A stretch of 64,000 bases of DNA from a virus (IMGVR_UViG_3300042691_037870:32001-96000); one strand, 5' to 3'; positions 1-64,000 are shown, numbered from the stretch's first letter. The notes: a model not told the origin generated them from the sequence alone. Program-made: numbers and translations.

Positions 1-671
1 CCTGTTAATCCTGCAGTCCAGTCTAATGCAGAAGGAGAAGGCTCATTACCTGTAACGGTGACAGTCATAGAATCTGTTCCTGTTTGACCAATTGAGTCTG
101 TTACCAATAAGTTAAATGTATAAACTCCATTTGTTAAAAAATCACCTACATCTGGTGATATTTGAAACTCATCCGGAGTAAAATAAGTAGGTTCAGGATT
201 AAGAGGGTCTGCGGACCATTGCCACACAGTAACTCCTGTTGCATTTGATGCGGTAGCACCACTTAAAGTTATTGTCGCTGGCGGACTAGTAATCGATTGA
301 TCAGGACCAGCATAAACCACTAGAGATGTACTAGGTAAAGCAGTATAATTTAAATGATTGGACTCTCCTTCAACGCCTGAAGCATCTTTTACGTAAATCC
401 AAACTTCAGCTGTTCCTGTAAACCCATTAGGATAAAAGATTCCTGTTAGTGATGCTTTATTTGTTCCTGGTATTGCACAAGGAACGTTACTGGAATTAAT
501 GTAAGGAGTACCTGTTGCAGCAGTTGTACCAGTTGCAGAAATTAGCCCTGTTGCACCATTGCTTGCAGTATATCCTCCTGCCCATCTTGTACACAGGTCA
601 TATGGTAGAATTCCACCACTTAATTCTGTTGATAGATTTGCTGAGCTATTACTTAAAATGTTAATTGACAT
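1..671 (-). CDS. Virion structural protein with PKD/Ig-like domain (5' part only; runs off window start)
   Basis: Not in ORF track. Manual translation from ATG at 671: MSINILSNSSANLSTELSGGILPYDLC...VVYAGPDQSITSPPATITLSG...YTFNLLVTDSIGQTGTDSMTVTV. AGPDQ and YTFxLxVTDxxG are PKD-type motifs; follows the fibre gene after a 14-nt gap. Confidence 0.75.
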   Translation of the reverse strand, partial: MSINILSNSSANLSTELSGGILPYDLCTRWAGGYTASNGATGLISATGTTAATGTPYINSSNVPCAIPGTNKASLTGIFYPNGFTGTAEVWIYVKDASGVEGESNHLNYTALPSTSLVVYAGPDQSITSPPATITLSGATASNATGVTVWQWSADPLNPEPTYFTPDEFQISPDVGDFLTNGVYTFNLLVTDSIGQTGTDSMTVTVTGNEPSPSALDWTAGLT

Positions 672-685
672 CTTATTTTTTATTT

Positions 686-3600
686 TTATGATATTTCACT
701 TTCAAGAATAACTTCTGGTCCATTTAAGGCTGTATTAGTTGAATCAGAGTATCTTACGATTGCTTGTCCATTTACTGTTAAATATTTATACGGATGAGCA
801 GGATCCGTATTACCTAAAGAACTAAAGTTATAATTAGCAAACGGAGTATCTATATGTAAAATAGGCTTATCAAACATAATCTCTAATGTAAATGAAGCAT
901 TCTTTAAATTTGTAGGTTCAGCAAGATCAGCTCCAGTACCGTAATGATTACCTAATCGTGGAACTACTCTCCATGTACAGTTTCTTACTCGAGAAAGATA
1001 ATCGTTTCCTAAGATAGAATAAGCTTTACCCATAAAACTACCAAATACATATGATTTTGATCCATCAAAATTAGATGGCGCATCCCAAATTAACATCTTG
1101 GCAATATTTGCATTAAAGAATTGATTTGCAAAGAAAGGAGTAAGATATCCGTTAGGTTGCACAAGAGTTTGATTAGATACTATTTTATTAAATATTTCCC
1201 CATTATTAAGATTACCCATGTTCGAGTTTACAGAAGAACTCATAGTAGCATCATAGAAATTACCACTCCATACAAGATTTTGCGTATGTGCAGGGTCATA
1301 TACATGATTCATTGTATAATTAGGGCCACCTGTATTGCTTAAAGAATCTCCAGGATAAATTGCTGGTGTAGTTGTAGGGAAAACTGTTTCAGGGTCGCTT
1401 GTGATAGCGGTACCTGGGTACCACTGATTAAATGAAGACCAATTCATCAATGATAATGAATTACCAAATAGTCTCATAAAATAATCATAATTATCTGCTG
1501 TGTATAATGAAGGAAGATATGATAATCTTATGTATTGTGTCCATCTTGGAGACCCCCAGTCAATTAATTGTGTTTCTCCACAATCATCATATGAAAAACC
1601 AGCGCTTAAATCAGGATTCTTAACCTCAATCGTCATGTTGAAGTCAATTAGCGCAAACTCTGAGTTAATACGCTTAAATCTAAATTGTGATGCTCTATTT
1701 TCTATTTCACCGTTGCTATTCCATCCGTTATCAAAATTAGTTGTTGGGTTATAGATTGAATAATATTTGTCAACATTACGTAAAAGTGCAAGACCGGTTG
1801 CACCAGATGCAACTCCTCTATATGGGCCGGTATTTGATGTAGTATAAAATAAATTACCAGAACTTAATTCGTATGCTATTAAAGTTATCTCTGTAAAAGT
1901 CATAGGACTAAACCCATCAGTTCTGATTATTCTATAATACCAATTTCCTGAAACAGGATTATCTACCCAATGTAGATAAAAATTGGCTTGATCATGCGAC
2001 CCTGTATCCGCCCCAAATATAGGTCCTATATTGGTCCAAGTAGTCCCATCAGGGGATCTTTGGAATTGCATAAGATAATAATTTTCGTTACCATTAGTAG
2101 TTCCTTCAGCTGTTAATTGTATAGGCTTTCCTGTTGCAGAAATAACAATTGGTGTGGAGCCAGCTGTACTTGAAAGAGCTTGCGTAAATGGACCAAGTTG
2201 GGTATAATTAGGTCCTGTTAAACCTGCATTTTGAAAAGAAAATCCATAATTATATTGTGTAGTTGGACCGCCTGTTACACCTAATGGCTGTCCAAATAAA
2301 TTAACTTTTCTACCGTATTGAGAAGGCGTAAAGGCATTTCCTCCAGTATTACCAGTAATTCCATATTTTGGTACTCCCATTAAAGTATTATAATACTTAA
2401 CGTGTAGAGGATAATCGTTATCAAATTTACCACTTGCATTTGTGGCAGTTGAACTAATATACTCATTACCAGCTGTTGTTCCTGTATAACTCGGTACAAA
2501 TTCAAGAGCTACTACTTCTTCAACATAGAATCTGCTTGTTGCGATTGTGTTTGTGTCAAATCCAGAATCCTTTTCCTTTTCTCCGTAATGATCTGTCCAT
2601 ACCATAAATGTACCACCAGAATTATCCGCTTTAGGAATCCAATATTCACGCAATGATGATTCATTTTGTGCAGATGCAATAACCGTGTTTACTTTACGAT
2701 AAGCATCAGTACCACTCACAGGACGATTCTGACCTATTGTTTCTGTTGTGTTAATTGCACGAGAACCTGGTATAACTGTGTTATCAGCTTCAAGGAATGA
2801 AAGAATAAGTTTTGGTGATTCTTGTCTTGCTTCTTTAATTTGATCTCTAACCCATTGTTGCTCGGTAGAAACGTTCATACCTTCACCAAGAACAAAGTTA
2901 TTTAATCTTAAGTTTGCATATTGTTTTTGAGTTTGTACAAAACTTTCATTTGTGATATCCCAATAACCTTGTGTATTGTATTCATTGATTACCCAATTAG
3001 AATCAATATCATAATTCCAAAGTTCAGCTGCACAAGCACCTTGTGTTGCTGTAAATCCAACTTGAGCCCAAGGAGTTCCACTACCAGCATTAAATTCGGT
3101 TGGGTGAGGTAAGACAAAGTTATAAAAATAAGGTTTAAAGTCTACCAATGCACCACTACTTGTTGCATTTTGTAACTTGATTTTGATGATTCTACCTTCA
3201 AAGTCAGTATCTAGTGACATTGTAAAAATATTGCCACCTGCTGTTGTATATGCTGCCCAATCTAAGAATAAGTAATTGCGAATACTGCTACCTGTAATTG
3301 TTAAAGTCTGTAAAGGTGGATAACCGTATCCAGCTTTTAGGGTTGATCTTGAGTTACTTCCATATACTTTACCAGCACCAACTTCAAGTCTTATATAATC
3401 ACCCATTGAAGTAGCACGATTAATTTCAGCAGCAGGACTACTTGAAATTGTTTCAGCATATGTAGCACTTAATCCTTCATAGCTGATTAATCCATAAGGT
3501 TTATTTTGGTTAGAACCCGTACCCATTGTTGCTGTACCAGAAGAATATGGATTAGGATATGGGAATAATTGTCTTGCATCACCTTCTGCGGAGGTTCTTA

Positions 3601-6600
3601 CATAATGTACATATCCATTTACTCCACGTTCACGAGATGAATAAGTATCACTATCAAATCCAGGACGATTACCAATACCAATATCCCCATCACGAGTCAT
3701 CATCATCGTAATGTTATTTAAAACATCACGAGTACTTAAACCTTGTTGCTCAAAAGTTCTATAAAGTAAACCACCATCACGACCTGACGAAATATTTACA
3801 AATGCAAGATCACCACCATTAGAACCAATGATTGCCGAACCACCATTATCAAAAGTAGTACCTGTTCTCCAAACTGTATCTACACTATCTCCCTGATTAA
3901 GAAGATCTCTAAATAAGTTAAATCCAACGTAATGTCGGGCAGTCCATAAATTATCAAAGATATTTCCATGTGGGAATGAACCATTAAGTGCGGCTGTACC
4001 ACTATAAGCAGCAATATTTCTTGTGCTTAATGCCCACGGAGTAACCTGTCTTGTAGGTGCTTGATATTCTCTCCAAGCATAGTTAGCAGCATTAGGTGAT
4101 CCACTAGATCCTGTTGCTGGACGACTACCCATAAGAGCTGTTGCTCCTACAACTCCATAAGCTTCATAAGGATAATCTCTAAATCCAACGTTATATGTCC
4201 ACACATGATTATAGTCAAGATAATCAACGATTACTTGTTGCCCTGCATAACCTGCTCCAGGATAGTATCCCGTTATTCCAACTACATTTCCTGTTTGTCC
4301 TGCAAGAAAAGCATATCCTGGTGACCACGGATCATTACCATCTCGGCCTTCGTTATTTGTGTTTTTACCAAATAAGTGAACTCGAGATCTTGGATAAAGA
4401 TTATGAATACCTACACCTACCGGAGTTTCTGTTGTAGTTTTATAAGTAGGTCCATACATATTAGGGTTAAGCGGTGAAAGACCTACAGGAAATTCTGTAG
4501 CAACATGCGATGCAACAAGACTAATTTCTCCAGCGCTATTTGCTGAAACACCAAGTCTTAAAATACTTGTTTGTTTATTTCCTGCTAGGTTTACCCAAGT
4601 TTCTCTACGAATAGCAGTATCAAGATTTGTAGTTGCTACATTATTACGTTTACCACTTGATAGGTAAGGATTTGCTGTTTCATTAGCAGCTGGTATAACT
4701 CCGCCTAAGTAAACATCGGTATATGTAGCTGTTAACCCTGTAGCAAAATCTTGTGTAAAGGCACCTACTTTCATTACCTTTGTAGGATAGTTTGACCAAA
4801 CAGAAGTTCTATCTATAACTGCAGGATTAATGCTGCTTACATCAATATCATTAGAACGAATAAACGCATTTATATGTAATCTTGCAGCAGGCTCATAAAC
4901 ACCAGAATCATCAGTCGTAAATGTACCAACTCCAAGATTTCTAAATGGAGATACGTAAAATACAGGTAATGAGTTTTGCTGGTTTGCAGTTAAATTAGGT
5001 GTTGCTTCGTGTTGAATACTTTGTTGCTGAAATTGAGATGTGTAAAAAATTAATTCACTTAAAAAGTTTGTATAATTTGAACCATCCCAGTTCTTTTTAC
5101 CTCTTTCACGCATACCTGCAATACGGTATGTTCTATCAGCCGTATGTGTATCAAGATTTGAAGGATCACCAGAATCCAATAAAGTTGACCATAGATCTGG
5201 TGAAACGGTTGCAGCTGATCCATACCAAGATGATCTTGTATAGTTTCCTGTTGCAAAAGTAGTAGGTGTATCGGTTAGGTTACCATAATTAAGTGGCGCT
5301 ACAGTAGATCCTATAAGTGACTTACCATTTATTGAACTAATATATCCTTGTGTTACAGTATAAGATACTATATTACCGATATTAGATTCAGCGTAATTAC
5401 CTCCTGTGATATAATCAGAAGAGCCGTACATATCTTCAGGTAAAGAACATACATATTGATTAGATGTTATTAATTTTTTAACATCTAATAACATTTCTCC
5501 AATATTAACCGTATCATTATATGTTAATGGAGTACCAAATTGATTATTAACAGGGTTTAATGAATATCTTGATGAAAATACAGATAGTGATTTCTTAATC
5601 TGAGTTCCTGTTACACCATCATATGAACCTACACCTGAATATAAGTACATACCTAAAGACCCAAATACATATTCTGTTCCTGGTGTGTAAGTTTCATCAT
5701 TTCTTCTTTCAGTAAAATACTGAATAGGTGAAAACTTATCTAATGTAACATCGTATAAAGGTTTTACCCAATATTGATCTCCTTCAATCCAATTGCCATT
5801 TTGTATAGGAAACCCTATAGTAGGTTCAGATGGGTATTGGCTTGTTAATCCTGATGGGTATGTCCAGCTTCTAGCGGTTACATTTGAAAAATATGGTAAA
5901 GTATCAATACTTTGTTTAAAGTAAAGGCGATCTATACCTGCATTATATCTTGCAGGCTGTGGTAATGTTAACGAATCGTTAGCACCCCAGTCATATATTG
6001 TAGGCGAATCTAATGTGCTGTCATCATCGTTACCTCCAGAATCGATAGCATTACCAGAAGAAATCCACACAGTACCGTACTTACTTAGCATTCTTGCATT
6101 TTTTACGGTTAGTGGAGAAGACGCGTTTGATGAAAACGGACCTGTTGCATACGGAGGTGCAGTTTGGTATGTAGTAATATCGTTTACCCACACATCACCA
6201 GCAACCCCACCAGATGTTACATTAAGTGGGTAAAAATACCAACCCGTTCCGCTATAATAGCCTGTTCCGCCTGGAGGATATGTTCCTGCAAATACATTTG
6301 AATAAGGGCTATTTGTATAAGCTGTAACAGCGTCATTAGTATCAAGAAATTTCCAAAACCCTTGATTCCAATGATCTACCCAAATTTGCCCTACTACATT
6401 AGAACCTGTGCCTACATATGTATTTAAGTATTCTAATGAATAGCTATTCCAGGGCCCTCCAACTGAAGACGGTCCAGTTTGACCACCAGCAGTACTACCA
6501 AATGGTATGATACCCATTACTGTTCCTGTAGGACCTTGTACTCCAGTAGGACCGATTGGTCCTTGCTTACCCGGAATACCTGGTAATCCTTGTTCACCTG

Positions 6601-6712
6601 GTAATCCTTGTGGTCCACCACCGTAAAGGCTAACTGTTTGGAAGTTATTATTTAACTTGGAAATAAGATCAGATATACTGTCGTTTTCAAGTAGTCTTTG
6701 TAAAGTTAACAT
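686..6712 (-). CDS. Large tail fibre / receptor-binding-like protein with collagen-like segment (2008 aa)
   Basis: N-terminal DSISDLISKLNNNF anchor-like motif, Gly-X-Y run (GPQGLPGEQGLPGIPGKQGPIGPTGVQGPTG), fibre-type repeats (LGVGTF..PAARLHI, VGVGIHNLYPRSRVHL, IGIGNRP); Gly/Thr/Asn/Tyr-rich. Confidence 0.7.
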   Translation of the reverse strand: MLTLQRLLENDSISDLISKLNNNFQTVSLYGGGPQGLPGEQGLPGIPGKQGPIGPTGVQGPTGTVMGIIPFGSTAGGQTGPSSVGGPWNSYSLEYLNTYVGTGSNVVGQIWVDHWNQGFWKFLDTNDAVTAYTNSPYSNVFAGTYPPGGTGYYSGTGWYFYPLNVTSGGVAGDVWVNDITTYQTAPPYATGPFSSNASSPLTVKNARMLSKYGTVWISSGNAIDSGGNDDDSTLDSPTIYDWGANDSLTLPQPARYNAGIDRLYFKQSIDTLPYFSNVTARSWTYPSGLTSQYPSEPTIGFPIQNGNWIEGDQYWVKPLYDVTLDKFSPIQYFTERRNDETYTPGTEYVFGSLGMYLYSGVGSYDGVTGTQIKKSLSVFSSRYSLNPVNNQFGTPLTYNDTVNIGEMLLDVKKLITSNQYVCSLPEDMYGSSDYITGGNYAESNIGNIVSYTVTQGYISSINGKSLIGSTVAPLNYGNLTDTPTTFATGNYTRSSWYGSAATVSPDLWSTLLDSGDPSNLDTHTADRTYRIAGMRERGKKNWDGSNYTNFLSELIFYTSQFQQQSIQHEATPNLTANQQNSLPVFYVSPFRNLGVGTFTTDDSGVYEPAARLHINAFIRSNDIDVSSINPAVIDRTSVWSNYPTKVMKVGAFTQDFATGLTATYTDVYLGGVIPAANETANPYLSSGKRNNVATTNLDTAIRRETWVNLAGNKQTSILRLGVSANSAGEISLVASHVATEFPVGLSPLNPNMYGPTYKTTTETPVGVGIHNLYPRSRVHLFGKNTNNEGRDGNDPWSPGYAFLAGQTGNVVGITGYYPGAGYAGQQVIVDYLDYNHVWTYNVGFRDYPYEAYGVVGATALMGSRPATGSSGSPNAANYAWREYQAPTRQVTPWALSTRNIAAYSGTAALNGSFPHGNIFDNLWTARHYVGFNLFRDLLNQGDSVDTVWRTGTTFDNGGSAIIGSNGGDLAFVNISSGRDGGLLYRTFEQQGLSTRDVLNNITMMMTRDGDIGIGNRPGFDSDTYSSRERGVNGYVHYVRTSAEGDARQLFPYPNPYSSGTATMGTGSNQNKPYGLISYEGLSATYAETISSSPAAEINRATSMGDYIRLEVGAGKVYGSNSRSTLKAGYGYPPLQTLTITGSSIRNYLFLDWAAYTTAGGNIFTMSLDTDFEGRIIKIKLQNATSSGALVDFKPYFYNFVLPHPTEFNAGSGTPWAQVGFTATQGACAAELWNYDIDSNWVINEYNTQGYWDITNESFVQTQKQYANLRLNNFVLGEGMNVSTEQQWVRDQIKEARQESPKLILSFLEADNTVIPGSRAINTTETIGQNRPVSGTDAYRKVNTVIASAQNESSLREYWIPKADNSGGTFMVWTDHYGEKEKDSGFDTNTIATSRFYVEEVVALEFVPSYTGTTAGNEYISSTATNASGKFDNDYPLHVKYYNTLMGVPKYGITGNTGGNAFTPSQYGRKVNLFGQPLGVTGGPTTQYNYGFSFQNAGLTGPNYTQLGPFTQALSSTAGSTPIVISATGKPIQLTAEGTTNGNENYYLMQFQRSPDGTTWTNIGPIFGADTGSHDQANFYLHWVDNPVSGNWYYRIIRTDGFSPMTFTEITLIAYELSSGNLFYTTSNTGPYRGVASGATGLALLRNVDKYYSIYNPTTNFDNGWNSNGEIENRASQFRFKRINSEFALIDFNMTIEVKNPDLSAGFSYDDCGETQLIDWGSPRWTQYIRLSYLPSLYTADNYDYFMRLFGNSLSLMNWSSFNQWYPGTAITSDPETVFPTTTPAIYPGDSLSNTGGPNYTMNHVYDPAHTQNLVWSGNFYDATMSSSVNSNMGNLNNGEIFNKIVSNQTLVQPNGYLTPFFANQFFNANIAKMLIWDAPSNFDGSKSYVFGSFMGKAYSILGNDYLSRVRNCTWRVVPRLGNHYGTGADLAEPTNLKNASFTLEIMFDKPILHIDTPFANYNFSSLGNTDPAHPYKYLTVNGQAIVRYSDSTNTALNGPEVILESEIS

Positions 6713-6783
6713 TCTTTATTTGGTTTATCTTTTTATACAAATTATTTATTCATCACCTTATATGATCCTATATAGGTATATAT

Positions 6784-9700
6784 CTATATTCGCTTTATAA
6801 TAGCTGTTACAGAATAACCAAATGGTTTCTTAGTATCAAGTTGTTTATCAATTCTTACTGTAAACTCATCAATATTAATAACTTTACAATCTTTATCAAC
6901 ACGGTATCCAGCATCCGCTTTTTCAATATCGTCAAGTGTAATATCAAATATAGGAATGCCTTCTTCAGAAAGAGCATACAATTTTATTTCACCGATTTCA
7001 TATAACTGTATGATATTCTTATTTAGATAATCCTTTTTAAGATTTTCTATGTCAACAGTTGTTAAACTTTGTAATTCGGTTATCCCTAAAGTAGTTAACC
7101 AATCAAACTCATCGAAGCTAGTTGGTAATTCAATATCATCAAGTAATTTTCTAAGAAGTCTTGCTCTTAAATCCAAGTTAACCGTTAATGTAGGTTTACT
7201 TGTACCTTCTACATCAGTTAATTGAATTTCTTTTTTAGATAATAACTTAACCCCAACTTCTTCAGAAGGAGCTGTAACAGTAAAAGTAGCTTCAGTATCT
7301 AAGAAAGTATCAAGTATATGAGTATTAGGGATATTCATTACTTTAGAACCTAAGAATGACTTAAATTCTTTCATTTCATTAAAACCGTCTATAGGATTCC
7401 AATTTTGTGTATCATAATACTTACGATAGTAATTTTTATCCCATGTACTGTTTAAGACAAATTGTTCTTTAGTATCAACAGATACTTCACCTACAAGAGG
7501 GTAAACACTTTTATATGCGGAACCTCTTGCAATTTTTAGTATCTCTGCATCAGCAACTTTATTTATTCCGTAATTTCTTAAAATTCCTGTTAATGATGAT
7601 TTGTCATTAAAGTGTGTATTTACTAAAAGATAATCTTTTTCAAAATGTTTTGTAAAAGTTTCATCTTCACGAACCCAAAATGAAAGCACATCATTTGCAC
7701 GTGGTTCATAAGACCCACGATGACGATAAATTACTTCGTTTTGATTTGTATCAACTATATTATAACCAATGTTTGCTGCACCTAAATATTCGATAGGTTT
7801 ATCTTCATCATTTACATAAGCAAGAACTCCTGTTTTAATAATTTGATCAGGGTCTATAAATTGTAAGCGGTAGTCAGTTACTGCTACTGTAGTATTATTT
7901 TCAACTTTATAGTATTCAATAGATGAAGGGTGTGCATTATTGTCTACAGGCACGTAATTAACAAGTTCTTTAATTGATGCGTATGTTAATAAGTTTTTAA
8001 TATGTAGATATGCTGATGTACCACCTTTAATGTTATAAGTTTCAAGAGGCTCTGGGTTTATCGTTGATAATGCAACATTCATTGTTGTCATTAAGAACTG
8101 TACAATATTTAAACTTCCTGGAGTTATACTTGAGTAAATTGGGTTATTACTTCCACCAAAAGTAGTCTGTACAGGTAGGTAACTATCATTGTAAATTCTT
8201 GAATTTGTTCTATCTATATGTCTATATTGAGATCCTAATTTTACAACCTCAATAAGTTTAAATAAGGAACCATCTTTTGTAAATGAAGTAGGAACCACAT
8301 TTAACCCACCTGTTACTGTAAACGCATTATCTTTATTTGTGTAATTATCATATGTAGGTACAATTTCATTAATAACCGAAAAGTTATATGAAGGTTTAAT
8401 AGGCTCCCAATTCATTGTAATCTTGCCTCCATTAAATACCGGCTTTAAGGAATTGGTTAAACTATCAATGATATACCCACCAATACGAGTATCACCAAGT
8501 TCAAGATAGCCTCCACCTAAAAAACCTTGTCGAGGTCTAAGTATTGAAAGATCTTCATATGATGTTGTAGTTGGTGCATAAGGCAAGAACTGATTAATGC
8601 TTAAGATATCTTGTGATGCCAAAGTATTTCCGCTGTTAAATAAACCACCTAATGGAACTTGCTTTTGATTAATATTCTTTAATTGATCATTCATTGCATA
8701 AAAGAATAAGTAATCGTTTAATCCTGACTGTACACGATAATCTTGAATATGAATGTTAATAATCATCACAATTGATTTGAACTTATCATTACGATAAACT
8801 TCAATATCAACAGGTTTTTCAGCTAATAAAGGTGTGACAGGAACTATTCTTGCAATAGATGCAAATTTATAATCATTATACTTTTTAGATTCTGATACTT
8901 CTTCTCCAAGTGCATTATTAATATCAATTACTTGTACTTTTGCACCTCTGAATAATGTTTGTGATCTTTTAACGCCATCAGAATATTGCATAAAAGTATA
9001 TCTTTCATCGCGTGATTTAGTTATTAATTCATTTAGATCGTTAATCTCATTAGGATATCCTAATGCAAAGTATTTAGTAAACCAGTCATCAGTATCATCA
9101 CTCGTTAGTAAATCATACCACGTAGAATTTCCTTTTGCAATATCACTAAGTTTTGCAAACATATAAGAACGTGATCCTTCTAAAGATTCTGTAGGATAAT
9201 CTTTAGGAACAGTATCAAGATAAGGGAATTCATTAGTTAATAAAGAAGGTTCAGCAAACTTAACACTTGTGTCAGGTGAAAAGTTAGTTATACCAAAAGC
9301 TTTTGATATGTTAAGGCGATAGTAATTATCTCTTGCATCAGTTCCTTCTTGAACCCACTTATTAATGTAAGGAACCACTTTTGATTTAAGTGCATAATCT
9401 TTATTAAAGTTTTCTCTAAGTCTATCGTATTCTGAACGTAATGACTGTCTTAAGAAAGCATCTACATATAACTCGTCATTAAGTAAACCGCGAATAGCTT
9501 CAGCATCTTCAGGTGAATATAAGTCGCTAATAGCAGAGAATCCCGAAAACGTCTTTAAGTCTTTATCAAAATAATAGTCATTCTTAACAATTTTTACTCT
9601 TGCATTAGTATTTGATAAACTGTTAACTACAATTTTATATGAAAGAGGTTTTGCTTCTGTTACCGCTCCTGAATCGTTAGTAACAGAAATTCTTCTTCTC

Positions 9701-12700
9701 ATGTAATTTCTTAAACCTACACCTTCTGGGAAATATGAAGGCGCATCTTCCCAAGTTCTTGGGTGCTCAAATTCATCGTATACATAAAAAGGATAATATG
9801 TGTTAAGAATAAGTTCTGTAGGATATCCTGAAGATGCACCGTTAAAAGTTATTTCTTCAATCTTATTCCATTCTTTAGTATTAGGATTAAGTCCATAAAT
9901 ATCTAGTACTGCATTTGTGTTAACAGGATTTTTGTCTTCATCAATAAAACTTAATAAGTAATTTTCATCCGCAGGCAATATTAGTTCACCGCCTTGTTGT
10001 AAAGTTTCATTAAAGTAATATCTTAATGCTTCAAGAATAGGCGTATACGAATAATCAGAAAAGTAAAAATCAAAGTCAAATTCTTTGACCGGGAAAATTG
10101 AAAAGATTCCCAATATAGGACGATATATGTTATATGCAACTACTCGTTTATCACCAGTCTGATAAAATTCTTGAGTACTATCATTTAGCTGAATAACACT
10201 ATACTGATTAAGATTTGTAAAATCAACAATGTCATTCATTTCATTAAAGACAGGCTCTTCAAGATATGGAAGTGAGTAAACATATTTACCTTGAACTTCC
10301 CAACCTTTCATTGGTGAGTACTTGCCTTTTTGTGCCTGATACCACTGATCTTGAATCTTTTCAAGATTTAGGATTGATAACTCAGAAGAAGTAATAACTG
10401 TAGTAACTGGAGAAGTAGTAGTTCCTAAAGTTGCTGCATTAGAAATAGTAATTGCGTTTGCTGCATAATCTATATAAGTTATGTATGAATCATTAGGAAT
10501 ACCTTTGCCTGTAACTTTTGCACCTACATAGAGGTTATCTAATAGTACATTAGTGATAACTTTAGATCCTGATATAATATTACCCGTTAATTTAACACTA
10601 CGATCTGCAAAGTATCTTTGTGAATCTACATATCCTATTCTTGCACGATTTCTTTCACGCTGTACTCCACCAATAAATAATTGCTTAATTTCATTAGGCG
10701 TAGTAGAAACTTTAATGATATATTCATAAACACTGTTAATTGGCAAATTACTCATGTTAACAGAAAATGGAATAACTGAATAACTAAATACATCTAAACT
10801 CGGAACAGTAACATAATAGTAGCCGTCTCCTGTAGTTGATGCAGTTATTAAATTAGTAGGATTAACATCCGTTCTAATTTTAATAGCTGACCCTCCAATC
10901 GTTTTTGATATTTCTAAATAATAATATATGTCACCAGCAATTCCAGTGTTATTGATTATTTCTACAGGTAAGTCGTAATTGGTATTGCTTGCTACTTCAA
11001 CATTTACAGATGTGTTAACATCAATGTTTCCTTTTTCAAAAAATCCTAAATTAAATATTAAACTTTCTCCATTTACCATTCTACGAGTAAGCTGAATTGC
11101 GTTACCTTCAAGACCTGGTCTTTTAGCTTTTAAGTAAACTTCTTCACCTAAAGCAACTGCATAACATGGCCCATTTTCAAATGTGTTAATACATTTTGCT
11201 AAAGCAGAAGCAACTTGTGTAGCTGTGCCTTCATTGCTAAATGTTGATATGTAATCATAACCATTGGGATCCGCTATAGGATAATCCCAAGCATCACCGG
11301 CTTGCATTCCTGTACTTTTTGCAATCATTCTCCAGCGAAACTGTTGATACGAAGGCATAAGAATAGGTGTTAAGTTTGCAAGTGTGCCACCCAAGAATGT
11401 AATATTTAGTTCTGTTGAATTAACATCTATTCTATATGATTCATTACCTGTATAAGATGTTAGTGGTTCAAGCTGTAAACTTAAAAGAGTATCAACTGCA
11501 AGATTATTTGATAATGGGTTATAATTATAAGTAATGTTATAAGTAGGACCAGCCGTTGAAATTAATTCATCTACAGAAATGAGTGTAAGTGGAGCAACAT
11601 TCGTTGGATTACCATCGTTAACTATATCAATCGTAAGAATATTAGGATTAATTCCCGTGACTGTAAAATAACTTCCAAATGTAACTTCACTGTTTATTGT
11701 AAGACCAGGAGTTGTTATGTATACTTGCTGACCAATAAAAAAATTATCAATTTCATTAACAAATACACCACTTAATGTACCACCAACAGCAGGCATTGTA
11801 AGTGATGATCCAAGCCTTCTTGTATATTGATCTTTAAAGACTGTAAATGAAACATTTGTTGGTGAAACATTTTGTGTTTTTAAGTAATATGTATGTAAAC
11901 GTGGTCCGTGAACATACGTATTAATTGTAAGTTCAAGTTCTTCTTCATCAGCAAATACGGGGTCAGAAGTAACCTGGGCTAAATGAAGTCTTAATTGTGA
12001 ATATCCTTTATCTAATAACTTTGCATCAAATTGAGATGTTATTTGATTAACACCTGCATAATTACTAATATCTTCTTGTGTATCAAAAAGTTTAAGTTGA
12101 GATACTCGACGATAATCTTCAGTACCCGGATTTCCATAATCAACTTCTTTTAGCTCGGTAATTCTTTTAAACGCATCATTGCGATCTTTAATGTAGAAGA
12201 TTCTTAATGGGTCTTCTACTAAAGATGGTAAAGGAAACTTACCTACTACTTCTCCTTGAAAAGTTGGAACATTCGTATTATTTACAATACTTGTTGGATT
12301 ATGATAATAATGAACAGGTATTTGAATACCTTCAGGATTTGTCTGTACAAATTCTTTTGTGCTATATGGCTGTCCGTCAATCCCTGCTTTAGGTATTGGA
12401 GTTTGATTTGGTATTTTTGCTAAAGAAATTGGATCAATCTCAAAATTTGCTAATTGATTTTCTGTTACATATAATCCAAAGTAACGATTAATAGAATAAG
12501 GTGCTGCCTCGGAATCATCAAATAAGAATTCCAAGTTAACAAGATTTGTACTAATTATACCTTGACGTTCAAACCCACCAGTAATATATTCCTCAAATTC
12601 AATAATAGGTCTATCTTTAGTATAGTAGTCATTTAAAAACTCACCTTTGCCTGTCATTGTACCATCTACATAAGAAATCCCATTCCAGGTTGTTGCAATA

Positions 12701-14322
12701 TCAGTATCAAAACTAACATCAAGAGGTCTTTCTTTGTAACGAGGATCATTTACAATCTTTCTTAAATATGAACCTAATTTAGAAGTTTCACGCATATCAA
12801 AAGTTTTTACAATACGTGCATCTTTAAAGAAAGAATCATAAATTTGTGTATTATCCGCTGACATATAACTTTCAACAGATAATGGGTGATCTAATCTAAA
12901 TATGATAAAATAGTCAGGTATTACTTTTCTTAACCAAAGAGGCGCAAAGAAAGAAAATCCTTCATCATAATATTTACTTTTAAGTTGTTCTACTCCGTAG
13001 TTATAAAAGTTATCATATTGTTCGGCAAGAGTTCTTTTAGTATTTTCATATTGATTGTCTGTTTGGTATAAATCAAATATGATTGATGTTGGGGTTTGCC
13101 CATTTTTAAAGAACTTATACAAATCTCTTGCATATGTAGATAGTGGAGATATTGCATACTTTTTATATGCTGAATCAGCTAACTCATTATTTGCATCAAT
13201 AGAATTTAACCAAAGATTTCCTGTTGAATCCAGAGTTATTTTAACATTCCCTGAAAGTTTAGGATTAGTTTTTAAAACACCGTAAGAAGAACGATCATCA
13301 TAAACTTTTATTTCTGACTTATAATCATTTTGCCAGGTAGTTCTTGTAGGTCTAATGCTAGTTTCTTTATATCCCATAAAGTGAACTTCTTGATAATCAT
13401 AAGAAGTTGATAAAGTAGCAGCTGATTTTAAACCGTATGACGTAGTATTATTTGATAAAGTATCTAATGGGGGTGTTAAAGCTCCTACCACAGCTGCGGG
13501 TGGAGCTGAAATGATAATCATATTAAATTTTAAATGACTATCATCAACCCCATCATAATCTATTCTTAATGTTGCTGAAGCATTTGGCACGTTATTATCT
13601 TTAGCTATACGAACTGCTCCACCTAAACCAGAACTTACTTTTCTACCTACAAACCCGGTGCCTTCAAGAAAGTTTGTTGAAAAATTTTCAACTGTGCCAT
13701 CAAATAAGTTCTTTAAAGATACCACATTTTGTGAAGATATCCAAGGAGTAGTATATGAAATGTATTCATATTCAGATATTGATTTTCCATTTAAAGACCA
13801 TCTTTCATTTGCGTTCTCATCCCAGAAACCTACATGCATAGTGCCAGTAACACCTACGCCCATAGAAGGTTCAATTATAATTGAGGAACCTGTAACTCCT
13901 GATAAGTCTGTTATATATGAACCAGGCTGGTTAGGAATGTTTATAACACCTGTACCACCAGTATTGCCTACAAGTATAGGCCCTAATTCACCAAGACCAG
14001 TTGGTCCTACATTTGCATAATCATGTGAATTTTTAACAAACATTCCAGGCTGAACATTTGAAAAACTTAATTCATTTGTATTGGGATATGTTGATGTAGT
14101 TAATTCAACGCCTGACACTTGTGTCCCTGTTAAACTGTTTGTAAATTTTGCATCTGCAGTAGCATAGGCATCAAATGTTCTTGCATGTGGAAACACAAGA
14201 ACATATAATGCATTATTCCCAAGAACGGAATCGTTTCTACCAATAGTTATAAAAGTAGTTGACTTTCCTTGTAAAACTTGTTCTCGCGAAAAATCAATAC
14301 TATAGAAATTAGGTCCTGTCAT
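6784..14322 (-). CDS. Very large putative virion structural protein (2512 aa)
   Basis: Long ORF in the structural block, TAATG-coupled to the upstream gene; beta-rich inserts incl. LYVGAKVTGKGIPNDSYIT, a repeat also seen in 26523..33311. Confidence 0.6.
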   Translation of the reverse strand: MTGPNFYSIDFSREQVLQGKSTTFITIGRNDSVLGNNALYVLVFPHARTFDAYATADAKFTNSLTGTQVSGVELTTSTYPNTNELSFSNVQPGMFVKNSHDYANVGPTGLGELGPILVGNTGGTGVINIPNQPGSYITDLSGVTGSSIIIEPSMGVGVTGTMHVGFWDENANERWSLNGKSISEYEYISYTTPWISSQNVVSLKNLFDGTVENFSTNFLEGTGFVGRKVSSGLGGAVRIAKDNNVPNASATLRIDYDGVDDSHLKFNMIIISAPPAAVVGALTPPLDTLSNNTTSYGLKSAATLSTSYDYQEVHFMGYKETSIRPTRTTWQNDYKSEIKVYDDRSSYGVLKTNPKLSGNVKITLDSTGNLWLNSIDANNELADSAYKKYAISPLSTYARDLYKFFKNGQTPTSIIFDLYQTDNQYENTKRTLAEQYDNFYNYGVEQLKSKYYDEGFSFFAPLWLRKVIPDYFIIFRLDHPLSVESYMSADNTQIYDSFFKDARIVKTFDMRETSKLGSYLRKIVNDPRYKERPLDVSFDTDIATTWNGISYVDGTMTGKGEFLNDYYTKDRPIIEFEEYITGGFERQGIISTNLVNLEFLFDDSEAAPYSINRYFGLYVTENQLANFEIDPISLAKIPNQTPIPKAGIDGQPYSTKEFVQTNPEGIQIPVHYYHNPTSIVNNTNVPTFQGEVVGKFPLPSLVEDPLRIFYIKDRNDAFKRITELKEVDYGNPGTEDYRRVSQLKLFDTQEDISNYAGVNQITSQFDAKLLDKGYSQLRLHLAQVTSDPVFADEEELELTINTYVHGPRLHTYYLKTQNVSPTNVSFTVFKDQYTRRLGSSLTMPAVGGTLSGVFVNEIDNFFIGQQVYITTPGLTINSEVTFGSYFTVTGINPNILTIDIVNDGNPTNVAPLTLISVDELISTAGPTYNITYNYNPLSNNLAVDTLLSLQLEPLTSYTGNESYRIDVNSTELNITFLGGTLANLTPILMPSYQQFRWRMIAKSTGMQAGDAWDYPIADPNGYDYISTFSNEGTATQVASALAKCINTFENGPCYAVALGEEVYLKAKRPGLEGNAIQLTRRMVNGESLIFNLGFFEKGNIDVNTSVNVEVASNTNYDLPVEIINNTGIAGDIYYYLEISKTIGGSAIKIRTDVNPTNLITASTTGDGYYYVTVPSLDVFSYSVIPFSVNMSNLPINSVYEYIIKVSTTPNEIKQLFIGGVQRERNRARIGYVDSQRYFADRSVKLTGNIISGSKVITNVLLDNLYVGAKVTGKGIPNDSYITYIDYAANAITISNAATLGTTTSPVTTVITSSELSILNLEKIQDQWYQAQKGKYSPMKGWEVQGKYVYSLPYLEEPVFNEMNDIVDFTNLNQYSVIQLNDSTQEFYQTGDKRVVAYNIYRPILGIFSIFPVKEFDFDFYFSDYSYTPILEALRYYFNETLQQGGELILPADENYLLSFIDEDKNPVNTNAVLDIYGLNPNTKEWNKIEEITFNGASSGYPTELILNTYYPFYVYDEFEHPRTWEDAPSYFPEGVGLRNYMRRRISVTNDSGAVTEAKPLSYKIVVNSLSNTNARVKIVKNDYYFDKDLKTFSGFSAISDLYSPEDAEAIRGLLNDELYVDAFLRQSLRSEYDRLRENFNKDYALKSKVVPYINKWVQEGTDARDNYYRLNISKAFGITNFSPDTSVKFAEPSLLTNEFPYLDTVPKDYPTESLEGSRSYMFAKLSDIAKGNSTWYDLLTSDDTDDWFTKYFALGYPNEINDLNELITKSRDERYTFMQYSDGVKRSQTLFRGAKVQVIDINNALGEEVSESKKYNDYKFASIARIVPVTPLLAEKPVDIEVYRNDKFKSIVMIINIHIQDYRVQSGLNDYLFFYAMNDQLKNINQKQVPLGGLFNSGNTLASQDILSINQFLPYAPTTTSYEDLSILRPRQGFLGGGYLELGDTRIGGYIIDSLTNSLKPVFNGGKITMNWEPIKPSYNFSVINEIVPTYDNYTNKDNAFTVTGGLNVVPTSFTKDGSLFKLIEVVKLGSQYRHIDRTNSRIYNDSYLPVQTTFGGSNNPIYSSITPGSLNIVQFLMTTMNVALSTINPEPLETYNIKGGTSAYLHIKNLLTYASIKELVNYVPVDNNAHPSSIEYYKVENNTTVAVTDYRLQFIDPDQIIKTGVLAYVNDEDKPIEYLGAANIGYNIVDTNQNEVIYRHRGSYEPRANDVLSFWVREDETFTKHFEKDYLLVNTHFNDKSSLTGILRNYGINKVADAEILKIARGSAYKSVYPLVGEVSVDTKEQFVLNSTWDKNYYRKYYDTQNWNPIDGFNEMKEFKSFLGSKVMNIPNTHILDTFLDTEATFTVTAPSEEVGVKLLSKKEIQLTDVEGTSKPTLTVNLDLRARLLRKLLDDIELPTSFDEFDWLTTLGITELQSLTTVDIENLKKDYLNKNIIQLYEIGEIKLYALSEEGIPIFDITLDDIEKADAGYRVDKDCKVINIDEFTVRIDKQLDTKKPFGYSVTAIIKRI

Positions 14323-17300
14323 TATGAATAGATTCGTTTAATAGTTGCTTTATCATAAGTTACTTGTTTAACATCTTTAATAGCAGTAGGTAATCCTGTT
14401 TCATAAAGTTGTACTAACGAGTCTTTCTGATATGTAGCTGATACTTGAATATCAAATGAGAATACTTGTTTATCCATTTGATATAAGTCAATACCTAATT
14501 GTCTAACATAAGTTAAATTTTTAGGTGGTACTGTAATTGCTGGGTTATACCCACCTAAAATACCATCGCCACCCGCTGTAGACGAAGAAGATATTGAAGG
14601 ACCATAATAATCTGTCATTCTGTATTGGAATATCACAGGTATTACAATTGCATTATTTAAACCAGGTTCAAGCTGACGATTTGCTCTTGCGTCTACTCCG
14701 TTTACAAGTAACTGATTATATGTTACAGGTCCTAAAAATAAGTAAGCACCACAGGTATCAGATCCTATTAAATATCTATCATTGTCTATAAATCCATACT
14801 TGTCAGGTAAATCTGTTATTGCAGGAACGTATGTAGAAGTTGTCCCACCTGTTATACCAGGCCAGTTATTTTTATACTCTAATTGTTTAGCAGGTATGTT
14901 TCTATCACCAAGAGCATTAAATCCATAAGAATGCCTAAAAGCACTTACTGCTTCTGGAGATTGCGGATTTCCTGTTACAAAATCTATTGATATAGTTGGA
15001 GTTTGTAAACTTGTAAATGTTGCAGTTGCACCATTCGTAGGTATGTTAATTACCGGATGGTCAGTATGTATACAAAATGCATTAGCTGTACCACCACCAG
15101 CAGGTGCAATACCTGGAGAAACTGTTGTCTTATCCCAAATCCACGGTTGTGTTACACCTAAGCCTGTACCTGTACTTGGTAGAATTGCTCTACTTGATGC
15201 AGTTATGCCTTGATAAAGATTATTAACTAACCCAATATCTGTGTATCGATTATATAAGAACTGCCCTTTTAATTGACCACTTTGATAAAATGCTGATGCT
15301 ATTTTGTTTGCATTATTTGTATCAGCAGGATTCACAGAAGGATTAACAATAGGTGTTATATCATATTTTCTATAATTATTATAGTCAGGATCATTAATAC
15401 CTGGAGGAACTGTTCCTGTTCCACTTACAGGTAAATTTTCAGCAATACCGCCTGGGATTCTTGAAATAAGTTGAAGTGGTGAAGCTTCTTCATTTTCAAG
15501 ATATATCTTATAAGATTTTGAAATAATAGCACCTCTACGATTTGCCGCAGGAAGTAAATTAACTGCATCAGTATAATAACCGGCAAACAATGTAACAACA
15601 TCACCTGCTTTAACAGGAAGTTTGGCGTTTTTATCTTCATCAACAAGATAAACTTTAACATCGCCTACAACTTTATTCAGACGGTTTTCAAGATCTTGAA
15701 TTCTTAGTGTTAATGATTTTATGTAATCTTCTAATGAAATTACAGTTCCTTGAGCTGTATAAAAATTTGAAGAGATTACTGATGTATCGTGTGCATAGTA
15801 TTTTTCAATAGCATTAAAGGAAGAAGCAAGGTGAACATCTAATCCTTTAGCAGCTAAATCATTTTCAAGATCCACTCTTACAGCATCTTGTGATGCTTCT
15901 TTAAGAGCAATAGTTGCTTCATCTTCAACCACAAGATCGTTTGGAAATGTAATAGCAATTAAGTTTGAAGGTATTGAAAGCATTGGGTTATCAGGCCACC
16001 CAGCTTCAGAAACTGAAACAACATAAAACTCAACTTTTTCACCATTAGATATTGGAATGTCTACTTGATTAATGTTTACCGCATCAGGATCTTCAATGTT
16101 TTCAGTTAACCAAAAATACTTACCTGATACAGGGTCATATTCTTTTTTACGAATATCTGATTTGATTTCATTTAAGTTACTGTAAGTAGCTCTCTTAATG
16201 GCTCCGCTTGTATCTGTATAATCATATTGCTTAACATCCGATGCACTACCATCAGGTCTTACATAACGATAATATGTGTAAAATTGTATTACACTTTGTT
16301 CCCTACCTGTAGTATCTTTTACTGGGTCAGGAATAGCAAAGAATCCTCGTATACGATATTTAGGCGTATCAAGTGCAGCAGGTTTTTGTTGCGCTGTTAC
16401 TGCTAACTCTTTCACGATTGAAGCGTATAATGCTGTCTTTGTATCTTTTTCACGAATAAGGATGTCTAATTGATTTTTTACAGCTCGACGTTCTGTATCA
16501 GAATTAAATTTGGTTGTGTTTAATTCGTCTTTCTTTTTATCAATTGACTTTTGTAGTTCTGTGATTTCGGATTGTAACTTAACTTTATCCGATTGCTTTT
16601 TACGTATAGCTTCAATTTCAGCCTGGTTTAATTTGTGATCGTTAATTGAAACTACTTTAAAGTTAGCTTCATTTAAAACCGGCGCATTAGGTACTAAACC
16701 GTCAACTGCGGATATTTTGTTTTCTTTGGCACTTGCCATTAACATACTACCAAAATCAAGAACTGACTCTTTATAGAAATCGTTAAGGGTTTTGGTTCCG
16801 CTTGTTAAATCAATTGTTAAGTCATTTGTGTAAAAGGCAATACCTGGAGAATATTTGGAAGAAAGTAAATTTGCTTCATCATTTACACTCTTAAAGAAAA
16901 GAACTTCATATTCATCATAACCAATACCTACATTTGCAACTTTAGGTGAATACGTTTCAGAATAAAAAGCTACAGGTTCACCTATTACAAAAGGATCATA
17001 CCCTGATGTTCTTTTTACTCTTATAAAATTTGTAGCATTATCAATTTCAGAAATTTCATATATTGATTCACCTTTTAAAAGTTTATCACCAGGTTTTAAA
17101 ACCATCGTTTCTTTTGATAATGACAAGTTATCATTATACTTTAAGGTATTAAATAAATACCATCTTTTAGTACTTGTACTTCCGTCAGGATTTGAAAAAG
17201 TTCTATCTTCAATATTAACTACAACGAAATCACCTGTGTATCTTACAACTGAAAGAGGTAAGTCAACTACGCCTTCATCAAGAAAATATGTAATGTTTCT

Positions 17301-17867
17301 TTTTTGTAGTTCAATTAAGAATTGAACATAATCAATATCATTTTTTCCTCTAACTGAATCATTAAAGTAGGCAAGTTTATCAGGAGTATCAAGAGTAAGA
17401 ATCATTCTTTTAACAAAGATTTTTGATTCTTGCTGTGGTACATATTTAGAAACATCAACGCTAACTTTAAGAGCAGGTGAAAGCAAACTCTCAAAGAACC
17501 AATTGTTTTCAGCTATAAATTTTGCAGGAACTGTTACTTGACCTACTGGTGATGGGTCTGTTACTGTTTTTGCTTGGTAAATCTTCTTTAAAGATCCATC
17601 AGGCATACGAATATAGGCATCTGAACCATCAAACCCAAGCATCGTACTAACTGTTTTGTCAATTCTTTCAACACTTGACTTTAACCACCCAAAAGATGGT
17701 AATGTAAATGTAGATGTTGTTCCATCTGCATTCGTTTGTGTAACAGTAATAGTATCAGCATTAGTAGTTACAGCTTGTGAAACTTTTTGTAACTGCTCAA
17801 GTGAATTATTCTGCAATCTTATAAAATCTGCAAGTATAGTTGCAAAACTGTTTGATGTGTTTGCCAT
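14322..17867 (-). CDS. Putative virion structural protein with central coiled coil (1181 aa)
   Basis: Long ORF; heptad coiled-coil segment (KVKLQSEITELQKSIDKKKDEL), FN3-like VEFYVVSVSEAGWP segment; structural context. Confidence 0.6.
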   Translation of the reverse strand: MANTSNSFATILADFIRLQNNSLEQLQKVSQAVTTNADTITVTQTNADGTTSTFTLPSFGWLKSSVERIDKTVSTMLGFDGSDAYIRMPDGSLKKIYQAKTVTDPSPVGQVTVPAKFIAENNWFFESLLSPALKVSVDVSKYVPQQESKIFVKRMILTLDTPDKLAYFNDSVRGKNDIDYVQFLIELQKRNITYFLDEGVVDLPLSVVRYTGDFVVVNIEDRTFSNPDGSTSTKRWYLFNTLKYNDNLSLSKETMVLKPGDKLLKGESIYEISEIDNATNFIRVKRTSGYDPFVIGEPVAFYSETYSPKVANVGIGYDEYEVLFFKSVNDEANLLSSKYSPGIAFYTNDLTIDLTSGTKTLNDFYKESVLDFGSMLMASAKENKISAVDGLVPNAPVLNEANFKVVSINDHKLNQAEIEAIRKKQSDKVKLQSEITELQKSIDKKKDELNTTKFNSDTERRAVKNQLDILIREKDTKTALYASIVKELAVTAQQKPAALDTPKYRIRGFFAIPDPVKDTTGREQSVIQFYTYYRYVRPDGSASDVKQYDYTDTSGAIKRATYSNLNEIKSDIRKKEYDPVSGKYFWLTENIEDPDAVNINQVDIPISNGEKVEFYVVSVSEAGWPDNPMLSIPSNLIAITFPNDLVVEDEATIALKEASQDAVRVDLENDLAAKGLDVHLASSFNAIEKYYAHDTSVISSNFYTAQGTVISLEDYIKSLTLRIQDLENRLNKVVGDVKVYLVDEDKNAKLPVKAGDVVTLFAGYYTDAVNLLPAANRRGAIISKSYKIYLENEEASPLQLISRIPGGIAENLPVSGTGTVPPGINDPDYNNYRKYDITPIVNPSVNPADTNNANKIASAFYQSGQLKGQFLYNRYTDIGLVNNLYQGITASSRAILPSTGTGLGVTQPWIWDKTTVSPGIAPAGGGTANAFCIHTDHPVINIPTNGATATFTSLQTPTISIDFVTGNPQSPEAVSAFRHSYGFNALGDRNIPAKQLEYKNNWPGITGGTTSTYVPAITDLPDKYGFIDNDRYLIGSDTCGAYLFLGPVTYNQLLVNGVDARANRQLEPGLNNAIVIPVIFQYRMTDYYGPSISSSSTAGGDGILGGYNPAITVPPKNLTYVRQLGIDLYQMDKQVFSFDIQVSATYQKDSLVQLYETGLPTAIKDVKQVTYDKATIKRIYS

Positions 17868-17886
17868 TTAAGTTTGTAATTAGTTT

Positions 17887-20040
17887 TTAGTAAATGTCAA
17901 CCGCAAATTGAAATGTTGCTGGGTCAATACAGATAACTTCAATTATTGGTGAATTTCCTTTATTTTCAAAATCAAGATATGTTACATAGGCAGCTTCTGC
18001 TGAATATGGGAATCCTGTGTCAAGTTTATCATTTGCATCGGTATAAACGATAAAGTTAAAGTTACCGCTTGTGTTTGATAAATCTAATCCATATTTGAAT
18101 GAAAATCTCATTGTTTGTCCAGCCTCCCAAGGTAAATCAGCATCATTAATATAAATGATTACATCACGATCTGGTGCATACATTGTACTTGCTGTCCCAT
18201 CAGTTAATTTTAGGTAATTTGTAAAGTTAACCAATTTATGTATGTAAGAAAAACTTGAAGGATTAACAGAAAAATCATTTGCGATTGACACAATTGGTTT
18301 TGTTCCTACATTTATCATTTGATTTGTATTAACAACACGAACAGAACCTGCTTGTGATTTATCTAAAAAGATACCACGCCCACTTGTTAGCAAGTCAATA
18401 TTATATGACATCTGAACACTTGTGAAGTTCTTATAGATATTTGTTATCTCATCATAGTTTCTTTGAATTAAACTTAATAAGTTTGCATTATTTGCAAAAA
18501 CTCCTTGATTTTCTGTAATTAAAGTTTGAACATTTTGTATCTGTTCATTAATTTCAGAAATACCTGAAGATGTTAATACTAATGATCTTAAGTTTGCAAC
18601 TTCAGTTGTAAGGTTTGCAAGAATTGCATTATTCTGTAGCATTATATCATAAGAATCTGTCATCTTATTTAATGCGTCCATGTATAACTCTAATGAATAT
18701 GGGTTATAATCATTTACTGAAGTTTCAATCGCAACATCTTGTGAATTGACATCAAACTTAACATTAATTCTAAATGCATATGAATTACCGTTATCTCCTG
18801 TAAAAGAATTAGGTTTATACTTGGTTAATCTTGGAATATATCCTCCACCAGTTGCAAGAATATCTACATTATCCAAGAATAAAACACCGAACAAGTTAGT
18901 GGCACTTACAGCTCCAGATGCCGGATCATATAAGTCATAATAAACAAGTACAGCATTAAAATCAAAAGTTTGTGCAGCTGGCGTTTCATTAAATGTTCCA
19001 AAATCAGTTGAAGCACCCGTTGAACTAATACCTGCATATACAGCAGGATCAAATTCCATTGTAATACCATCGAGTCTTGAACGTGTAAAAGCTACTTCTT
19101 TATTTACACTTTCAATTTTAAACTTATCATTAGTTACATCTAAGAAAGAACTTGGTTCAGTGAAATATGTATTGGCAATAGGATTAGAATACCACCACTG
19201 AAATCCTGGAGTAGTTGAACTATAATAAGTACCTGTTGTTGGGTCTTGGTAATAAAAAGTACCCGGAGCACCAAATGGGTCATTTACACCGTAAGTACTT
19301 GTGTCACTATCAAAAAATGCTTCAATACTTAATCCTGCAGGTTGAACGGTTGCTCCGTTTCTACCGTATATGTATTCATTATTTAAAGGATCTGTTGGTG
19401 TATTTGTAATTACTTGACCCGGAAAATAGTTTGCATCAGATACTGACTTAAATAAAACTGTTGGCGTATTACCGTGAGAAGTAGGGATATAAACATAAAC
19501 TTCTGAAAACGCATTTGCATTATTCTTGATGTTATTTAAAATGTTAATATCACCAATGTAACGAATTACTCTTGAGTATGTTGTTGATTCATCTTCCTCT
19601 ACATAATGAGTACCATATAAAGATGCTGATTGCTCTGTTCCTACAACTGCTTCACGAAAACGAATTGCACCCATTTCCTTTAACCACTTAAAGAAAACTC
19701 TTTCACTAACAGTAGTATCCACATTTGCATCATAATCTTCTGATGAAGATATCATTGTCTCTAAGTTAAGACAATAATTTTGAAATGATTCCGCTAAGTA
19801 ATCATTAAGTGTTTTTGATCCGTCAATTGAAGCAAAAGCTCCAGGTGAATTTGAAAAGTTAATTAGGTTTTCTCCTAACGCAGGGTTACCTATATCAGGT
19901 ATGTTAAGTAAAGAAAATTTTGAAAATCTAAACTTCTTTTGAGAATCATTAAAGGAAAGACCTAAGTCCTCAGAGGCAGATGAGAACGTATAAAAAGTTC
20001 CACCTTGTACTCGGATAGGTTTAATTAATGGTGCTACCAT
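17887..20040 (-). CDS. Putative virion structural protein (717 aa)
   Basis: Long ORF co-oriented with structural genes; short coiled coil before a C-terminal beta domain. Confidence 0.55.
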   Translation of the reverse strand: MVAPLIKPIRVQGGTFYTFSSASEDLGLSFNDSQKKFRFSKFSLLNIPDIGNPALGENLINFSNSPGAFASIDGSKTLNDYLAESFQNYCLNLETMISSSEDYDANVDTTVSERVFFKWLKEMGAIRFREAVVGTEQSASLYGTHYVEEDESTTYSRVIRYIGDINILNNIKNNANAFSEVYVYIPTSHGNTPTVLFKSVSDANYFPGQVITNTPTDPLNNEYIYGRNGATVQPAGLSIEAFFDSDTSTYGVNDPFGAPGTFYYQDPTTGTYYSSTTPGFQWWYSNPIANTYFTEPSSFLDVTNDKFKIESVNKEVAFTRSRLDGITMEFDPAVYAGISSTGASTDFGTFNETPAAQTFDFNAVLVYYDLYDPASGAVSATNLFGVLFLDNVDILATGGGYIPRLTKYKPNSFTGDNGNSYAFRINVKFDVNSQDVAIETSVNDYNPYSLELYMDALNKMTDSYDIMLQNNAILANLTTEVANLRSLVLTSSGISEINEQIQNVQTLITENQGVFANNANLLSLIQRNYDEITNIYKNFTSVQMSYNIDLLTSGRGIFLDKSQAGSVRVVNTNQMINVGTKPIVSIANDFSVNPSSFSYIHKLVNFTNYLKLTDGTASTMYAPDRDVIIYINDADLPWEAGQTMRFSFKYGLDLSNTSGNFNFIVYTDANDKLDTGFPYSAEAAYVTYLDFENKGNSPIIEVICIDPATFQFAVDIY

Positions 20041-20057
20041 TTATAGATTTGATATTT

Positions 20058-20903
20058 TTATGCTATCGTAACAGTAGCTCCTACTGCGTGTAATACTCTC
20101 CAACCATTTGTATCTGCTACAAAAGTAATTACAGCTTGTCTTAGACGTGCATCGTCAGCAGGAACACCAGGATCTGTATTAAAAGTAATTGATGAATATG
20201 AGCTGTCTAAATTAGTAACATCAATTGATAAATCAATACCTGTAGTTCCACTTGGTGCAGGGTTATCTACCATTACAGTAAGAATTTGACCTTGTGTTAC
20301 ATTAGGATCCGTCACAGCTGGTAAAATAATACTATCACAATTAAAGGTAGTTGCTCCAGTATAGTTACTCCAATTTAAACGAATTACACTTGTTTTAGGA
20401 AATGTTGATGTGGTTACAATATTTCTCGTAGTACTTGTGGTAGTAGGAGTTGTTAACGTTTGCGGATCAATTACTAATGAGTTTGATGTAGCTGAGGCAT
20501 AAAATTGAGGACTACTAAATGCAGCGTTTACATCAAATGGTATCGATGCTGTTACTTTATTTCCTACAGCATTTGTTCCATCAAGAACAAGATTACCATG
20601 AATTGTATGATGTCTTCCTGTTACAGCATCACGTGTAACACCTAAATCTTGAGATACATTTAAGTTACCTCCAAATAAACCTGTAGCTTCACAAGTAAAT
20701 ATTTGATCAGTGATAGGTCTTGTGTATTTTTTAACAAGAGCACTACCTACATTAAGTGCTGCACCAGGTACAAATGAAGTATCTAAATAATTTTCAATTG
20801 TATTAATAGCATCAGCGACTTTCTTAAAGTTTTCGTTAATCGTAATTCTTGAACCTGCGACATTATCGCTGCCAAGCATTTCCGTAATTGTAATTGTTGC
20901 CAT
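20058..20903 (-). CDS. Short fibre-like structural protein (281 aa)
   Basis: N-terminal SDNVAGSRITINENFKKV resembles the N-terminus of 686..6712; preceded by GATATATA motif at 20935-20942. Confidence 0.55.
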   Translation of the reverse strand: MATITITEMLGSDNVAGSRITINENFKKVADAINTIENYLDTSFVPGAALNVGSALVKKYTRPITDQIFTCEATGLFGGNLNVSQDLGVTRDAVTGRHHTIHGNLVLDGTNAVGNKVTASIPFDVNAAFSSPQFYASATSNSLVIDPQTLTTPTTTSTTRNIVTTSTFPKTSVIRLNWSNYTGATTFNCDSIILPAVTDPNVTQGQILTVMVDNPAPSGTTGIDLSIDVTNLDSSYSSITFNTDPGVPADDARLRQAVITFVADTNGWRVLHAVGATVTIA

Positions 20904-20934
20904 GTAAAATGATATTTTTTCTAATCCTTTTTTC

Positions 20935-20942
20935 TATATATC
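20935..20942 (-). promoter_or_regulatory. Putative late-promoter motif GATATATA (representative copy)
   Basis: Same octamer upstream of genes at 6777, 40129, 45432, 49736, 57173 (-) and 49770 (+); variant GATAAATA at 38807. Confidence 0.6.
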
Positions 20943-20947
20943 ATAGG

Positions 20948-21793
20948 TTATTTTTCTAAGTACTCCTTTGGAACATATTCTTCCCAAATAGGATCGTACC
21001 AAAAACGCCTACCAGAATTGTCAACTACAGAAGATTTAATTCCGTAACATTTCATCCATTCTTTAAAAGATTTTGCATCTGTCTTATTAGGATTTTCCCA
21101 GTCTTTTAATTGACCACCACCTAATTCATATGCATCAGAAGTACAAGAATAACATAGACTAATCAATTCATCAACTTTATTAGATGGGATTTCATTTGCT
21201 GGAGTAAAAGGATTAATATCAAGACGCCAAAGAATTTCAGCCCTTAAATAATTACCAATACCATTAAAGTATCTTTGGTCCATTAAGAGTTCATTAATTC
21301 TTGACTTAAAATGTTTATGTGTATACCATTTAGTTTTTAAGAATTCTTGAAATTCATTGTATTCTGTTAATGGGCAAGGGCCTCTACCTGGTGTCCAATC
21401 TTCACCCCATTTCCATTTAGCAAATCTTCTTACATCATGCAAAACAAGATAGTTACCACGAGTGGTAATAAATCTTAAATGAGCGTGTTTCAGTACTTCT
21501 TGTAAATGTTCACTGTCTTTTCTTAAATAAACCCAGTTTCCACTCATACCCATTGAGAGAAATAAATTTTTTGTAACTGCTCCGTTTAAATCACCTCCAA
21601 TTAATTCCATGTGGAGACGCATTTCTTTACCTCGGGTTTTTGCATACATCGTAAAGACTCCACCTTCAAAAGCATTAAGATCTGTTTTTACTTTTGATAC
21701 TGGTGATTTTTCTATTCTTTCAATATAAGGATCTTGTTGAACTATATGATTCACAAAATCTCCCATTATTTTTACTTCTGCTAATTCTGGCAT
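20948..21793 (-). CDS. nei: Fpg/Nei-family DNA glycosylase/AP lyase, NEIL1-like (no zinc finger)
   Basis: Catalytic N-terminus MPELAEV, RGKEM, MGMSG, DVRRF, H2TH motif LLMDQRYFNGIGNYLRAEILW; C-terminus lacks a 4-Cys zinc finger. Confidence 0.93.
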   Translation of the reverse strand: MPELAEVKIMGDFVNHIVQQDPYIERIEKSPVSKVKTDLNAFEGGVFTMYAKTRGKEMRLHMELIGGDLNGAVTKNLFLSMGMSGNWVYLRKDSEHLQEVLKHAHLRFITTRGNYLVLHDVRRFAKWKWGEDWTPGRGPCPLTEYNEFQEFLKTKWYTHKHFKSRINELLMDQRYFNGIGNYLRAEILWRLDINPFTPANEIPSNKVDELISLCYSCTSDAYELGGGQLKDWENPNKTDAKSFKEWMKCYGIKSSVVDNSGRRFWYDPIWEEYVPKEYLEK

Positions 21794-22104
21794 ATTTTTT
21801 GTCTTAAGATATAAACTTCGTCTAACTTATAAAAATTTCTATTTTCTGATACAACAGAAAATTCAGCTTTTTCGGCTGAATATGTGCATCCTTTTGTAGC
21901 ATTATCAACGTCTTTCTTTGGAGTAGAAATTTTATTCTTACTTATTGTTTTTGATAAACGTTTTTCAGTTTCTTCATCAAAGATAATTTTATATGTTACA
22001 GATATGTCAGTAATTTTACTTTTGATATGACCTCCATATTTTGACTTATAGATAAATTCTTTACCTATAAGTTCCTCTTTCATTGTTTGAATAACCTTTT
22101 CCAT
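21781..22104 (-). CDS. Hypothetical protein (107 aa)
   Basis: ORF tightly packed between the exonuclease and glycosylase genes. Confidence 0.6.
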   Translation of the reverse strand: MEKVIQTMKEELIGKEFIYKSKYGGHIKSKITDISVTYKIIFDEETEKRLSKTISKNKISTPKKDVDNATKGCTYSAEKAEFSVVSENRNFYKLDEVYILRQKICQN

Positions 22105-22105
22105 A

Positions 22106-22810
22106 TTAGATTAATTGTGTGCCAAGACTTGGCTTATAATAAATGTGATGTACTTTTTCTATCATGCGAATCATACCAATAACATCTTTTTCACAGTACT
22201 TAATGATTCCGCTTTCATTGTGGTTTGCCCAAAATTCTTCATGTACCTGAGATCCATTCATTTCATCTTTGGGCGATGGTAATCCTAAAGAATACATTGC
22301 TTCTTCAAATGTAACATCGAGATTTGAAAAAGATTTCCACCATTCTTTTAAATCAACAATATTAACTTCCCAAGGCTTCTTACCCCAAGTATTTAAACAT
22401 TCAGGTACTTGTAAACCGTATATTAAGAATTTTCGATAAACCCAAGGAATATCAAAATTCTTAATATTCCAACCGCAAGGGATTAATCCGCTTGCTGTTG
22501 CTTTATGAAAAAGATTAGCAACTTTCTTTACAAGATCAGCTTCATTCAATTCATATATAGTTGAAACTTGTAGTTCTCCATTTTTATAAATCCCATAAGA
22601 TAAGCAAGCGATTCTTCCATATTCTGGGAATAATGAGACTTGTCTTAAATATGCTTCTGAAGGATCTCCAAGATTAAGTCTTTTGCATTTGCCTTCAAAT
22701 ATTTTTGCACCATCAGGTTCTTGAGATTGAAATTCTTCAAATGTAGGATATTGACCGCATGTTTCAATATCAAAAAATAGTAGCTTTGAGAGGTAACTTT
22801 GAGTAAACAT
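22106..22810 (-). CDS. Stand-alone PolB-type 3'-5' exonuclease (DnaQ/DEDD fold)
   Basis: ExoI FFDIET, ExoII GWNIKNFDIP, ExoIII YCEKDV motifs. Confidence 0.88.
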   Translation of the reverse strand: MFTQSYLSKLLFFDIETCGQYPTFEEFQSQEPDGAKIFEGKCKRLNLGDPSEAYLRQVSLFPEYGRIACLSYGIYKNGELQVSTIYELNEADLVKKVANLFHKATASGLIPCGWNIKNFDIPWVYRKFLIYGLQVPECLNTWGKKPWEVNIVDLKEWWKSFSNLDVTFEEAMYSLGLPSPKDEMNGSQVHEEFWANHNESGIIKYCEKDVIGMIRMIEKVHHIYYKPSLGTQLI

Positions 22811-22933
22811 ATAGATATTTTTTGATGATTATATACTTTATAGCGATTAAAGTTTTAAGAACTAAATTCAAATTGTGTATAAAACTAATATCTCAATTAG
22901 GGAAAGGAAAGGATAGACAAATAACTTAATATA

Positions 22934-23179
22934 ATGGAAAACATCAAACAACCAAACTTAAACTTAGACTCATTACCTTGGATTAGTTGTTCATGTGGAG
23001 GGATGATCTTTGATTCAGCTGTCATGGTCAAGAAAGTTTCAGCTTTACTCAGTCCTACTGGAAGAGAAGAAATGATACCTGCTGATATGATTATCTGCAG
23101 ATCTTGTGGTAAGATACCTGAGTTCTATGCAAATAAAGTAAAAGGAATACCTGAAGAGTTAATTGCAAAAAATTCATAA
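22934..23179 (+). CDS. Small zinc-ribbon protein
   Basis: CSCGG...CRSCG Cys pairs; ATG in A-rich context; TAATG-coupled to the SET gene. Confidence 0.75.
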   Translation: MENIKQPNLNLDSLPWISCSCGGMIFDSAVMVKKVSALLSPTGREEMIPADMIICRSCGKIPEFYANKVKGIPEELIAKNS

Positions 23180-23601
23180 TGAATCCTTTTATATCAGATT
23201 TTATTGATGTAAGAGATGTACCTGATATGGGATTTGGAGTTTTTACTACTCAAGATATTGATAAAGATTGTTTAATAGAAGTATCTCCTATTTTTACATA
23301 CCCACGACAAGTAATAGATACTGCTTATTACATTTTAATGGCTGAAGGGGCTCAACCTGGAGAATTTAAGTTAGATCAATATTCTCTTTTACTACCTGGT
23401 AATTATGATAAATGCGCTATCATGCTTGGATACTTAAGCATCTATAATCATAGTGATAATCCAAATGCTGAATTAACTTTTATATCAGAAAGAAAGGTTG
23501 CTGTAAAGACTACGCAACCTATTCCTGCTGATTCACAAATTTTTATAAGTTATGGCTCTGGATGGTTTGAATCCAAAAAGTCATATATTCAAAAGATTTA
23601 A
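23179..23601 (+). CDS. SET-domain protein (putative lysine methyltransferase)
   Basis: GFGVFTTQDI (motif I), SIYNHSDNPNA (NHS motif), IPADSQIFISYG (pseudoknot Tyr). Confidence 0.88.
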   Translation: MNPFISDFIDVRDVPDMGFGVFTTQDIDKDCLIEVSPIFTYPRQVIDTAYYILMAEGAQPGEFKLDQYSLLLPGNYDKCAIMLGYLSIYNHSDNPNAELTFISERKVAVKTTQPIPADSQIFISYGSGWFESKKSYIQKI

Positions 23602-24332
23602 GAATTACTTTCAAAGATATCCTCTATCTTAATAATTAGAGGATGTCTTACAATATCTTCTCTAAGAAATTCCATTACTCCAATTTCTTCTACATTATTA
23701 AAGAATTGAATTACTTTGTCAAGTGAAGATATCTCCGACTTTTTAATGTCAATCTGCTTTGTATCACCAATTATGATCATTTTTGAATCTTCACCTAGTC
23801 TTGTCATTGTGGATCTCATATTTCTTAAAGAAATGTTTTGAGCTTCATCTACAATAATAATTGTGTTATCAATACTTCTACCACGGATATAAGCAAGTGG
23901 CATAACTTCAATTAAATCTGTTTGTTGCATAGCAACAGTTAAATCTTTACCAATGATTTTATGAAAGTTATCCATAAAGGATATCATAAAAGGTTCCATT
24001 TTTTCTTTCATGGTGCCTCTTAAGAAGCCAATTTCTTCACCTTCCAAAACATTTACAGATTTGACAATAATAATTTTATTGTATAGATGACTTTGTGTTG
24101 AGAGTAATCTTAGCGCTTCAGCAACAGCAACATAAGTTTTTCCTGTTCCTGCCGGTCCTGCGCAGATTGTTATGTCTTTTGTATTAATAAGTTTAGCAAA
24201 CTTTTTTTGGCGATCAGTTTTGCATTTAAGAATAACTTTAATCTTTGAGATAATTTTTTGTTGAGGTGTTAATTCAATCTTATTAGAATTAACTTCTTCT
24301 ACGTCTGCTTTAGTTTTCTTTCTTACTGCCAT
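23598..24332 (-). CDS. phoH: PhoH-family ATPase
   Basis: GPAGTGKT Walker A, IGFLRG, LAYIRGRSI, IIVDEAQN, GDTKQID, DIVRHPLI. Confidence 0.95.
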   Translation of the reverse strand: MAVRKKTKADVEEVNSNKIELTPQQKIISKIKVILKCKTDRQKKFAKLINTKDITICAGPAGTGKTYVAVAEALRLLSTQSHLYNKIIIVKSVNVLEGEEIGFLRGTMKEKMEPFMISFMDNFHKIIGKDLTVAMQQTDLIEVMPLAYIRGRSIDNTIIIVDEAQNISLRNMRSTMTRLGEDSKMIIIGDTKQIDIKKSEISSLDKVIQFFNNVEEIGVMEFLREDIVRHPLIIKIEDIFESNS

Positions 24333-24344
24333 AATGTTGTGTTT

Positions 24345-24599
24345 TTACCAGTAGCCGCCTGGGCAGGTGCATTCTTTACACAGAACTTTTTTATCTATGT
24401 AACATCCGCAACCTGTAAAAGGTGAGCCCCAAGAATTAGTGTGTTTTTTGTTTTCATCACAGATGTTTTGAGTACGTACAGGACATTTGGAACAAATAGA
24501 CATGCGTTTTTGCCCAAGTTCTTTAATCTGTGTGTCAAGAAGATTGAGGGAATCTAAGAAACTATTAAACCAGCCTTCCGCTATATGTAATATTGACAT
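24345..24599 (-). CDS. Small Cys-rich metal-binding protein (DUF6171-like)
   Basis: RMSICSKCP...IC...CGCYIDKK...CPGGYW pattern. Confidence 0.65.
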   Translation of the reverse strand: MSILHIAEGWFNSFLDSLNLLDTQIKELGQKRMSICSKCPVRTQNICDENKKHTNSWGSPFTGCGCYIDKKVLCKECTCPGGYW

Positions 24600-24602
24600 A
24601 TG

Positions 24603-25184
24603 TTAAACTTTAACAGTTTTAACTTTAACATCTTTTTCTTTTTCAATTTCCTTAGCCAGTTCTAAGTTTTCGTGATTGTCATCAAAGAAGATAAAATCAG
24701 AATATCCTTGTTCTACAAGTTGATGAAGCGCTTGCTTTTTTCTTTGTGCAATATTTCCAGTGTACTTATAACGTGGGTCATTAACAGCTATCACTAAACT
24801 AGGATGAATGTCAATTCCATTTTCTAGAAAAAATCGTCGAATCATATCACTATTAGATCTTGCTGTTACAATAGCAACATGAACTCCTTGCTTATAATAA
24901 GCTAATAACTTATCAAGAATCTCAACAATAAATTGAGACTTTTTCAATATTTCGTAATCTTCAAATTCTGAAAATGATAAGCTGGTTTTCTTTGTGGGTT
25001 TAAAAAAATTAAACTGTGAGGGTGTCAAAGTTTTAATAACTTTGTGTGTATTTATATCAAGAACTTGTATCATTGCTGAAGATATGATAAGAGTATCATC
25101 AAGATCAAAGACAGCAAGTTTATCAGACTTTTTACCTTTAATTGTTACTTCATTTATATGATGAATTTCGTTTCCTCTGACCAT
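24603..25184 (-). CDS. HAD-superfamily phosphatase-like protein
   Basis: Motif I FDLDDTL, motif II IVTARS, KK, motif IV FFDDNHENL. ATG at 25184 preferred over the TTG at 25208. Confidence 0.8.
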   Translation of the reverse strand: MVRGNEIHHINEVTIKGKKSDKLAVFDLDDTLIISSAMIQVLDINTHKVIKTLTPSQFNFFKPTKKTSLSFSEFEDYEILKKSQFIVEILDKLLAYYKQGVHVAIVTARSNSDMIRRFFLENGIDIHPSLVIAVNDPRYKYTGNIAQRKKQALHQLVEQGYSDFIFFDDNHENLELAKEIEKEKDVKVKTVKV

Positions 25185-26539
25185 TCTGAATATGTTTTTT
25201 GTTCGCAATCAAATACTGAAGATATTGAAAAGTAATATGTGCCTTGATTATATAATAGTCCAAAATATGAAGCTGGGATGTAAAACTTAATACCTTCTTT
25301 ATATTTATCATATGAAAACTTAATCTTAGATATATTTGAACTACCTGGAGTGTTCCATACTCCGGTGTGTACCTTAATGGTTTTTCCAATTAGCGCTTCT
25401 TGAGCCTGTGACAATGTATATGTTATATTATTAAGTAACTTAATAGTTGTAGATATCTTTTCATCTAATAATGACGCTGTAATAACATACCCATCACCAA
25501 ATTCATTACCAAATTCAATATACATAGAAGGATTTGGTAAATTAAAAGCATTAGGAGAAATGCTATTATTATTTTTCTTTAAAATACATGTTACTTGATT
25601 AGTTGTTACGTTTGTAACATCAACTATTACATAATCGTCAATAGTTAAACTTCCACAATTACTAGGATATAATAATACGATTGGTGGAAACGTTGCTCCT
25701 TCATTACATTGCACATTAATTGGGGACCCTCCAAAAAATGGTACATTTAATGAATATGAATATCCTGGATCTACTATCTTAACAGATTTTAAACTACCGC
25801 CTTCAAGTATTGGTTCAAGAACTCCATTAAAATTAGGATTGTTTCCCGTTACATCATAAATATCATTAGTAACAGTATCTTCAGATCTTAGACGAAATCT
25901 ATAAGATACTGCTAAATTAGTAGGGTCAGACCAAGAAAATAAAACTTTATCAGTTGTTTGATTAACACTAATATCTAAATTAACAGGCGCTTGTAAATTG
26001 TTATCTGTAAAAATTCTACGATTTGTACAAAAGAATCCTGGATATAACCCTGTCCCACCGTCATCAAGAGATGACATATCACCTTCTGTAATTGCTATTC
26101 TTATCTTATATACTAATTCTTCAGTTGGCCACACATTTAGTCCTGGATATACATCTATAACATTTACCACATATCCTTTTATATAATTAAAATAACTGGT
26201 AAATATGTTAGCATCAGACACAATTGTAAAAGGCTCACCATTCTTAATAAGATTTGATCCAAAGAACCCTTCTGGAGTGTCAAGAGGACCTTCTTGCTCT
26301 AATGTATATCCTACTTCAAGTACATAATAATAGTTTGTACCTGTAGTTCCTTTTTCTTGCGTGATTGAATAAATTAAAGACTTATAAGCGTATTCATAAC
26401 CACTTTGATTAATTTCAGAAGTGTAAATATATCCCTGATTAATTGAATCAGCAGGTGTATTACCATCTTCTATTGGATTAACCACAAGATTAGTTTCAAG
26501 GTCTCGCTGTCTACTTGATTTTTTACTCTGCGGAATCAT
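25154..26539 (-). CDS. Putative structural protein with FN3-like segment (461 aa)
   Basis: APVNLDISVN..VLFSWSDP..YRFRLR and terminal YSEWSE are FN3-like; VKIVDPGYSYS repeat also seen in the upstream baseplate protein. Confidence 0.55.
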   Translation of the reverse strand: MIPQSKKSSRQRDLETNLVVNPIEDGNTPADSINQGYIYTSEINQSGYEYAYKSLIYSITQEKGTTGTNYYYVLEVGYTLEQEGPLDTPEGFFGSNLIKNGEPFTIVSDANIFTSYFNYIKGYVVNVIDVYPGLNVWPTEELVYKIRIAITEGDMSSLDDGGTGLYPGFFCTNRRIFTDNNLQAPVNLDISVNQTTDKVLFSWSDPTNLAVSYRFRLRSEDTVTNDIYDVTGNNPNFNGVLEPILEGGSLKSVKIVDPGYSYSLNVPFFGGSPINVQCNEGATFPPIVLLYPSNCGSLTIDDYVIVDVTNVTTNQVTCILKKNNNSISPNAFNLPNPSMYIEFGNEFGDGYVITASLLDEKISTTIKLLNNITYTLSQAQEALIGKTIKVHTGVWNTPGSSNISKIKFSYDKYKEGIKFYIPASYFGLLYNQGTYYFSISSVFDCEQKTYSEWSEETKFII

Positions 26540-29500
26540 ATATAGTTAAAAATGATTTTTTCAGTTGTGTTTTCTTATTACCATTTGTGTCAGTGATAGT
26601 TAATTCTACATCAAAATTACCAGGATATTCAAATGTCCATAATAGTTGTTCATCAATTACTTCAGCTAAAGTAGTTTCACCATCTATAAGTTTCCAATAA
26701 TATTGAGTCTTACCTACGATATCACTTGCATTAGCACTAAGTAAGACAGAAGTACCTGCAGGTAACTTTCCATTATATTTACCTACTCGCGTTTCTTCCC
26801 ATGTATAAACACCACCTATTGCACGGCTATAAGGTAATCTTTCAGATTGTGCTTTTGCTTCTAAGTAATTACTAAATGTAGGACTGTTGCTATAAGAATA
26901 ATTATATGAAAGATCATCAGAAGGATACCATCCTGGAGTTCCGTATGGTGAAGTTCCTTCATATAAATAAGTTTGTGCATATCTATAATTAGTTAAGAAA
27001 TCCTGTAACCCACGTTTAAAAGCACCTACTCGGTTTTCTCCGTAACCAAACCATTTATAGTAATTACCTACAGGGTATGTATGCGCAGTTGTAGTACTTA
27101 TATTAGTAGAACTAATTTGAGGTGGTAAAAATTGAACACCGTTTGTACCTACAAGATACCCTAAGTTATCAGTACTTGGGTTTTTAGCAGAAGCAATAAT
27201 TTGTACGTCCGCGTTTGTAATTGTGCTTACTAACCAAGGAATCGTTATAAACGTATTTGCGGCTGTTATCCACTCAACATTAAAACTACCATTTAATTTG
27301 GTTCCTGAAAGTGGTGTGTCAAGAACAATCTCTCTAATTTTACCGTCTCTAACAAGAAGTTGTAAAACTTTTGCAGGATTTGATGGGTAAGACGGTAGAA
27401 AATCTCCAGAAAGATATTCACCAACTCGTAAGTCACCTGATTGTAAACCTTTAACGTTTTTAATAACATACTTTCCTGAAGTTGTGTCACCTACAAATGT
27501 TGCTTTCTTAGGAATATTTTTATCTACATAAACAACGTTATATCCAGTAAACATTGGATCAACAGTAGATCCAGGTACAACAGATGTAACGGTTGTTGCT
27601 GGTTCAACAAAGTAACCATAGTAAGCATCACCAGGAGATACCAATGCAGAAGTTTTTGTAATGATTGCATCGGGTAATGCATAAGTATTTAAAGCAGATG
27701 CACTTATTTGATCTTGAGTAGCATAAGAAACTAAATAATCATCTGAATAATCATTGTCAACATATAAACCTGAAATGGAACCTCCATAAATAGCATAGTT
27801 AAATTTACTAACACCAGGATTATTTGTTGCATTTAATTCATATAGAGCCTGTGAATATTTTTGTGCTACTGACATACCTCCAATTATACCTTGAAAGTTA
27901 AATGTAGGATATTCATTAAATTTGATACCGCCATTTGAATCAACATTATTAATTACATATCCACACCATAAACTATCAGTAAAATCAAGAGTGTCCCAAG
28001 TATTACCACAAAATTCGGACCATACCATTTCTTTGTAGTTTCTCCAAGTTTGTACACGTGTACCTAAATGCTCTTCAGCATAATCTTGATCAAATGTTTG
28101 CTGACATGCTGTAAAGAAAGTATCACTACGATAAAGTTCCGCGCTTAAATCATCAACAGTAACAAGTGTTCCAATACCGCCATTCCATACTCCAGTATTT
28201 GTGATTTTCATAGAGTATGAATTTGAAACAATCCCATGATCGTAAAACCAATTTGTATGATCTGTTACATAACTTGGACCAAAATTAGTACTTGATAGGA
28301 AAGAACCATTAGCAGGAAACTTATTATAATTTGCATATATTGTTTCATCAGAACCGTTTGTGGCAAAGTATCTTTCTTGTGTTGTAAATTCATCATATTC
28401 ATATTCAAGAAAAATACTCGGTGAAGCTAATGTAGACCAATATGATGAAAGATTAGAATTGAGTTCTGATAATTTACCACCACTAATTCCTAATACATCA
28501 ATTACATAAGCATTACCAGAAAAAATGTTATAAATATCTCCAACATTACTTGTGCTTTCATATGCATGTACAGTTCTAAATATTTGCTTATATATAAGTT
28601 CGGATCCGTCGTATACATATAGTTTAATTCTTGTAAATCCTGGGCGAATTTCATTTAAAGGATTAATCAATATAGATGATGGGTCAAGAATTAACTGACC
28701 TTTATAATCTGATACTTGTTGGCTTTGTTCAAGCACTTCTTTAAATACCCAAGAAGTTGTAATTGGACCCCATACTAAATTACCATTTACATTTACATAA
28801 TCTCTTATTTTGTAAATGCGACCATAAGCACCCGGTTTTTGTAGTACTGCATTTGTAGAACCATTAAAGATATCAAACCCATCAGCATTTCTTGCAGAAA
28901 CAATATTTCTTGCAGAAACAGGAGTATTTCCTTCTTTTGTAATTACTACATTGTTGCCTATTTTTAAACCTGTAGGATTAGTTTCTTCATTATAAATTTG
29001 GTTTCCTGCAACAACGAATGTTCCACCCACTTCTCTTAACACTTCCCATGTGGTAGGACTTTGTGTAAAAGCAAGAGGTGGTACTTGAGATATTTCAATC
29101 TTGGTAATTCCCGGCGATGAATAGTCAGCACTAATAACTTGATAGTTATAAACAACTCCGTCTCTTCTTATATAGATTACATCATTAGGATCATATATAG
29201 GGTCAAGTTTTGGCAAATCATACTGTCCTGCTACCGTAATGGTAGGGTTTATCGTAGACACAGGAACAGTAGTATTATCCGTGTAAGATATAATAGAACC
29301 TTCATAAACATCTTCAGAACTTATCTGTAAGATTTCCATATCTAAACAAGTTGGGAACGTAGGACTATTAATATAAGATAAATCAGAAATACTTAAACTA
29401 TCCCAGTTAATATCATAATCATCCCATCTTGTATCATTAAATGTTATATTAACCCATCTACCTACTGCATTATCCCATGTATATTCAACAGGATTTGGTT

Positions 29501-32500
29501 TATCATTTGGAGTACTTAGCATAAAGCTATTGTCAGAAGGTGGAGTTGGTATTTGTTCAAATTCTTTCCAAGTATCTTTACACTCTTCAACAGTTTTTGC
29601 AATATAAGCAAAGTCAGCTTCAGGCATATACACATCAACAGCTTTTACTTTTATTGCATTTGACTTGGTATTATTTGTATCATAAACATTTAACTCTAAT
29701 GTATACTTACCTGTATATGGTAAAGTTATGGTATGATTAATTAAAGAATCAATTGTATTAATACCTGAACGATAATTGTAAACTGTTCCTGGTACTGTAG
29801 GTTCATCAAGATATGCAAGCCATTCCATTTGGTAAAAATCGCCTCTGCCAATTTCAGCCCAAGTGTATAAACTACTTGTATGTCCGCCATTAGGAGAGAT
29901 TGTAGGTTCTGATGTATAGCCCACACCACCTGCTGTCACAGAAACTCCTTGATGAATATAAATCTTATCTCCTATAGATAAAGATGTTGCGATTGAACTA
30001 CCATCATAACTCAATAAGTACAAGTCATTACCAATAATACTATCAATAATTGTTCCTTCAGGTATATTAGTATCTGATTTGATAATTTTACCAGCTGTGA
30101 TAAAATTTAAACCACCTGCAGGTAATGCTGGAGTAACAGTAATAATATCGTTAAAAGCACCTGGTGATACTGTTGAAGATAAATTTTGTACTTCATATTC
30201 AACAATATTAAGTTTACCACTTCTTAAACTATTACTCACAACAGTTGCACCGAATCCTCCACCTCCATTAACGGTAAATGTAGGAGCAAAGTTGTAATCA
30301 GAACCTTGACTTATAATTTCAACAGCAATAAGATCTCCAGTACCTGCAGGTAATGAATAAACCCAAGCTTTAAGTGTTGCATCATTACTACCTGTAAAAG
30401 TATTCCAAGGATACACTAACTCATCCCAAGTAACATCAAATGTAGTAGACACATTTACAAGTGCACCTACTGGAATATTAGGTGCATCACTATAAGGTTT
30501 AACTGTGTCGGAATCATTAAAGTAACTTATAGGTGCTGATTCATATTCTTTAACAGTAAGAGTTGCTGTTGGTGTTAAGCCTGTAATACTATCCCATAAG
30601 AATTGAATCGTAGGATATGTTGCATATCTTTTACCTAAATCAAAGAGGGTAACTTCTTGTAATTCAAAAGGTATTTCAGTAGCTGCTATTTCAAAACCTA
30701 TTGCATCGACAGGAATTTCATATTGATTACCTACAGGTCTAACAACTGTTCTTTGAGAAAACGTAGTTGGTAAACTCGTATAATTGCTTCCTTGTTGAGG
30801 ACCTGCATTAATCTGTATATCAGTGACAGACCCATTAACATCTACAGCGGTTACTTCAATACGAAACGGTATTTCATAGGAACCACCACTTAATGTTATA
30901 ATATCACCTGCTTGATAATCAGCACCAGCAGGAGTAATTGAATATGAAGCGATTGCCATTGCTTTAACTCGACAACGACCTCTTGCTTGCTGAACAGCTG
31001 ATCCTGGAAAAGTAACTTGTGGGATTTCTCCATAAAAGTTACCACCCGCCCCTGTTACTATTACATCATTAATATCATAATAAGTGGAATAAGGTAAAAG
31101 TGAATTGTCAACTTCAGGTGTAAGTAATCCTCCTAAACGGTCATACGGTCTAAGATCAATAATTTGAGATTTTTTATCATACGTAAAATCAAGTTTCTTA
31201 CCAGAGTTTACAATTAATCTGTCATTTCGATCACTCCAAGAATTAATTGCGTATCTTTCATAATAAACACCTTCACCAGTAATATCAACAATTCTTGTAT
31301 TAAGTGGTAAGAATTTTTCTTTTAAGTAGGCCTTTAAAGCAAATAGCTTAATAAGAACTTCTTCATTGGTGTAGGCAAATGCATCTTCAGTAATTGGGAT
31401 ACCGAATTCATCAGTATCTCCAGAATCACGATTAATGTCATAAAATAAACCAAAAAGATTTGTTTTCTTATAGTGTTTACTTGGTAAAAGATTAATCTGT
31501 TCTGGACTTACCTTTTTATTCTTAAGTTGTAAAGTTATAGGAACTTGACGATATCTATTAAAATAAGTATCATCTGCATTTACATTTAACCAATATTCTT
31601 TAATACGAATATCATAATAACCAAACCAATTAATGATATTTACAAGACCTTTATACGAACCTACATACGGCCATATTTGGTCTCCTTGTAATAGCATTTC
31701 TTTTCTTTTCTGGTTTAACAGAATATAATCAGGATTATCTTCATTAATATCAGAATCTCTTAATATTAATTCTTGGTCAATTGTGATGTCTCTACCAAAG
31801 TTTTCTAAAAGTAATCCTAATCTTTCGTCTTCAGCAATTACTTCACATTCAATAGGGATTTCTAATAATATTGGACTGTAATTGCTAAAAGTAGTATCAG
31901 AGATTTTTAGATACCCTACGTAAGAGCCTTCCACATCAGCTTGAATCCCATAGTTAATTTGTAGTAACCTTTTTTCTAAATCTTCAAACACAATACGTAT
32001 CCATTCATCATTTTGGGCTGTAAATGAATCAGGCATTGTGGCAAGACTGGCATCAGTTAACTCAAAACTAATCTCTTTTGACTTTTGAATCGTAGGGTAA
32101 TCTGTGCCATATTCTACTTCATATAAAAACCATTCTGGGTCAGATGATCTATCAAGAGATGCTGTAAATTGTGGAATAACACTATAATATGTAAAATATG
32201 ATGCTGATGAATTTAAAGTACTACTAAAAGATAATGTATAAGTGCTTAATGCAGTAATTGTATGAATTCCTGCAAGAGGCCCTGCATTAATGTTAATTTT
32301 AGATCCTACTTTTAAATTATGACTAACATAAAAAGTAAAACTAATATTTGTGCCTTCAGCAACATCGTTATTTAATGTAACTTCGCCTATAGTAGGTTCA
32401 ATATTTTTTATAACAGTTCCATCTGGGACACCGTTACCAAAAACTGTCATACCTACTATAAGATTACCTGTTACTCCTAAATTAAGTTCATTGATCTTAT

Positions 32501-33311
32501 TTAGAGATTTGCCATGTACATTACCTGTAGTTGTGTATGTGGCGATTGCGACGGTTGCTGATGTGCCATTTGCCGCATAAGAATCGATATAAAAAGGACC
32601 GTATTCTTCAACACGAGGGTGTGTATAACCTATTCTATACTTATCTATTGGAGTATTTGTTTGCGTAGAAATAGCAGGTTTATTAATTGTAACTGTTTGA
32701 TTAAGCAAATCGACCTGTGTAATATAAGTATCGTCATTTAAGCTAATACCTGCTATTCTTACACCTACTAAACTTGTGTCAATAAGCGTAAAAGTTGGGG
32801 TAATAATGTTTGAATCAATAACAGTATTCCAAGTTGAAGTACCAATATATTCCCATACTTTTTCAATTAAAAATAAGCTATCTGACTGAATTAAGCCAGC
32901 AGAAACAGGTTCAAGAAAGTAAGCTGAAAACCCTGAAATAGTAGGATACTTAAAGTAAAATTTATTTACCAAAGAAGAAGAAACTATATCAACAGACTGT
33001 ATGCTTCCACCTGCTGTAAAAGTTATATATGAAGAATCAATCTTAAAAGTTGTTAAAGTAGTAGCTGTTAAATCAGTATTTAATAATGACATATTTTGTA
33101 CTTGAATATAAGTATCAGCGCTATATCCAAAACCTCCATCAATAATAGATAAATGAACTATCTTGCCTTCATAATTTGAATAAACTTTTAAGACAGCATT
33201 TTTACCTTCACCTCTGGGATCAATTGCTATTGCAGTTGTCTCATCAATAGTTGAAGGATTAATGTTATTTCCTTTCTTATTAAAAAACTTAAATTGATTA
33301 TTTATTAACAT
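26523..33311 (-). CDS. Giant baseplate wedge protein (gp7/P2 gpI-like core) with inserted repeats and C-terminal PKD domain (2262 aa)
   Basis: IWPYVGSYKGLVNIINWFGYYDIRIKEYW wedge-type motif; just downstream of the gp6-like gene; repeated (I/V)xxxGxxY units; terminal WTFEYPGNFDVELTITDTNG (PKD). Confidence 0.65.
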   Translation of the reverse strand: MLINNQFKFFNKKGNNINPSTIDETTAIAIDPRGEGKNAVLKVYSNYEGKIVHLSIIDGGFGYSADTYIQVQNMSLLNTDLTATTLTTFKIDSSYITFTAGGSIQSVDIVSSSLVNKFYFKYPTISGFSAYFLEPVSAGLIQSDSLFLIEKVWEYIGTSTWNTVIDSNIITPTFTLIDTSLVGVRIAGISLNDDTYITQVDLLNQTVTINKPAISTQTNTPIDKYRIGYTHPRVEEYGPFYIDSYAANGTSATVAIATYTTTGNVHGKSLNKINELNLGVTGNLIVGMTVFGNGVPDGTVIKNIEPTIGEVTLNNDVAEGTNISFTFYVSHNLKVGSKININAGPLAGIHTITALSTYTLSFSSTLNSSASYFTYYSVIPQFTASLDRSSDPEWFLYEVEYGTDYPTIQKSKEISFELTDASLATMPDSFTAQNDEWIRIVFEDLEKRLLQINYGIQADVEGSYVGYLKISDTTFSNYSPILLEIPIECEVIAEDERLGLLLENFGRDITIDQELILRDSDINEDNPDYILLNQKRKEMLLQGDQIWPYVGSYKGLVNIINWFGYYDIRIKEYWLNVNADDTYFNRYRQVPITLQLKNKKVSPEQINLLPSKHYKKTNLFGLFYDINRDSGDTDEFGIPITEDAFAYTNEEVLIKLFALKAYLKEKFLPLNTRIVDITGEGVYYERYAINSWSDRNDRLIVNSGKKLDFTYDKKSQIIDLRPYDRLGGLLTPEVDNSLLPYSTYYDINDVIVTGAGGNFYGEIPQVTFPGSAVQQARGRCRVKAMAIASYSITPAGADYQAGDIITLSGGSYEIPFRIEVTAVDVNGSVTDIQINAGPQQGSNYTSLPTTFSQRTVVRPVGNQYEIPVDAIGFEIAATEIPFELQEVTLFDLGKRYATYPTIQFLWDSITGLTPTATLTVKEYESAPISYFNDSDTVKPYSDAPNIPVGALVNVSTTFDVTWDELVYPWNTFTGSNDATLKAWVYSLPAGTGDLIAVEIISQGSDYNFAPTFTVNGGGGFGATVVSNSLRSGKLNIVEYEVQNLSSTVSPGAFNDIITVTPALPAGGLNFITAGKIIKSDTNIPEGTIIDSIIGNDLYLLSYDGSSIATSLSIGDKIYIHQGVSVTAGGVGYTSEPTISPNGGHTSSLYTWAEIGRGDFYQMEWLAYLDEPTVPGTVYNYRSGINTIDSLINHTITLPYTGKYTLELNVYDTNNTKSNAIKVKAVDVYMPEADFAYIAKTVEECKDTWKEFEQIPTPPSDNSFMLSTPNDKPNPVEYTWDNAVGRWVNITFNDTRWDDYDINWDSLSISDLSYINSPTFPTCLDMEILQISSEDVYEGSIISYTDNTTVPVSTINPTITVAGQYDLPKLDPIYDPNDVIYIRRDGVVYNYQVISADYSSPGITKIEISQVPPLAFTQSPTTWEVLREVGGTFVVAGNQIYNEETNPTGLKIGNNVVITKEGNTPVSARNIVSARNADGFDIFNGSTNAVLQKPGAYGRIYKIRDYVNVNGNLVWGPITTSWVFKEVLEQSQQVSDYKGQLILDPSSILINPLNEIRPGFTRIKLYVYDGSELIYKQIFRTVHAYESTSNVGDIYNIFSGNAYVIDVLGISGGKLSELNSNLSSYWSTLASPSIFLEYEYDEFTTQERYFATNGSDETIYANYNKFPANGSFLSSTNFGPSYVTDHTNWFYDHGIVSNSYSMKITNTGVWNGGIGTLVTVDDLSAELYRSDTFFTACQQTFDQDYAEEHLGTRVQTWRNYKEMVWSEFCGNTWDTLDFTDSLWCGYVINNVDSNGGIKFNEYPTFNFQGIIGGMSVAQKYSQALYELNATNNPGVSKFNYAIYGGSISGLYVDNDYSDDYLVSYATQDQISASALNTYALPDAIITKTSALVSPGDAYYGYFVEPATTVTSVVPGSTVDPMFTGYNVVYVDKNIPKKATFVGDTTSGKYVIKNVKGLQSGDLRVGEYLSGDFLPSYPSNPAKVLQLLVRDGKIREIVLDTPLSGTKLNGSFNVEWITAANTFITIPWLVSTITNADVQIIASAKNPSTDNLGYLVGTNGVQFLPPQISSTNISTTTAHTYPVGNYYKWFGYGENRVGAFKRGLQDFLTNYRYAQTYLYEGTSPYGTPGWYPSDDLSYNYSYSNSPTFSNYLEAKAQSERLPYSRAIGGVYTWEETRVGKYNGKLPAGTSVLLSANASDIVGKTQYYWKLIDGETTLAEVIDEQLLWTFEYPGNFDVELTITDTNGNKKTQLKKSFLTIYDSAE

Positions 33312-33580
33312 TAGTTAAGATACTTGTAGTTTTTATCAACTGTGTAATTCATTGCTTTTTTTATAAGACTTACACGATCAATCATATAAACCATTAAAAT
33401 TTTCATTTGGTTTATGAAATTCTCTCTCTTTTTATCAGATAAAAGATATGAAGAAACCGACTTATTAAATAGGTTAGTTCTCCAGTCATAACCCGTGTAC
33501 TTTAAATTATCTTGTAGATGTATCATATATTGATAATAACTTTGACGAACTAAATATCTACCTTTTCTTGGATCAGCCAT
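33311..33580 (-). CDS. Hypothetical baseplate-associated protein (89 aa)
   Basis: Between gp6-like and gp7-like genes, TAATG-coupled to the latter. Confidence 0.6.
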   Translation of the reverse strand: MADPRKGRYLVRQSYYQYMIHLQDNLKYTGYDWRTNLFNKSVSSYLLSDKKRENFINQMKILMVYMIDRVSLIKKAMNYTVDKNYKYLN

Positions 33581-33583
33581 ATC

Positions 33584-35275
33584 TTATTGATTTTTTATTG
33601 CGTCTACATTAATTCTATGCAATTCCATATTTATTGTAAACTCTGAATCTTTACCAAAAACAATATTAATACTACCAGGTTTTGACGCATCGGTAGTATC
33701 ATAATATTCAAATCCTTTACGATCTTTCCAACCACCACGAATAAGTGCATACTCACCACGACCTATTAATATGTCTCCATATTCATCAAGACCTTTAGGT
33801 GGCTCGTTTGCATTTGCTATGTCAGTTTTAAATGCTTCATTCTCTTCACTTACAAACCAAACATTTACAGAATCCACACCTTCAACAGATTCTATAATAG
33901 AAACTAAGTCAGACTTAGGAATTTTATCACGTCTACGATTCTTTAAGAAATAGTCAGAACATTTAGAAACTACCGCTTGACGAATGATATCTTTACTATA
34001 TCCTTCATAAGCAGCAATTTTAATGTTAACTACATACTTCTTAACAATAGGATCAACAATTTTTACAACTGTCGTTAAAATCTTTTGCCCACTTTCCTCT
34101 ATCAGATTATAGATCTTGGTTTTTTCTTCTTCGGATAATAAGAATAAATTAAGAGGGGTGTTAAAATAATCAGCATTTGTAGGTTTTCTTTTATTTACGT
34201 CAGGTATTAAGAAAAGATAAACTACATTATCATCAGATATGTCATTATCGCTAAACGTACTAAATGCATCAATAACACTAAACATATTAAATCTTTCTAA
34301 GAAATATACATAGTTATCAGCATTTGCTAAAACATACGCACGACTAGTTTTAGGAGCAAGAATCCTTGTTAAGAACAATGGTTCACTGTCAGCACCAAAG
34401 TTAATAGGCAAACCAATACGAATATTAAGTGCTTGGTTTAAATCAACAGTTTCACCTGCAAGATCAAACCCATCATCCAGAAAAGTAAATTTAGGTTGTG
34501 AATTATTAAAAATGTTTCCGCCATTACCCGCAGTTGTTAAGTATTCAACACGAATTGTAAAACCTAAATTTGGTATATTCCCGAAGTAACCATTTCCAAA
34601 GTAAATATCAACACCATCGCTAATTCCTGTCTTAACCACTACGCCTTTTCCTTCGTAAGGAATGTCATAAAGAGAATCATATACTTTCCATCTTTCATTA
34701 TTTACAAAAACATTAATTATGTTGTTGTCCATCTGATAACCTTTTTTAGGTTTAATTGTATATGATTGCATAGGCAACCCTGTAGATGTTACTTGTTGCG
34801 ATTCAATTTCACCTTGCACAACTTTAACTTCAACAGATTTGTTTCCTGTAAGTTCAAGACGAGTTTCTTCTGTGTTTAGAACTATTAGATACGGTAACCC
34901 AGTGCCTGCATTAACTAATCGGGTATAATTAGGTATAATGACAGTATTTCCGTACATATCAATTTCATTACCGCTGTAAGATAATATAGCTGTTCCTGTG
35001 GCTGAAATTGCACGTGTAGGATTATGTCCCGCGATTCTTGCAAGACCTTTAATGGAAACTTCTCGAGATGCAGTGTAAATGTTTAGTTCAGTGATGCTGT
35101 CTTCAATGTAATAAAAAATAAGTTTACCCATGTCAAGTATTACGGACAGTAACTGTCCATAGGCACTTGCTGGGCTAAACACTTCACCTACTTGTTGAAA
35201 TTGTGTAGTAAGATAACTTCTAACATCAGTATACAACTGCTCAAAAGTTATCCTATTAACTTTAAAAATTTCCAT
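33584..35275 (-). CDS. gp6: Baseplate wedge subunit (T4 gp6 / baseplate J-like)
   Basis: FEQLYTDVRSYL, SIKGLARIAGHNP..AISA, IYFGNGYFGNIP, VEYLTTAGNGGN, GADSEP motifs; adjacent to gp25-like gene. Confidence 0.85.
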   Translation of the reverse strand: MEIFKVNRITFEQLYTDVRSYLTTQFQQVGEVFSPASAYGQLLSVILDMGKLIFYYIEDSITELNIYTASREVSIKGLARIAGHNPTRAISATGTAILSYSGNEIDMYGNTVIIPNYTRLVNAGTGLPYLIVLNTEETRLELTGNKSVEVKVVQGEIESQQVTSTGLPMQSYTIKPKKGYQMDNNIINVFVNNERWKVYDSLYDIPYEGKGVVVKTGISDGVDIYFGNGYFGNIPNLGFTIRVEYLTTAGNGGNIFNNSQPKFTFLDDGFDLAGETVDLNQALNIRIGLPINFGADSEPLFLTRILAPKTSRAYVLANADNYVYFLERFNMFSVIDAFSTFSDNDISDDNVVYLFLIPDVNKRKPTNADYFNTPLNLFLLSEEEKTKIYNLIEESGQKILTTVVKIVDPIVKKYVVNIKIAAYEGYSKDIIRQAVVSKCSDYFLKNRRRDKIPKSDLVSIIESVEGVDSVNVWFVSEENEAFKTDIANANEPPKGLDEYGDILIGRGEYALIRGGWKDRKGFEYYDTTDASKPGSINIVFGKDSEFTINMELHRINVDAIKNQ

Positions 35276-35285
35276 CTATATCTTT

Positions 35286-35648
35286 TTATTTTGCCATGAC
35301 TCCGATATACTTTGTCCCGTTAATGTATATATCTATGAAGCAAAAATCTCTTACTTCTCCAGGTTGGAAATTTACTTCCACCGTTACATCATATTTTCCG
35401 GACTCAGGTACATATGCAGCAAGCTGATCATAAAAAGATCTTTGCAACTGTGCAGTATTTGCTTGAAATTCAAATAACTGTTCTTCTAAGTTTAAACCCA
35501 AACCAGGGAATCCAAGAACTTCACCACGAGTAGTAAATATAATCATACGGATTTTAGTTAAAAGTGCTTCTAATTCACTTGAAGTTTCTAACTGGGTAGG
35601 TCTGTAACTGGGGTCATTAATATTTCTACAATAAAGTTCCTTTAACAT
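35286..35648 (-). CDS. gp25: Baseplate wedge / sheath initiator (gp25-like)
   Basis: IRMIIFTTRGEVLGFPGLGLNLEEQLFE matches the gp25/GPW pattern TxxGExxxxPxFGxxL. Confidence 0.8.
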   Translation of the reverse strand: MLKELYCRNINDPSYRPTQLETSSELEALLTKIRMIIFTTRGEVLGFPGLGLNLEEQLFEFQANTAQLQRSFYDQLAAYVPESGKYDVTVEVNFQPGEVRDFCFIDIYINGTKYIGVMAK

Positions 35649-35651
35649 ATA

Positions 35652-36383
35652 TTAGTGGAAGATGAAGAACCAATCTGGTGAGTTTTCATCATCTATTTTT
35701 TGTTTAATTTCATCTAATTCTTCTTTACCTTCATCACGAATAGATGAAGCATCAATCTGAATCCCACCCGGAAGATTAAAAGTAAATGTTCCAAGAATTC
35801 TTGCTAAAGATATTTTTGCTTGAGCTGTCACCCAACGCTGAAAAAACCAATCATCGTATAATTTGTTTTCTTCTATCTTAGAGTATGTCTGAATAAAAAC
35901 ATTTCTTTTAGGATCTCTACCTAAAATCTTTAATCTTTTTGTATTACGATTAAAGTCAAATGAAATTCTTTCAAGAATAAAGGCTTGTGTTAAATCCCAA
36001 TAAGAATATTGAGCAGTTCTAAGAACCAAGTCATCGGATTGAAACGGAGATAAGAATAATTCTGAAGCAAGAAGACGATTATCAGAAAAATCACGGTCAA
36101 CAGTACCAAGTCTACCACCACCTGTTACTTCTTTAACTTCAAATACACTAATTACACAATCAGGTAACAGTATGCTACGATACTTTTTAAACTCAGGATC
36201 TGAAAACCATTTTCTTTCAATAATGTAATATTGTGTTTCAACAGCAGGACCATAATTGGCATAAAACCAATTAAGTGCCTGGTCAATTATACGATTAGCT
36301 TCTCTCTCAGGTACAGAATACGGAAGTGCTCCACTACCTGTGATTTCAGCAGTCATCATATCTATAAGTTCTGCTCTTGTCAT
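35652..36383 (-). CDS. gp13: Neck protein (T4 gp13-like)
   Basis: C-terminal AQAKISLARILGTFTFNLPGGIQIDASSIRDEGKEELDEIKQKI characteristic of gp13; N-terminal IIDQALNWF. Confidence 0.8.
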   Translation of the reverse strand: MTRAELIDMMTAEITGSGALPYSVPEREANRIIDQALNWFYANYGPAVETQYYIIERKWFSDPEFKKYRSILLPDCVISVFEVKEVTGGGRLGTVDRDFSDNRLLASELFLSPFQSDDLVLRTAQYSYWDLTQAFILERISFDFNRNTKRLKILGRDPKRNVFIQTYSKIEENKLYDDWFFQRWVTAQAKISLARILGTFTFNLPGGIQIDASSIRDEGKEELDEIKQKIDDENSPDWFFIFH

Positions 36384-36386
36384 ATT

Positions 36387-36635
36387 TTAAGAAAGTACAA
36401 CAATCTCTGTTGCTCCTATTTTTTTAGCTTCACCCTTTGCCCATTTTACAGCATCAGTATACATCATTGCAGAAGGAGTGTAAACATCCATTTCTGTTTG
36501 ATGACCTTGTAGTTTAAATGCCCACATACCTTTACCACTTGGTTTTTTGCCATGTGCGCCTTGATACTTATTAGTATTTACTTCTACCCCTTCATTAAGA
36601 AATTCTTCAAATAATTGTATATGTTTCATAATCAT
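36387..36635 (-). CDS. Small protein with putative capsid-targeting leader
   Basis: N-terminus MKHIQLFEEFLNE, then YQGAHGKKPSGKGMWAF domain. Confidence 0.7.
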   Translation of the reverse strand: MIMKHIQLFEEFLNEGVEVNTNKYQGAHGKKPSGKGMWAFKLQGHQTEMDVYTPSAMMYTDAVKWAKGEAKKIGATEIVVLS

Positions 36636-36643
36636 TTATTTTT

Positions 36644-37384
36644 TTAATCCCAAACTTCTGTATAAGTTCCACCTACAATCATAACACCTTGTTTCCAATC
36701 AAAATCTAAACGATCCTTCTTAAAGAAAAAGTGATTCTTAATAATATTTTCAGTTTCTTCTTCAGTTTTCCCAAAAGCAATATTAAGATCCTTAATTACA
36801 TATGCCTTATCATACGATTTTGTAATATGTGTAGATGCATGTCTACCAATACCTTGATCTCGTGTATTGATTGTTTTATAATTTGCTGTTGAAGGTTTCC
36901 AGAATTGTAAGATTCTTCTAATTAAATCATCATTAAGAGGCTGTTTTTGAGAAAATCTAATCCAATCTTTAATCTCTTTTGAAATATTTGATTTTCTTGG
37001 GTTACTTAAGTTAAAACTTTTATAGTTATTGATATAATCAACTCCAGCAACACCAATACCACCCATTGCTTCTTTAGGAGAAGCATTACTGATAACTTCA
37101 TAATATGTAACAGATGCTTTTATATACATTCCGCTAATATTACAATTTTGTAAAATCTTAGCACGTTTAGGATCTAACCAACTCCAGTCATCAGTTTGGT
37201 AACGATTAGAAACTCCAACATATCCATTTTTGTAATCATAGTACTTATCATTCTTACCATTCATTTGGTAAGAAACGTTTCTGAAATTGGAAAGCATTGC
37301 TTTCTCAAGATCATTGGCTAACATCATACCTTCTGGATTTTCAGCCTCATTAAGAAAATTTTCGTATAACTTTATGTATTTCAT
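36644..37384 (-). CDS. Hypothetical protein with putative capsid-targeting leader
   Basis: N-terminus MKYIKLYENFLNE. Confidence 0.7.
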   Translation of the reverse strand: MKYIKLYENFLNEAENPEGMMLANDLEKAMLSNFRNVSYQMNGKNDKYYDYKNGYVGVSNRYQTDDWSWLDPKRAKILQNCNISGMYIKASVTYYEVISNASPKEAMGGIGVAGVDYINNYKSFNLSNPRKSNISKEIKDWIRFSQKQPLNDDLIRRILQFWKPSTANYKTINTRDQGIGRHASTHITKSYDKAYVIKDLNIAFGKTEEETENIIKNHFFFKKDRLDFDWKQGVMIVGGTYTEVWD

Positions 37385-38775
37385 TATTCTTTATCTTTTT
37401 TCTTTTTGTCTTCGTCTTTCTCAATTTCCTGTTCTCCAGGTTTCTTGATAGTTTCTACAATTAAGGTTTCTTTGGATATTTTTGCTAACTTACCAATTTC
37501 ACCATTACGAATAACCCCACGATTAACTTCACAGTTAATCATATCTTTTTTGTTCTCAATAAAACAATCATTACATACATTTGTAATATGCAAAGGTGTA
37601 TCAGCAACTTTAGAAAATTCAAACTTGTTTGATTTCATTGCATAACAGTTTGCAATTCTGGAGTTTAAGATAGTACAATTATAAAACCAACAACCTTCAA
37701 TTACTCCTTGAACTTCACAGTTAATAAATTCGATATCAGTTGCACGACAGTTTACAACTTTGGTATTTTGAACTTGAAAACGTCCTGTTTCTGTGTCATA
37801 ATTAAATTCACCTTTTGTCATACCTCCAGTAACTATCAAGGCAAATAACTTATCTCGTAAAATACCCCATACTGACTGTAAAGTTTGATCATCATTAATT
37901 AAATCAATTGAAACTTTAATATCAGGGAAGTGTCTTTTAAATTCACCATACTTAATAAATGATTTGTAAATAGGTTCTTGTTTACCCATGATGTCTTTAA
38001 ATTTAGCACGGTCTGAATCCGACCAATTACCATTAAAGTTAATAGTCTTATACAAATGAATTAAGTAGTAGTCAATAAGATCCAATATTTTTCGGGTTTT
38101 CTTATGATAGTTTTCACCACCCATATATCGATACTCCAAATAACCCTTTTCAGCTTTGGTAAAGTTTACTCCGTAGTACTTTTCATCAGGCAATCTTAAA
38201 GTTGCTTTACTAAAATCTTCAAGTGATGGAGAATAAAACATTACATCATTAGGGCGGATTTCCTTAATACTTCTTGCATAAACAGAATCTTTTCTGTTTG
38301 GAAACACATCATAAACACGCTTTTCATCAAAGTCAAGAATAAACTTTGTAATATTCATTTTAGATATGTCAATAGGTAAAGGAATCTTATTACCGTCTAA
38401 GCTACAATTTGCATGTATTGAGCATCTTTCATTTGTGTAACCATTATCAGCGATCCATTCAAATACTTTAATGATTGTATTACGTGCATCTTTATAAGCC
38501 ATAGGACCAGTAACAAGTTCACACATATTTTTACCACCTGAATAGTCAGGTTCAAGTTTAAATACATCAGATGTTGGTGTGATAGGTGAATGATACAAAG
38601 GTTTTGGATCAGTGATGTTATTCAAATTCATTGGAATAACAATTCTTTTCTTAACATATTTTGCTAATTCACGAGCAGTTTCAACAAGTGGTAAATTTGA
38701 ATAAAATTCAAATTCGATTCCAACTTTACCAGTCTCAAGGATCTCAGCATCAGTATATGACTTTTTAATTTTCAT
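37384..38775 (-). CDS. Putative amidoligase (COOH-NH2 ligase) with C-terminal beta-helix-like region
   Basis: VGIEFEF, EPDYSGG..CELVTGP, TNERCSIHAN, KYYGVNF, LEYRYMGG; C-terminal Cys/Asn/Ile 5-residue periodicity. Confidence 0.8.
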   Translation of the reverse strand: MKIKKSYTDAEILETGKVGIEFEFYSNLPLVETARELAKYVKKRIVIPMNLNNITDPKPLYHSPITPTSDVFKLEPDYSGGKNMCELVTGPMAYKDARNTIIKVFEWIADNGYTNERCSIHANCSLDGNKIPLPIDISKMNITKFILDFDEKRVYDVFPNRKDSVYARSIKEIRPNDVMFYSPSLEDFSKATLRLPDEKYYGVNFTKAEKGYLEYRYMGGENYHKKTRKILDLIDYYLIHLYKTINFNGNWSDSDRAKFKDIMGKQEPIYKSFIKYGEFKRHFPDIKVSIDLINDDQTLQSVWGILRDKLFALIVTGGMTKGEFNYDTETGRFQVQNTKVVNCRATDIEFINCEVQGVIEGCWFYNCTILNSRIANCYAMKSNKFEFSKVADTPLHITNVCNDCFIENKKDMINCEVNRGVIRNGEIGKLAKISKETLIVETIKKPGEQEIEKDEDKKKKDKE

Positions 38776-38859
38776 TGGGATTTGTATCTTTTGTATCTTT
38801 GTATATTATTTATCTCTAAGAAAGAATTGGTTTTTGGATTTTAAGAAAAACTTATAAAA

Positions 38860-38888
38860 AAATGGGACAGCTTTAAACAGTCCCATTT
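38860..38888 (-). terminator. Intrinsic terminator after S1-like gene
   Basis: Minus strand AAATGGGAC-N11-GTCCCATTT followed by TTTT. Confidence 0.75.
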
Positions 38889-38908
38889 ACATTTATTTGT
38901 TTTAAGAA

Positions 38909-40114
38909 TTAAGATTCATTAGGCAATGACAAAAACACTTTATCATTATGTACACGATCAATTGAAACCATCACTGTATCACCCACATTAAAGAATTTTT
39001 TCTTGGTTTTAATTTCTTTCTGTGCAATTAATCCCACGATATCTTTCTGTAATTTTACAAGTGCTCCAAACGGTTGAATTGAAACAACTTCTCCACCGCG
39101 AATAATTCCAATGTTTTGTTCTTTAAACTCTTCAAGTTCTTTTCTTCTGAAAGAAGGATCTTCATCAGAAAGAATAATTTTCTTATCAGGTGTGATTTCT
39201 TTAATCCAAAACTCAATTTCATCACCTGCATTAAATTCAAAGTTCTTAAACTTATCTTTAAGAACAGATGACATTTTACTACTGTGAAGTAACCCTGTAA
39301 AGATTTCATCAAACTCAACAAAGATACCATACTTTGCAAGACCTGTAATAGTACCTGTGTATTTTTTCTCAACATCAAGTTCTTCAATTTTTGTAGGAAG
39401 AACGTGTGTAAGATATTTCTTATATGAAAATACAAATGTACTACTTTCAGTTAAGTAATCTTCAACCATCACAGGAACGGTTTTCCCAATCATACTATCA
39501 AAATCACGTACAATATTAGCAGCAGCAAGAGATCCTGGTAAGAAACCGTCAATGCCTTGAACTGAAATAATAAACCCACCTTGATTCTTACCTGTAATTT
39601 TTCCATAGTAAGCACTTGTAGGTTTTGCAATTTGTGAAAAGAATTCATCTTTAATATGTTTAAGATGTCCTTCATATAGTGAAACCTTTACATAAGGTTT
39701 TACCATTTCAACTATTGTACAATAATCTTGAGCAATAAAGTTTCTACGCCCTTCTTCATCAGATAAACTTAAGACAAGATCGCCTTCTGTAATTCCTAAC
39801 ATAGAAAAGAATTTCTTTTCTTGTTCTAAATTAATTACAGCATCAATAAATCCTGTTAGCGTTACATTAAGATTTCTTTCTTTACCAACTCGTACATCAA
39901 CGATTTTGTACATTTCGCCATTCTTAGGTTCTTTATTGGCTACTTCAGTAATATTTTCATAAAGCTTTGCAAGATCTTCTGCATATGCTTCATGACAATA
40001 TATGTTGGTTTTGTATTTAGAAGATAGTTTTTTGTTGGGAATCAACTTTCCATTTGTTGCAAGCACGTCCCACTCGAGCTCACTGAAAAAGTCATTTTGT
40101 TTTTTTAGTTCCAT
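38909..40114 (-). CDS. rpsA: Ribosomal protein S1-like multi-S1-domain RNA-binding protein
   Basis: Three clear S1 repeats (GKITGKNQGGFIISVQGIDGFLPGS; GTITGLAKYGIFVEFDEIFTGLLHSS; GEVVSIQPFGALVKLQKDIVGLI) plus a degenerate N-terminal one. Confidence 0.8.
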   Translation of the reverse strand: MELKKQNDFFSELEWDVLATNGKLIPNKKLSSKYKTNIYCHEAYAEDLAKLYENITEVANKEPKNGEMYKIVDVRVGKERNLNVTLTGFIDAVINLEQEKKFFSMLGITEGDLVLSLSDEEGRRNFIAQDYCTIVEMVKPYVKVSLYEGHLKHIKDEFFSQIAKPTSAYYGKITGKNQGGFIISVQGIDGFLPGSLAAANIVRDFDSMIGKTVPVMVEDYLTESSTFVFSYKKYLTHVLPTKIEELDVEKKYTGTITGLAKYGIFVEFDEIFTGLLHSSKMSSVLKDKFKNFEFNAGDEIEFWIKEITPDKKIILSDEDPSFRRKELEEFKEQNIGIIRGGEVVSIQPFGALVKLQKDIVGLIAQKEIKTKKKFFNVGDTVMVSIDRVHNDKVFLSLPNES

Positions 40115-40156
40115 ATATTGAATTTTTGTATATATCTGAGATCAAATAGGCATTTT

Positions 40157-42871
40157 TTAACTTTCAAAAAATCCCATAGTCTTTTTACCCGCCGCACACC
40201 ATTTTCCTAAGTAAAGTACATATGCAAGATTTGATAAAGAAAGTCTTTCATATGAAGGCAAATCATCTTGAATAAATGGAAGTAATGCAGTAACAAAAGG
40301 TGCTGCATCAACAGTTACAGGTTGAGTTTTTTCAACACCTTCTATTGTGTATTTTAATGGAATTGTTATTTTAGGAATTGCGCCAAGAGGTTCAGAAGTA
40401 GTTATACCATCCACTATGACAGAACCTCGAATTCCTGTCGTGTGCCAAGATTCTTTAGAACCAACCATCTTAATTGAAAACGGCCATCCCGGATTAACTA
40501 TATAAACAAACGGGGCAGGACATAAACCACAAATTGCAATTCCTATTACAATTAAACAGATAGGATTAGGAATTACAGCAATAGGTTTCCAAATAATAGG
40601 AAGAGGTATTTTAATTAATGTAGTTGGAGTAGGTATTACAATCCCAATTGGCCAGTATAAAGGTAATAAGTTAACTATTGTTGCATTGTTACAATATTTT
40701 TTCCAATACTTTAAAGAAGTAACTGGCGGTGAATTAGGTCTTGGGTTTCCTGCGTAATTAATATCTTCAGGAGGTTCAGTTACATCTATTTCATTTTTTA
40801 CAGGCCACTTAATAAGAGTAACTTTATCACCGTTAATAAATGAGGAAGTTGGTGAACTACCTTCAGGTAATACACAACCACTTTTAACTATCATATCAAG
40901 ACGAGCAGGAAAACTATCAATATATGACTCTAACTCTTTAATTTTACTTAAGAGGTCATCATATTTTTTTTGTAAAGTATCATAAGCATTAACTGTAGAG
41001 ATACGTAAAGTCTCTATTTTATTACGGCTTTCAATCGGTAATCTTAATGCATGATAACCTAAATTTTTAGAATATTCAACAACTTGCTGATATACATCCT
41101 CTGATAAAATTCTTACTGTTTCAGGTAGATTACGATCCTTAGATTTTAAATCTTCAATTTCTTTTTCTACATTTCCAGCATCAGACTCTGGTTTTATACT
41201 TTCGCTTAAAGATAACGCTTTTAACAAAACACCATTTTCAGTATCGGGTAAACTACCCTCCCATATTCTAATTCCTGTGTCTACGTTAAAAATATAAGTA
41301 CCTACTTTGTTAGGATTAATTCTTAAAGATGAATAAGTAAATACAGAATTAGTATTAACCTCACGATCAATTTTTTGCGAGTTAACGCCATAACCAAATG
41401 GTGGGTCAATTTTTTGATCCCATAGACTTAAATAATCGCCTCCACACAATATATTATTTGTAAAAGGTTGAATTATGTCTCTCAATTCACTCAGAATTTC
41501 TTCTATGGGTTTATATGATTCTTTTTCAATTTTTTCAAAATTAATAAACACATATTTTTTAGCATCACCTTCTTTTGTTTTAATATCTGATACATCCACT
41601 CTTGCAAGGGCTGCTGTATCTTCTTCTTTAACATAAACACCGCCTTTTCCTTCTGCTAAAGATTGTAATTGTGCATTAATGTCTAATATTTGATTTGCAA
41701 TTTTAACTTGTTGTGTTATTAAATCAGTGGCTTGTTTTTTTACCTTGTCTGATAGCTTATCATTAACAATAACAGCGCCTTCCTTAGTTATCTTATCAAG
41801 AAAACTTTTGTTTTTATTATAAGTCTCAAAAAGTTTATCCTTTTGTTTTGCAAGTTCTGAAAAAATACCTGTGTATTTAGAAACCCCCATATACTGGCCT
41901 ACATAAATTCCTGAGATAATTTTTCTTACATATACTTCAGGTTCAAGCTTACCAATTTTATCTTTAAGATCACTAAGTTCAGCAATTTTTTGTTTTAGAA
42001 TTTCTGACTCTGCAAAAACTTTTGTAACTGTTTCATCCGGTGAAGGCTCTTCAATCATTATAAGATTATCACCTTTCTTTGTTGTGGACTTAACATATAT
42101 CTTTTTAATTACACCTTCCTTAACAGGTGAAGTTAAAACTTTTCCACCTACTTCTAAAATAGGTTCTCCACAGTTAACGCTATCTCCTTCATTTTTTAAA
42201 ATCTTAACGGTTGCTGTTTTAGTTTTTTTGTCAAGTAAATCTTTAGCACCTGAAAAAACTACAACAGTTTTAGGAGGTTTTTGTAAAGCATCTGCAGGTT
42301 CTACTTGAGGTGGTGGAGTAATAACCAATTCATCTGTAAAATCTAATTGCTCTACAGGTTGTGGTAATTGAATGTCACATTTTGCATCAATCGCCTCAGT
42401 AAGAGAAACGTCAGAAAGTATGTTTGGTGTTTCTTTTCTTATTTCACATTCTACTGAAACGTCTTGAATAACCTTTTCAATTTCTTCTGGGGAGTAGTTC
42501 GGTAAAATTGTAGTTGTATCAGCAGGACAAGCAGTAATGTCAATATCTTCTATAACAGAACTTCTTTCTGTAAAAGAAATAGATTCTTTATCTTCATCAT
42601 CAAAATTAGATAACGATCCTCCAGTATTCCCTACTGCATTATCTTTTGTTGTAAATGAAATGTTTGCAAGAGGGCCGTACTTTTCAGCTACAATAGACAT
42701 TAATTCATTAATATTTTTACCTTCTTCACCTGTAGGTATAAAAGGTACTCCGTCTATTCTTTTTGCTTTTTGCTTAATTTCATTAACTATCGCATCTGCA
42801 ACAGCCTTTTTACCACTTAAAGAACTAAGTAGTTGTTGAATATATGCTGCTCCTGCTGTTGGGTTTGCCAT
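40157..42871 (-). CDS. Large protein with biotinyl/lipoyl-like domain, coiled coils and hydrophobic Pro/Ile/Cys-rich C-terminus
   Basis: VKILKNEGDSVNCGEPILEV...LTSPVKEGVIKKIYVK...KKGDNLIMIE; directly downstream of the gp5-like gene. Confidence 0.6.
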   Translation of the reverse strand: MANPTAGAAYIQQLLSSLSGKKAVADAIVNEIKQKAKRIDGVPFIPTGEEGKNINELMSIVAEKYGPLANISFTTKDNAVGNTGGSLSNFDDEDKESISFTERSSVIEDIDITACPADTTTILPNYSPEEIEKVIQDVSVECEIRKETPNILSDVSLTEAIDAKCDIQLPQPVEQLDFTDELVITPPPQVEPADALQKPPKTVVVFSGAKDLLDKKTKTATVKILKNEGDSVNCGEPILEVGGKVLTSPVKEGVIKKIYVKSTTKKGDNLIMIEEPSPDETVTKVFAESEILKQKIAELSDLKDKIGKLEPEVYVRKIISGIYVGQYMGVSKYTGIFSELAKQKDKLFETYNKNKSFLDKITKEGAVIVNDKLSDKVKKQATDLITQQVKIANQILDINAQLQSLAEGKGGVYVKEEDTAALARVDVSDIKTKEGDAKKYVFINFEKIEKESYKPIEEILSELRDIIQPFTNNILCGGDYLSLWDQKIDPPFGYGVNSQKIDREVNTNSVFTYSSLRINPNKVGTYIFNVDTGIRIWEGSLPDTENGVLLKALSLSESIKPESDAGNVEKEIEDLKSKDRNLPETVRILSEDVYQQVVEYSKNLGYHALRLPIESRNKIETLRISTVNAYDTLQKKYDDLLSKIKELESYIDSFPARLDMIVKSGCVLPEGSSPTSSFINGDKVTLIKWPVKNEIDVTEPPEDINYAGNPRPNSPPVTSLKYWKKYCNNATIVNLLPLYWPIGIVIPTPTTLIKIPLPIIWKPIAVIPNPICLIVIGIAICGLCPAPFVYIVNPGWPFSIKMVGSKESWHTTGIRGSVIVDGITTSEPLGAIPKITIPLKYTIEGVEKTQPVTVDAAPFVTALLPFIQDDLPSYERLSLSNLAYVLYLGKWCAAGKKTMGFFES

Positions 42872-42882
42872 ATCATATTTTA

Positions 42883-43662
42883 TTAAGGAACTGTTACTGT
42901 TACGTTATTTGATGTAGATGCAGTTTCTGCCGCTGCCGCTGCCGACGCATTAGCGCCTGGACTTGGTGGCCATTTTAAATCAACTGCTGCAGATAAAGAT
43001 TTTAAGAATGCCCATAGTGGTTCTGCGCCTACTGCACTAAAATTACCAACTGGCCCTAATTGTGTTAACGTAGTTCCGTTATAGATACAAGTTTGTGCAG
43101 TTGCTTCAATCTTATTTGCAGCTGTAATATTAATGTTATTTTGTGTTGTGATATTGCAGTCAGGACCTACAAGTTCAATAATACTTTGTGAGTCAGCGTG
43201 TTCAATTGTAATACTTACATCAGGATTAATTGTAATGTGCGATTTTTTAAAGTAAATTTCAAATCCCTTAGATGGTGTATAAAAAACTCTCATATCTTCA
43301 TCAACATCATACATAATTACATGTGAATTAAGATATGAATCTGCTATTTCATCTTTTACAGCTTGATTAATGTAAGCAAGTGAGTGCCATTCAGGGTTAT
43401 ACATTTCTCCTTCTGAAAATGTTACTCTTACAATAGCTTTGTTCTTTGGTATTGAAATATCACCAAATCCACCATCAGCTCCACCACCAAACATTTTTGA
43501 AGATCCAGGTGAAGCCCAAGGTAAATCTTGGGTTGGTATATCATTAAAGATACCAAAAACATTTACTTTACAACGCCCTTCTTGTAATGGGTCATTATTA
43601 TCAACAACTTCACCGTAGAAAATTCTACCTACAAGTTCATCTTTATTTAATCCTTTTATCAT
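42883..43662 (-). CDS. gp5: Baseplate central spike (gp5/gpV OB-fold), no lysozyme domain
   Basis: GEVVDNNDPLQEGRCKVNVFG..DLPWA..IPKNKAIVRVTF, followed by short beta-strand repeats. Confidence 0.85.
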   Translation of the reverse strand: MIKGLNKDELVGRIFYGEVVDNNDPLQEGRCKVNVFGIFNDIPTQDLPWASPGSSKMFGGGADGGFGDISIPKNKAIVRVTFSEGEMYNPEWHSLAYINQAVKDEIADSYLNSHVIMYDVDEDMRVFYTPSKGFEIYFKKSHITINPDVSITIEHADSQSIIELVGPDCNITTQNNINITAANKIEATAQTCIYNGTTLTQLGPVGNFSAVGAEPLWAFLKSLSAAVDLKWPPSPGANASAAAAAETASTSNNVTVTVP

Positions 43663-45422
43663 TATAAATCTGCTTTACCTAATGTTGTTTTTGGAATAAA
43701 TGGAGCGGTTAAATCCGCTTTACCAGGATTGGTACCTGCTTGCGCAAATGCTGTTAAATTTGTTTTTTGTGGAGATGATCTATTTACATTAGGTGCCTCT
43801 AAACTTGCATTTCCAATATTTGAGGAATCTGTAGTTATATCATTACCGCTATCAGCAATTGTACCAGCTCTACCTGCTACGCCTGGGTTAACAGGCACTG
43901 TTGTTAAATTTGCATTTCCTAAAGGCCCTCCAGCATTTGCATTGCTTTCAAAAGAAACTGATCCTAAATTTCCTGGAATTGGTATATTTCCTTGCATATT
44001 TCCTTGACCAATAATGTTTTGTACTAATTCTATTTCAGCTCCGGTGAGTTCAACTTTTTTTGCTATCTCAGAACCTATTGTAGGACTACTGTGTTTTCTT
44101 AATAGATTTTCTATAGCGCCTGCAGGGTTATTTAGTATATCTTGAGCTGAACCCAATAAACTTGTAGGAGATACTCCAAATGCATTTCCTAAAAGAAAGC
44201 TATTTACCTGATTTTTTACAAAGTCTGTTGCTGCTGCTTCTAATCCTTTAAGTGCTCGGCCGGCTAGTTGACCCAATAATCCACTACTATTGGGTAAACC
44301 ATTATCAGAATTAAATTGTTTTTGAGATTGGTCGCGCTGAAGTAACCCACTTCCAAAATCATCTTTTGCAGAAGCTTCATTTGCAACAGATTCAGGTATT
44401 ACTCCGTTTTCATTAGGAATTGGACTTGGGGTATAAATTGTTTTATTTGCGGCATCTTTACCATAATCACTATATGTGGCAGTGTCTTCAAGAATAGCAC
44501 CTAATAAACCATAAACATTTCTTTCACGAATTACATTTGTTTTAATTATAAGTTTATTTGTTGCCATTACATCAGGCGAAATCCCAACACTTTCTAAAAA
44601 AGGAGGTGCTTCAGTAAAAAAATCAATTTCGCATTGCTCAAAAGAAAATTTAACAAATGTAGCTGTAGACCACGGAACCGTAGGATCGTATAAACCATAT
44701 TGCTCTCTTTGATTTGCATTAGATAATCCAACGCTTGCTTTAAAAGAATCTATACGATTATTTACTCCATCAACAATTTTTTCTTTTGCTTTTGCAAATT
44801 TTGATTGTGGTTCATTTTTTGGCTGACCTGGTGAATTTGTAGTTTCACTTTTCTTTACCCCAAACTTCATAGGTCTAACTTCACTTACCACAATATTCAT
44901 TTTAAAATATCTCATGTGGTCAGGAACTGCCCATCTCATCCAATTTGCATCCCAAACAGCTTTACGATATAAGTCAATAATGTAATTCATTTTTAAATCA
45001 ATTGACTCTAAAGTTTCAATGGTTAACTTTTTATCTTTACCTCTCCAATTTTGAGCAGGGTCCATTTTCCAAGCATCTGCTAATCCACTTACTTTAACAA
45101 AATACCACGGGCATTCATTAATTAGTTGTTTAAAATGTTTTTCAAAAAGTAATATGTAATTAGCTCTTTTATATTCACCTCTATTTTTTAAGTAATTATA
45201 TGTAGAATAGATGTCTTTTTCAGGGTCTTGAGAAAATAGACCATGAGGTAAATCATTCATATCGTATAAATTATTTACGCTTCTTGTTGGAATCTCTACA
45301 AGCTGTATCTGAAACCCTACATAAGTAGGATCTTGATAGTCACTCATTGGACTCGGTGCTGTTTGATCCAAACTATTTCCATAGTTATGAAACTGCTTAG
45401 TAACTTTATCAGCGTAAAACAT
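43662..45422 (-). CDS. Putative tail/baseplate protein (possible tube-initiator fold) with low-complexity C-terminus
   Basis: Between hub-like and gp5-like genes; own GATATATA motif; C-terminal GxAxL repeats. Confidence 0.5.
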   Translation of the reverse strand: MFYADKVTKQFHNYGNSLDQTAPSPMSDYQDPTYVGFQIQLVEIPTRSVNNLYDMNDLPHGLFSQDPEKDIYSTYNYLKNRGEYKRANYILLFEKHFKQLINECPWYFVKVSGLADAWKMDPAQNWRGKDKKLTIETLESIDLKMNYIIDLYRKAVWDANWMRWAVPDHMRYFKMNIVVSEVRPMKFGVKKSETTNSPGQPKNEPQSKFAKAKEKIVDGVNNRIDSFKASVGLSNANQREQYGLYDPTVPWSTATFVKFSFEQCEIDFFTEAPPFLESVGISPDVMATNKLIIKTNVIRERNVYGLLGAILEDTATYSDYGKDAANKTIYTPSPIPNENGVIPESVANEASAKDDFGSGLLQRDQSQKQFNSDNGLPNSSGLLGQLAGRALKGLEAAATDFVKNQVNSFLLGNAFGVSPTSLLGSAQDILNNPAGAIENLLRKHSSPTIGSEIAKKVELTGAEIELVQNIIGQGNMQGNIPIPGNLGSVSFESNANAGGPLGNANLTTVPVNPGVAGRAGTIADSGNDITTDSSNIGNASLEAPNVNRSSPQKTNLTAFAQAGTNPGKADLTAPFIPKTTLGKADL

Positions 45423-45443
45423 ATTCTAAATTATATATCTTTT

Positions 45444-46988
45444 TTATCCCAACGGAGTCGGCCATTCACGTCTTGTCATAATAAATGTTTGAAACATGGT
45501 TGGGCCTGCATTTTCACCAGAGTTAACAGGTGAATAACTTGTACCTTCACCTGTGTATGTAAGTTTCATACCGTTTATCATATAATACCCACTATAAAAT
45601 TGATCCATCACAATAAAATCCTGATAAGAAGAAGCTTCTGTAACTTTTGCATCTTCTCCAGTAGCATCAGCCATTGCTTTCATTTTATCAGTTTGTGAAA
45701 TAAGAACAATGGGTATTTTTTCACCCATATAAATGTTAGGATTCCATCTTGTAACATTTACTTCAAGATATAACTTACGAGTTTCCAATAAGTTTCTTTC
45801 ATTATGTGCTTTTGCATAAATAAATTTATCGTGAACATTTGTACTTTGAATTCCTTTCCATACAAAACGATTTTGAGTTTTCCAATATTCTTCTTGAGAC
45901 GGTGATTTTCCACTTGCGTCCTTTTCATCTTCTTTCTTAGGAAATGTTCTACCTTTAAGAATGATTTTTTTATTCTCAGCTCCATCTGAAGTTTTTGGGT
46001 CAATAAAAATATCCCAATACTTTAAGCTTTTCATATCAAAGAATTGTACATGATACTTATATCCATACTGCTCATGTATTTTAGTACTTTCGTTAATCGT
46101 TTTATACTGGCGAACAAACATATTAGTTCCTTTTAAACTTCCAATGTTTGTTAGCATTTTAGCTGACTGTGTTTGCGATCTTTCAACTTTGCCTACATCA
46201 TTAGAATAAAAATCTCTAAAGAGAGTAGAATCTAAAATGCCTGCCGCTAATTGCCCATCACCTTCAAGCTGATTATTTACATTTATAAAGTTTAAGTGAT
46301 AATATACATCAATAAATACTTTATAAAAACTACGTTCATCTTTCCAAGATGCGCTTACAATGTCTTCAATATATTGTTCCCATGTACTACCCGGACAAAT
46401 CCAGGCTTGTGAATCTGCAGTAGAAGTTTCATTTGTGGCAAAACCTAATTCTAATTCTTTTGCAATATCTTGCAATACATTAAATGAATTTCCGTTATAT
46501 GATGTAATAATTTCATCTTTAATATGTGGTATGAATAATTCTCCAGTAATTGTAGTTGTACCACCACGATTCTCAATTCCACCACCACCAGATTGAACCT
46601 GTTTAATTATGTAATCATTACGAATAGGTTTAAAAGCATCATTCTTAGCACGAATAAAAACACTTAAGATATCACCGTCTTTAGGATATGATTGTGAACG
46701 AAACGCATCAGTTTTAACTAATGTAAATACTAGGGTGCATGTAGGGACAAACCCTGTTGCATCAATCCTAAAAGATTGAATTTCATCCGCATCAAAAACA
46801 TAGTTATTAATTGTAAGAAATGGGTAATCAACTCCAAGTTGGTTTTGATGCTGTTCACCAGTAGTTATACCTTTTTGTGTTTTAAGTTTATCACTTGTTC
46901 CTGTAAACACATCTTCTACTTCAAGACGGTCAATCTTGATTTTAGGATCAAATAGCGATCTTACAATGGTATTTTCGTCTTGTGCCAT
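45444..46988 (-). CDS. Putative baseplate hub protein (gp27/gpD-like)
   Basis: SYNGNSFNVLQDIAKELELG, FIDVYYHLNFINVN and terminal FYSGYYMINGMKLTY..MTRREW are hub-type patterns; upstream of gp5. Confidence 0.6.
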   Translation of the reverse strand: MAQDENTIVRSLFDPKIKIDRLEVEDVFTGTSDKLKTQKGITTGEQHQNQLGVDYPFLTINNYVFDADEIQSFRIDATGFVPTCTLVFTLVKTDAFRSQSYPKDGDILSVFIRAKNDAFKPIRNDYIIKQVQSGGGGIENRGGTTTITGELFIPHIKDEIITSYNGNSFNVLQDIAKELELGFATNETSTADSQAWICPGSTWEQYIEDIVSASWKDERSFYKVFIDVYYHLNFINVNNQLEGDGQLAAGILDSTLFRDFYSNDVGKVERSQTQSAKMLTNIGSLKGTNMFVRQYKTINESTKIHEQYGYKYHVQFFDMKSLKYWDIFIDPKTSDGAENKKIILKGRTFPKKEDEKDASGKSPSQEEYWKTQNRFVWKGIQSTNVHDKFIYAKAHNERNLLETRKLYLEVNVTRWNPNIYMGEKIPIVLISQTDKMKAMADATGEDAKVTEASSYQDFIVMDQFYSGYYMINGMKLTYTGEGTSYSPVNSGENAGPTMFQTFIMTRREWPTPLG

Positions 46989-47611
46989 TATTTAGTATTT
47001 AATCTATTCTTAATAAGTCTTGAAATAAATTCACTTTTAGATAGCGGCTTATCGCAGTCTTCATCTTGTTTTGTAACATTAGGTCCAAAAATAATCTTAC
47101 CATTTCTAACTTGTAATTCAGTATCTCCAAACCCAGCATAGTTAGGTGGTAATGCAGGCTGATTACCTTTAGATGGATCAGGTTTTCTTGGCGTGTCACG
47201 TTTATCAAATGTTCTAAAGTTAGGATCAACTGTTGATTTTTTCTCTGGGGTAATATATTGATCACGGATATCAGCCCTATCAATTTTTGATTCATTACCG
47301 GATCTCATGTTTCTTTCCATACTAGGTATATCAAACGTATATAAAGTTTCCCCTTCATCAATCGCAAAAGGGTTTGAGATTCCGTTAAATTTAAGAACAC
47401 CTTCCATTGAGTCGAGATAACCGTACATTTTTTGTGTAATTAAATCAGGCCTCATAACATCATCAGCGGTAACTAAATAATAAGAAATTACACTCGGATA
47501 AACACCCTCCTCGGATTTTACTAAATCTTTTTTTAGTAAGTCAACTATATCGTTACCTTTTTTATCTTTAATAAGAGGTTTACTGTCTACGGTTTTTGTA
47601 AAACTTAACAT
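46988..47611 (-). CDS. gp53: Baseplate wedge protein gp53-like (LysM-related)
   Basis: YLVTADDVMRPDLITQKMYG...VLKFNGISNPFAIDEGETL. Confidence 0.75.
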   Translation of the reverse strand: MLSFTKTVDSKPLIKDKKGNDIVDLLKKDLVKSEEGVYPSVISYYLVTADDVMRPDLITQKMYGYLDSMEGVLKFNGISNPFAIDEGETLYTFDIPSMERNMRSGNESKIDRADIRDQYITPEKKSTVDPNFRTFDKRDTPRKPDPSKGNQPALPPNYAGFGDTELQVRNGKIIFGPNVTKQDEDCDKPLSKSEFISRLIKNRLNTK

Positions 47612-49713
47612 TATTTCTTAGCATTATTTTCATTAGCAGCGGCTACTTTTCCTGCTTCGGGGTTATAACCATATCCTTGAGCATATAAAGCACCAAACTT
47701 ATTAGCTACTACAGGCTGACTTGCAGTATTCCCAGGATCGTTTTGCTGTTCACGCTGTACATCTGGATTACTTGCCGTAGCTTCTTTTTCAGAACCTTTA
47801 GGATCATTTGAGTAATACTTATATCTACTTGGAATTGATGTATCAACTGGTGATTGAGTTGTAGATGCTAAGTTTTCTTCATATCCTTTAGGAAGTGCAT
47901 AAATTCGTCCACGACCTTTGTTAAACATGGATTCAATTGCAGGTTTATCTCGAGGCATACCGTGCTCAAGAGTTATTGTTGCTTTAATCTCTGTTGGAAA
48001 ATCATCAGGACCAAGCTCATCACTAAATTCAAGTTTGCAATTAGTACATATCATATTACCCATCATCATAATCGGATTTTGAGGAGGTCCTATCATTAAG
48101 TGCCATTCACCCACAGGTGCTCCAGTTAATAAAGAGTGAATACCCGTAACACGTGTTCTTGCTTGTGAAGATGTCAAGTTCATAAATTGTTTCATACCGC
48201 CAGATGCAATTTGTTGTAATCCTTCTTCAGGACTACCACCTAATAACTTATTAAATAAATCACTCATGTTCTGAAACACTTTTGTGAATTGATCTGAAAG
48301 AGCGGAAAAGAATGCTTCAGGATTGCCTTGCATCCAAGCAGCTTTACCTGCCGCGCCTCCTAAGAAAGGGTCAGCCGTACCGAAACCAGCATTAGGCATA
48401 TGACGGTTAGCACCACCCCAGAATGGAGCTGTTGCCGAACACATTAACATAATGTTACCAATAATATCTAATCCAGCTGCTTTAGTGTTTATCCCACCAA
48501 TTGCTCTAAGACTATATTCAAATTGTAGATTAATCGTATGTTTAAATTCTAAACCTCTTTCTCTACCTTTAGTTTTATCAATTACATTTACAGGTCCAAT
48601 AATCTTATTAGCATAAGGACCGTTGTTATAAGGATCAACTGGCTCAGGACCTGGAGTTTTTGTTTTTGCACCAGCAGCACCACTTGTTAAGAATCCTAAA
48701 ACTTTTGATAAACCTGGAGCAGGATTATTTACAGATCCTCCATCACTATCAGTATTTACTTCCCAAACAGCAGCTTCAATATCTTTCCATTTAAGTGCAG
48801 TTTCAATAGGCCCTAAAATAGTAGACATTTTATTTCCCGTATCTTCACCTAAGAAAGTAAGCATTGTTGCTACGGGTTTTAGTTTTTCTCCCTTAACTTC
48901 GTTACGGACTTCTTCAGCGCTGGAAACCGCATCATTTACAGGGAATGCATATCTTCTTAAAGTAATAAGATAGTTATTAGGAATTTTGTTCCACCATTTT
49001 AAAAATGCAAAGTCTGTAAACTTATAAGGAAATTTATTTACATTAAGAGGAGTTCTTGACCAATTTACAATTTCTTGCGTTGTAGGTGCAGTTGATGGCT
49101 GAACACCAGCACCACCGTCAACTGTAGGCTCAGAAACATTATACCAACGTATTTGATTCTCGCGATCAATTAAATACTTATTATTTACTTTACCACCCGC
49201 CGCTTGTAGGTTAATATATGAGTTAGGGTTAATTAAAGCAGGTACACCAAAGAATTCTGTAAACTTATTTGCCACTTCAGGAGGAGCATTTTGTCCAGCA
49301 ACTTTAGCTGATTTTTCATCATTAGGGTCGCTGGGGAACGCCATACCATCAATAAGAGGGTGCTCATTTGCAGCGCTCATTGAATATACAACTGCTCCAG
49401 TATCGCTATTTACAGCAAACACAAGTCGTGGATCTTGAGGACTAAGATCGTCAATACTAGGTGGTGGCGCTGCTGGAGTTGTATTTGTCTGTGGTGGTTC
49501 TGCAGGCGGTGGCGTAATAGGATAATCTATGATTACAGTATTTGGTGGATAGTTTGTTTCAGGGGCTGTTTTCCAAGTACCTTTAGTTTCATCCACAGCA
49601 CTACGAATCATCATCACATCTTCTGTAGCTGATAACTCTGGATTTTCAGTATCAATGTTTCTATAATAAAAGATTGGACCTTGTTTTCTAATAAACTTTT
49701 CTGCTTCTGCCAT
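47611..49713 (-). CDS. Putative baseplate tail-tube cap/initiator (gp48/gp54-like)
   Basis: RGLEFKHTINLQFEY and GNMICTNCKLEF...DDFPTEIKATITL resemble tube-cap folds; TAATG-coupled to gp53-like gene. Confidence 0.55.
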   Translation of the reverse strand: MAEAEKFIRKQGPIFYYRNIDTENPELSATEDVMMIRSAVDETKGTWKTAPETNYPPNTVIIDYPITPPPAEPPQTNTTPAAPPPSIDDLSPQDPRLVFAVNSDTGAVVYSMSAANEHPLIDGMAFPSDPNDEKSAKVAGQNAPPEVANKFTEFFGVPALINPNSYINLQAAGGKVNNKYLIDRENQIRWYNVSEPTVDGGAGVQPSTAPTTQEIVNWSRTPLNVNKFPYKFTDFAFLKWWNKIPNNYLITLRRYAFPVNDAVSSAEEVRNEVKGEKLKPVATMLTFLGEDTGNKMSTILGPIETALKWKDIEAAVWEVNTDSDGGSVNNPAPGLSKVLGFLTSGAAGAKTKTPGPEPVDPYNNGPYANKIIGPVNVIDKTKGRERGLEFKHTINLQFEYSLRAIGGINTKAAGLDIIGNIMLMCSATAPFWGGANRHMPNAGFGTADPFLGGAAGKAAWMQGNPEAFFSALSDQFTKVFQNMSDLFNKLLGGSPEEGLQQIASGGMKQFMNLTSSQARTRVTGIHSLLTGAPVGEWHLMIGPPQNPIMMMGNMICTNCKLEFSDELGPDDFPTEIKATITLEHGMPRDKPAIESMFNKGRGRIYALPKGYEENLASTTQSPVDTSIPSRYKYYSNDPKGSEKEATASNPDVQREQQNDPGNTASQPVVANKFGALYAQGYGYNPEAGKVAAANENNAKK

Positions 49714-49796
49714 TTATAGAATATCTTATTTTTTCTATATATCATAGAATCAATTATACATAAGATTGGGATATATAGAAAAACTAGTTATACATT

Positions 49797-49985
49797 ATGA
49801 AACAGTCTTCACAAAGAGAATTTACTAAAAATCTTATACCACCTAAGAAAAAACAAAAAGATTCTGTTTATACGCTAAAGCCGCGTTTAAATAAAAGATT
49901 GATATTGAGAATGCGTAGTCAGCAGTGGGAAGTTATTAAAGAAGAAAACTATTCTTCTACTTCGGAATCCATCCAACAAACTTGA
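49797..49985 (+). CDS. Small basic hypothetical protein
   Basis: Preceded by GATATATA on the + strand (49770-49777), the motif that precedes other genes; overlaps the convergent gene by 37 nt. Confidence 0.45.
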   Translation: MKQSSQREFTKNLIPPKKKQKDSVYTLKPRLNKRLILRMRSQQWEVIKEENYSSTSESIQQT

Positions 49986-50386
49986 ATAGGTGTGCATTCA
50001 ATAATATGCACTTTTTTAATACTAGGAAAGAATAAGACTTCTTCAAAGAGTTCGTAATATTCTTCATTCTTTCCTTTTTCTGTTAAGAAGATTACTTTTT
50101 GAACTTGTGTCTGTTCTTGACAAAAGTGAATTAAACCACGAATAATTTCATCATTAAGATTTTCATTAACATAAATAATCGACTGCATCTTTTTACTTGA
50201 CGCAGTCGATGTAATGATTTTCTTAATCTTTTGGTTTACAATATAAGATGAATAAGAATCAATATTTTCTATAGAATACCCTAAGTCAACGACCACTTCG
50301 TCAACCGCAATAATTTGTTGCTTTCTTAAATTAAGAAAGGCTTTTTTAAGTTTTGCTCGGTTTTCTATAGTTATGTATAGATTCAT
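49949..50386 (-). CDS. Hypothetical alpha/beta protein
   Basis: TAATG-coupled ORF in operon; no catalytic motif recognised. Confidence 0.6.
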   Translation of the reverse strand: MNLYITIENRAKLKKAFLNLRKQQIIAVDEVVVDLGYSIENIDSYSSYIVNQKIKKIITSTASSKKMQSIIYVNENLNDEIIRGLIHFCQEQTQVQKVIFLTEKGKNEEYYELFEEVLFFPSIKKVHIIECTPIQVCWMDSEVEE

Positions 50387-50721
50387 TATTCAGTAGGGTG
50401 TACGTGTGCCGTTGTAATTTTTTTCATATGACGCTTTTCCCATTTAGCATTTTCCAAAGCATATAACTCATCTACATGAGCGGTTGCTTCTTCAATCGTC
50501 ATACCTGTTTCTTGAAAAGAAGTAATTCTCTTTTGATACACTTCTGCTTCAAAAGCTTGTTCATACTGCTCGCGTGCTTGAACATTTTGCAAGTGAATTT
50601 GTTTTCCACTTTCCATTCTTCTTTTACGCATTTCAGCTTTTTCAGAGGCTGACATATTTGCAAATTGTTTACGCAGACCTAACTGCTTTTCCATTTTTCG
50701 TCTTTGTTGTCTGTTATACAT
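50386..50721 (-). CDS. Hypothetical charged helical protein
   Basis: N-terminal NRQQRR; coupled to flanking genes. Confidence 0.65.
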   Translation of the reverse strand: MYNRQQRRKMEKQLGLRKQFANMSASEKAEMRKRRMESGKQIHLQNVQAREQYEQAFEAEVYQKRITSFQETGMTIEEATAHVDELYALENAKWEKRHMKKITTAHVHPTE

Positions 50722-51256
50722 GTCCTATAGTTTTTAAGTAGTAATAATTAAATAGTCTTAAGAAAGCGCCTAATGGTAATAGTTCTTCAGTTATCATAAT
50801 ATCATTAGACGGAATAAATTCCAATTGTGATAGTTTTTCTTTTTTGGATCCATCACCTTTTACTTCACCAGCAGTTAACCCTGTTACATCCACAGCAAAT
50901 GTAGGCACTTGTCGATCACTATCTTTATAGGGGTAAAAATTACCTAAATATAACCATCTTTCGGTTTCATTAGCGGGTATCTCAAAGCCTCCTTCTTCCT
51001 GAAGTTCACGATTAGCTGTATACAAAAGAGTATCATCTTCATAATCAATAGTACCTGTGATTAATGTATGACAGTAGTCGCCTTCACGAAGAGGGTTATA
51101 TTCTTTAAGTAAGCCTACGTTGTGAATCATTCCATGTTCATCAACGGTATACGGCATCACAGCAACCGAAACACGATTCATTTTAATTTTTTCGTGACCT
51201 TCAATTTCAATGATGTCAAAGTTTTTATACTTTTGTAATGTTTTATACTCTTTCAT
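50714..51256 (-). CDS. Nudix hydrolase
   Basis: Nudix box GTIDYEDDTLLYTANRELQEEGG. Confidence 0.85.
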   Translation of the reverse strand: MKEYKTLQKYKNFDIIEIEGHEKIKMNRVSVAVMPYTVDEHGMIHNVGLLKEYNPLREGDYCHTLITGTIDYEDDTLLYTANRELQEEGGFEIPANETERWLYLGNFYPYKDSDRQVPTFAVDVTGLTAGEVKGDGSKKEKLSQLEFIPSNDIMITEELLPLGAFLRLFNYYYLKTIGHV

Positions 51257-51788
51257 ATTTTTCTAAATTTTCTTTTTCTTCCAAAATATCAGCCATAATA
51301 TCAAGCGCAGCTTTTCTTGTTATTTCATCGATCGCTTCTGGAGTAAAAGTACTAATTAAGTAATTTAAAATTTGTTCATTCCCATCTTCAAAAGATCCTG
51401 CTAATACACGAATAAGATCATAAGGTGGTACATCGATCGTTAATTCAATTTTAACTGTCTTAGGGTTTTTCTTTGCTGTTGACAACAAAGAAACTAATGG
51501 GCTATCTACTTTCTTAACAGGATTAGATTTTTCCGTTGGTTTTGCTTCAGGTTTTGGTTTATTAACTACTTGTAAAGGTTGCGGAGCAATTTCATTTAAA
51601 AGAATTAAGTCTTCTTCATTTTCACTTGCAACTGACATAATAAAATCACCAAGAAGATTTTCGTTACATCGAGTCCCGTCAGTGAATACTAAGAAATTGA
51701 TGTCTCCTTCTTGTAAGATAGTTCCGTCAGATTTCACTACATCACCAGCGCGATCACCTTTAATCCATTGATATGTGGTTAAACTCAT
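51243..51788 (-). CDS. Hypothetical protein (start revised to MSLTTYQW)
   Basis: ATG at 51788 removes the long overlap with 51814..52140 and follows an AATATATA motif at 51803-51810. Confidence 0.65.
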   Translation of the reverse strand: MSLTTYQWIKGDRAGDVVKSDGTILQEGDINFLVFTDGTRCNENLLGDFIMSVASENEEDLILLNEIAPQPLQVVNKPKPEAKPTEKSNPVKKVDSPLVSLLSTAKKNPKTVKIELTIDVPPYDLIRVLAGSFEDGNEQILNYLISTFTPEAIDEITRKAALDIMADILEEKENLEKYERV

Positions 51789-51813
51789 TTTGTTTGTTTT
51801 AGTATATATTGAG

Positions 51814-52140
51814 TTAGATTTCGAGGAAGTTTTTGTATTCGTGGTGGTATTCAACCATCCATTCAACTGGGAATCCTTGGGCTGCCCATGATAAGTATTC
51901 CTGTCGAAAATTTTCAAGAACGTATTGAATATGTTCTTCATAGTTACCTTTTGACATTTCATTTAGTGTTACTAAGGGTATTCTAAAAGTATGTCGAGTT
52001 TCTTTAACTCTCCAAAAGAAATTTTGAACATCACCTACGTAACCGTACCCATATTCAATTACAAGTTTTTTCCAGCCATACGGATGCACATTAATTTCTC
52101 CTATGCTATATAATTCAGAAAAGTCTTGATGAAATGGCAT
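51814..52140 (-). CDS. Hypothetical protein (108 aa)
   Basis: ORF in operon with globular composition. Confidence 0.65.
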   Translation of the reverse strand: MPFHQDFSELYSIGEINVHPYGWKKLVIEYGYGYVGDVQNFFWRVKETRHTFRIPLVTLNEMSKGNYEEHIQYVLENFRQEYLSWAAQGFPVEWMVEYHHEYKNFLEI

Positions 52141-52146
52141 AACACA

Positions 52147-52344
52147 TTACTCAGTAAGTTCTTTCTTAGGAGTAGTTTCTAAAGCACCGAGTAACATATC
52201 AATTACTTGCCCTCTTGACATATTATGAAAAACGCAAAGATTATCAATATCATCTTTCATCATAGTTGCTTTTCCACCATATTCTTCACCCAGTTCAATT
52301 TGAATAGTAAGTCTATCCCAAGGGTTTACAATTTGTTCTTCCAT
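52147..52344 (-). CDS. Hypothetical protein (65 aa)
   Basis: Preceded by GAATATAAA motif at 52364-52372. Confidence 0.6.
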   Translation of the reverse strand: MEEQIVNPWDRLTIQIELGEEYGGKATMMKDDIDNLCVFHNMSRGQVIDMLLGALETTPKKELTE

Positions 52345-52398
52345 AAGTGTTTATTTTGTTTTATTTATATTCAATCTTTTTTACATAGTTTTGGGACA

Positions 52399-52427
52399 AA
52401 AAAATTGGGTTCTGGACCCAATTTTTT
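52399..52427. terminator. Intrinsic terminator (potentially bidirectional)
   Basis: AAAAAATTGGGT-TCTGG-ACCCAATTTTTT inverted repeat about 20 nt after the stop of 52448..53890. Confidence 0.75.
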
Positions 52428-52447
52428 AATATGCAGTTTTCTTATTT

Positions 52448-53890
52448 CTAAATCTTTTTCTTCAAACGTCTTTTTCTTTCAGCTTCTCTTTGCTTTTCTC
52501 GATGAGCAGCATAACGAACAGGATCCGCTTTTAATCTTTCAAGAGCAGCACGAGATTGTTCACGCTGTTTTCTTTTATATTCAGCATATCGCACAGGATC
52601 CGCTTTAATCTTTTCCATTAATGCTTTTGATTGTTCACGCTGTTTTTTGCGATATTCTTCATAACGAGCAGGATCCGCTTTAATCTTTTCCATTTGTGCT
52701 CTTGACTGTTCACGGCTTTTCTCTCTTTGTGTTATTATAGACTGTTCTAATTCAGCAGAATACTCAAGCATCTCAGGATTTTCTTGAATGTATTCTTCTC
52801 GTTCAGCAACGGTCATTCTTCCATACTTATTAATCTCAATTTGTAACCAATCAGATTTCTTAAGAGCAACACCTATTGAAGATGATTGACCAAACGACCA
52901 CCCAGAATAAGATATTTGCTTACCGTACTCAAAGATTTCTTCTATCGTAGCACCTGTTATCTTAAATAGTTTACATTTTGGATATTCATCTTTACCGTCA
53001 GAGAATAACAATAAATCATCAAATTTGGAAGCATCATAATAACTCATGATTTGAATTGCTAAGAAAACTTCCATTATTTCACGCTCATTCTTAAATCCTT
53101 TATGAACCTTTTGAATAATCTCATGTTTATGAGTAGTAAAAGTATCAGGATGCTGTGAAAGCGCATTTACAAAAACTGTTGCGTCAGGATACGATAATCC
53201 ATTTTTAACAAGAGGGTATACATAACGCTTTAAGTAAGTAGATGAAATGCCTGGCCACTCATAGTTTATTCCAAGCAAGCGGTTAATCGTTTCACGAGCA
53301 TCATTACCGTTAGCAACTTTACTAATTGCTACTAAGCGGCCGTCTTTGCCTTTTACTTCAATCGCACGATCAGAATACTCATCATAAAGATCACCTTTAC
53401 TACCTTTTCTTAAAGTAGTAAATGAAGCAAGCATTAACTCGGCTGGTCCCATATCACCAGGTTGCTCTTTAATGATTTCTTCAAAGAATATGGGTGACAA
53501 GTAATTATAATGATTAGAGAGTGTTTGGATTAAATCCATCTGTTCATCATAAAGATTACCAGCTACCAAATAGAAAGGATTTTCTACCATGTTTTCTACA
53601 AGATCCAACATTTCAGGTCCACCTTGATAGTGAGTTTTAAATAATCTGCCAATTTTCTTAATAGCGGATTCTCTTACATTTGAAGGTAATCTTTCGGCAA
53701 TGATTTTCAGAATTGTATCAATTCTATCTTCATGTAAGATGTTTTTGATAGCGTTAATTTTCTTTTCATACATTGGATCATTAGCATCAATAGTGCCGAT
53801 AACCTTAAAAGTGTTTAGAAAATTTAAAGTAATCTGGTGTAATACATTTTCACCCATTAGATAATAATTTACAATATAGATAGGATTCAT
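52448..53890 (-). CDS. Putative PD-(D/E)xK restriction-endonuclease-like nuclease with C-terminal 25-aa repeats
   Basis: MGPAELML...KGDLYDEYSDRAIEVKG (E..D..ExK pattern); three 25-aa repeats containing KADPxRY. Confidence 0.6.
   Translation of the reverse strand: MNPIYIVNYYLMGENVLHQITLNFLNTFKVIGTIDANDPMYEKKINAIKNILHEDRIDTILKIIAERLPSNVRESAIKKIGRLFKTHYQGGPEMLDLVENMVENPFYLVAGNLYDEQMDLIQTLSNHYNYLSPIFFEEIIKEQPGDMGPAELMLASFTTLRKGSKGDLYDEYSDRAIEVKGKDGRLVAISKVANGNDARETINRLLGINYEWPGISSTYLKRYVYPLVKNGLSYPDATVFVNALSQHPDTFTTHKHEIIQKVHKGFKNEREIMEVFLAIQIMSYYDASKFDDLLLFSDGKDEYPKCKLFKITGATIEEIFEYGKQISYSGWSFGQSSSIGVALKKSDWLQIEINKYGRMTVAEREEYIQENPEMLEYSAELEQSIITQREKSREQSRAQMEKIKADPARYEEYRKKQREQSKALMEKIKADPVRYAEYKRKQREQSRAALERLKADPVRYAAHREKQREAERKRRLKKKI
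52490..52720 (-). repeat. In-frame 75-bp tandem repeat (about 3 copies)
   Basis: GGATCCGCTT at 52521, 52596 and 52671 (period 75). Confidence 0.9.
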
Positions 53891-53931
53891 CTAAAGTCAT
53901 ATTTGATAATCCTATGTATACTTGATTAGTT

Positions 53932-53992
53932 AGTATAAAAATATACAATTTTATTTAAGATAGCAAAAAGATAACCAAAAAGATATTAACAA
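53932..53992 (-). promoter_or_regulatory. 61-bp promoter cassette, copy A
   Basis: TTGTTAATATC...TTTG-N20-TATTTTTATACT. Confidence 0.65.
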
Positions 53993-54312
53993 TTTGGTGC
54001 TACTCTTAAGTATTTGTTGAAGAGGTTTTTAGCGTGCTTCCAGTCAACAGGCTGTTTATCCATTACCCAATGAGGTATGTAAACTTTGCGTTCAGCTCCA
54101 TTAGAAAACTGAATAATCCAACCAACATATTTAGCATTTGAAACTTCGGAAACATCATCAATATTATGATTTGCCCATTGATAAACTCCGTCAATAAATC
54201 CACCACAGATTTCAGCATATACAGAATCACCAATTGTGGAGAAACGATTATAGATTGCAAGGTTAAACCCAATGTTTCCATCCATTTCTAAAAATTGTTG
54301 CATGGTTGCCAT
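53986..54312 (-). CDS. Hypothetical protein (108 aa)
   Basis: Flanked by cassette copies A and B; its stop codon lies within copy A. Confidence 0.7.
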   Translation of the reverse strand: MATMQQFLEMDGNIGFNLAIYNRFSTIGDSVYAEICGGFIDGVYQWANHNIDDVSEVSNAKYVGWIIQFSNGAERKVYIPHWVMDKQPVDWKHAKNLFNKYLRVAPNC

Positions 54313-54333
54313 AAGTAATTGTTTTTGAATTAT

Positions 54334-54394
54334 AGTATAAAATTAAACTAAAAGTCCCACAAATAAAAATTTATGGGACTAAAGTTATTAACAA
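54334..54394 (-). promoter_or_regulatory. 61-bp promoter cassette with stem-loop, copy B
   Basis: TTGTTAATAACTTT-AGTCCCATAAAT-TTTT-ATTTGTGGGACT-TTTAGTTTAATTTTATACT. Confidence 0.75.
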
Positions 54395-54400
54395 TTTTCA

Positions 54401-55243
54401 CTATTTAATGTGATACTCAGTAGCAATATCGCGTAAATCGTTTGTAGGTAAATTTTCAATAGCTTTAAGAATGATTTTTCTTTCGTCAGCTAGTTTTTGA
54501 ATATCGCTTCCGCTAATTCCTTTTATGATAAATGTATTAGCAGGCTTAAATCCTAAAATACTTTGAATATCATTTGCAGCTGATAATCTACCTTTTGCGT
54601 CTCCATGTAATTTGTCAACATTCTTAATGAATGTGTCAAGTAAATCAACACCGCTTACTGCAACAGTTTTTTCAATTACAAAATCATTTCCACTTTTATA
54701 ACATGCTGCAATTGAATATAGACCAGCAGGTTTAACAGCAGGTCCTTTACCTTCTTTTAACTCTGCAAAGTACTGCTCTTTTTGTTTATCACTGATTGGA
54801 GATAATCCTCCACTATAAATGATACTTAAAATTTGATTAACTTTAATTCTTGAACTTGTCAGAACCTTGTTAAATCCTATTTGCTTTGATGATTTGACAG
54901 ACACCTTTTCTCCATTTGACATAGTCACATCTGAAAAGATAGTATCAGCTTCACCGTAAGTATTTGAATTATCACCTTTAAGAATAATAGCAACAAGATC
55001 TTCGGTATACTTTGATACTTCGCGTGCATCTTTATCAAGAACATTAAGTAAGTTCTCAAAGAAATTAATTTCATTTAAGACAGCACCTTCATTCTTAGCA
55101 TTTGCTTTATCATTTAAGATATCACCATAGTTAATAACTTTAGTATTACCACCACTATTAACATATGCCTCTAAATATTGAAATGATTTTGTGGCAGTAC
55201 CTTCATTTACTGACATCCAGCTATTATAATCTTTTAAACTCAT
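54401..55243 (-). CDS. Putative PD-(D/E)xK-like protein with capsid-targeting-like leader
   Basis: N-terminus MSLKDYNSWMSVNE; TEDLV...FSDVTMSNGEKVSVKSS (D..SxK variant). Confidence 0.5.
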   Translation of the reverse strand: MSLKDYNSWMSVNEGTATKSFQYLEAYVNSGGNTKVINYGDILNDKANAKNEGAVLNEINFFENLLNVLDKDAREVSKYTEDLVAIILKGDNSNTYGEADTIFSDVTMSNGEKVSVKSSKQIGFNKVLTSSRIKVNQILSIIYSGGLSPISDKQKEQYFAELKEGKGPAVKPAGLYSIAACYKSGNDFVIEKTVAVSGVDLLDTFIKNVDKLHGDAKGRLSAANDIQSILGFKPANTFIIKGISGSDIQKLADERKIILKAIENLPTNDLRDIATEYHIK

Positions 55244-55255
55244 GTTTATTTGTTA

Positions 55256-55477
55256 TTATTTACTTAACGATTCAGCAGAAATATATTCTGTGATACCGCT
55301 TTTGCTAATTCCGCGAATTTCATGGTCAATAGTTAACCCTCTAAAATACTCACGAATTAATGTTTGCGCAGCTTCAATCGTTTCTGCTTCAATAAGGTAA
55401 TTTTCCATTTTACCTCTAATTTTACCTGTGTCAAGGTCTTCTGTCGTTACTCTAACTCTAACGTTCCAATGATTCAT
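55256..55477 (-). CDS. DUF4494-like protein
   Basis: WNVRVRV..EDLDTGKIRGKMENYLIEAETIEAAQ..I.E pattern of this Bacteroidota-associated family. Confidence 0.65.
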   Translation of the reverse strand: MNHWNVRVRVTTEDLDTGKIRGKMENYLIEAETIEAAQTLIREYFRGLTIDHEIRGISKSGITEYISAESLSK

Positions 55478-55488
55478 ATAATTTGATT

Positions 55489-55602
55489 TTAGTTAATACT
55501 CAATCTTGATAGAATCTCATTATTAATTGCTAACCTTTTAAGTTGCTTTAAAGCACTTTTTCTACTTTTAGGTTTCTTTTGAGATTTCTTAGCTCTTGCC
55601 AT
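55489..55602 (-). CDS. Small highly basic peptide (37 aa), not in ORF track
   Basis: Manual translation MARAKKSQKKPKSRKSALKQLKRLAINNEILSRLSIN*; fills the gap between co-oriented genes; A-rich leader (TAATAAAAATG). Confidence 0.7.
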   Translation of the reverse strand: MARAKKSQKKPKSRKSALKQLKRLAINNEILSRLSIN

Positions 55603-55619
55603 TTTTATTACACATATTT

Positions 55620-55961
55620 TTAACGAACTGCACCGCTCATAACTGGTACATCTTGTACAGTGCCTTGTCTCATATCGCCATCAGTGCGATTAAAACCAGC
55701 AATGTTTGAAAATTGCTCACGAATCTTATTCATAGATTCTTTAATGTAATTTTCACAAGCATTCATATAACCTTCAGCTGTATGTTCTTTATGCTCATCT
55801 TCATTCCAAGCAATAGCTTCATTCATTGCCATTTCCATACATTTGTCTACAGCTTCACACATTTCTTCAGAAAGTGCGGTTGGTTTTGTTGCAGTGATTT
55901 CATCGTGTCCGACTACATCAGTTTCATTTATAAATTGTTCGTACGTAGGAATGTGTTTCAT
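55620..55961 (-). CDS. Acidic protein with putative capsid-targeting leader (internal head/scaffold-like)
   Basis: MKHIPTYEQFINE leader; internal LSE, MNE, IKE sites; Glu/Met-rich. Confidence 0.7.
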   Translation of the reverse strand: MKHIPTYEQFINETDVVGHDEITATKPTALSEEMCEAVDKCMEMAMNEAIAWNEDEHKEHTAEGYMNACENYIKESMNKIREQFSNIAGFNRTDGDMRQGTVQDVPVMSGAVR

Positions 55962-56003
55962 TTATATTTTGTTATTTTTATATTCAATTCTTATGTATTT
56001 GTT

Positions 56004-57155
56004 TTATACAGTTTCTTCTTTCTTTTCTTCTTTGTCTTCTTTGCCTTCACCACCCACAATTTCATTAATCACCCCATGAATTACAAGTGCAAGACCGCCG
56101 TATTTAAGAACTTTAATTATGATACCAAAACCAGGTATAACAATTCCTAATGATTTTTCAGCAACAGACTGTAAATCGAGTAAGCCTTTTTTGAATTGGG
56201 TTTCTGCTAAATAACCTGCAGCAATACCTACAAGTCCCGCAATTACAGGAAATTCAAAAGGGCCAGGTGCTGATGCAACTTTTGTCATAAATACTGAAAA
56301 CGCATTTAATCCTTTTTCAGCCTTAGCGGCTACAGCATCTTCAATTTTGTGAAATGCTGAAAACGGTGGAGTATGAGCTAATTTAGAAAGAACAGATGAA
56401 ATAAAAGGAATATGAATACCGCCTTTAGCTTTTCCATGTTCTTCTTCAAAAAGTGCAAGTTCTTCTAATACAGATTCCAATGTATATCCTTCATAAAGAG
56501 TTTCAGCAGCTGCATAATAAAATGCGGATTCAAAAGCTTTAAAGTAATCCTCTGATTCCTCAGTAATTGCAGCCTTTTCTCCAGATTTTTCAATTGCGTC
56601 AATAAAACCACCACCTAACCATTTTACAGAAGAACTTGCCATTGCTTGTAAGTTTTTAAGTTCTTCAATAATTCTCTTTCTTTTATCAGAATCTTGAAGA
56701 AGAGGTTTTATTTTTTCACGAATCTTTTCTTTTGCTTTTTCAACAGCTGCTTTAGTTTGATCTTTTGCAATATCCCAGGCTTTTTTGATAACCTCTTTAA
56801 TTTTACCTAAAACCATTTTAAGAGGTGCTAAAAGATTTCCTCCAAATTTTAAAGCTGCTTGTGTTTTATCACCGAGTTTCTTTACGTAATCTTTTCCCTT
56901 TTCTTTAATCTTTTCTTTTGCATTAATTGCAAGCTGTTTAAACTTTTCAGCAAAAGAACTTTCATTAATGTCACTTGCTAAATCAAAAAGTTCATTAACA
57001 TATCCTTCATTAATAAAATATGATAAAGACTCCTTTTCTTCGATTGAAGCACCTGCAACATCAGCACAAGCAATTAGTAAGGCTTTCTTACTTTCTTGCT
57101 CATGATGAACCGAGTAACCTTCAAGAAGAAAGTCGTTATAAGTTAATAAAGACAT
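56004..57155 (-). CDS. Helical protein with capsid-targeting-like leader and C-terminal hydrophobic helices
   Basis: MSLLTYNDFLLE leader; internal INE/ITE/LFE sites; FPVIAGLVGIAAGYL and LGIVIPGFGIIIKVLKYGGLALVIHGVI segments; GATATATA motif upstream. Confidence 0.7.
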   Translation of the reverse strand: MSLLTYNDFLLEGYSVHHEQESKKALLIACADVAGASIEEKESLSYFINEGYVNELFDLASDINESSFAEKFKQLAINAKEKIKEKGKDYVKKLGDKTQAALKFGGNLLAPLKMVLGKIKEVIKKAWDIAKDQTKAAVEKAKEKIREKIKPLLQDSDKRKRIIEELKNLQAMASSSVKWLGGGFIDAIEKSGEKAAITEESEDYFKAFESAFYYAAAETLYEGYTLESVLEELALFEEEHGKAKGGIHIPFISSVLSKLAHTPPFSAFHKIEDAVAAKAEKGLNAFSVFMTKVASAPGPFEFPVIAGLVGIAAGYLAETQFKKGLLDLQSVAEKSLGIVIPGFGIIIKVLKYGGLALVIHGVINEIVGGEGKEDKEEKKEETV

Positions 57156-57197
57156 TCAAAATCCTTTTTCTTTATATATCTACTTTCTTTTAAACAT

Positions 57198-57226
57198 AAA
57201 AAGACCCCTCCTTTGACAGAGGGGTC
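57198..57226 (-). terminator. Intrinsic terminator
   Basis: Minus strand GACCCCTC-N8-GAGGGGTC followed by TTTTT. Confidence 0.8.
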
Positions 57227-57267
57227 CTGACCACACACAAATCTCAATGAAAAAATTCTTTGAGATA

Positions 57268-58404
57268 TTAGTTCATTATAGCAAGTTTCGGATAATCGAT
57301 TTTTGCAACACCGGCAACATCTTCAAGGTCAAGTTCTTTCTTAAACAAGAATGAAGAAGCCTTAATTTGTAACTCAATACGATCTTCAGAATCTACCTTG
57401 ATTTCGTCCGGGTGACTTGCGATATAAGTTAACAAGTTAAAGAAATCATATGCGTTAATCCCGGTATTGGCAGTAGACTTCCATTTTCTACTTTTTTCTG
57501 TTATGTTAACTCCATAACCTTTGTAGAATGGCTGATCATTAAAGTATTGATCAACGATCTTGTCATATTTACCATTTTCATTTTTCTTTTCAAAGAAATC
57601 ACGGTATTGATAAAACTCAAGAAGAGATACTTGGTTTCTGCTTAAATGCTGAGCTGCTTGTTGCACAATCTCTGACAAATTATCTGAACCAAATTCAATA
57701 GCTTTCTTGATGACAGATTGAATTCTTTTATTATTAAAAGTGGTTTTTGAGATATCAGCACCAAAACCAAATTCTGCAGCAGTAGCACCATTCGCGCAGG
57801 AAAGTCTTTGTAAGAAAGGCGCATGATTAAAACGCAAACCATTGAAGTAAAAACGTTCTCCGCCTTTCCACATATCAGTACCTGTACCGAATACGTCGAT
57901 TTCATTGGTTTCGTTAAGTAAAATGATTTCAGTCATTTCATTTTGATCGTTAAATGAAAGACTCTTTAGTGAATAATCAATCTCTGAAGCACTTAATGCA
58001 TCATACATCCAGTCAAGATATTGCTGGTAACTTGCATCATCAGATTGTTTTTTGTTTTCACGATGAAGGTGTGCATCGGTAACAGTAGGATTACCTTGAG
58101 GATCTTTGCTGATTGTGGCATAAAGTTTAACATTGCCTTCAGCATTTTTAATTTTTTCTGAGACAGATAACCAATCCTCAGCGGTCATTTTGTCAGCAAA
58201 TTTTGTAAAGTCTTTCTTTACACGCAAGATACTTAGGACTTTTGACAAAGCAATGCCGTCAATTGGCATGTCATTTAAAAATAATCCTTTTTCTGTGATG
58301 GATAAGTCTTTTAACTTAAATTCACGAGTTTCACGGTCTGTTAGTTTTTCAATAAATTGAGCAACTCCAGACTTAATTTGCTCAATTACCAATTGATTGT
58401 TCAT
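57268..58404 (-). CDS. DUF932/DUF945-like protein
   Basis: FLQRLSCANG motif and NAYDFFNLLTYIASH C-terminal helix pattern. Confidence 0.6.
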   Translation of the reverse strand: MNNQLVIEQIKSGVAQFIEKLTDRETREFKLKDLSITEKGLFLNDMPIDGIALSKVLSILRVKKDFTKFADKMTAEDWLSVSEKIKNAEGNVKLYATISKDPQGNPTVTDAHLHRENKKQSDDASYQQYLDWMYDALSASEIDYSLKSLSFNDQNEMTEIILLNETNEIDVFGTGTDMWKGGERFYFNGLRFNHAPFLQRLSCANGATAAEFGFGADISKTTFNNKRIQSVIKKAIEFGSDNLSEIVQQAAQHLSRNQVSLLEFYQYRDFFEKKNENGKYDKIVDQYFNDQPFYKGYGVNITEKSRKWKSTANTGINAYDFFNLLTYIASHPDEIKVDSEDRIELQIKASSFLFKKELDLEDVAGVAKIDYPKLAIMN

Positions 58405-58424
58405 AGAATAAGTATTTAGTAATG

Positions 58425-58433
58425 TTTATATTC
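58425..58433 (-). promoter_or_regulatory. Putative promoter motif GAATATAAA (representative copy)
   Basis: Exact copies at 52364, 55977, 58425 and 63905, each 13-20 nt before an ATG. Confidence 0.55.
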
Positions 58434-58451
58434 CTGTCTTTAAAATAGTTC

Positions 58452-58700
58452 TTAATTTATGTAATAAGTTAATTCATAAGAACCGCTATCCATTCTGTAA
58501 AGAGAAACGTGTAAATGACGTTTAACCATATTTCCTGTCTTTATCCATTTAAGTGAAAATGTATACTTAACCGTTTTGCCGTACGCAACATGTTCAGTCC
58601 ATAAATTATCAGGGTAAACTATTTCATAACCTTTACGGTTAACTTTTTCATTAACATGTATTAAAGCACCAGCTTGTGTAGAAAAATAAGTGTCAGACAT
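58452..58700 (-). CDS. Hypothetical protein (82 aa)
   Basis: C-terminal LHVSLYRMDSGSYELTYYIN; operon context. Confidence 0.7.
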   Translation of the reverse strand: MSDTYFSTQAGALIHVNEKVNRKGYEIVYPDNLWTEHVAYGKTVKYTFSLKWIKTGNMVKRHLHVSLYRMDSGSYELTYYIN

Positions 58701-58702
58701 AA

Positions 58703-58975
58703 TTAAGCAAATGTTTCAGTTGGATACTTTTTAATAATTCCGCAGATAGTAGAAATCTTTGCACCTAATTCTGCATTTTCATGAGTAACTTGTGCAAGTT
58801 CTGTTGAAAGGATTATCTTTTCAGAATAATCATAACCGTCAAATAAACCCCAAAGCATGTTTTCCAAATGACAAACATTTGTTTTTAAATCGCCAACTTC
58901 AATGATTGTGTCAAGAATCATTCCGCGTGTTTCGGAATCCATGTTCTCATGTCGGTTAAATCTACGAATTTCCAT
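58703..58975 (-). CDS. Hypothetical protein (90 aa)
   Basis: First gene after cassette copy C. Confidence 0.7.
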   Translation of the reverse strand: MEIRRFNRHENMDSETRGMILDTIIEVGDLKTNVCHLENMLWGLFDGYDYSEKIILSTELAQVTHENAELGAKISTICGIIKKYPTETFA

Positions 58976-58997
58976 ATTGATATTGTTTTAATTTGAT

Positions 58998-59058
58998 AGT
59001 ATAAAATTAAACTAAAAAAATAACAAATGCAAATATTTAAGAAAAAAGTTATTAACAA
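58998..59058 (-). promoter_or_regulatory. 61-bp promoter cassette, copy C
   Basis: TTGTTAATAACTTT...TTTG-N20-TAATTTTATACT. Confidence 0.75.
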
Positions 59059-59433
59059 CTATGAAAGTTTAAATCCGCCTGATAATCCACAAAAATGAGC
59101 AAACTTACTTAACTCATCAACAGAAAAAGTAAAGTCACCGTTAGGGAATGTACTTTCACCAAAGGCTTTTGCATTTCCATTTTCTATTTCAGAAAATAAA
59201 GCTCTTGCCATTTTAATTGAAATATCTTGTGGGATTTGGGATCTTAATTGTTTAGGATAGAATCCAATTTGTTCTTCATCTTCAGATAAAAAGTCTTCGC
59301 AAACTATTGTAATATAAGACCAAAGTGGAAACCAAGAATCTGTAGTTGTTGTAAAATATTCTCCGTCTATTGATATAGGATTTAAGCCGGTTGCAAAAAT
59401 TTCAACCGGCTGTATAGATTTATGTTCTTTCAT
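59059..59433 (-). CDS. Hypothetical protein (124 aa)
   Basis: TAATG-coupled to SLT gene; WFPLWSYI...FAHFCGLSGGF. Confidence 0.7.
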   Translation of the reverse strand: MKEHKSIQPVEIFATGLNPISIDGEYFTTTTDSWFPLWSYITIVCEDFLSEDEEQIGFYPKQLRSQIPQDISIKMARALFSEIENGNAKAFGESTFPNGDFTFSVDELSKFAHFCGLSGGFKLS

Positions 59434-59948
59434 TAAAAAGGAATTTTGTAGTTATACACATTAAGTGCATATCCGTTGATCATAGGTCTACCCGTATTAT
59501 AATAACCAAATACGATTTTCCAATTGTGATAACGATTATGTAAATGTCTTAAGAATTTCATACTCGTCTCAACATTAAGCGCAATGTTATCACGCAGTTC
59601 AGTTTTCGTAAACTTTTTACCAGGCCACATATACTTTGCAGTAGGATACATAATTTGCATAGGTCCAACCGCTCCAGCAAAAGATGTTTGTTTGTGATAA
59701 TAAGTCCATTGAAAAGGGTTACGATATCGTGTTTCACAGTAAGCTATACCGTATGCATATCTTTTAGGAATGTTATACTGTTCAGCATATTTCTCAATAA
59801 GATAATACATTTGTAAGCAAGGCGGTGAATCTTGCGATATGATAGGCGCATCTGAAGATGTGAACTCAATAGGGTTCTTAATGTAAATCCAGAAGGCCGT
59901 TAATCCTACGATGATAGAAATCATCAGGGTTTTAAACATGTCCTTCAT
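59433..59948 (-). CDS. Lytic transglycosylase (SLT domain) with N-terminal membrane anchor
   Basis: Catalytic IAYCETRY, GAVGPMQI, YYNTG motifs; hydrophobic N-terminal helix. Confidence 0.88.
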   Translation of the reverse strand: MKDMFKTLMISIIVGLTAFWIYIKNPIEFTSSDAPIISQDSPPCLQMYYLIEKYAEQYNIPKRYAYGIAYCETRYRNPFQWTYYHKQTSFAGAVGPMQIMYPTAKYMWPGKKFTKTELRDNIALNVETSMKFLRHLHNRYHNWKIVFGYYNTGRPMINGYALNVYNYKIPF

Positions 59949-59959
59949 ATTACATTATT

Positions 59960-60286
59960 TTAGTTACCTGTCTTGGTTTGATAGATCTTATTTGCGTAAA
60001 GGCTAAAGATCATATTACCAACTTGCTTATCATAAAGCGTGTAAGTACCTCTTTGACGATTAATAATCATCAATTCACCACGTTCATTAATTGCAACTGA
60101 TGTTTGCTCTGGAGTTTTGCTTTCCTGCATACTCAAGTTTCGTGTGTGCGTTTGATAATTATGATAGATTTCTCCACCAATAAAACCAACAGCAATTGAT
60201 ACTATAATGATTGTTGCACGCCCAATACTTTTAAGAGTTGTTGAAATTTTCTCCCAATTAGGTTTAAGATTCATTTTTGTAATCAT
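59960..60286 (-). CDS. Single-pass membrane protein
   Basis: ATIIIVSIAVGFIGG hydrophobic helix. Confidence 0.7.
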   Translation of the reverse strand: MITKMNLKPNWEKISTTLKSIGRATIIIVSIAVGFIGGEIYHNYQTHTRNLSMQESKTPEQTSVAINERGELMIINRQRGTYTLYDKQVGNMIFSLYANKIYQTKTGN

Positions 60287-60302
60287 AACTAAAAAATTTA
60301 GG

Positions 60303-60647
60303 TTAAACTAGATTTGCTTGTGTTCTTACAAGATGACCTAATTGTTGGTCATTTGGTAAATCAATAATATCTTGACGATATGTAAGAACACTATGAGGAA
60401 CTTCCTCGGTTGTAATATCAAAACCAAATTTTTCAAGAATCTGATTTGTGTCAAGATATAAGTAGTCTGTTTGCTCCATATCACCCCACTCAATAATCAC
60501 ATGATATGTTGCAGGGGATACTTGCCAACCTGTCTTAATGAAATATACACAGATAGGTTCATCATTGAGGTCATAAAGAGTTCTTGCTCTTACACCTCTG
60601 CCTTCTTTAAAGGCATAAGGAATTGTTTTATTTGCTTCCATGTTCAA
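60303..60647 (-). CDS. Hypothetical protein (114 aa)
   Basis: ORF in operon; ends PNDQQLGHLVR. Confidence 0.65.
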   Translation of the reverse strand: MNMEANKTIPYAFKEGRGVRARTLYDLNDEPICVYFIKTGWQVSPATYHVIIEWGDMEQTDYLYLDTNQILEKFGFDITTEEVPHSVLTYRQDIIDLPNDQQLGHLVRTQANLV

Positions 60648-60978
60648 ATTTTACAATATTAGGGTACATACTCAAGAAACCGCTACGATATCCGATAGTA
60701 TGAAATGTATAAGTAGAATCTTTTTGGATTTGACCGTACCAATCGCTGGAGTTAAAATTTCCGTAGAAAAGGTCATCCTCAAGTTTAAAAGTTCCTTTAT
60801 CTGTAAAGATTAAGTAATATGAATTTACAGTTTTTCCTGATTGATCTGTAATTCTTTCTTTATCCGTTACTTTTGCGATAAAAGTTTGCTTATTTTGTCT
60901 ACCTGTACAAGTATATACAAGTCCACCAAAAAATAAGATCACAAAGATACCAATAAAAATACTTGATGCGTTTCTCAT
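60628..60978 (-). CDS. Membrane-anchored DUF1523-like protein (start revised to MRNASS)
   Basis: N-terminal TM helix; VTDKERI..YYLIFTDKGTF..D..FNSSD.Y...GYR..FLSMYPNI pattern. Confidence 0.7.
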   Translation of the reverse strand: MRNASSIFIGIFVILFFGGLVYTCTGRQNKQTFIAKVTDKERITDQSGKTVNSYYLIFTDKGTFKLEDDLFYGNFNSSDWYGQIQKDSTYTFHTIGYRSGFLSMYPNIVKFEHGSK

Positions 60979-60982
60979 ATGT

Positions 60983-61204
60983 TTAAGAATTAGAATTAGA
61001 CGATTTTGAACCTGATGGTAAAATAAACCAAGCAAGCATCATTAGCCCTACCGCTTGTAAGAAGTTAATTTCTGGTAGTTTAAAGATCACGGGCATTAGC
61101 CAGTTCCATAACCACATAGTTGGTAATCCTAAGATAAGAATTAGTAAAAAGGCAACACCTGATGCAAGAAAAATTGCCATTACGGCTTTCATTAAAGTTT
61201 CCAT
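60983..61204 (-). CDS. Small membrane protein
   Basis: Two hydrophobic helices with MWLWNWLMP.IF.LPEINFLQAVGL; first gene after cassette D. Confidence 0.75.
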   Translation of the reverse strand: METLMKAVMAIFLASGVAFLLILILGLPTMWLWNWLMPVIFKLPEINFLQAVGLMMLAWFILPSGSKSSNSNS

Positions 61205-61221
61205 ATTTGTTTTAATTTGAT

Positions 61222-61282
61222 AGAATAAAATTAAACTAAAAAAATAACATAAGCAAATAATTACCTAATAAGTTATTAACAA
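61222..61282 (-). promoter_or_regulatory. 61-bp promoter cassette, copy D
   Basis: TTGTTAATAACTT...TTTG-N20-TAATTTTATTCT. Confidence 0.75.
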
Positions 61283-61283
61283 A

Positions 61284-61775
61284 TTAGATAATCATTCCTT
61301 TATATTGCTTATGATACCAATCTAACCAAGAAGGCGTGTTTTTATCCAAAGCTTTGAAAGTTTTCCAGTAATGAAAGAATTTCTTTTCAGAACCTTCTTC
61401 GTATTTCTTAATTAAAGCATCTTCTTCCGCCATAATTGTTTTTTCTTTTTCAATTACATTGGCAAGTTCAAGTATTTTTTCTTCTAAGTCTTTAAACTTC
61501 CTAACAGCGTCAGTAGTGTCAATACCACTAACAGCAAGATCAACAATAAGATCACGCACTTTTGTTCGTTGAGCAATTAAATCATTAATCTCAGGTATGA
61601 TTTTATTATGACGTTCTTTTGCCGCTTCACGAGTTCTTTTAAATCTGTCATATCTTTCTTGAAGTTCTTTATCATTCAAGTCAGACTGAAATTCAGCATA
61701 GATTAATTCATAAGCACTAAGTTCTGGCTTAGGCGTTTTCTTTCTTGTTGCTTTAGGTTTTAGTTCTTTTTCCAT
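61284..61775 (-). CDS. Coiled-coil hypothetical protein
   Basis: Charged heptad-rich ORF, TAATG-coupled to the upstream gene. Confidence 0.7.
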   Translation of the reverse strand: MEKELKPKATRKKTPKPELSAYELIYAEFQSDLNDKELQERYDRFKRTREAAKERHNKIIPEINDLIAQRTKVRDLIVDLAVSGIDTTDAVRKFKDLEEKILELANVIEKEKTIMAEEDALIKKYEEGSEKKFFHYWKTFKALDKNTPSWLDWYHKQYKGMII

Positions 61776-62143
61776 TAAGATAAATGTTTAGATGCATTAT
61801 TTAATAAGCCTGTGATATTTGCAGCACCTACTGGGTTTGCACTTTGGATTCTAAATGCAGGAATCTGTTTGTGATTGTCCATACAATACTCTACCAACCA
61901 CTGTGCACAGGTAAAACCTGTCTTTTCTTTGTAAGTACTTTTATAACAATGAATGTCAGACAAATCGTGATCAAAGCAGATTAAATCGGGTAACCCATTT
62001 TCTGTGATCCATTCAACAAATTGATTATAACTTTTTACCCAATGTACTTCACCTTCTCCGTAAGCAAACTCAGGAGCATAGCGCATTAACCAATCAGCTA
62101 TGTATGGATTACGAATATCGTCTAACCAAAGTAATCTTTTCAT
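61775..62143 (-). CDS. Cyclic-phosphate processing receiver-domain protein
   Basis: LWLDDIRNP, WVKSYNQF, ICFDHDL, KTGFTCAQWL, SANPVG motifs. Confidence 0.85.
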   Translation of the reverse strand: MKRLLWLDDIRNPYIADWLMRYAPEFAYGEGEVHWVKSYNQFVEWITENGLPDLICFDHDLSDIHCYKSTYKEKTGFTCAQWLVEYCMDNHKQIPAFRIQSANPVGAANITGLLNNASKHLS

Positions 62144-62158
62144 ATTATTTGTATTTAA

Positions 62159-62219
62159 AGTATAAAATTAAACTAAAAATCCTACAAATAAAAATTTGTA
62201 GGACTAAAGTTATTAACAA
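62159..62219 (-). promoter_or_regulatory. 61-bp promoter cassette with stem-loop, copy E
   Basis: TTGTTAATAACTTT-AGTCCTACAAAT-TTTT-ATTTGTAGGATT-TTTAGTTTAATTTTATACT. Confidence 0.75.
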
Positions 62220-62704
62220 TTTTTACTTTTCAAATCTTTTCGTAGTATTGACATTATAATTGAATCAACCCAAACACCATTTTTATAAACTTCTTGTCTT
62301 TTAATACCTTCTTGAATAAACCCAAGTTTATCATATAAACCTATAGCTATATGATTAGTATGTAAAACTTCTAAAGAAACCTTATGTAAATCATATTTTT
62401 GAAATAGAAAAGGCAAAAAAGCTTTATATGCTTGATAACCGTATCCTTTACCTGTATAGTCAGGATGTATATCAGCTCCTATATAAATATTACGATTTTC
62501 TACAGAATGATTAGATAGCCTAAAATATCCTATCGGTTTATCATCAACCAAAATCATATAAAAGTCTGGTTTATTTTGTACAAACCAAACTTGGGTTTCG
62601 CTTAATGTAAAAGTTCTTGAGTCGTGTAAGAATTCTTTTGCATATTGATTTCTTACCTCATTTAAGAATGGCAAATCATCAAGAATTAAATTTCTAAATT
62701 TCAT
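62213..62704 (-). CDS. GNAT N-acetyltransferase (PseH/RimJ-like)
   Basis: IHPDYTGKGYG acetyl-CoA motif, LEVLHTNHIAIGLYDKLGFIQEG; TAATG-coupled to the aminotransferase. Confidence 0.88.
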   Translation of the reverse strand: MKFRNLILDDLPFLNEVRNQYAKEFLHDSRTFTLSETQVWFVQNKPDFYMILVDDKPIGYFRLSNHSVENRNIYIGADIHPDYTGKGYGYQAYKAFLPFLFQKYDLHKVSLEVLHTNHIAIGLYDKLGFIQEGIKRQEVYKNGVWVDSIIMSILRKDLKSKNC

Positions 62705-63891
62705 TACCAGCCTTTCTTAATACATTCTACAATATATTCACGGTCTTCATCAGTCACCCACCATCCAACAGGAATAGAAACCACTTTACCAATAGTTTTC
62801 TCAAGTGTTGGTAAATTAGAAACAAATTCTTTTACACACGTATGTTTGTCATTTCTTTCATGAACTTGTGAAACTGAAATTTTGCATTCTTTCATCCACT
62901 TATAAAACCCATCACGATTTTCAACTAACATACTATAAATCCAAAAAGCTGAATCGTGGTTTGGGTTTCTTTCAAGAAGAGTAACTCCTTTAACATTTTT
63001 TAGGTGTTCATCATAATACTTAGCGTTTTCACGATGTCTGCTAATAATCTTTTCAGCATCTTTTAAATTTTCAATACCTACTGTTGCACATACATCATTC
63101 ATATGAAACTTAAATCCCCACTCGTCAATGTTTGCTTCACAACGAAAATCCTTACGGTTAGAATCACGATCAATACCATACCATCTTGTAAGTTTTGCAC
63201 GATTATACAATTCTTGGTGTGGCAATATGAGTAAACCGCCATCAATCGATGTAATGTGTTTAATTGCTTGTAATGAATACATTACAATGTTTCCGTGATT
63301 TCCTAATTTTTTTCCTTTATATTCTGAACCAAACGAATGTGCTCCATCTTCAATGATTACTGGCTTAAACCCATAAAGTTTTTGTGACTTTTGTTGAATT
63401 TCTTTTAATCTATCAAGATCTAAAGGATACCCACCCCAATGAACAGCAATAATTGCTTTTGTTTTAGGTGTGATTTTTCTTTCAAGATCATCAAGATCCA
63501 TATTAAGAGTTTTTTCATCAATATCAACCCACTTAATCTTTAAACCGTTTGCAAGAATTGGCCAGTTTGAAGCTGTGCATGTAAGTGGTGTTGCTAGGAT
63601 TTCGTCACCTTCATGTAATCCTGTCCAACCACCTTCAAATATACTATACCCATCAGCCGCGGTTACCTTTGAAGACTTTTTTAATAAATGTAATGCTAAA
63701 TGTAATCCTGAGGTTCCACTATTTAAAGTAACAATTCGGTCATTATCAAAATATGTTTTTAGGTCTTTTTCAAAATCTTCAACTTTTGGACCTTGCCCGA
63801 TATAACCGCTATTTAAAACTTTTGTAACTGCAGGTGCAGCGTTTTCTGACATATAAACTTTAAACAGTGGAATTTCATGTGTTCTTTTCAT
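62704..63891 (-). CDS. DegT/DnrJ/EryC1/StrS PLP-dependent sugar aminotransferase
   Basis: GPKVEDFE, LNSGTSGLHLAL, AVHWGG, IIEDGAHSFG, SLQAIKHITSIDGG (PLP lysine). Confidence 0.93.
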   Translation of the reverse strand: MKRTHEIPLFKVYMSENAAPAVTKVLNSGYIGQGPKVEDFEKDLKTYFDNDRIVTLNSGTSGLHLALHLLKKSSKVTAADGYSIFEGGWTGLHEGDEILATPLTCTASNWPILANGLKIKWVDIDEKTLNMDLDDLERKITPKTKAIIAVHWGGYPLDLDRLKEIQQKSQKLYGFKPVIIEDGAHSFGSEYKGKKLGNHGNIVMYSLQAIKHITSIDGGLLILPHQELYNRAKLTRWYGIDRDSNRKDFRCEANIDEWGFKFHMNDVCATVGIENLKDAEKIISRHRENAKYYDEHLKNVKGVTLLERNPNHDSAFWIYSMLVENRDGFYKWMKECKISVSQVHERNDKHTCVKEFVSNLPTLEKTIGKVVSIPVGWWVTDEDREYIVECIKKGW

Positions 63892-63934
63892 AAGATACTT
63901 TTAATTTATATTCTTATTTTTTATTATAGTTTTA

Positions 63935-64000
63935 TTAGCTATCTTCCCAAACTCCTGACGTTGAAACAAAAAGTGAAACCCCTGATATTGTATTAGGTTC
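63935..64000 (-). CDS. 3' end of an upstream gene (partial)
   Basis: Open frame EPNTISGVSLFVSTSGVWEDS followed by TAA TAA at the window edge. Confidence 0.4.
   Translation of the reverse strand, partial: EPNTISGVSLFVSTSGVWEDS

Follow-up and report, generated by a model that had tools for sequence, protein, structure and literature searches.

How far beyond the eukaryotes do NEIL1-type DNA glycosylases extend? Two earlier accounts describe the NEIL1 subfamily as eukaryotic and for the most part metazoan, and give mimivirus as the only virus that has it (PMC3188539, PMC6264785); the latter portrays its occurrence within eukaryotes as patchy, covering some metazoans and some protists (PMC6264785). 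The former presents the mimivirus enzyme MvNei1 (L315; 3A42/3A46/3VK7) as a viral orthologue of NEIL1 whose finger is zincless; it names the subfamily "MeNeil1" and places zincless fingers both there and in the mimivirus enzymes (PMC3188539). The wider Fpg/Nei superfamily also includes bacterial Fpg/MutM and Nei (1EE8, 1K82, 1K3W) and gp292 of Bacillus phage G. Our literature search, which lay mostly outside subscription journals, found no papers on phage NEIL1-type enzymes.

The gene described here lies in a 64-kb stretch of DNA (hereafter the window), which comprises bases 32001-96000 of a 126,447-base record of an uncultured virus in IMG/VR. Because CheckV rates this record as 49% complete, the full phage genome is probably about 250 kb long. 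One strand bears nearly all of the genes, and no tRNA was found in the 64-kb window. A preliminary description had listed a series of sequence blocks in the gene, and all of them are present in an intact 281-aa ORF (Table 1): RGKEMRL (residues 54-60), HAHLRF (103-108), DVRRFAKW...GEDWTPGRGPCPLTEYNEF (120-148), LLMDQRYFNGIGNYLRAEILWRLDINPF (169-196), LGG (224-226), and FKEWMKCYG..S.VDNSGRRFWY (243-266). Its comparison strings from human NEIL1 were likewise correct, and an HMMER alignment to 6lwn_A showed them colinear across the catalytic domain. Both superfamily domains are recognized by Pfam—Fapy_DNA_glyco at 44.8 bits, over its cut-off, and H2TH at 44.7 bits against a 34.7-bit cut-off (E 1.3e-11). 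The Pfam model Neil1-DNA_bind (PF09292) reaches 22.8 bits, slightly short of its 25-bit cut-off, which we counted against a NEIL1-type assignment; the same model is precomputed on many close relatives of the glycosylase.

Table 1. Predicted glycosylase gene, its functional regions, and the two upstream ORFs, in window coordinates
Feature	Position	Strand	Details
NEIL1-type (Fpg/Nei superfamily) DNA glycosylase/AP lyase, predicted	20948..21793	(-)	complete ATG-started 281-aa ORF, Met-Pro-Glu start
Zincless finger	20996..21070	(-)	residues 242-266; hairpin 254-257/263-266, Arg262 at tip
Lesion-recognition-loop region, phage-type LGGGQLKDWENP	21089..21124	(-)	residues 224-235, aligned with NEIL1 240-250 loop
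H2TH DNA-binding domain, FNGIGNYLRAEIL core	21107..21331	(-)	residues 155-229, PF06831
Codon of Lys56	21626..21628	(-)	aligned with NEIL1 Lys54
Codons of Pro2 and Glu3	21785..21790	(-)	aligned with P2/E3 of primate NEIL1
107-aa ORF between exonuclease and glycosylase	21781..22104	(-)	13-nt overlap with glycosylase start
PolB-exonuclease-like 3'-5' exonuclease, 234 aa	22106..22810	(-)	phrog_25228 E 1e-30; PF10108 E 1.4e-10

Is the protein nearer to NEIL1 or to the bacterial branches of the superfamily? With the glycosylase as query against the 177,635 distinct sequences of the PDB, the top 15 HMMER rows were all human NEIL1 (E 7.5e-43 to 6.8e-41), and the best of them, 6lwn_A, aligned colinearly from residues 1-267 of the query to residues 1-282 of NEIL1. 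The first match other than NEIL1 was Thermus MutM (E 1.7e-9), followed at greater distance by Escherichia coli Nei (E 4.5e-5), the mimivirus enzymes MvNei1 (3a42; E 9.7e-5) and MvNei2 (4mb7; E 2.3e-4), and NEIL2 (E 8e-3). NEIL1 is thus 33 orders of magnitude ahead of the best bacterial Fpg, so the likeness is specific to NEIL1 rather than superfamily-wide. Structure points the same way. An AlphaFold2 model built on a 60-sequence alignment (mean pLDDT 96.1, pTM 0.91) was compared with the PDB by Foldseek; among the matches listed, ranks 1-50 consisted of human NEIL1 chains only, the best being 5itx_B (E 4.9e-26, TM 0.81/0.86, 36% identity). By sequence, fold, and the trees described below, NEIL1 from animals and amoebae is a far nearer relative of the glycosylase than are the usual bacterial Fpg/Nei enzymes, as the preliminary description had proposed for metazoan NEIL1; neither its best matches nor its tree position fell inside the Fpg/Nei clades. 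That description had also called it a close relative of animal NEIL1, of which the kinship stands; the closeness amounts to only ~36% identity, and the eukaryotic clade is broader than animals, including Planoprotostelium and rows from EukProt.

The residues on which NEIL1 activity would depend are kept. When the protein is aligned by BLASTP with the NEIL1 of a primate (P0455, Colobus; 36% identity, E 2e-52), phage P2, E3, E6, K56, M83, R122, F124, N181, and R262 fall opposite NEIL1 P2, E3, E6, K54, M81, R118, F120, N176, and R277, respectively. We take the roles in NEIL1 to be those of nucleophile (P2) and acid (E3), lesion-strand contacts, a void-filling triad (Met81/Arg118/Phe120), and a finger arginine (R277). 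Across 57 phage-like and 25 eukaryotic rows, all nine positions are 92-100% conserved in each set, with P2, E3, and K56 invariant (100%) in both; H2TH residues N181, Y182, and R184 are 94-100% conserved.

The C-terminal part of the protein carries both a shared feature and the main departures from NEIL1. Residues 240-281 contain one Cys and no His and therefore would not bind zinc, which bears out the earlier claim that a zinc finger is absent; the bacterial and archaeal Nei/Fpg outgroups, by comparison, have a CxxC...CxxC C terminus. Structure prediction, which the preliminary description had suggested for this region, returned a beta-hairpin that carries R262 in the AlphaFold2 secondary structure, and both R262 (96%) and W265 (96-100%) are conserved in phage-like and eukaryotic rows. 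The lesion-recognition loop is different. Its phage form, GGGQLKDWxNP, exceeds the GGK-GYDP of eukaryotes by four residues, and G227 and L229 occupy the columns of NEIL1 K242 and Y244, so that equivalents of K/R242 and Y244 are absent. The phage-like and Poribacteria rows share the motif GGGxLKDWxNP (G226 91%, W232 80%, N234 85%, P235 87%). The lesion loop of human NEIL1 carries the RNA-edited K242R site. Because this loop differs, the substrate range may differ from that of NEIL1. The glycosylase ends 15 residues past the hairpin and lacks the disordered protein-interaction tail of NEIL1 (~100 residues); phage-like relatives in general have little beyond the finger, whereas the eukaryote-like ones run to 350-630 aa and bear basic tails. 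In the segment at query positions 196-217, phage-like rows have 19-24 residues and most eukaryotic rows have 29-45, and among the eukaryote-like rows only two deep ones, P0211 and P0234, have a short version (23-24 residues).

Set against the described systems, the phage protein is most like eukaryotic NEIL1 (human 1TDH, 5ITX, 6LWx, 8FTJ), with which its whole catalytic domain is colinear and with which it shares the fold, the Pro-Glu start, the Lys, the Met/Arg/Phe triad, the H2TH domain, and a zincless finger with its Arg. It differs in having no disordered tail, a shorter 196-217 segment, and the GGGQLKDWxNP loop, in lying outside the eukaryotic clade, and in being carried by a tailed phage. 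MvNei1 resembles the phage protein in belonging to the superfamily, in being encoded by a virus, and in having a zincless finger, but it is far more distant—only the H2TH stretch (residues 159-222) aligned—and its carrier is a virus of eukaryotes rather than a phage. The comparison with mimivirus Nei that the preliminary description had called for thus came out at E ~1e-4, where human NEIL1 gave 7.5e-43. In BFVD, the models of giant-virus Fpg are 15-19% identical to the phage protein. Bacterial Fpg/MutM and Nei and phage G gp292 have the same two-domain fold, Pro-Glu, and H2TH, but they carry a Cys4 zinc finger, are 21-31% identical, and fall on the other side of a branch with SH-aLRT 99.

How large is this family, and who carries it? 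A word-indexed search of 5.8 billion proteins returned 1,734 relatives at E<=1e-3; the best 120 of these are 46-100% identical to the glycosylase and all metagenomic, all but seven of them are 267-308 aa long, and several relatives had already been labeled "endonuclease VIII-like 1" by JGI annotation. HMMER against 1.84 billion cluster representatives gave 2,138 matches at E<=1e-3, 364 at <=1e-10, and 99 at <=1e-30, the 364 representing clusters at 50% identity. In this ranking the short phage-like forms come first and long eukaryote-like forms appear from ~1e-37. Clusters neighboring the glycosylase in the ESM Atlas are 84-93% viral by label, mostly Uroviricota, and IMG/VR contains 440 matching stretches (found with one peptide pattern) on viral contigs of many sizes. 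Among isolated phages we found no close relative: 24 of 50,697 records match by tblastn, all at <31% identity, and megablast with 15 kb of the window found no match among them. BFVD yielded six matches (15-22% identity), comprising only phage G gp292 and giant-virus Fpg.

Prokaryotes were searched with one peptide pattern across 185,579 species genomes. Among the matches listed, seven loci stand apart (E 5e-59 to 1e-42, 35-44% identity), and the next is a zinc-finger Nei at E 2e-12. Four of the seven are in metagenome-assembled genomes (MAGs) of Poribacteria, one of which has two paralogues, and their neighbors—sulfatases, an RlmL-like methyltransferase, an L,D-transpeptidase, and a SAM hydroxide adenosyltransferase—indicate a cellular context. 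A Saprospirales locus appears phage-like: its ORFs are small and co-directional, and it encodes a 5'-3' exonuclease as well as the 3'-5' exonuclease seen in the window. Named eukaryotic NEIL1 proteins recovered by profile searches come from cnidarians, a sponge, Trichoplax, molluscs, a brachiopod, echinoderms, hemichordates, tardigrades, crustaceans, and vertebrates, and beyond animals from the amoebozoan Planoprotostelium and EukProt transcriptomes. The family is therefore large, under constraint, and mostly phage-borne, with members also in Poribacteria. The earlier statement that jumbo phages carry such a gene applies to the window's lineage; the family as a whole ranges over viral contigs of many sizes and the Poribacteria MAGs.

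What kind of phage carries the gene in the window, and in what surroundings? Neighboring genes encode a baseplate wedge protein, PhoH, a SET-domain protein, and a PolB-exonuclease-like 3'-5' exonuclease. A 1181-aa neighbor matches phrog_29329 and, by tblastn, proteins of uncultured megaphages (33%) and of Tenacibaculum phages PTm1, PTm5, and pT24, Sphingomonas phage PAU, and Chryseobacterium and Flavobacterium phages (24-29%); because of these matches, the carrier probably belongs to a jumbo-phage lineage infecting Bacteroidota. Near-identical DNA recurs in freshwater and plankton metagenomes from several studies, and no RNA runs with near-identical sequence were among the matches listed. Gene order is kept in all seven close viral loci (57-70% protein identity), running from a giant protein through 461-aa and 201-aa proteins, PhoH, SET (on the opposite strand), and the exonuclease to the glycosylase itself, followed by the 281-aa, 717-aa, 1181-aa, and 2512-aa products. 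The exonuclease lies directly upstream of the glycosylase in these seven loci (7/7), with no ORF between them; the 107-aa ORF at that position occurs in the window only. This ORF has no Pfam or PHROG match, and BLASTP found no homologues of it among the ORFs of 80 wider loci (the best 80 of the 440 IMG/VR stretches).

In those wider loci, the exonuclease is at most two genes from the glycosylase in 20 of 80 cases and in none of the other 60. The 20 comprise all 18 loci of the window's lineage (>=54% identity) plus L137 and L159; in one locus of the 80 (L123), the ORF caller returned no glycosylase ORF. A MAG locus (L012) has the exonuclease and glycosylase in reversed order. We considered a functional coupling of the two genes, but their linkage is almost restricted to the window's lineage and reads as lineage synteny, not as a sign of a complex. 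On one side of the glycosylase in this lineage lie genes that are very large and look structural instead of genes for replication, a point that we counted against a role in repair. In other phage lineages the frequent neighbors are a DinG/XPD-like helicase (21 loci), a family-B DNA polymerase (15), a sigma factor (13), and a ribonucleotide reductase small chain (12); the helicase, polymerase, and reductase place the family generally in replication and nucleotide modules. A search of the 126-kb record found no PNK 3'-phosphatase, ATP ligase, HhH-GPD glycosylase, PolA, or PolB; as the record is only ~49% complete, the absence of downstream repair genes weighs little.

We next asked how the phage proteins relate to eukaryotic NEIL1 by phylogeny. 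A FastTree analysis used 132 rows, of which 129 passed a length and motif filter (from 151 representatives plus the query) and three were Fpg outgroups; an IQ-TREE quick tree (LG+C20 PMSF) used 92 rows—the query, 49 phage-like, seven MAG, 25 eukaryotic, and 10 Fpg/Nei outgroup sequences. These trees span the phage-like, bacterial, and eukaryotic NEIL1-like sequences and the Fpg/Nei outgroups, and NEIL3, plant/fungal Fpg, and MvNei1 lie outside the sampling. Both separated the NEIL1-like set (phage, bacterial, and eukaryotic) from the Fpg/Nei outgroups with support of 99 (SH-aLRT 99 in IQ-TREE). All 25 eukaryotic rows formed one clade in IQ-TREE, with the query outside it (SH-aLRT 99), so that orthology with eukaryotic NEIL1 in the narrow sense is not supported; FastTree gave the eukaryotic clade a support of 97, with the long row P0234 just outside. 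The backbone of the phage lineages is a polytomy in IQ-TREE, with 41 of 89 inner branches supported at <80, and those lineages are far more diverse than the length of the eukaryotic stem. Thus, a mostly phage-borne NEIL1-like clade, found also in Poribacteria, is well supported as the nearest kin of eukaryotic NEIL1.

Which way did the gene move? For an approximately unbiased (AU) test based on "-fast" searches under LG+F+G4, we used 54 of the 92 rows. In the best tree the eukaryotes were nested within the phage-like set at a depth of seven short nodes, and constraining the phage-like set to a single clade cost 6.1 log-likelihood units (p-AU 0.413). With the backbone a polytomy and this p value, the trees do not decide between a sister and a nested position or on the direction of transfer. 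The preliminary description had implied a position sister to NEIL1; the grouping with NEIL1 stands, and the sister relation is neither rejected nor favored over nesting. Its suggestion that the gene bears on the origin of the subfamily is borne out as to relevance, while the origin itself is not settled. We tentatively entertain a scenario in which an early eukaryote acquired NEIL1 from a phage/bacterial NEIL1-like pool and the tail and the longer helical segment were added later, although the odds are somewhat against it. It is suggested by the nesting of the eukaryotes in the maximum-likelihood trees, the greater diversity of the phages, the patchy eukaryotic distribution, and the short 196-217 segment of basal rows—P0211 and P0234 being among the poorly supported basal branches of the eukaryotic clade. 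Transfer in the opposite direction, or a simple sister relation, is also compatible with the data.

What does the enzyme do? In our reading, to which we assign a probability of about 0.75, the gene encodes an active, tail-less, bifunctional glycosylase/AP lyase of the NEIL1 type that would repair oxidized bases in phage DNA. We infer activity, the chemistry at each residue, and the substrate range, carrying the chemistry over from human NEIL1 work. After removal of the initiator Met, Pro2 would attack C1' of a flipped-out damaged base with the assistance of Glu3; Lys56, H2TH Asn181, and zincless-finger Arg262 would grip the lesion strand; and Met83, Arg122, and Phe124 would occupy the gap in the helix, after which the backbone would be cut by beta,delta-elimination. 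The likeliest job would be to clear the phage's own DNA of oxidized bases at about the time of replication, the host being one that lives in sunlit, oxygenated fresh water. Likely substrates would be ring-saturated or fragmented pyrimidines, hydantoins, and Fapy lesions.

The same fold and chemistry could instead have been retargeted by the phage-specific loop away from general oxidized-base repair and toward a phage-specific substrate, such as what modified bases in phage DNA decay into, or bases or lesions in the DNA of the host. The strong conservation of GGGxLKDWxNP in phage-like and Poribacteria rows, with its four-residue indel relative to the eukaryotic loop, would fit such a change, as would the DNA methyltransferase gene in the same 126-kb record. 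However, the generic lesion-strand residues are all kept, our analysis of this explanation identified no base-modification pathway, a search of the 126-kb record returned no HhH-GPD/MBD4-type gene, and the loop is shared by the Poribacteria copies on chromosomes, for which a phage-specific substrate is improbable. We regard retargeting, the main alternative, as unlikely. General repair of oxidized bases remains our preferred reading.

Could the gene be an ordinary host-derived bacterial Fpg/Nei that resembles NEIL1 by chance or convergence? Phages can carry Fpg genes, as in phage G (gp292) and SP-10, and generic models match the glycosylase: NCBIfam TIGR00577 (Fpg) at E 1.3e-22 and NF007763 (Nei) at E 7.7e-14. 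Those scores, however, are far under the equivalog cut-offs (80.4 bits against 203.3 and 51.7 bits against 252, respectively), and the missing Cys4 zinc finger, the lead of NEIL1 over any Fpg in the PDB search, the SH-aLRT 99 split from the Fpg/Nei outgroup, and the drop among the listed prokaryote matches from seven loci at or below 1e-42 straight to 2e-12 together refute this explanation, which we hold to be very improbable. Less credible still is that eukaryotic DNA was mis-assembled or mis-binned into the viral record, an idea that owes what appeal it has to the closest characterized relatives being eukaryotic. Against it stand the GC content around the gene, which equals that of the genome (0.327 and 0.326, respectively), and the tight packing of the gene among phage genes (baseplate wedge, PhoH, exonuclease) with its overlap with the upstream ORF; it is refuted by the shared order in the related viral contigs, and by the position of the glycosylase outside the eukaryotic clade.

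NEIL1 thus has its closest relatives, a far more diverse set, in tailed phages and, for a few of them, in bacteria. Since annotation pipelines already apply the label "endonuclease VIII-like 1" to relatives, the window itself adds only modestly to the picture. Even so, the origin of an enzyme with a major part in repairing oxidized bases in humans becomes testable by phylogeny, and hundreds of compact, tail-less natural variants become available for structure-function study of lesion recognition, in a family where the K242R-bearing loop of human NEIL1 is replaced by a differently conserved motif. If the predicted activity holds, excision repair of oxidized bases would be added to the functions carried by large aquatic phages.

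The glycosylase and its upstream neighbour, a PolB-exonuclease-like 3'-5' exonuclease, directly adjoin each other in most relatives, and the small ORFs at their junction differ from one relative to the next. The junction ORF of the window has neither a family in Pfam or PHROG nor a homologue, by BLASTP, among the ORFs of 80 wider loci. Nearby, a SET-domain gene is the sole sizeable plus-strand gene in this part of the window, and its position is kept in all seven close viral loci (34-42% identity).

One related viral contig, L104, carries a partial duplication of the glycosylase. Its full-length gene is followed by a 277-aa ORF with a putative GIY-YIG homing endonuclease-like start. The next ORF, of 102 aa, is a second copy of the glycosylase's 3' third (HMM E 4.4e-40). 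The arrangement looks like the scar of a homing-endonuclease insertion.

NEIL1-like genes in four Poribacteria MAG contigs (L013, L015, L016 and L017) lie in a cellular context, with neighbours encoding sulfatases, an RlmL-like methyltransferase, a YkuD transpeptidase and a SAM hydroxide adenosyltransferase. They fall into two paralogue types, both present in one MAG, and their products retain the phage-type lesion-recognition loop as GGSLHxWxNP. The Nei-like protein of a Caldilineaceae MAG (L021) ends without the CxxC...CxxC finger, whereas the other Nei outgroups possess it; this protein, which has a long branch in the tree, may be a further, independent zincless form.

Features of the window, the whole record (G000) and the compared contigs
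Feature	Location	Strand	Remarks
Three giant ORFs (2008, 2512 and 2262 aa)	window 686-14322 and 26523-33311	-	
107-aa ORF	window 21781-22104	-	between exonuclease and glycosylase
140-aa SET-domain protein	window 23179-23601	+	PF00856, E 1.2e-12
DNA methyltransferase	G000 108400-109614		phrog_116
542-aa protein	G000:C1:121980-123608 (= L095:5980-7608)	-	phrog_850 'RNA-binding protein', E 6.7e-46; outside window
104-aa junction ORF	L111:4687-5001		lipoprotein-like signal
Full-length glycosylase	L104:5001-5849		related viral contig; region noted, L104:5001-7008
Bacterial Nei-like protein	L021:5001-5876		Caldilineaceae MAG

Homologues of the three giant ORFs are kept in related contigs. Adjoining these ORFs is an 1181-aa protein that matches phrog_29329 and connects the window's phage with uncultured megaphages as well as with the PAU/PTm1 jumbo phages.
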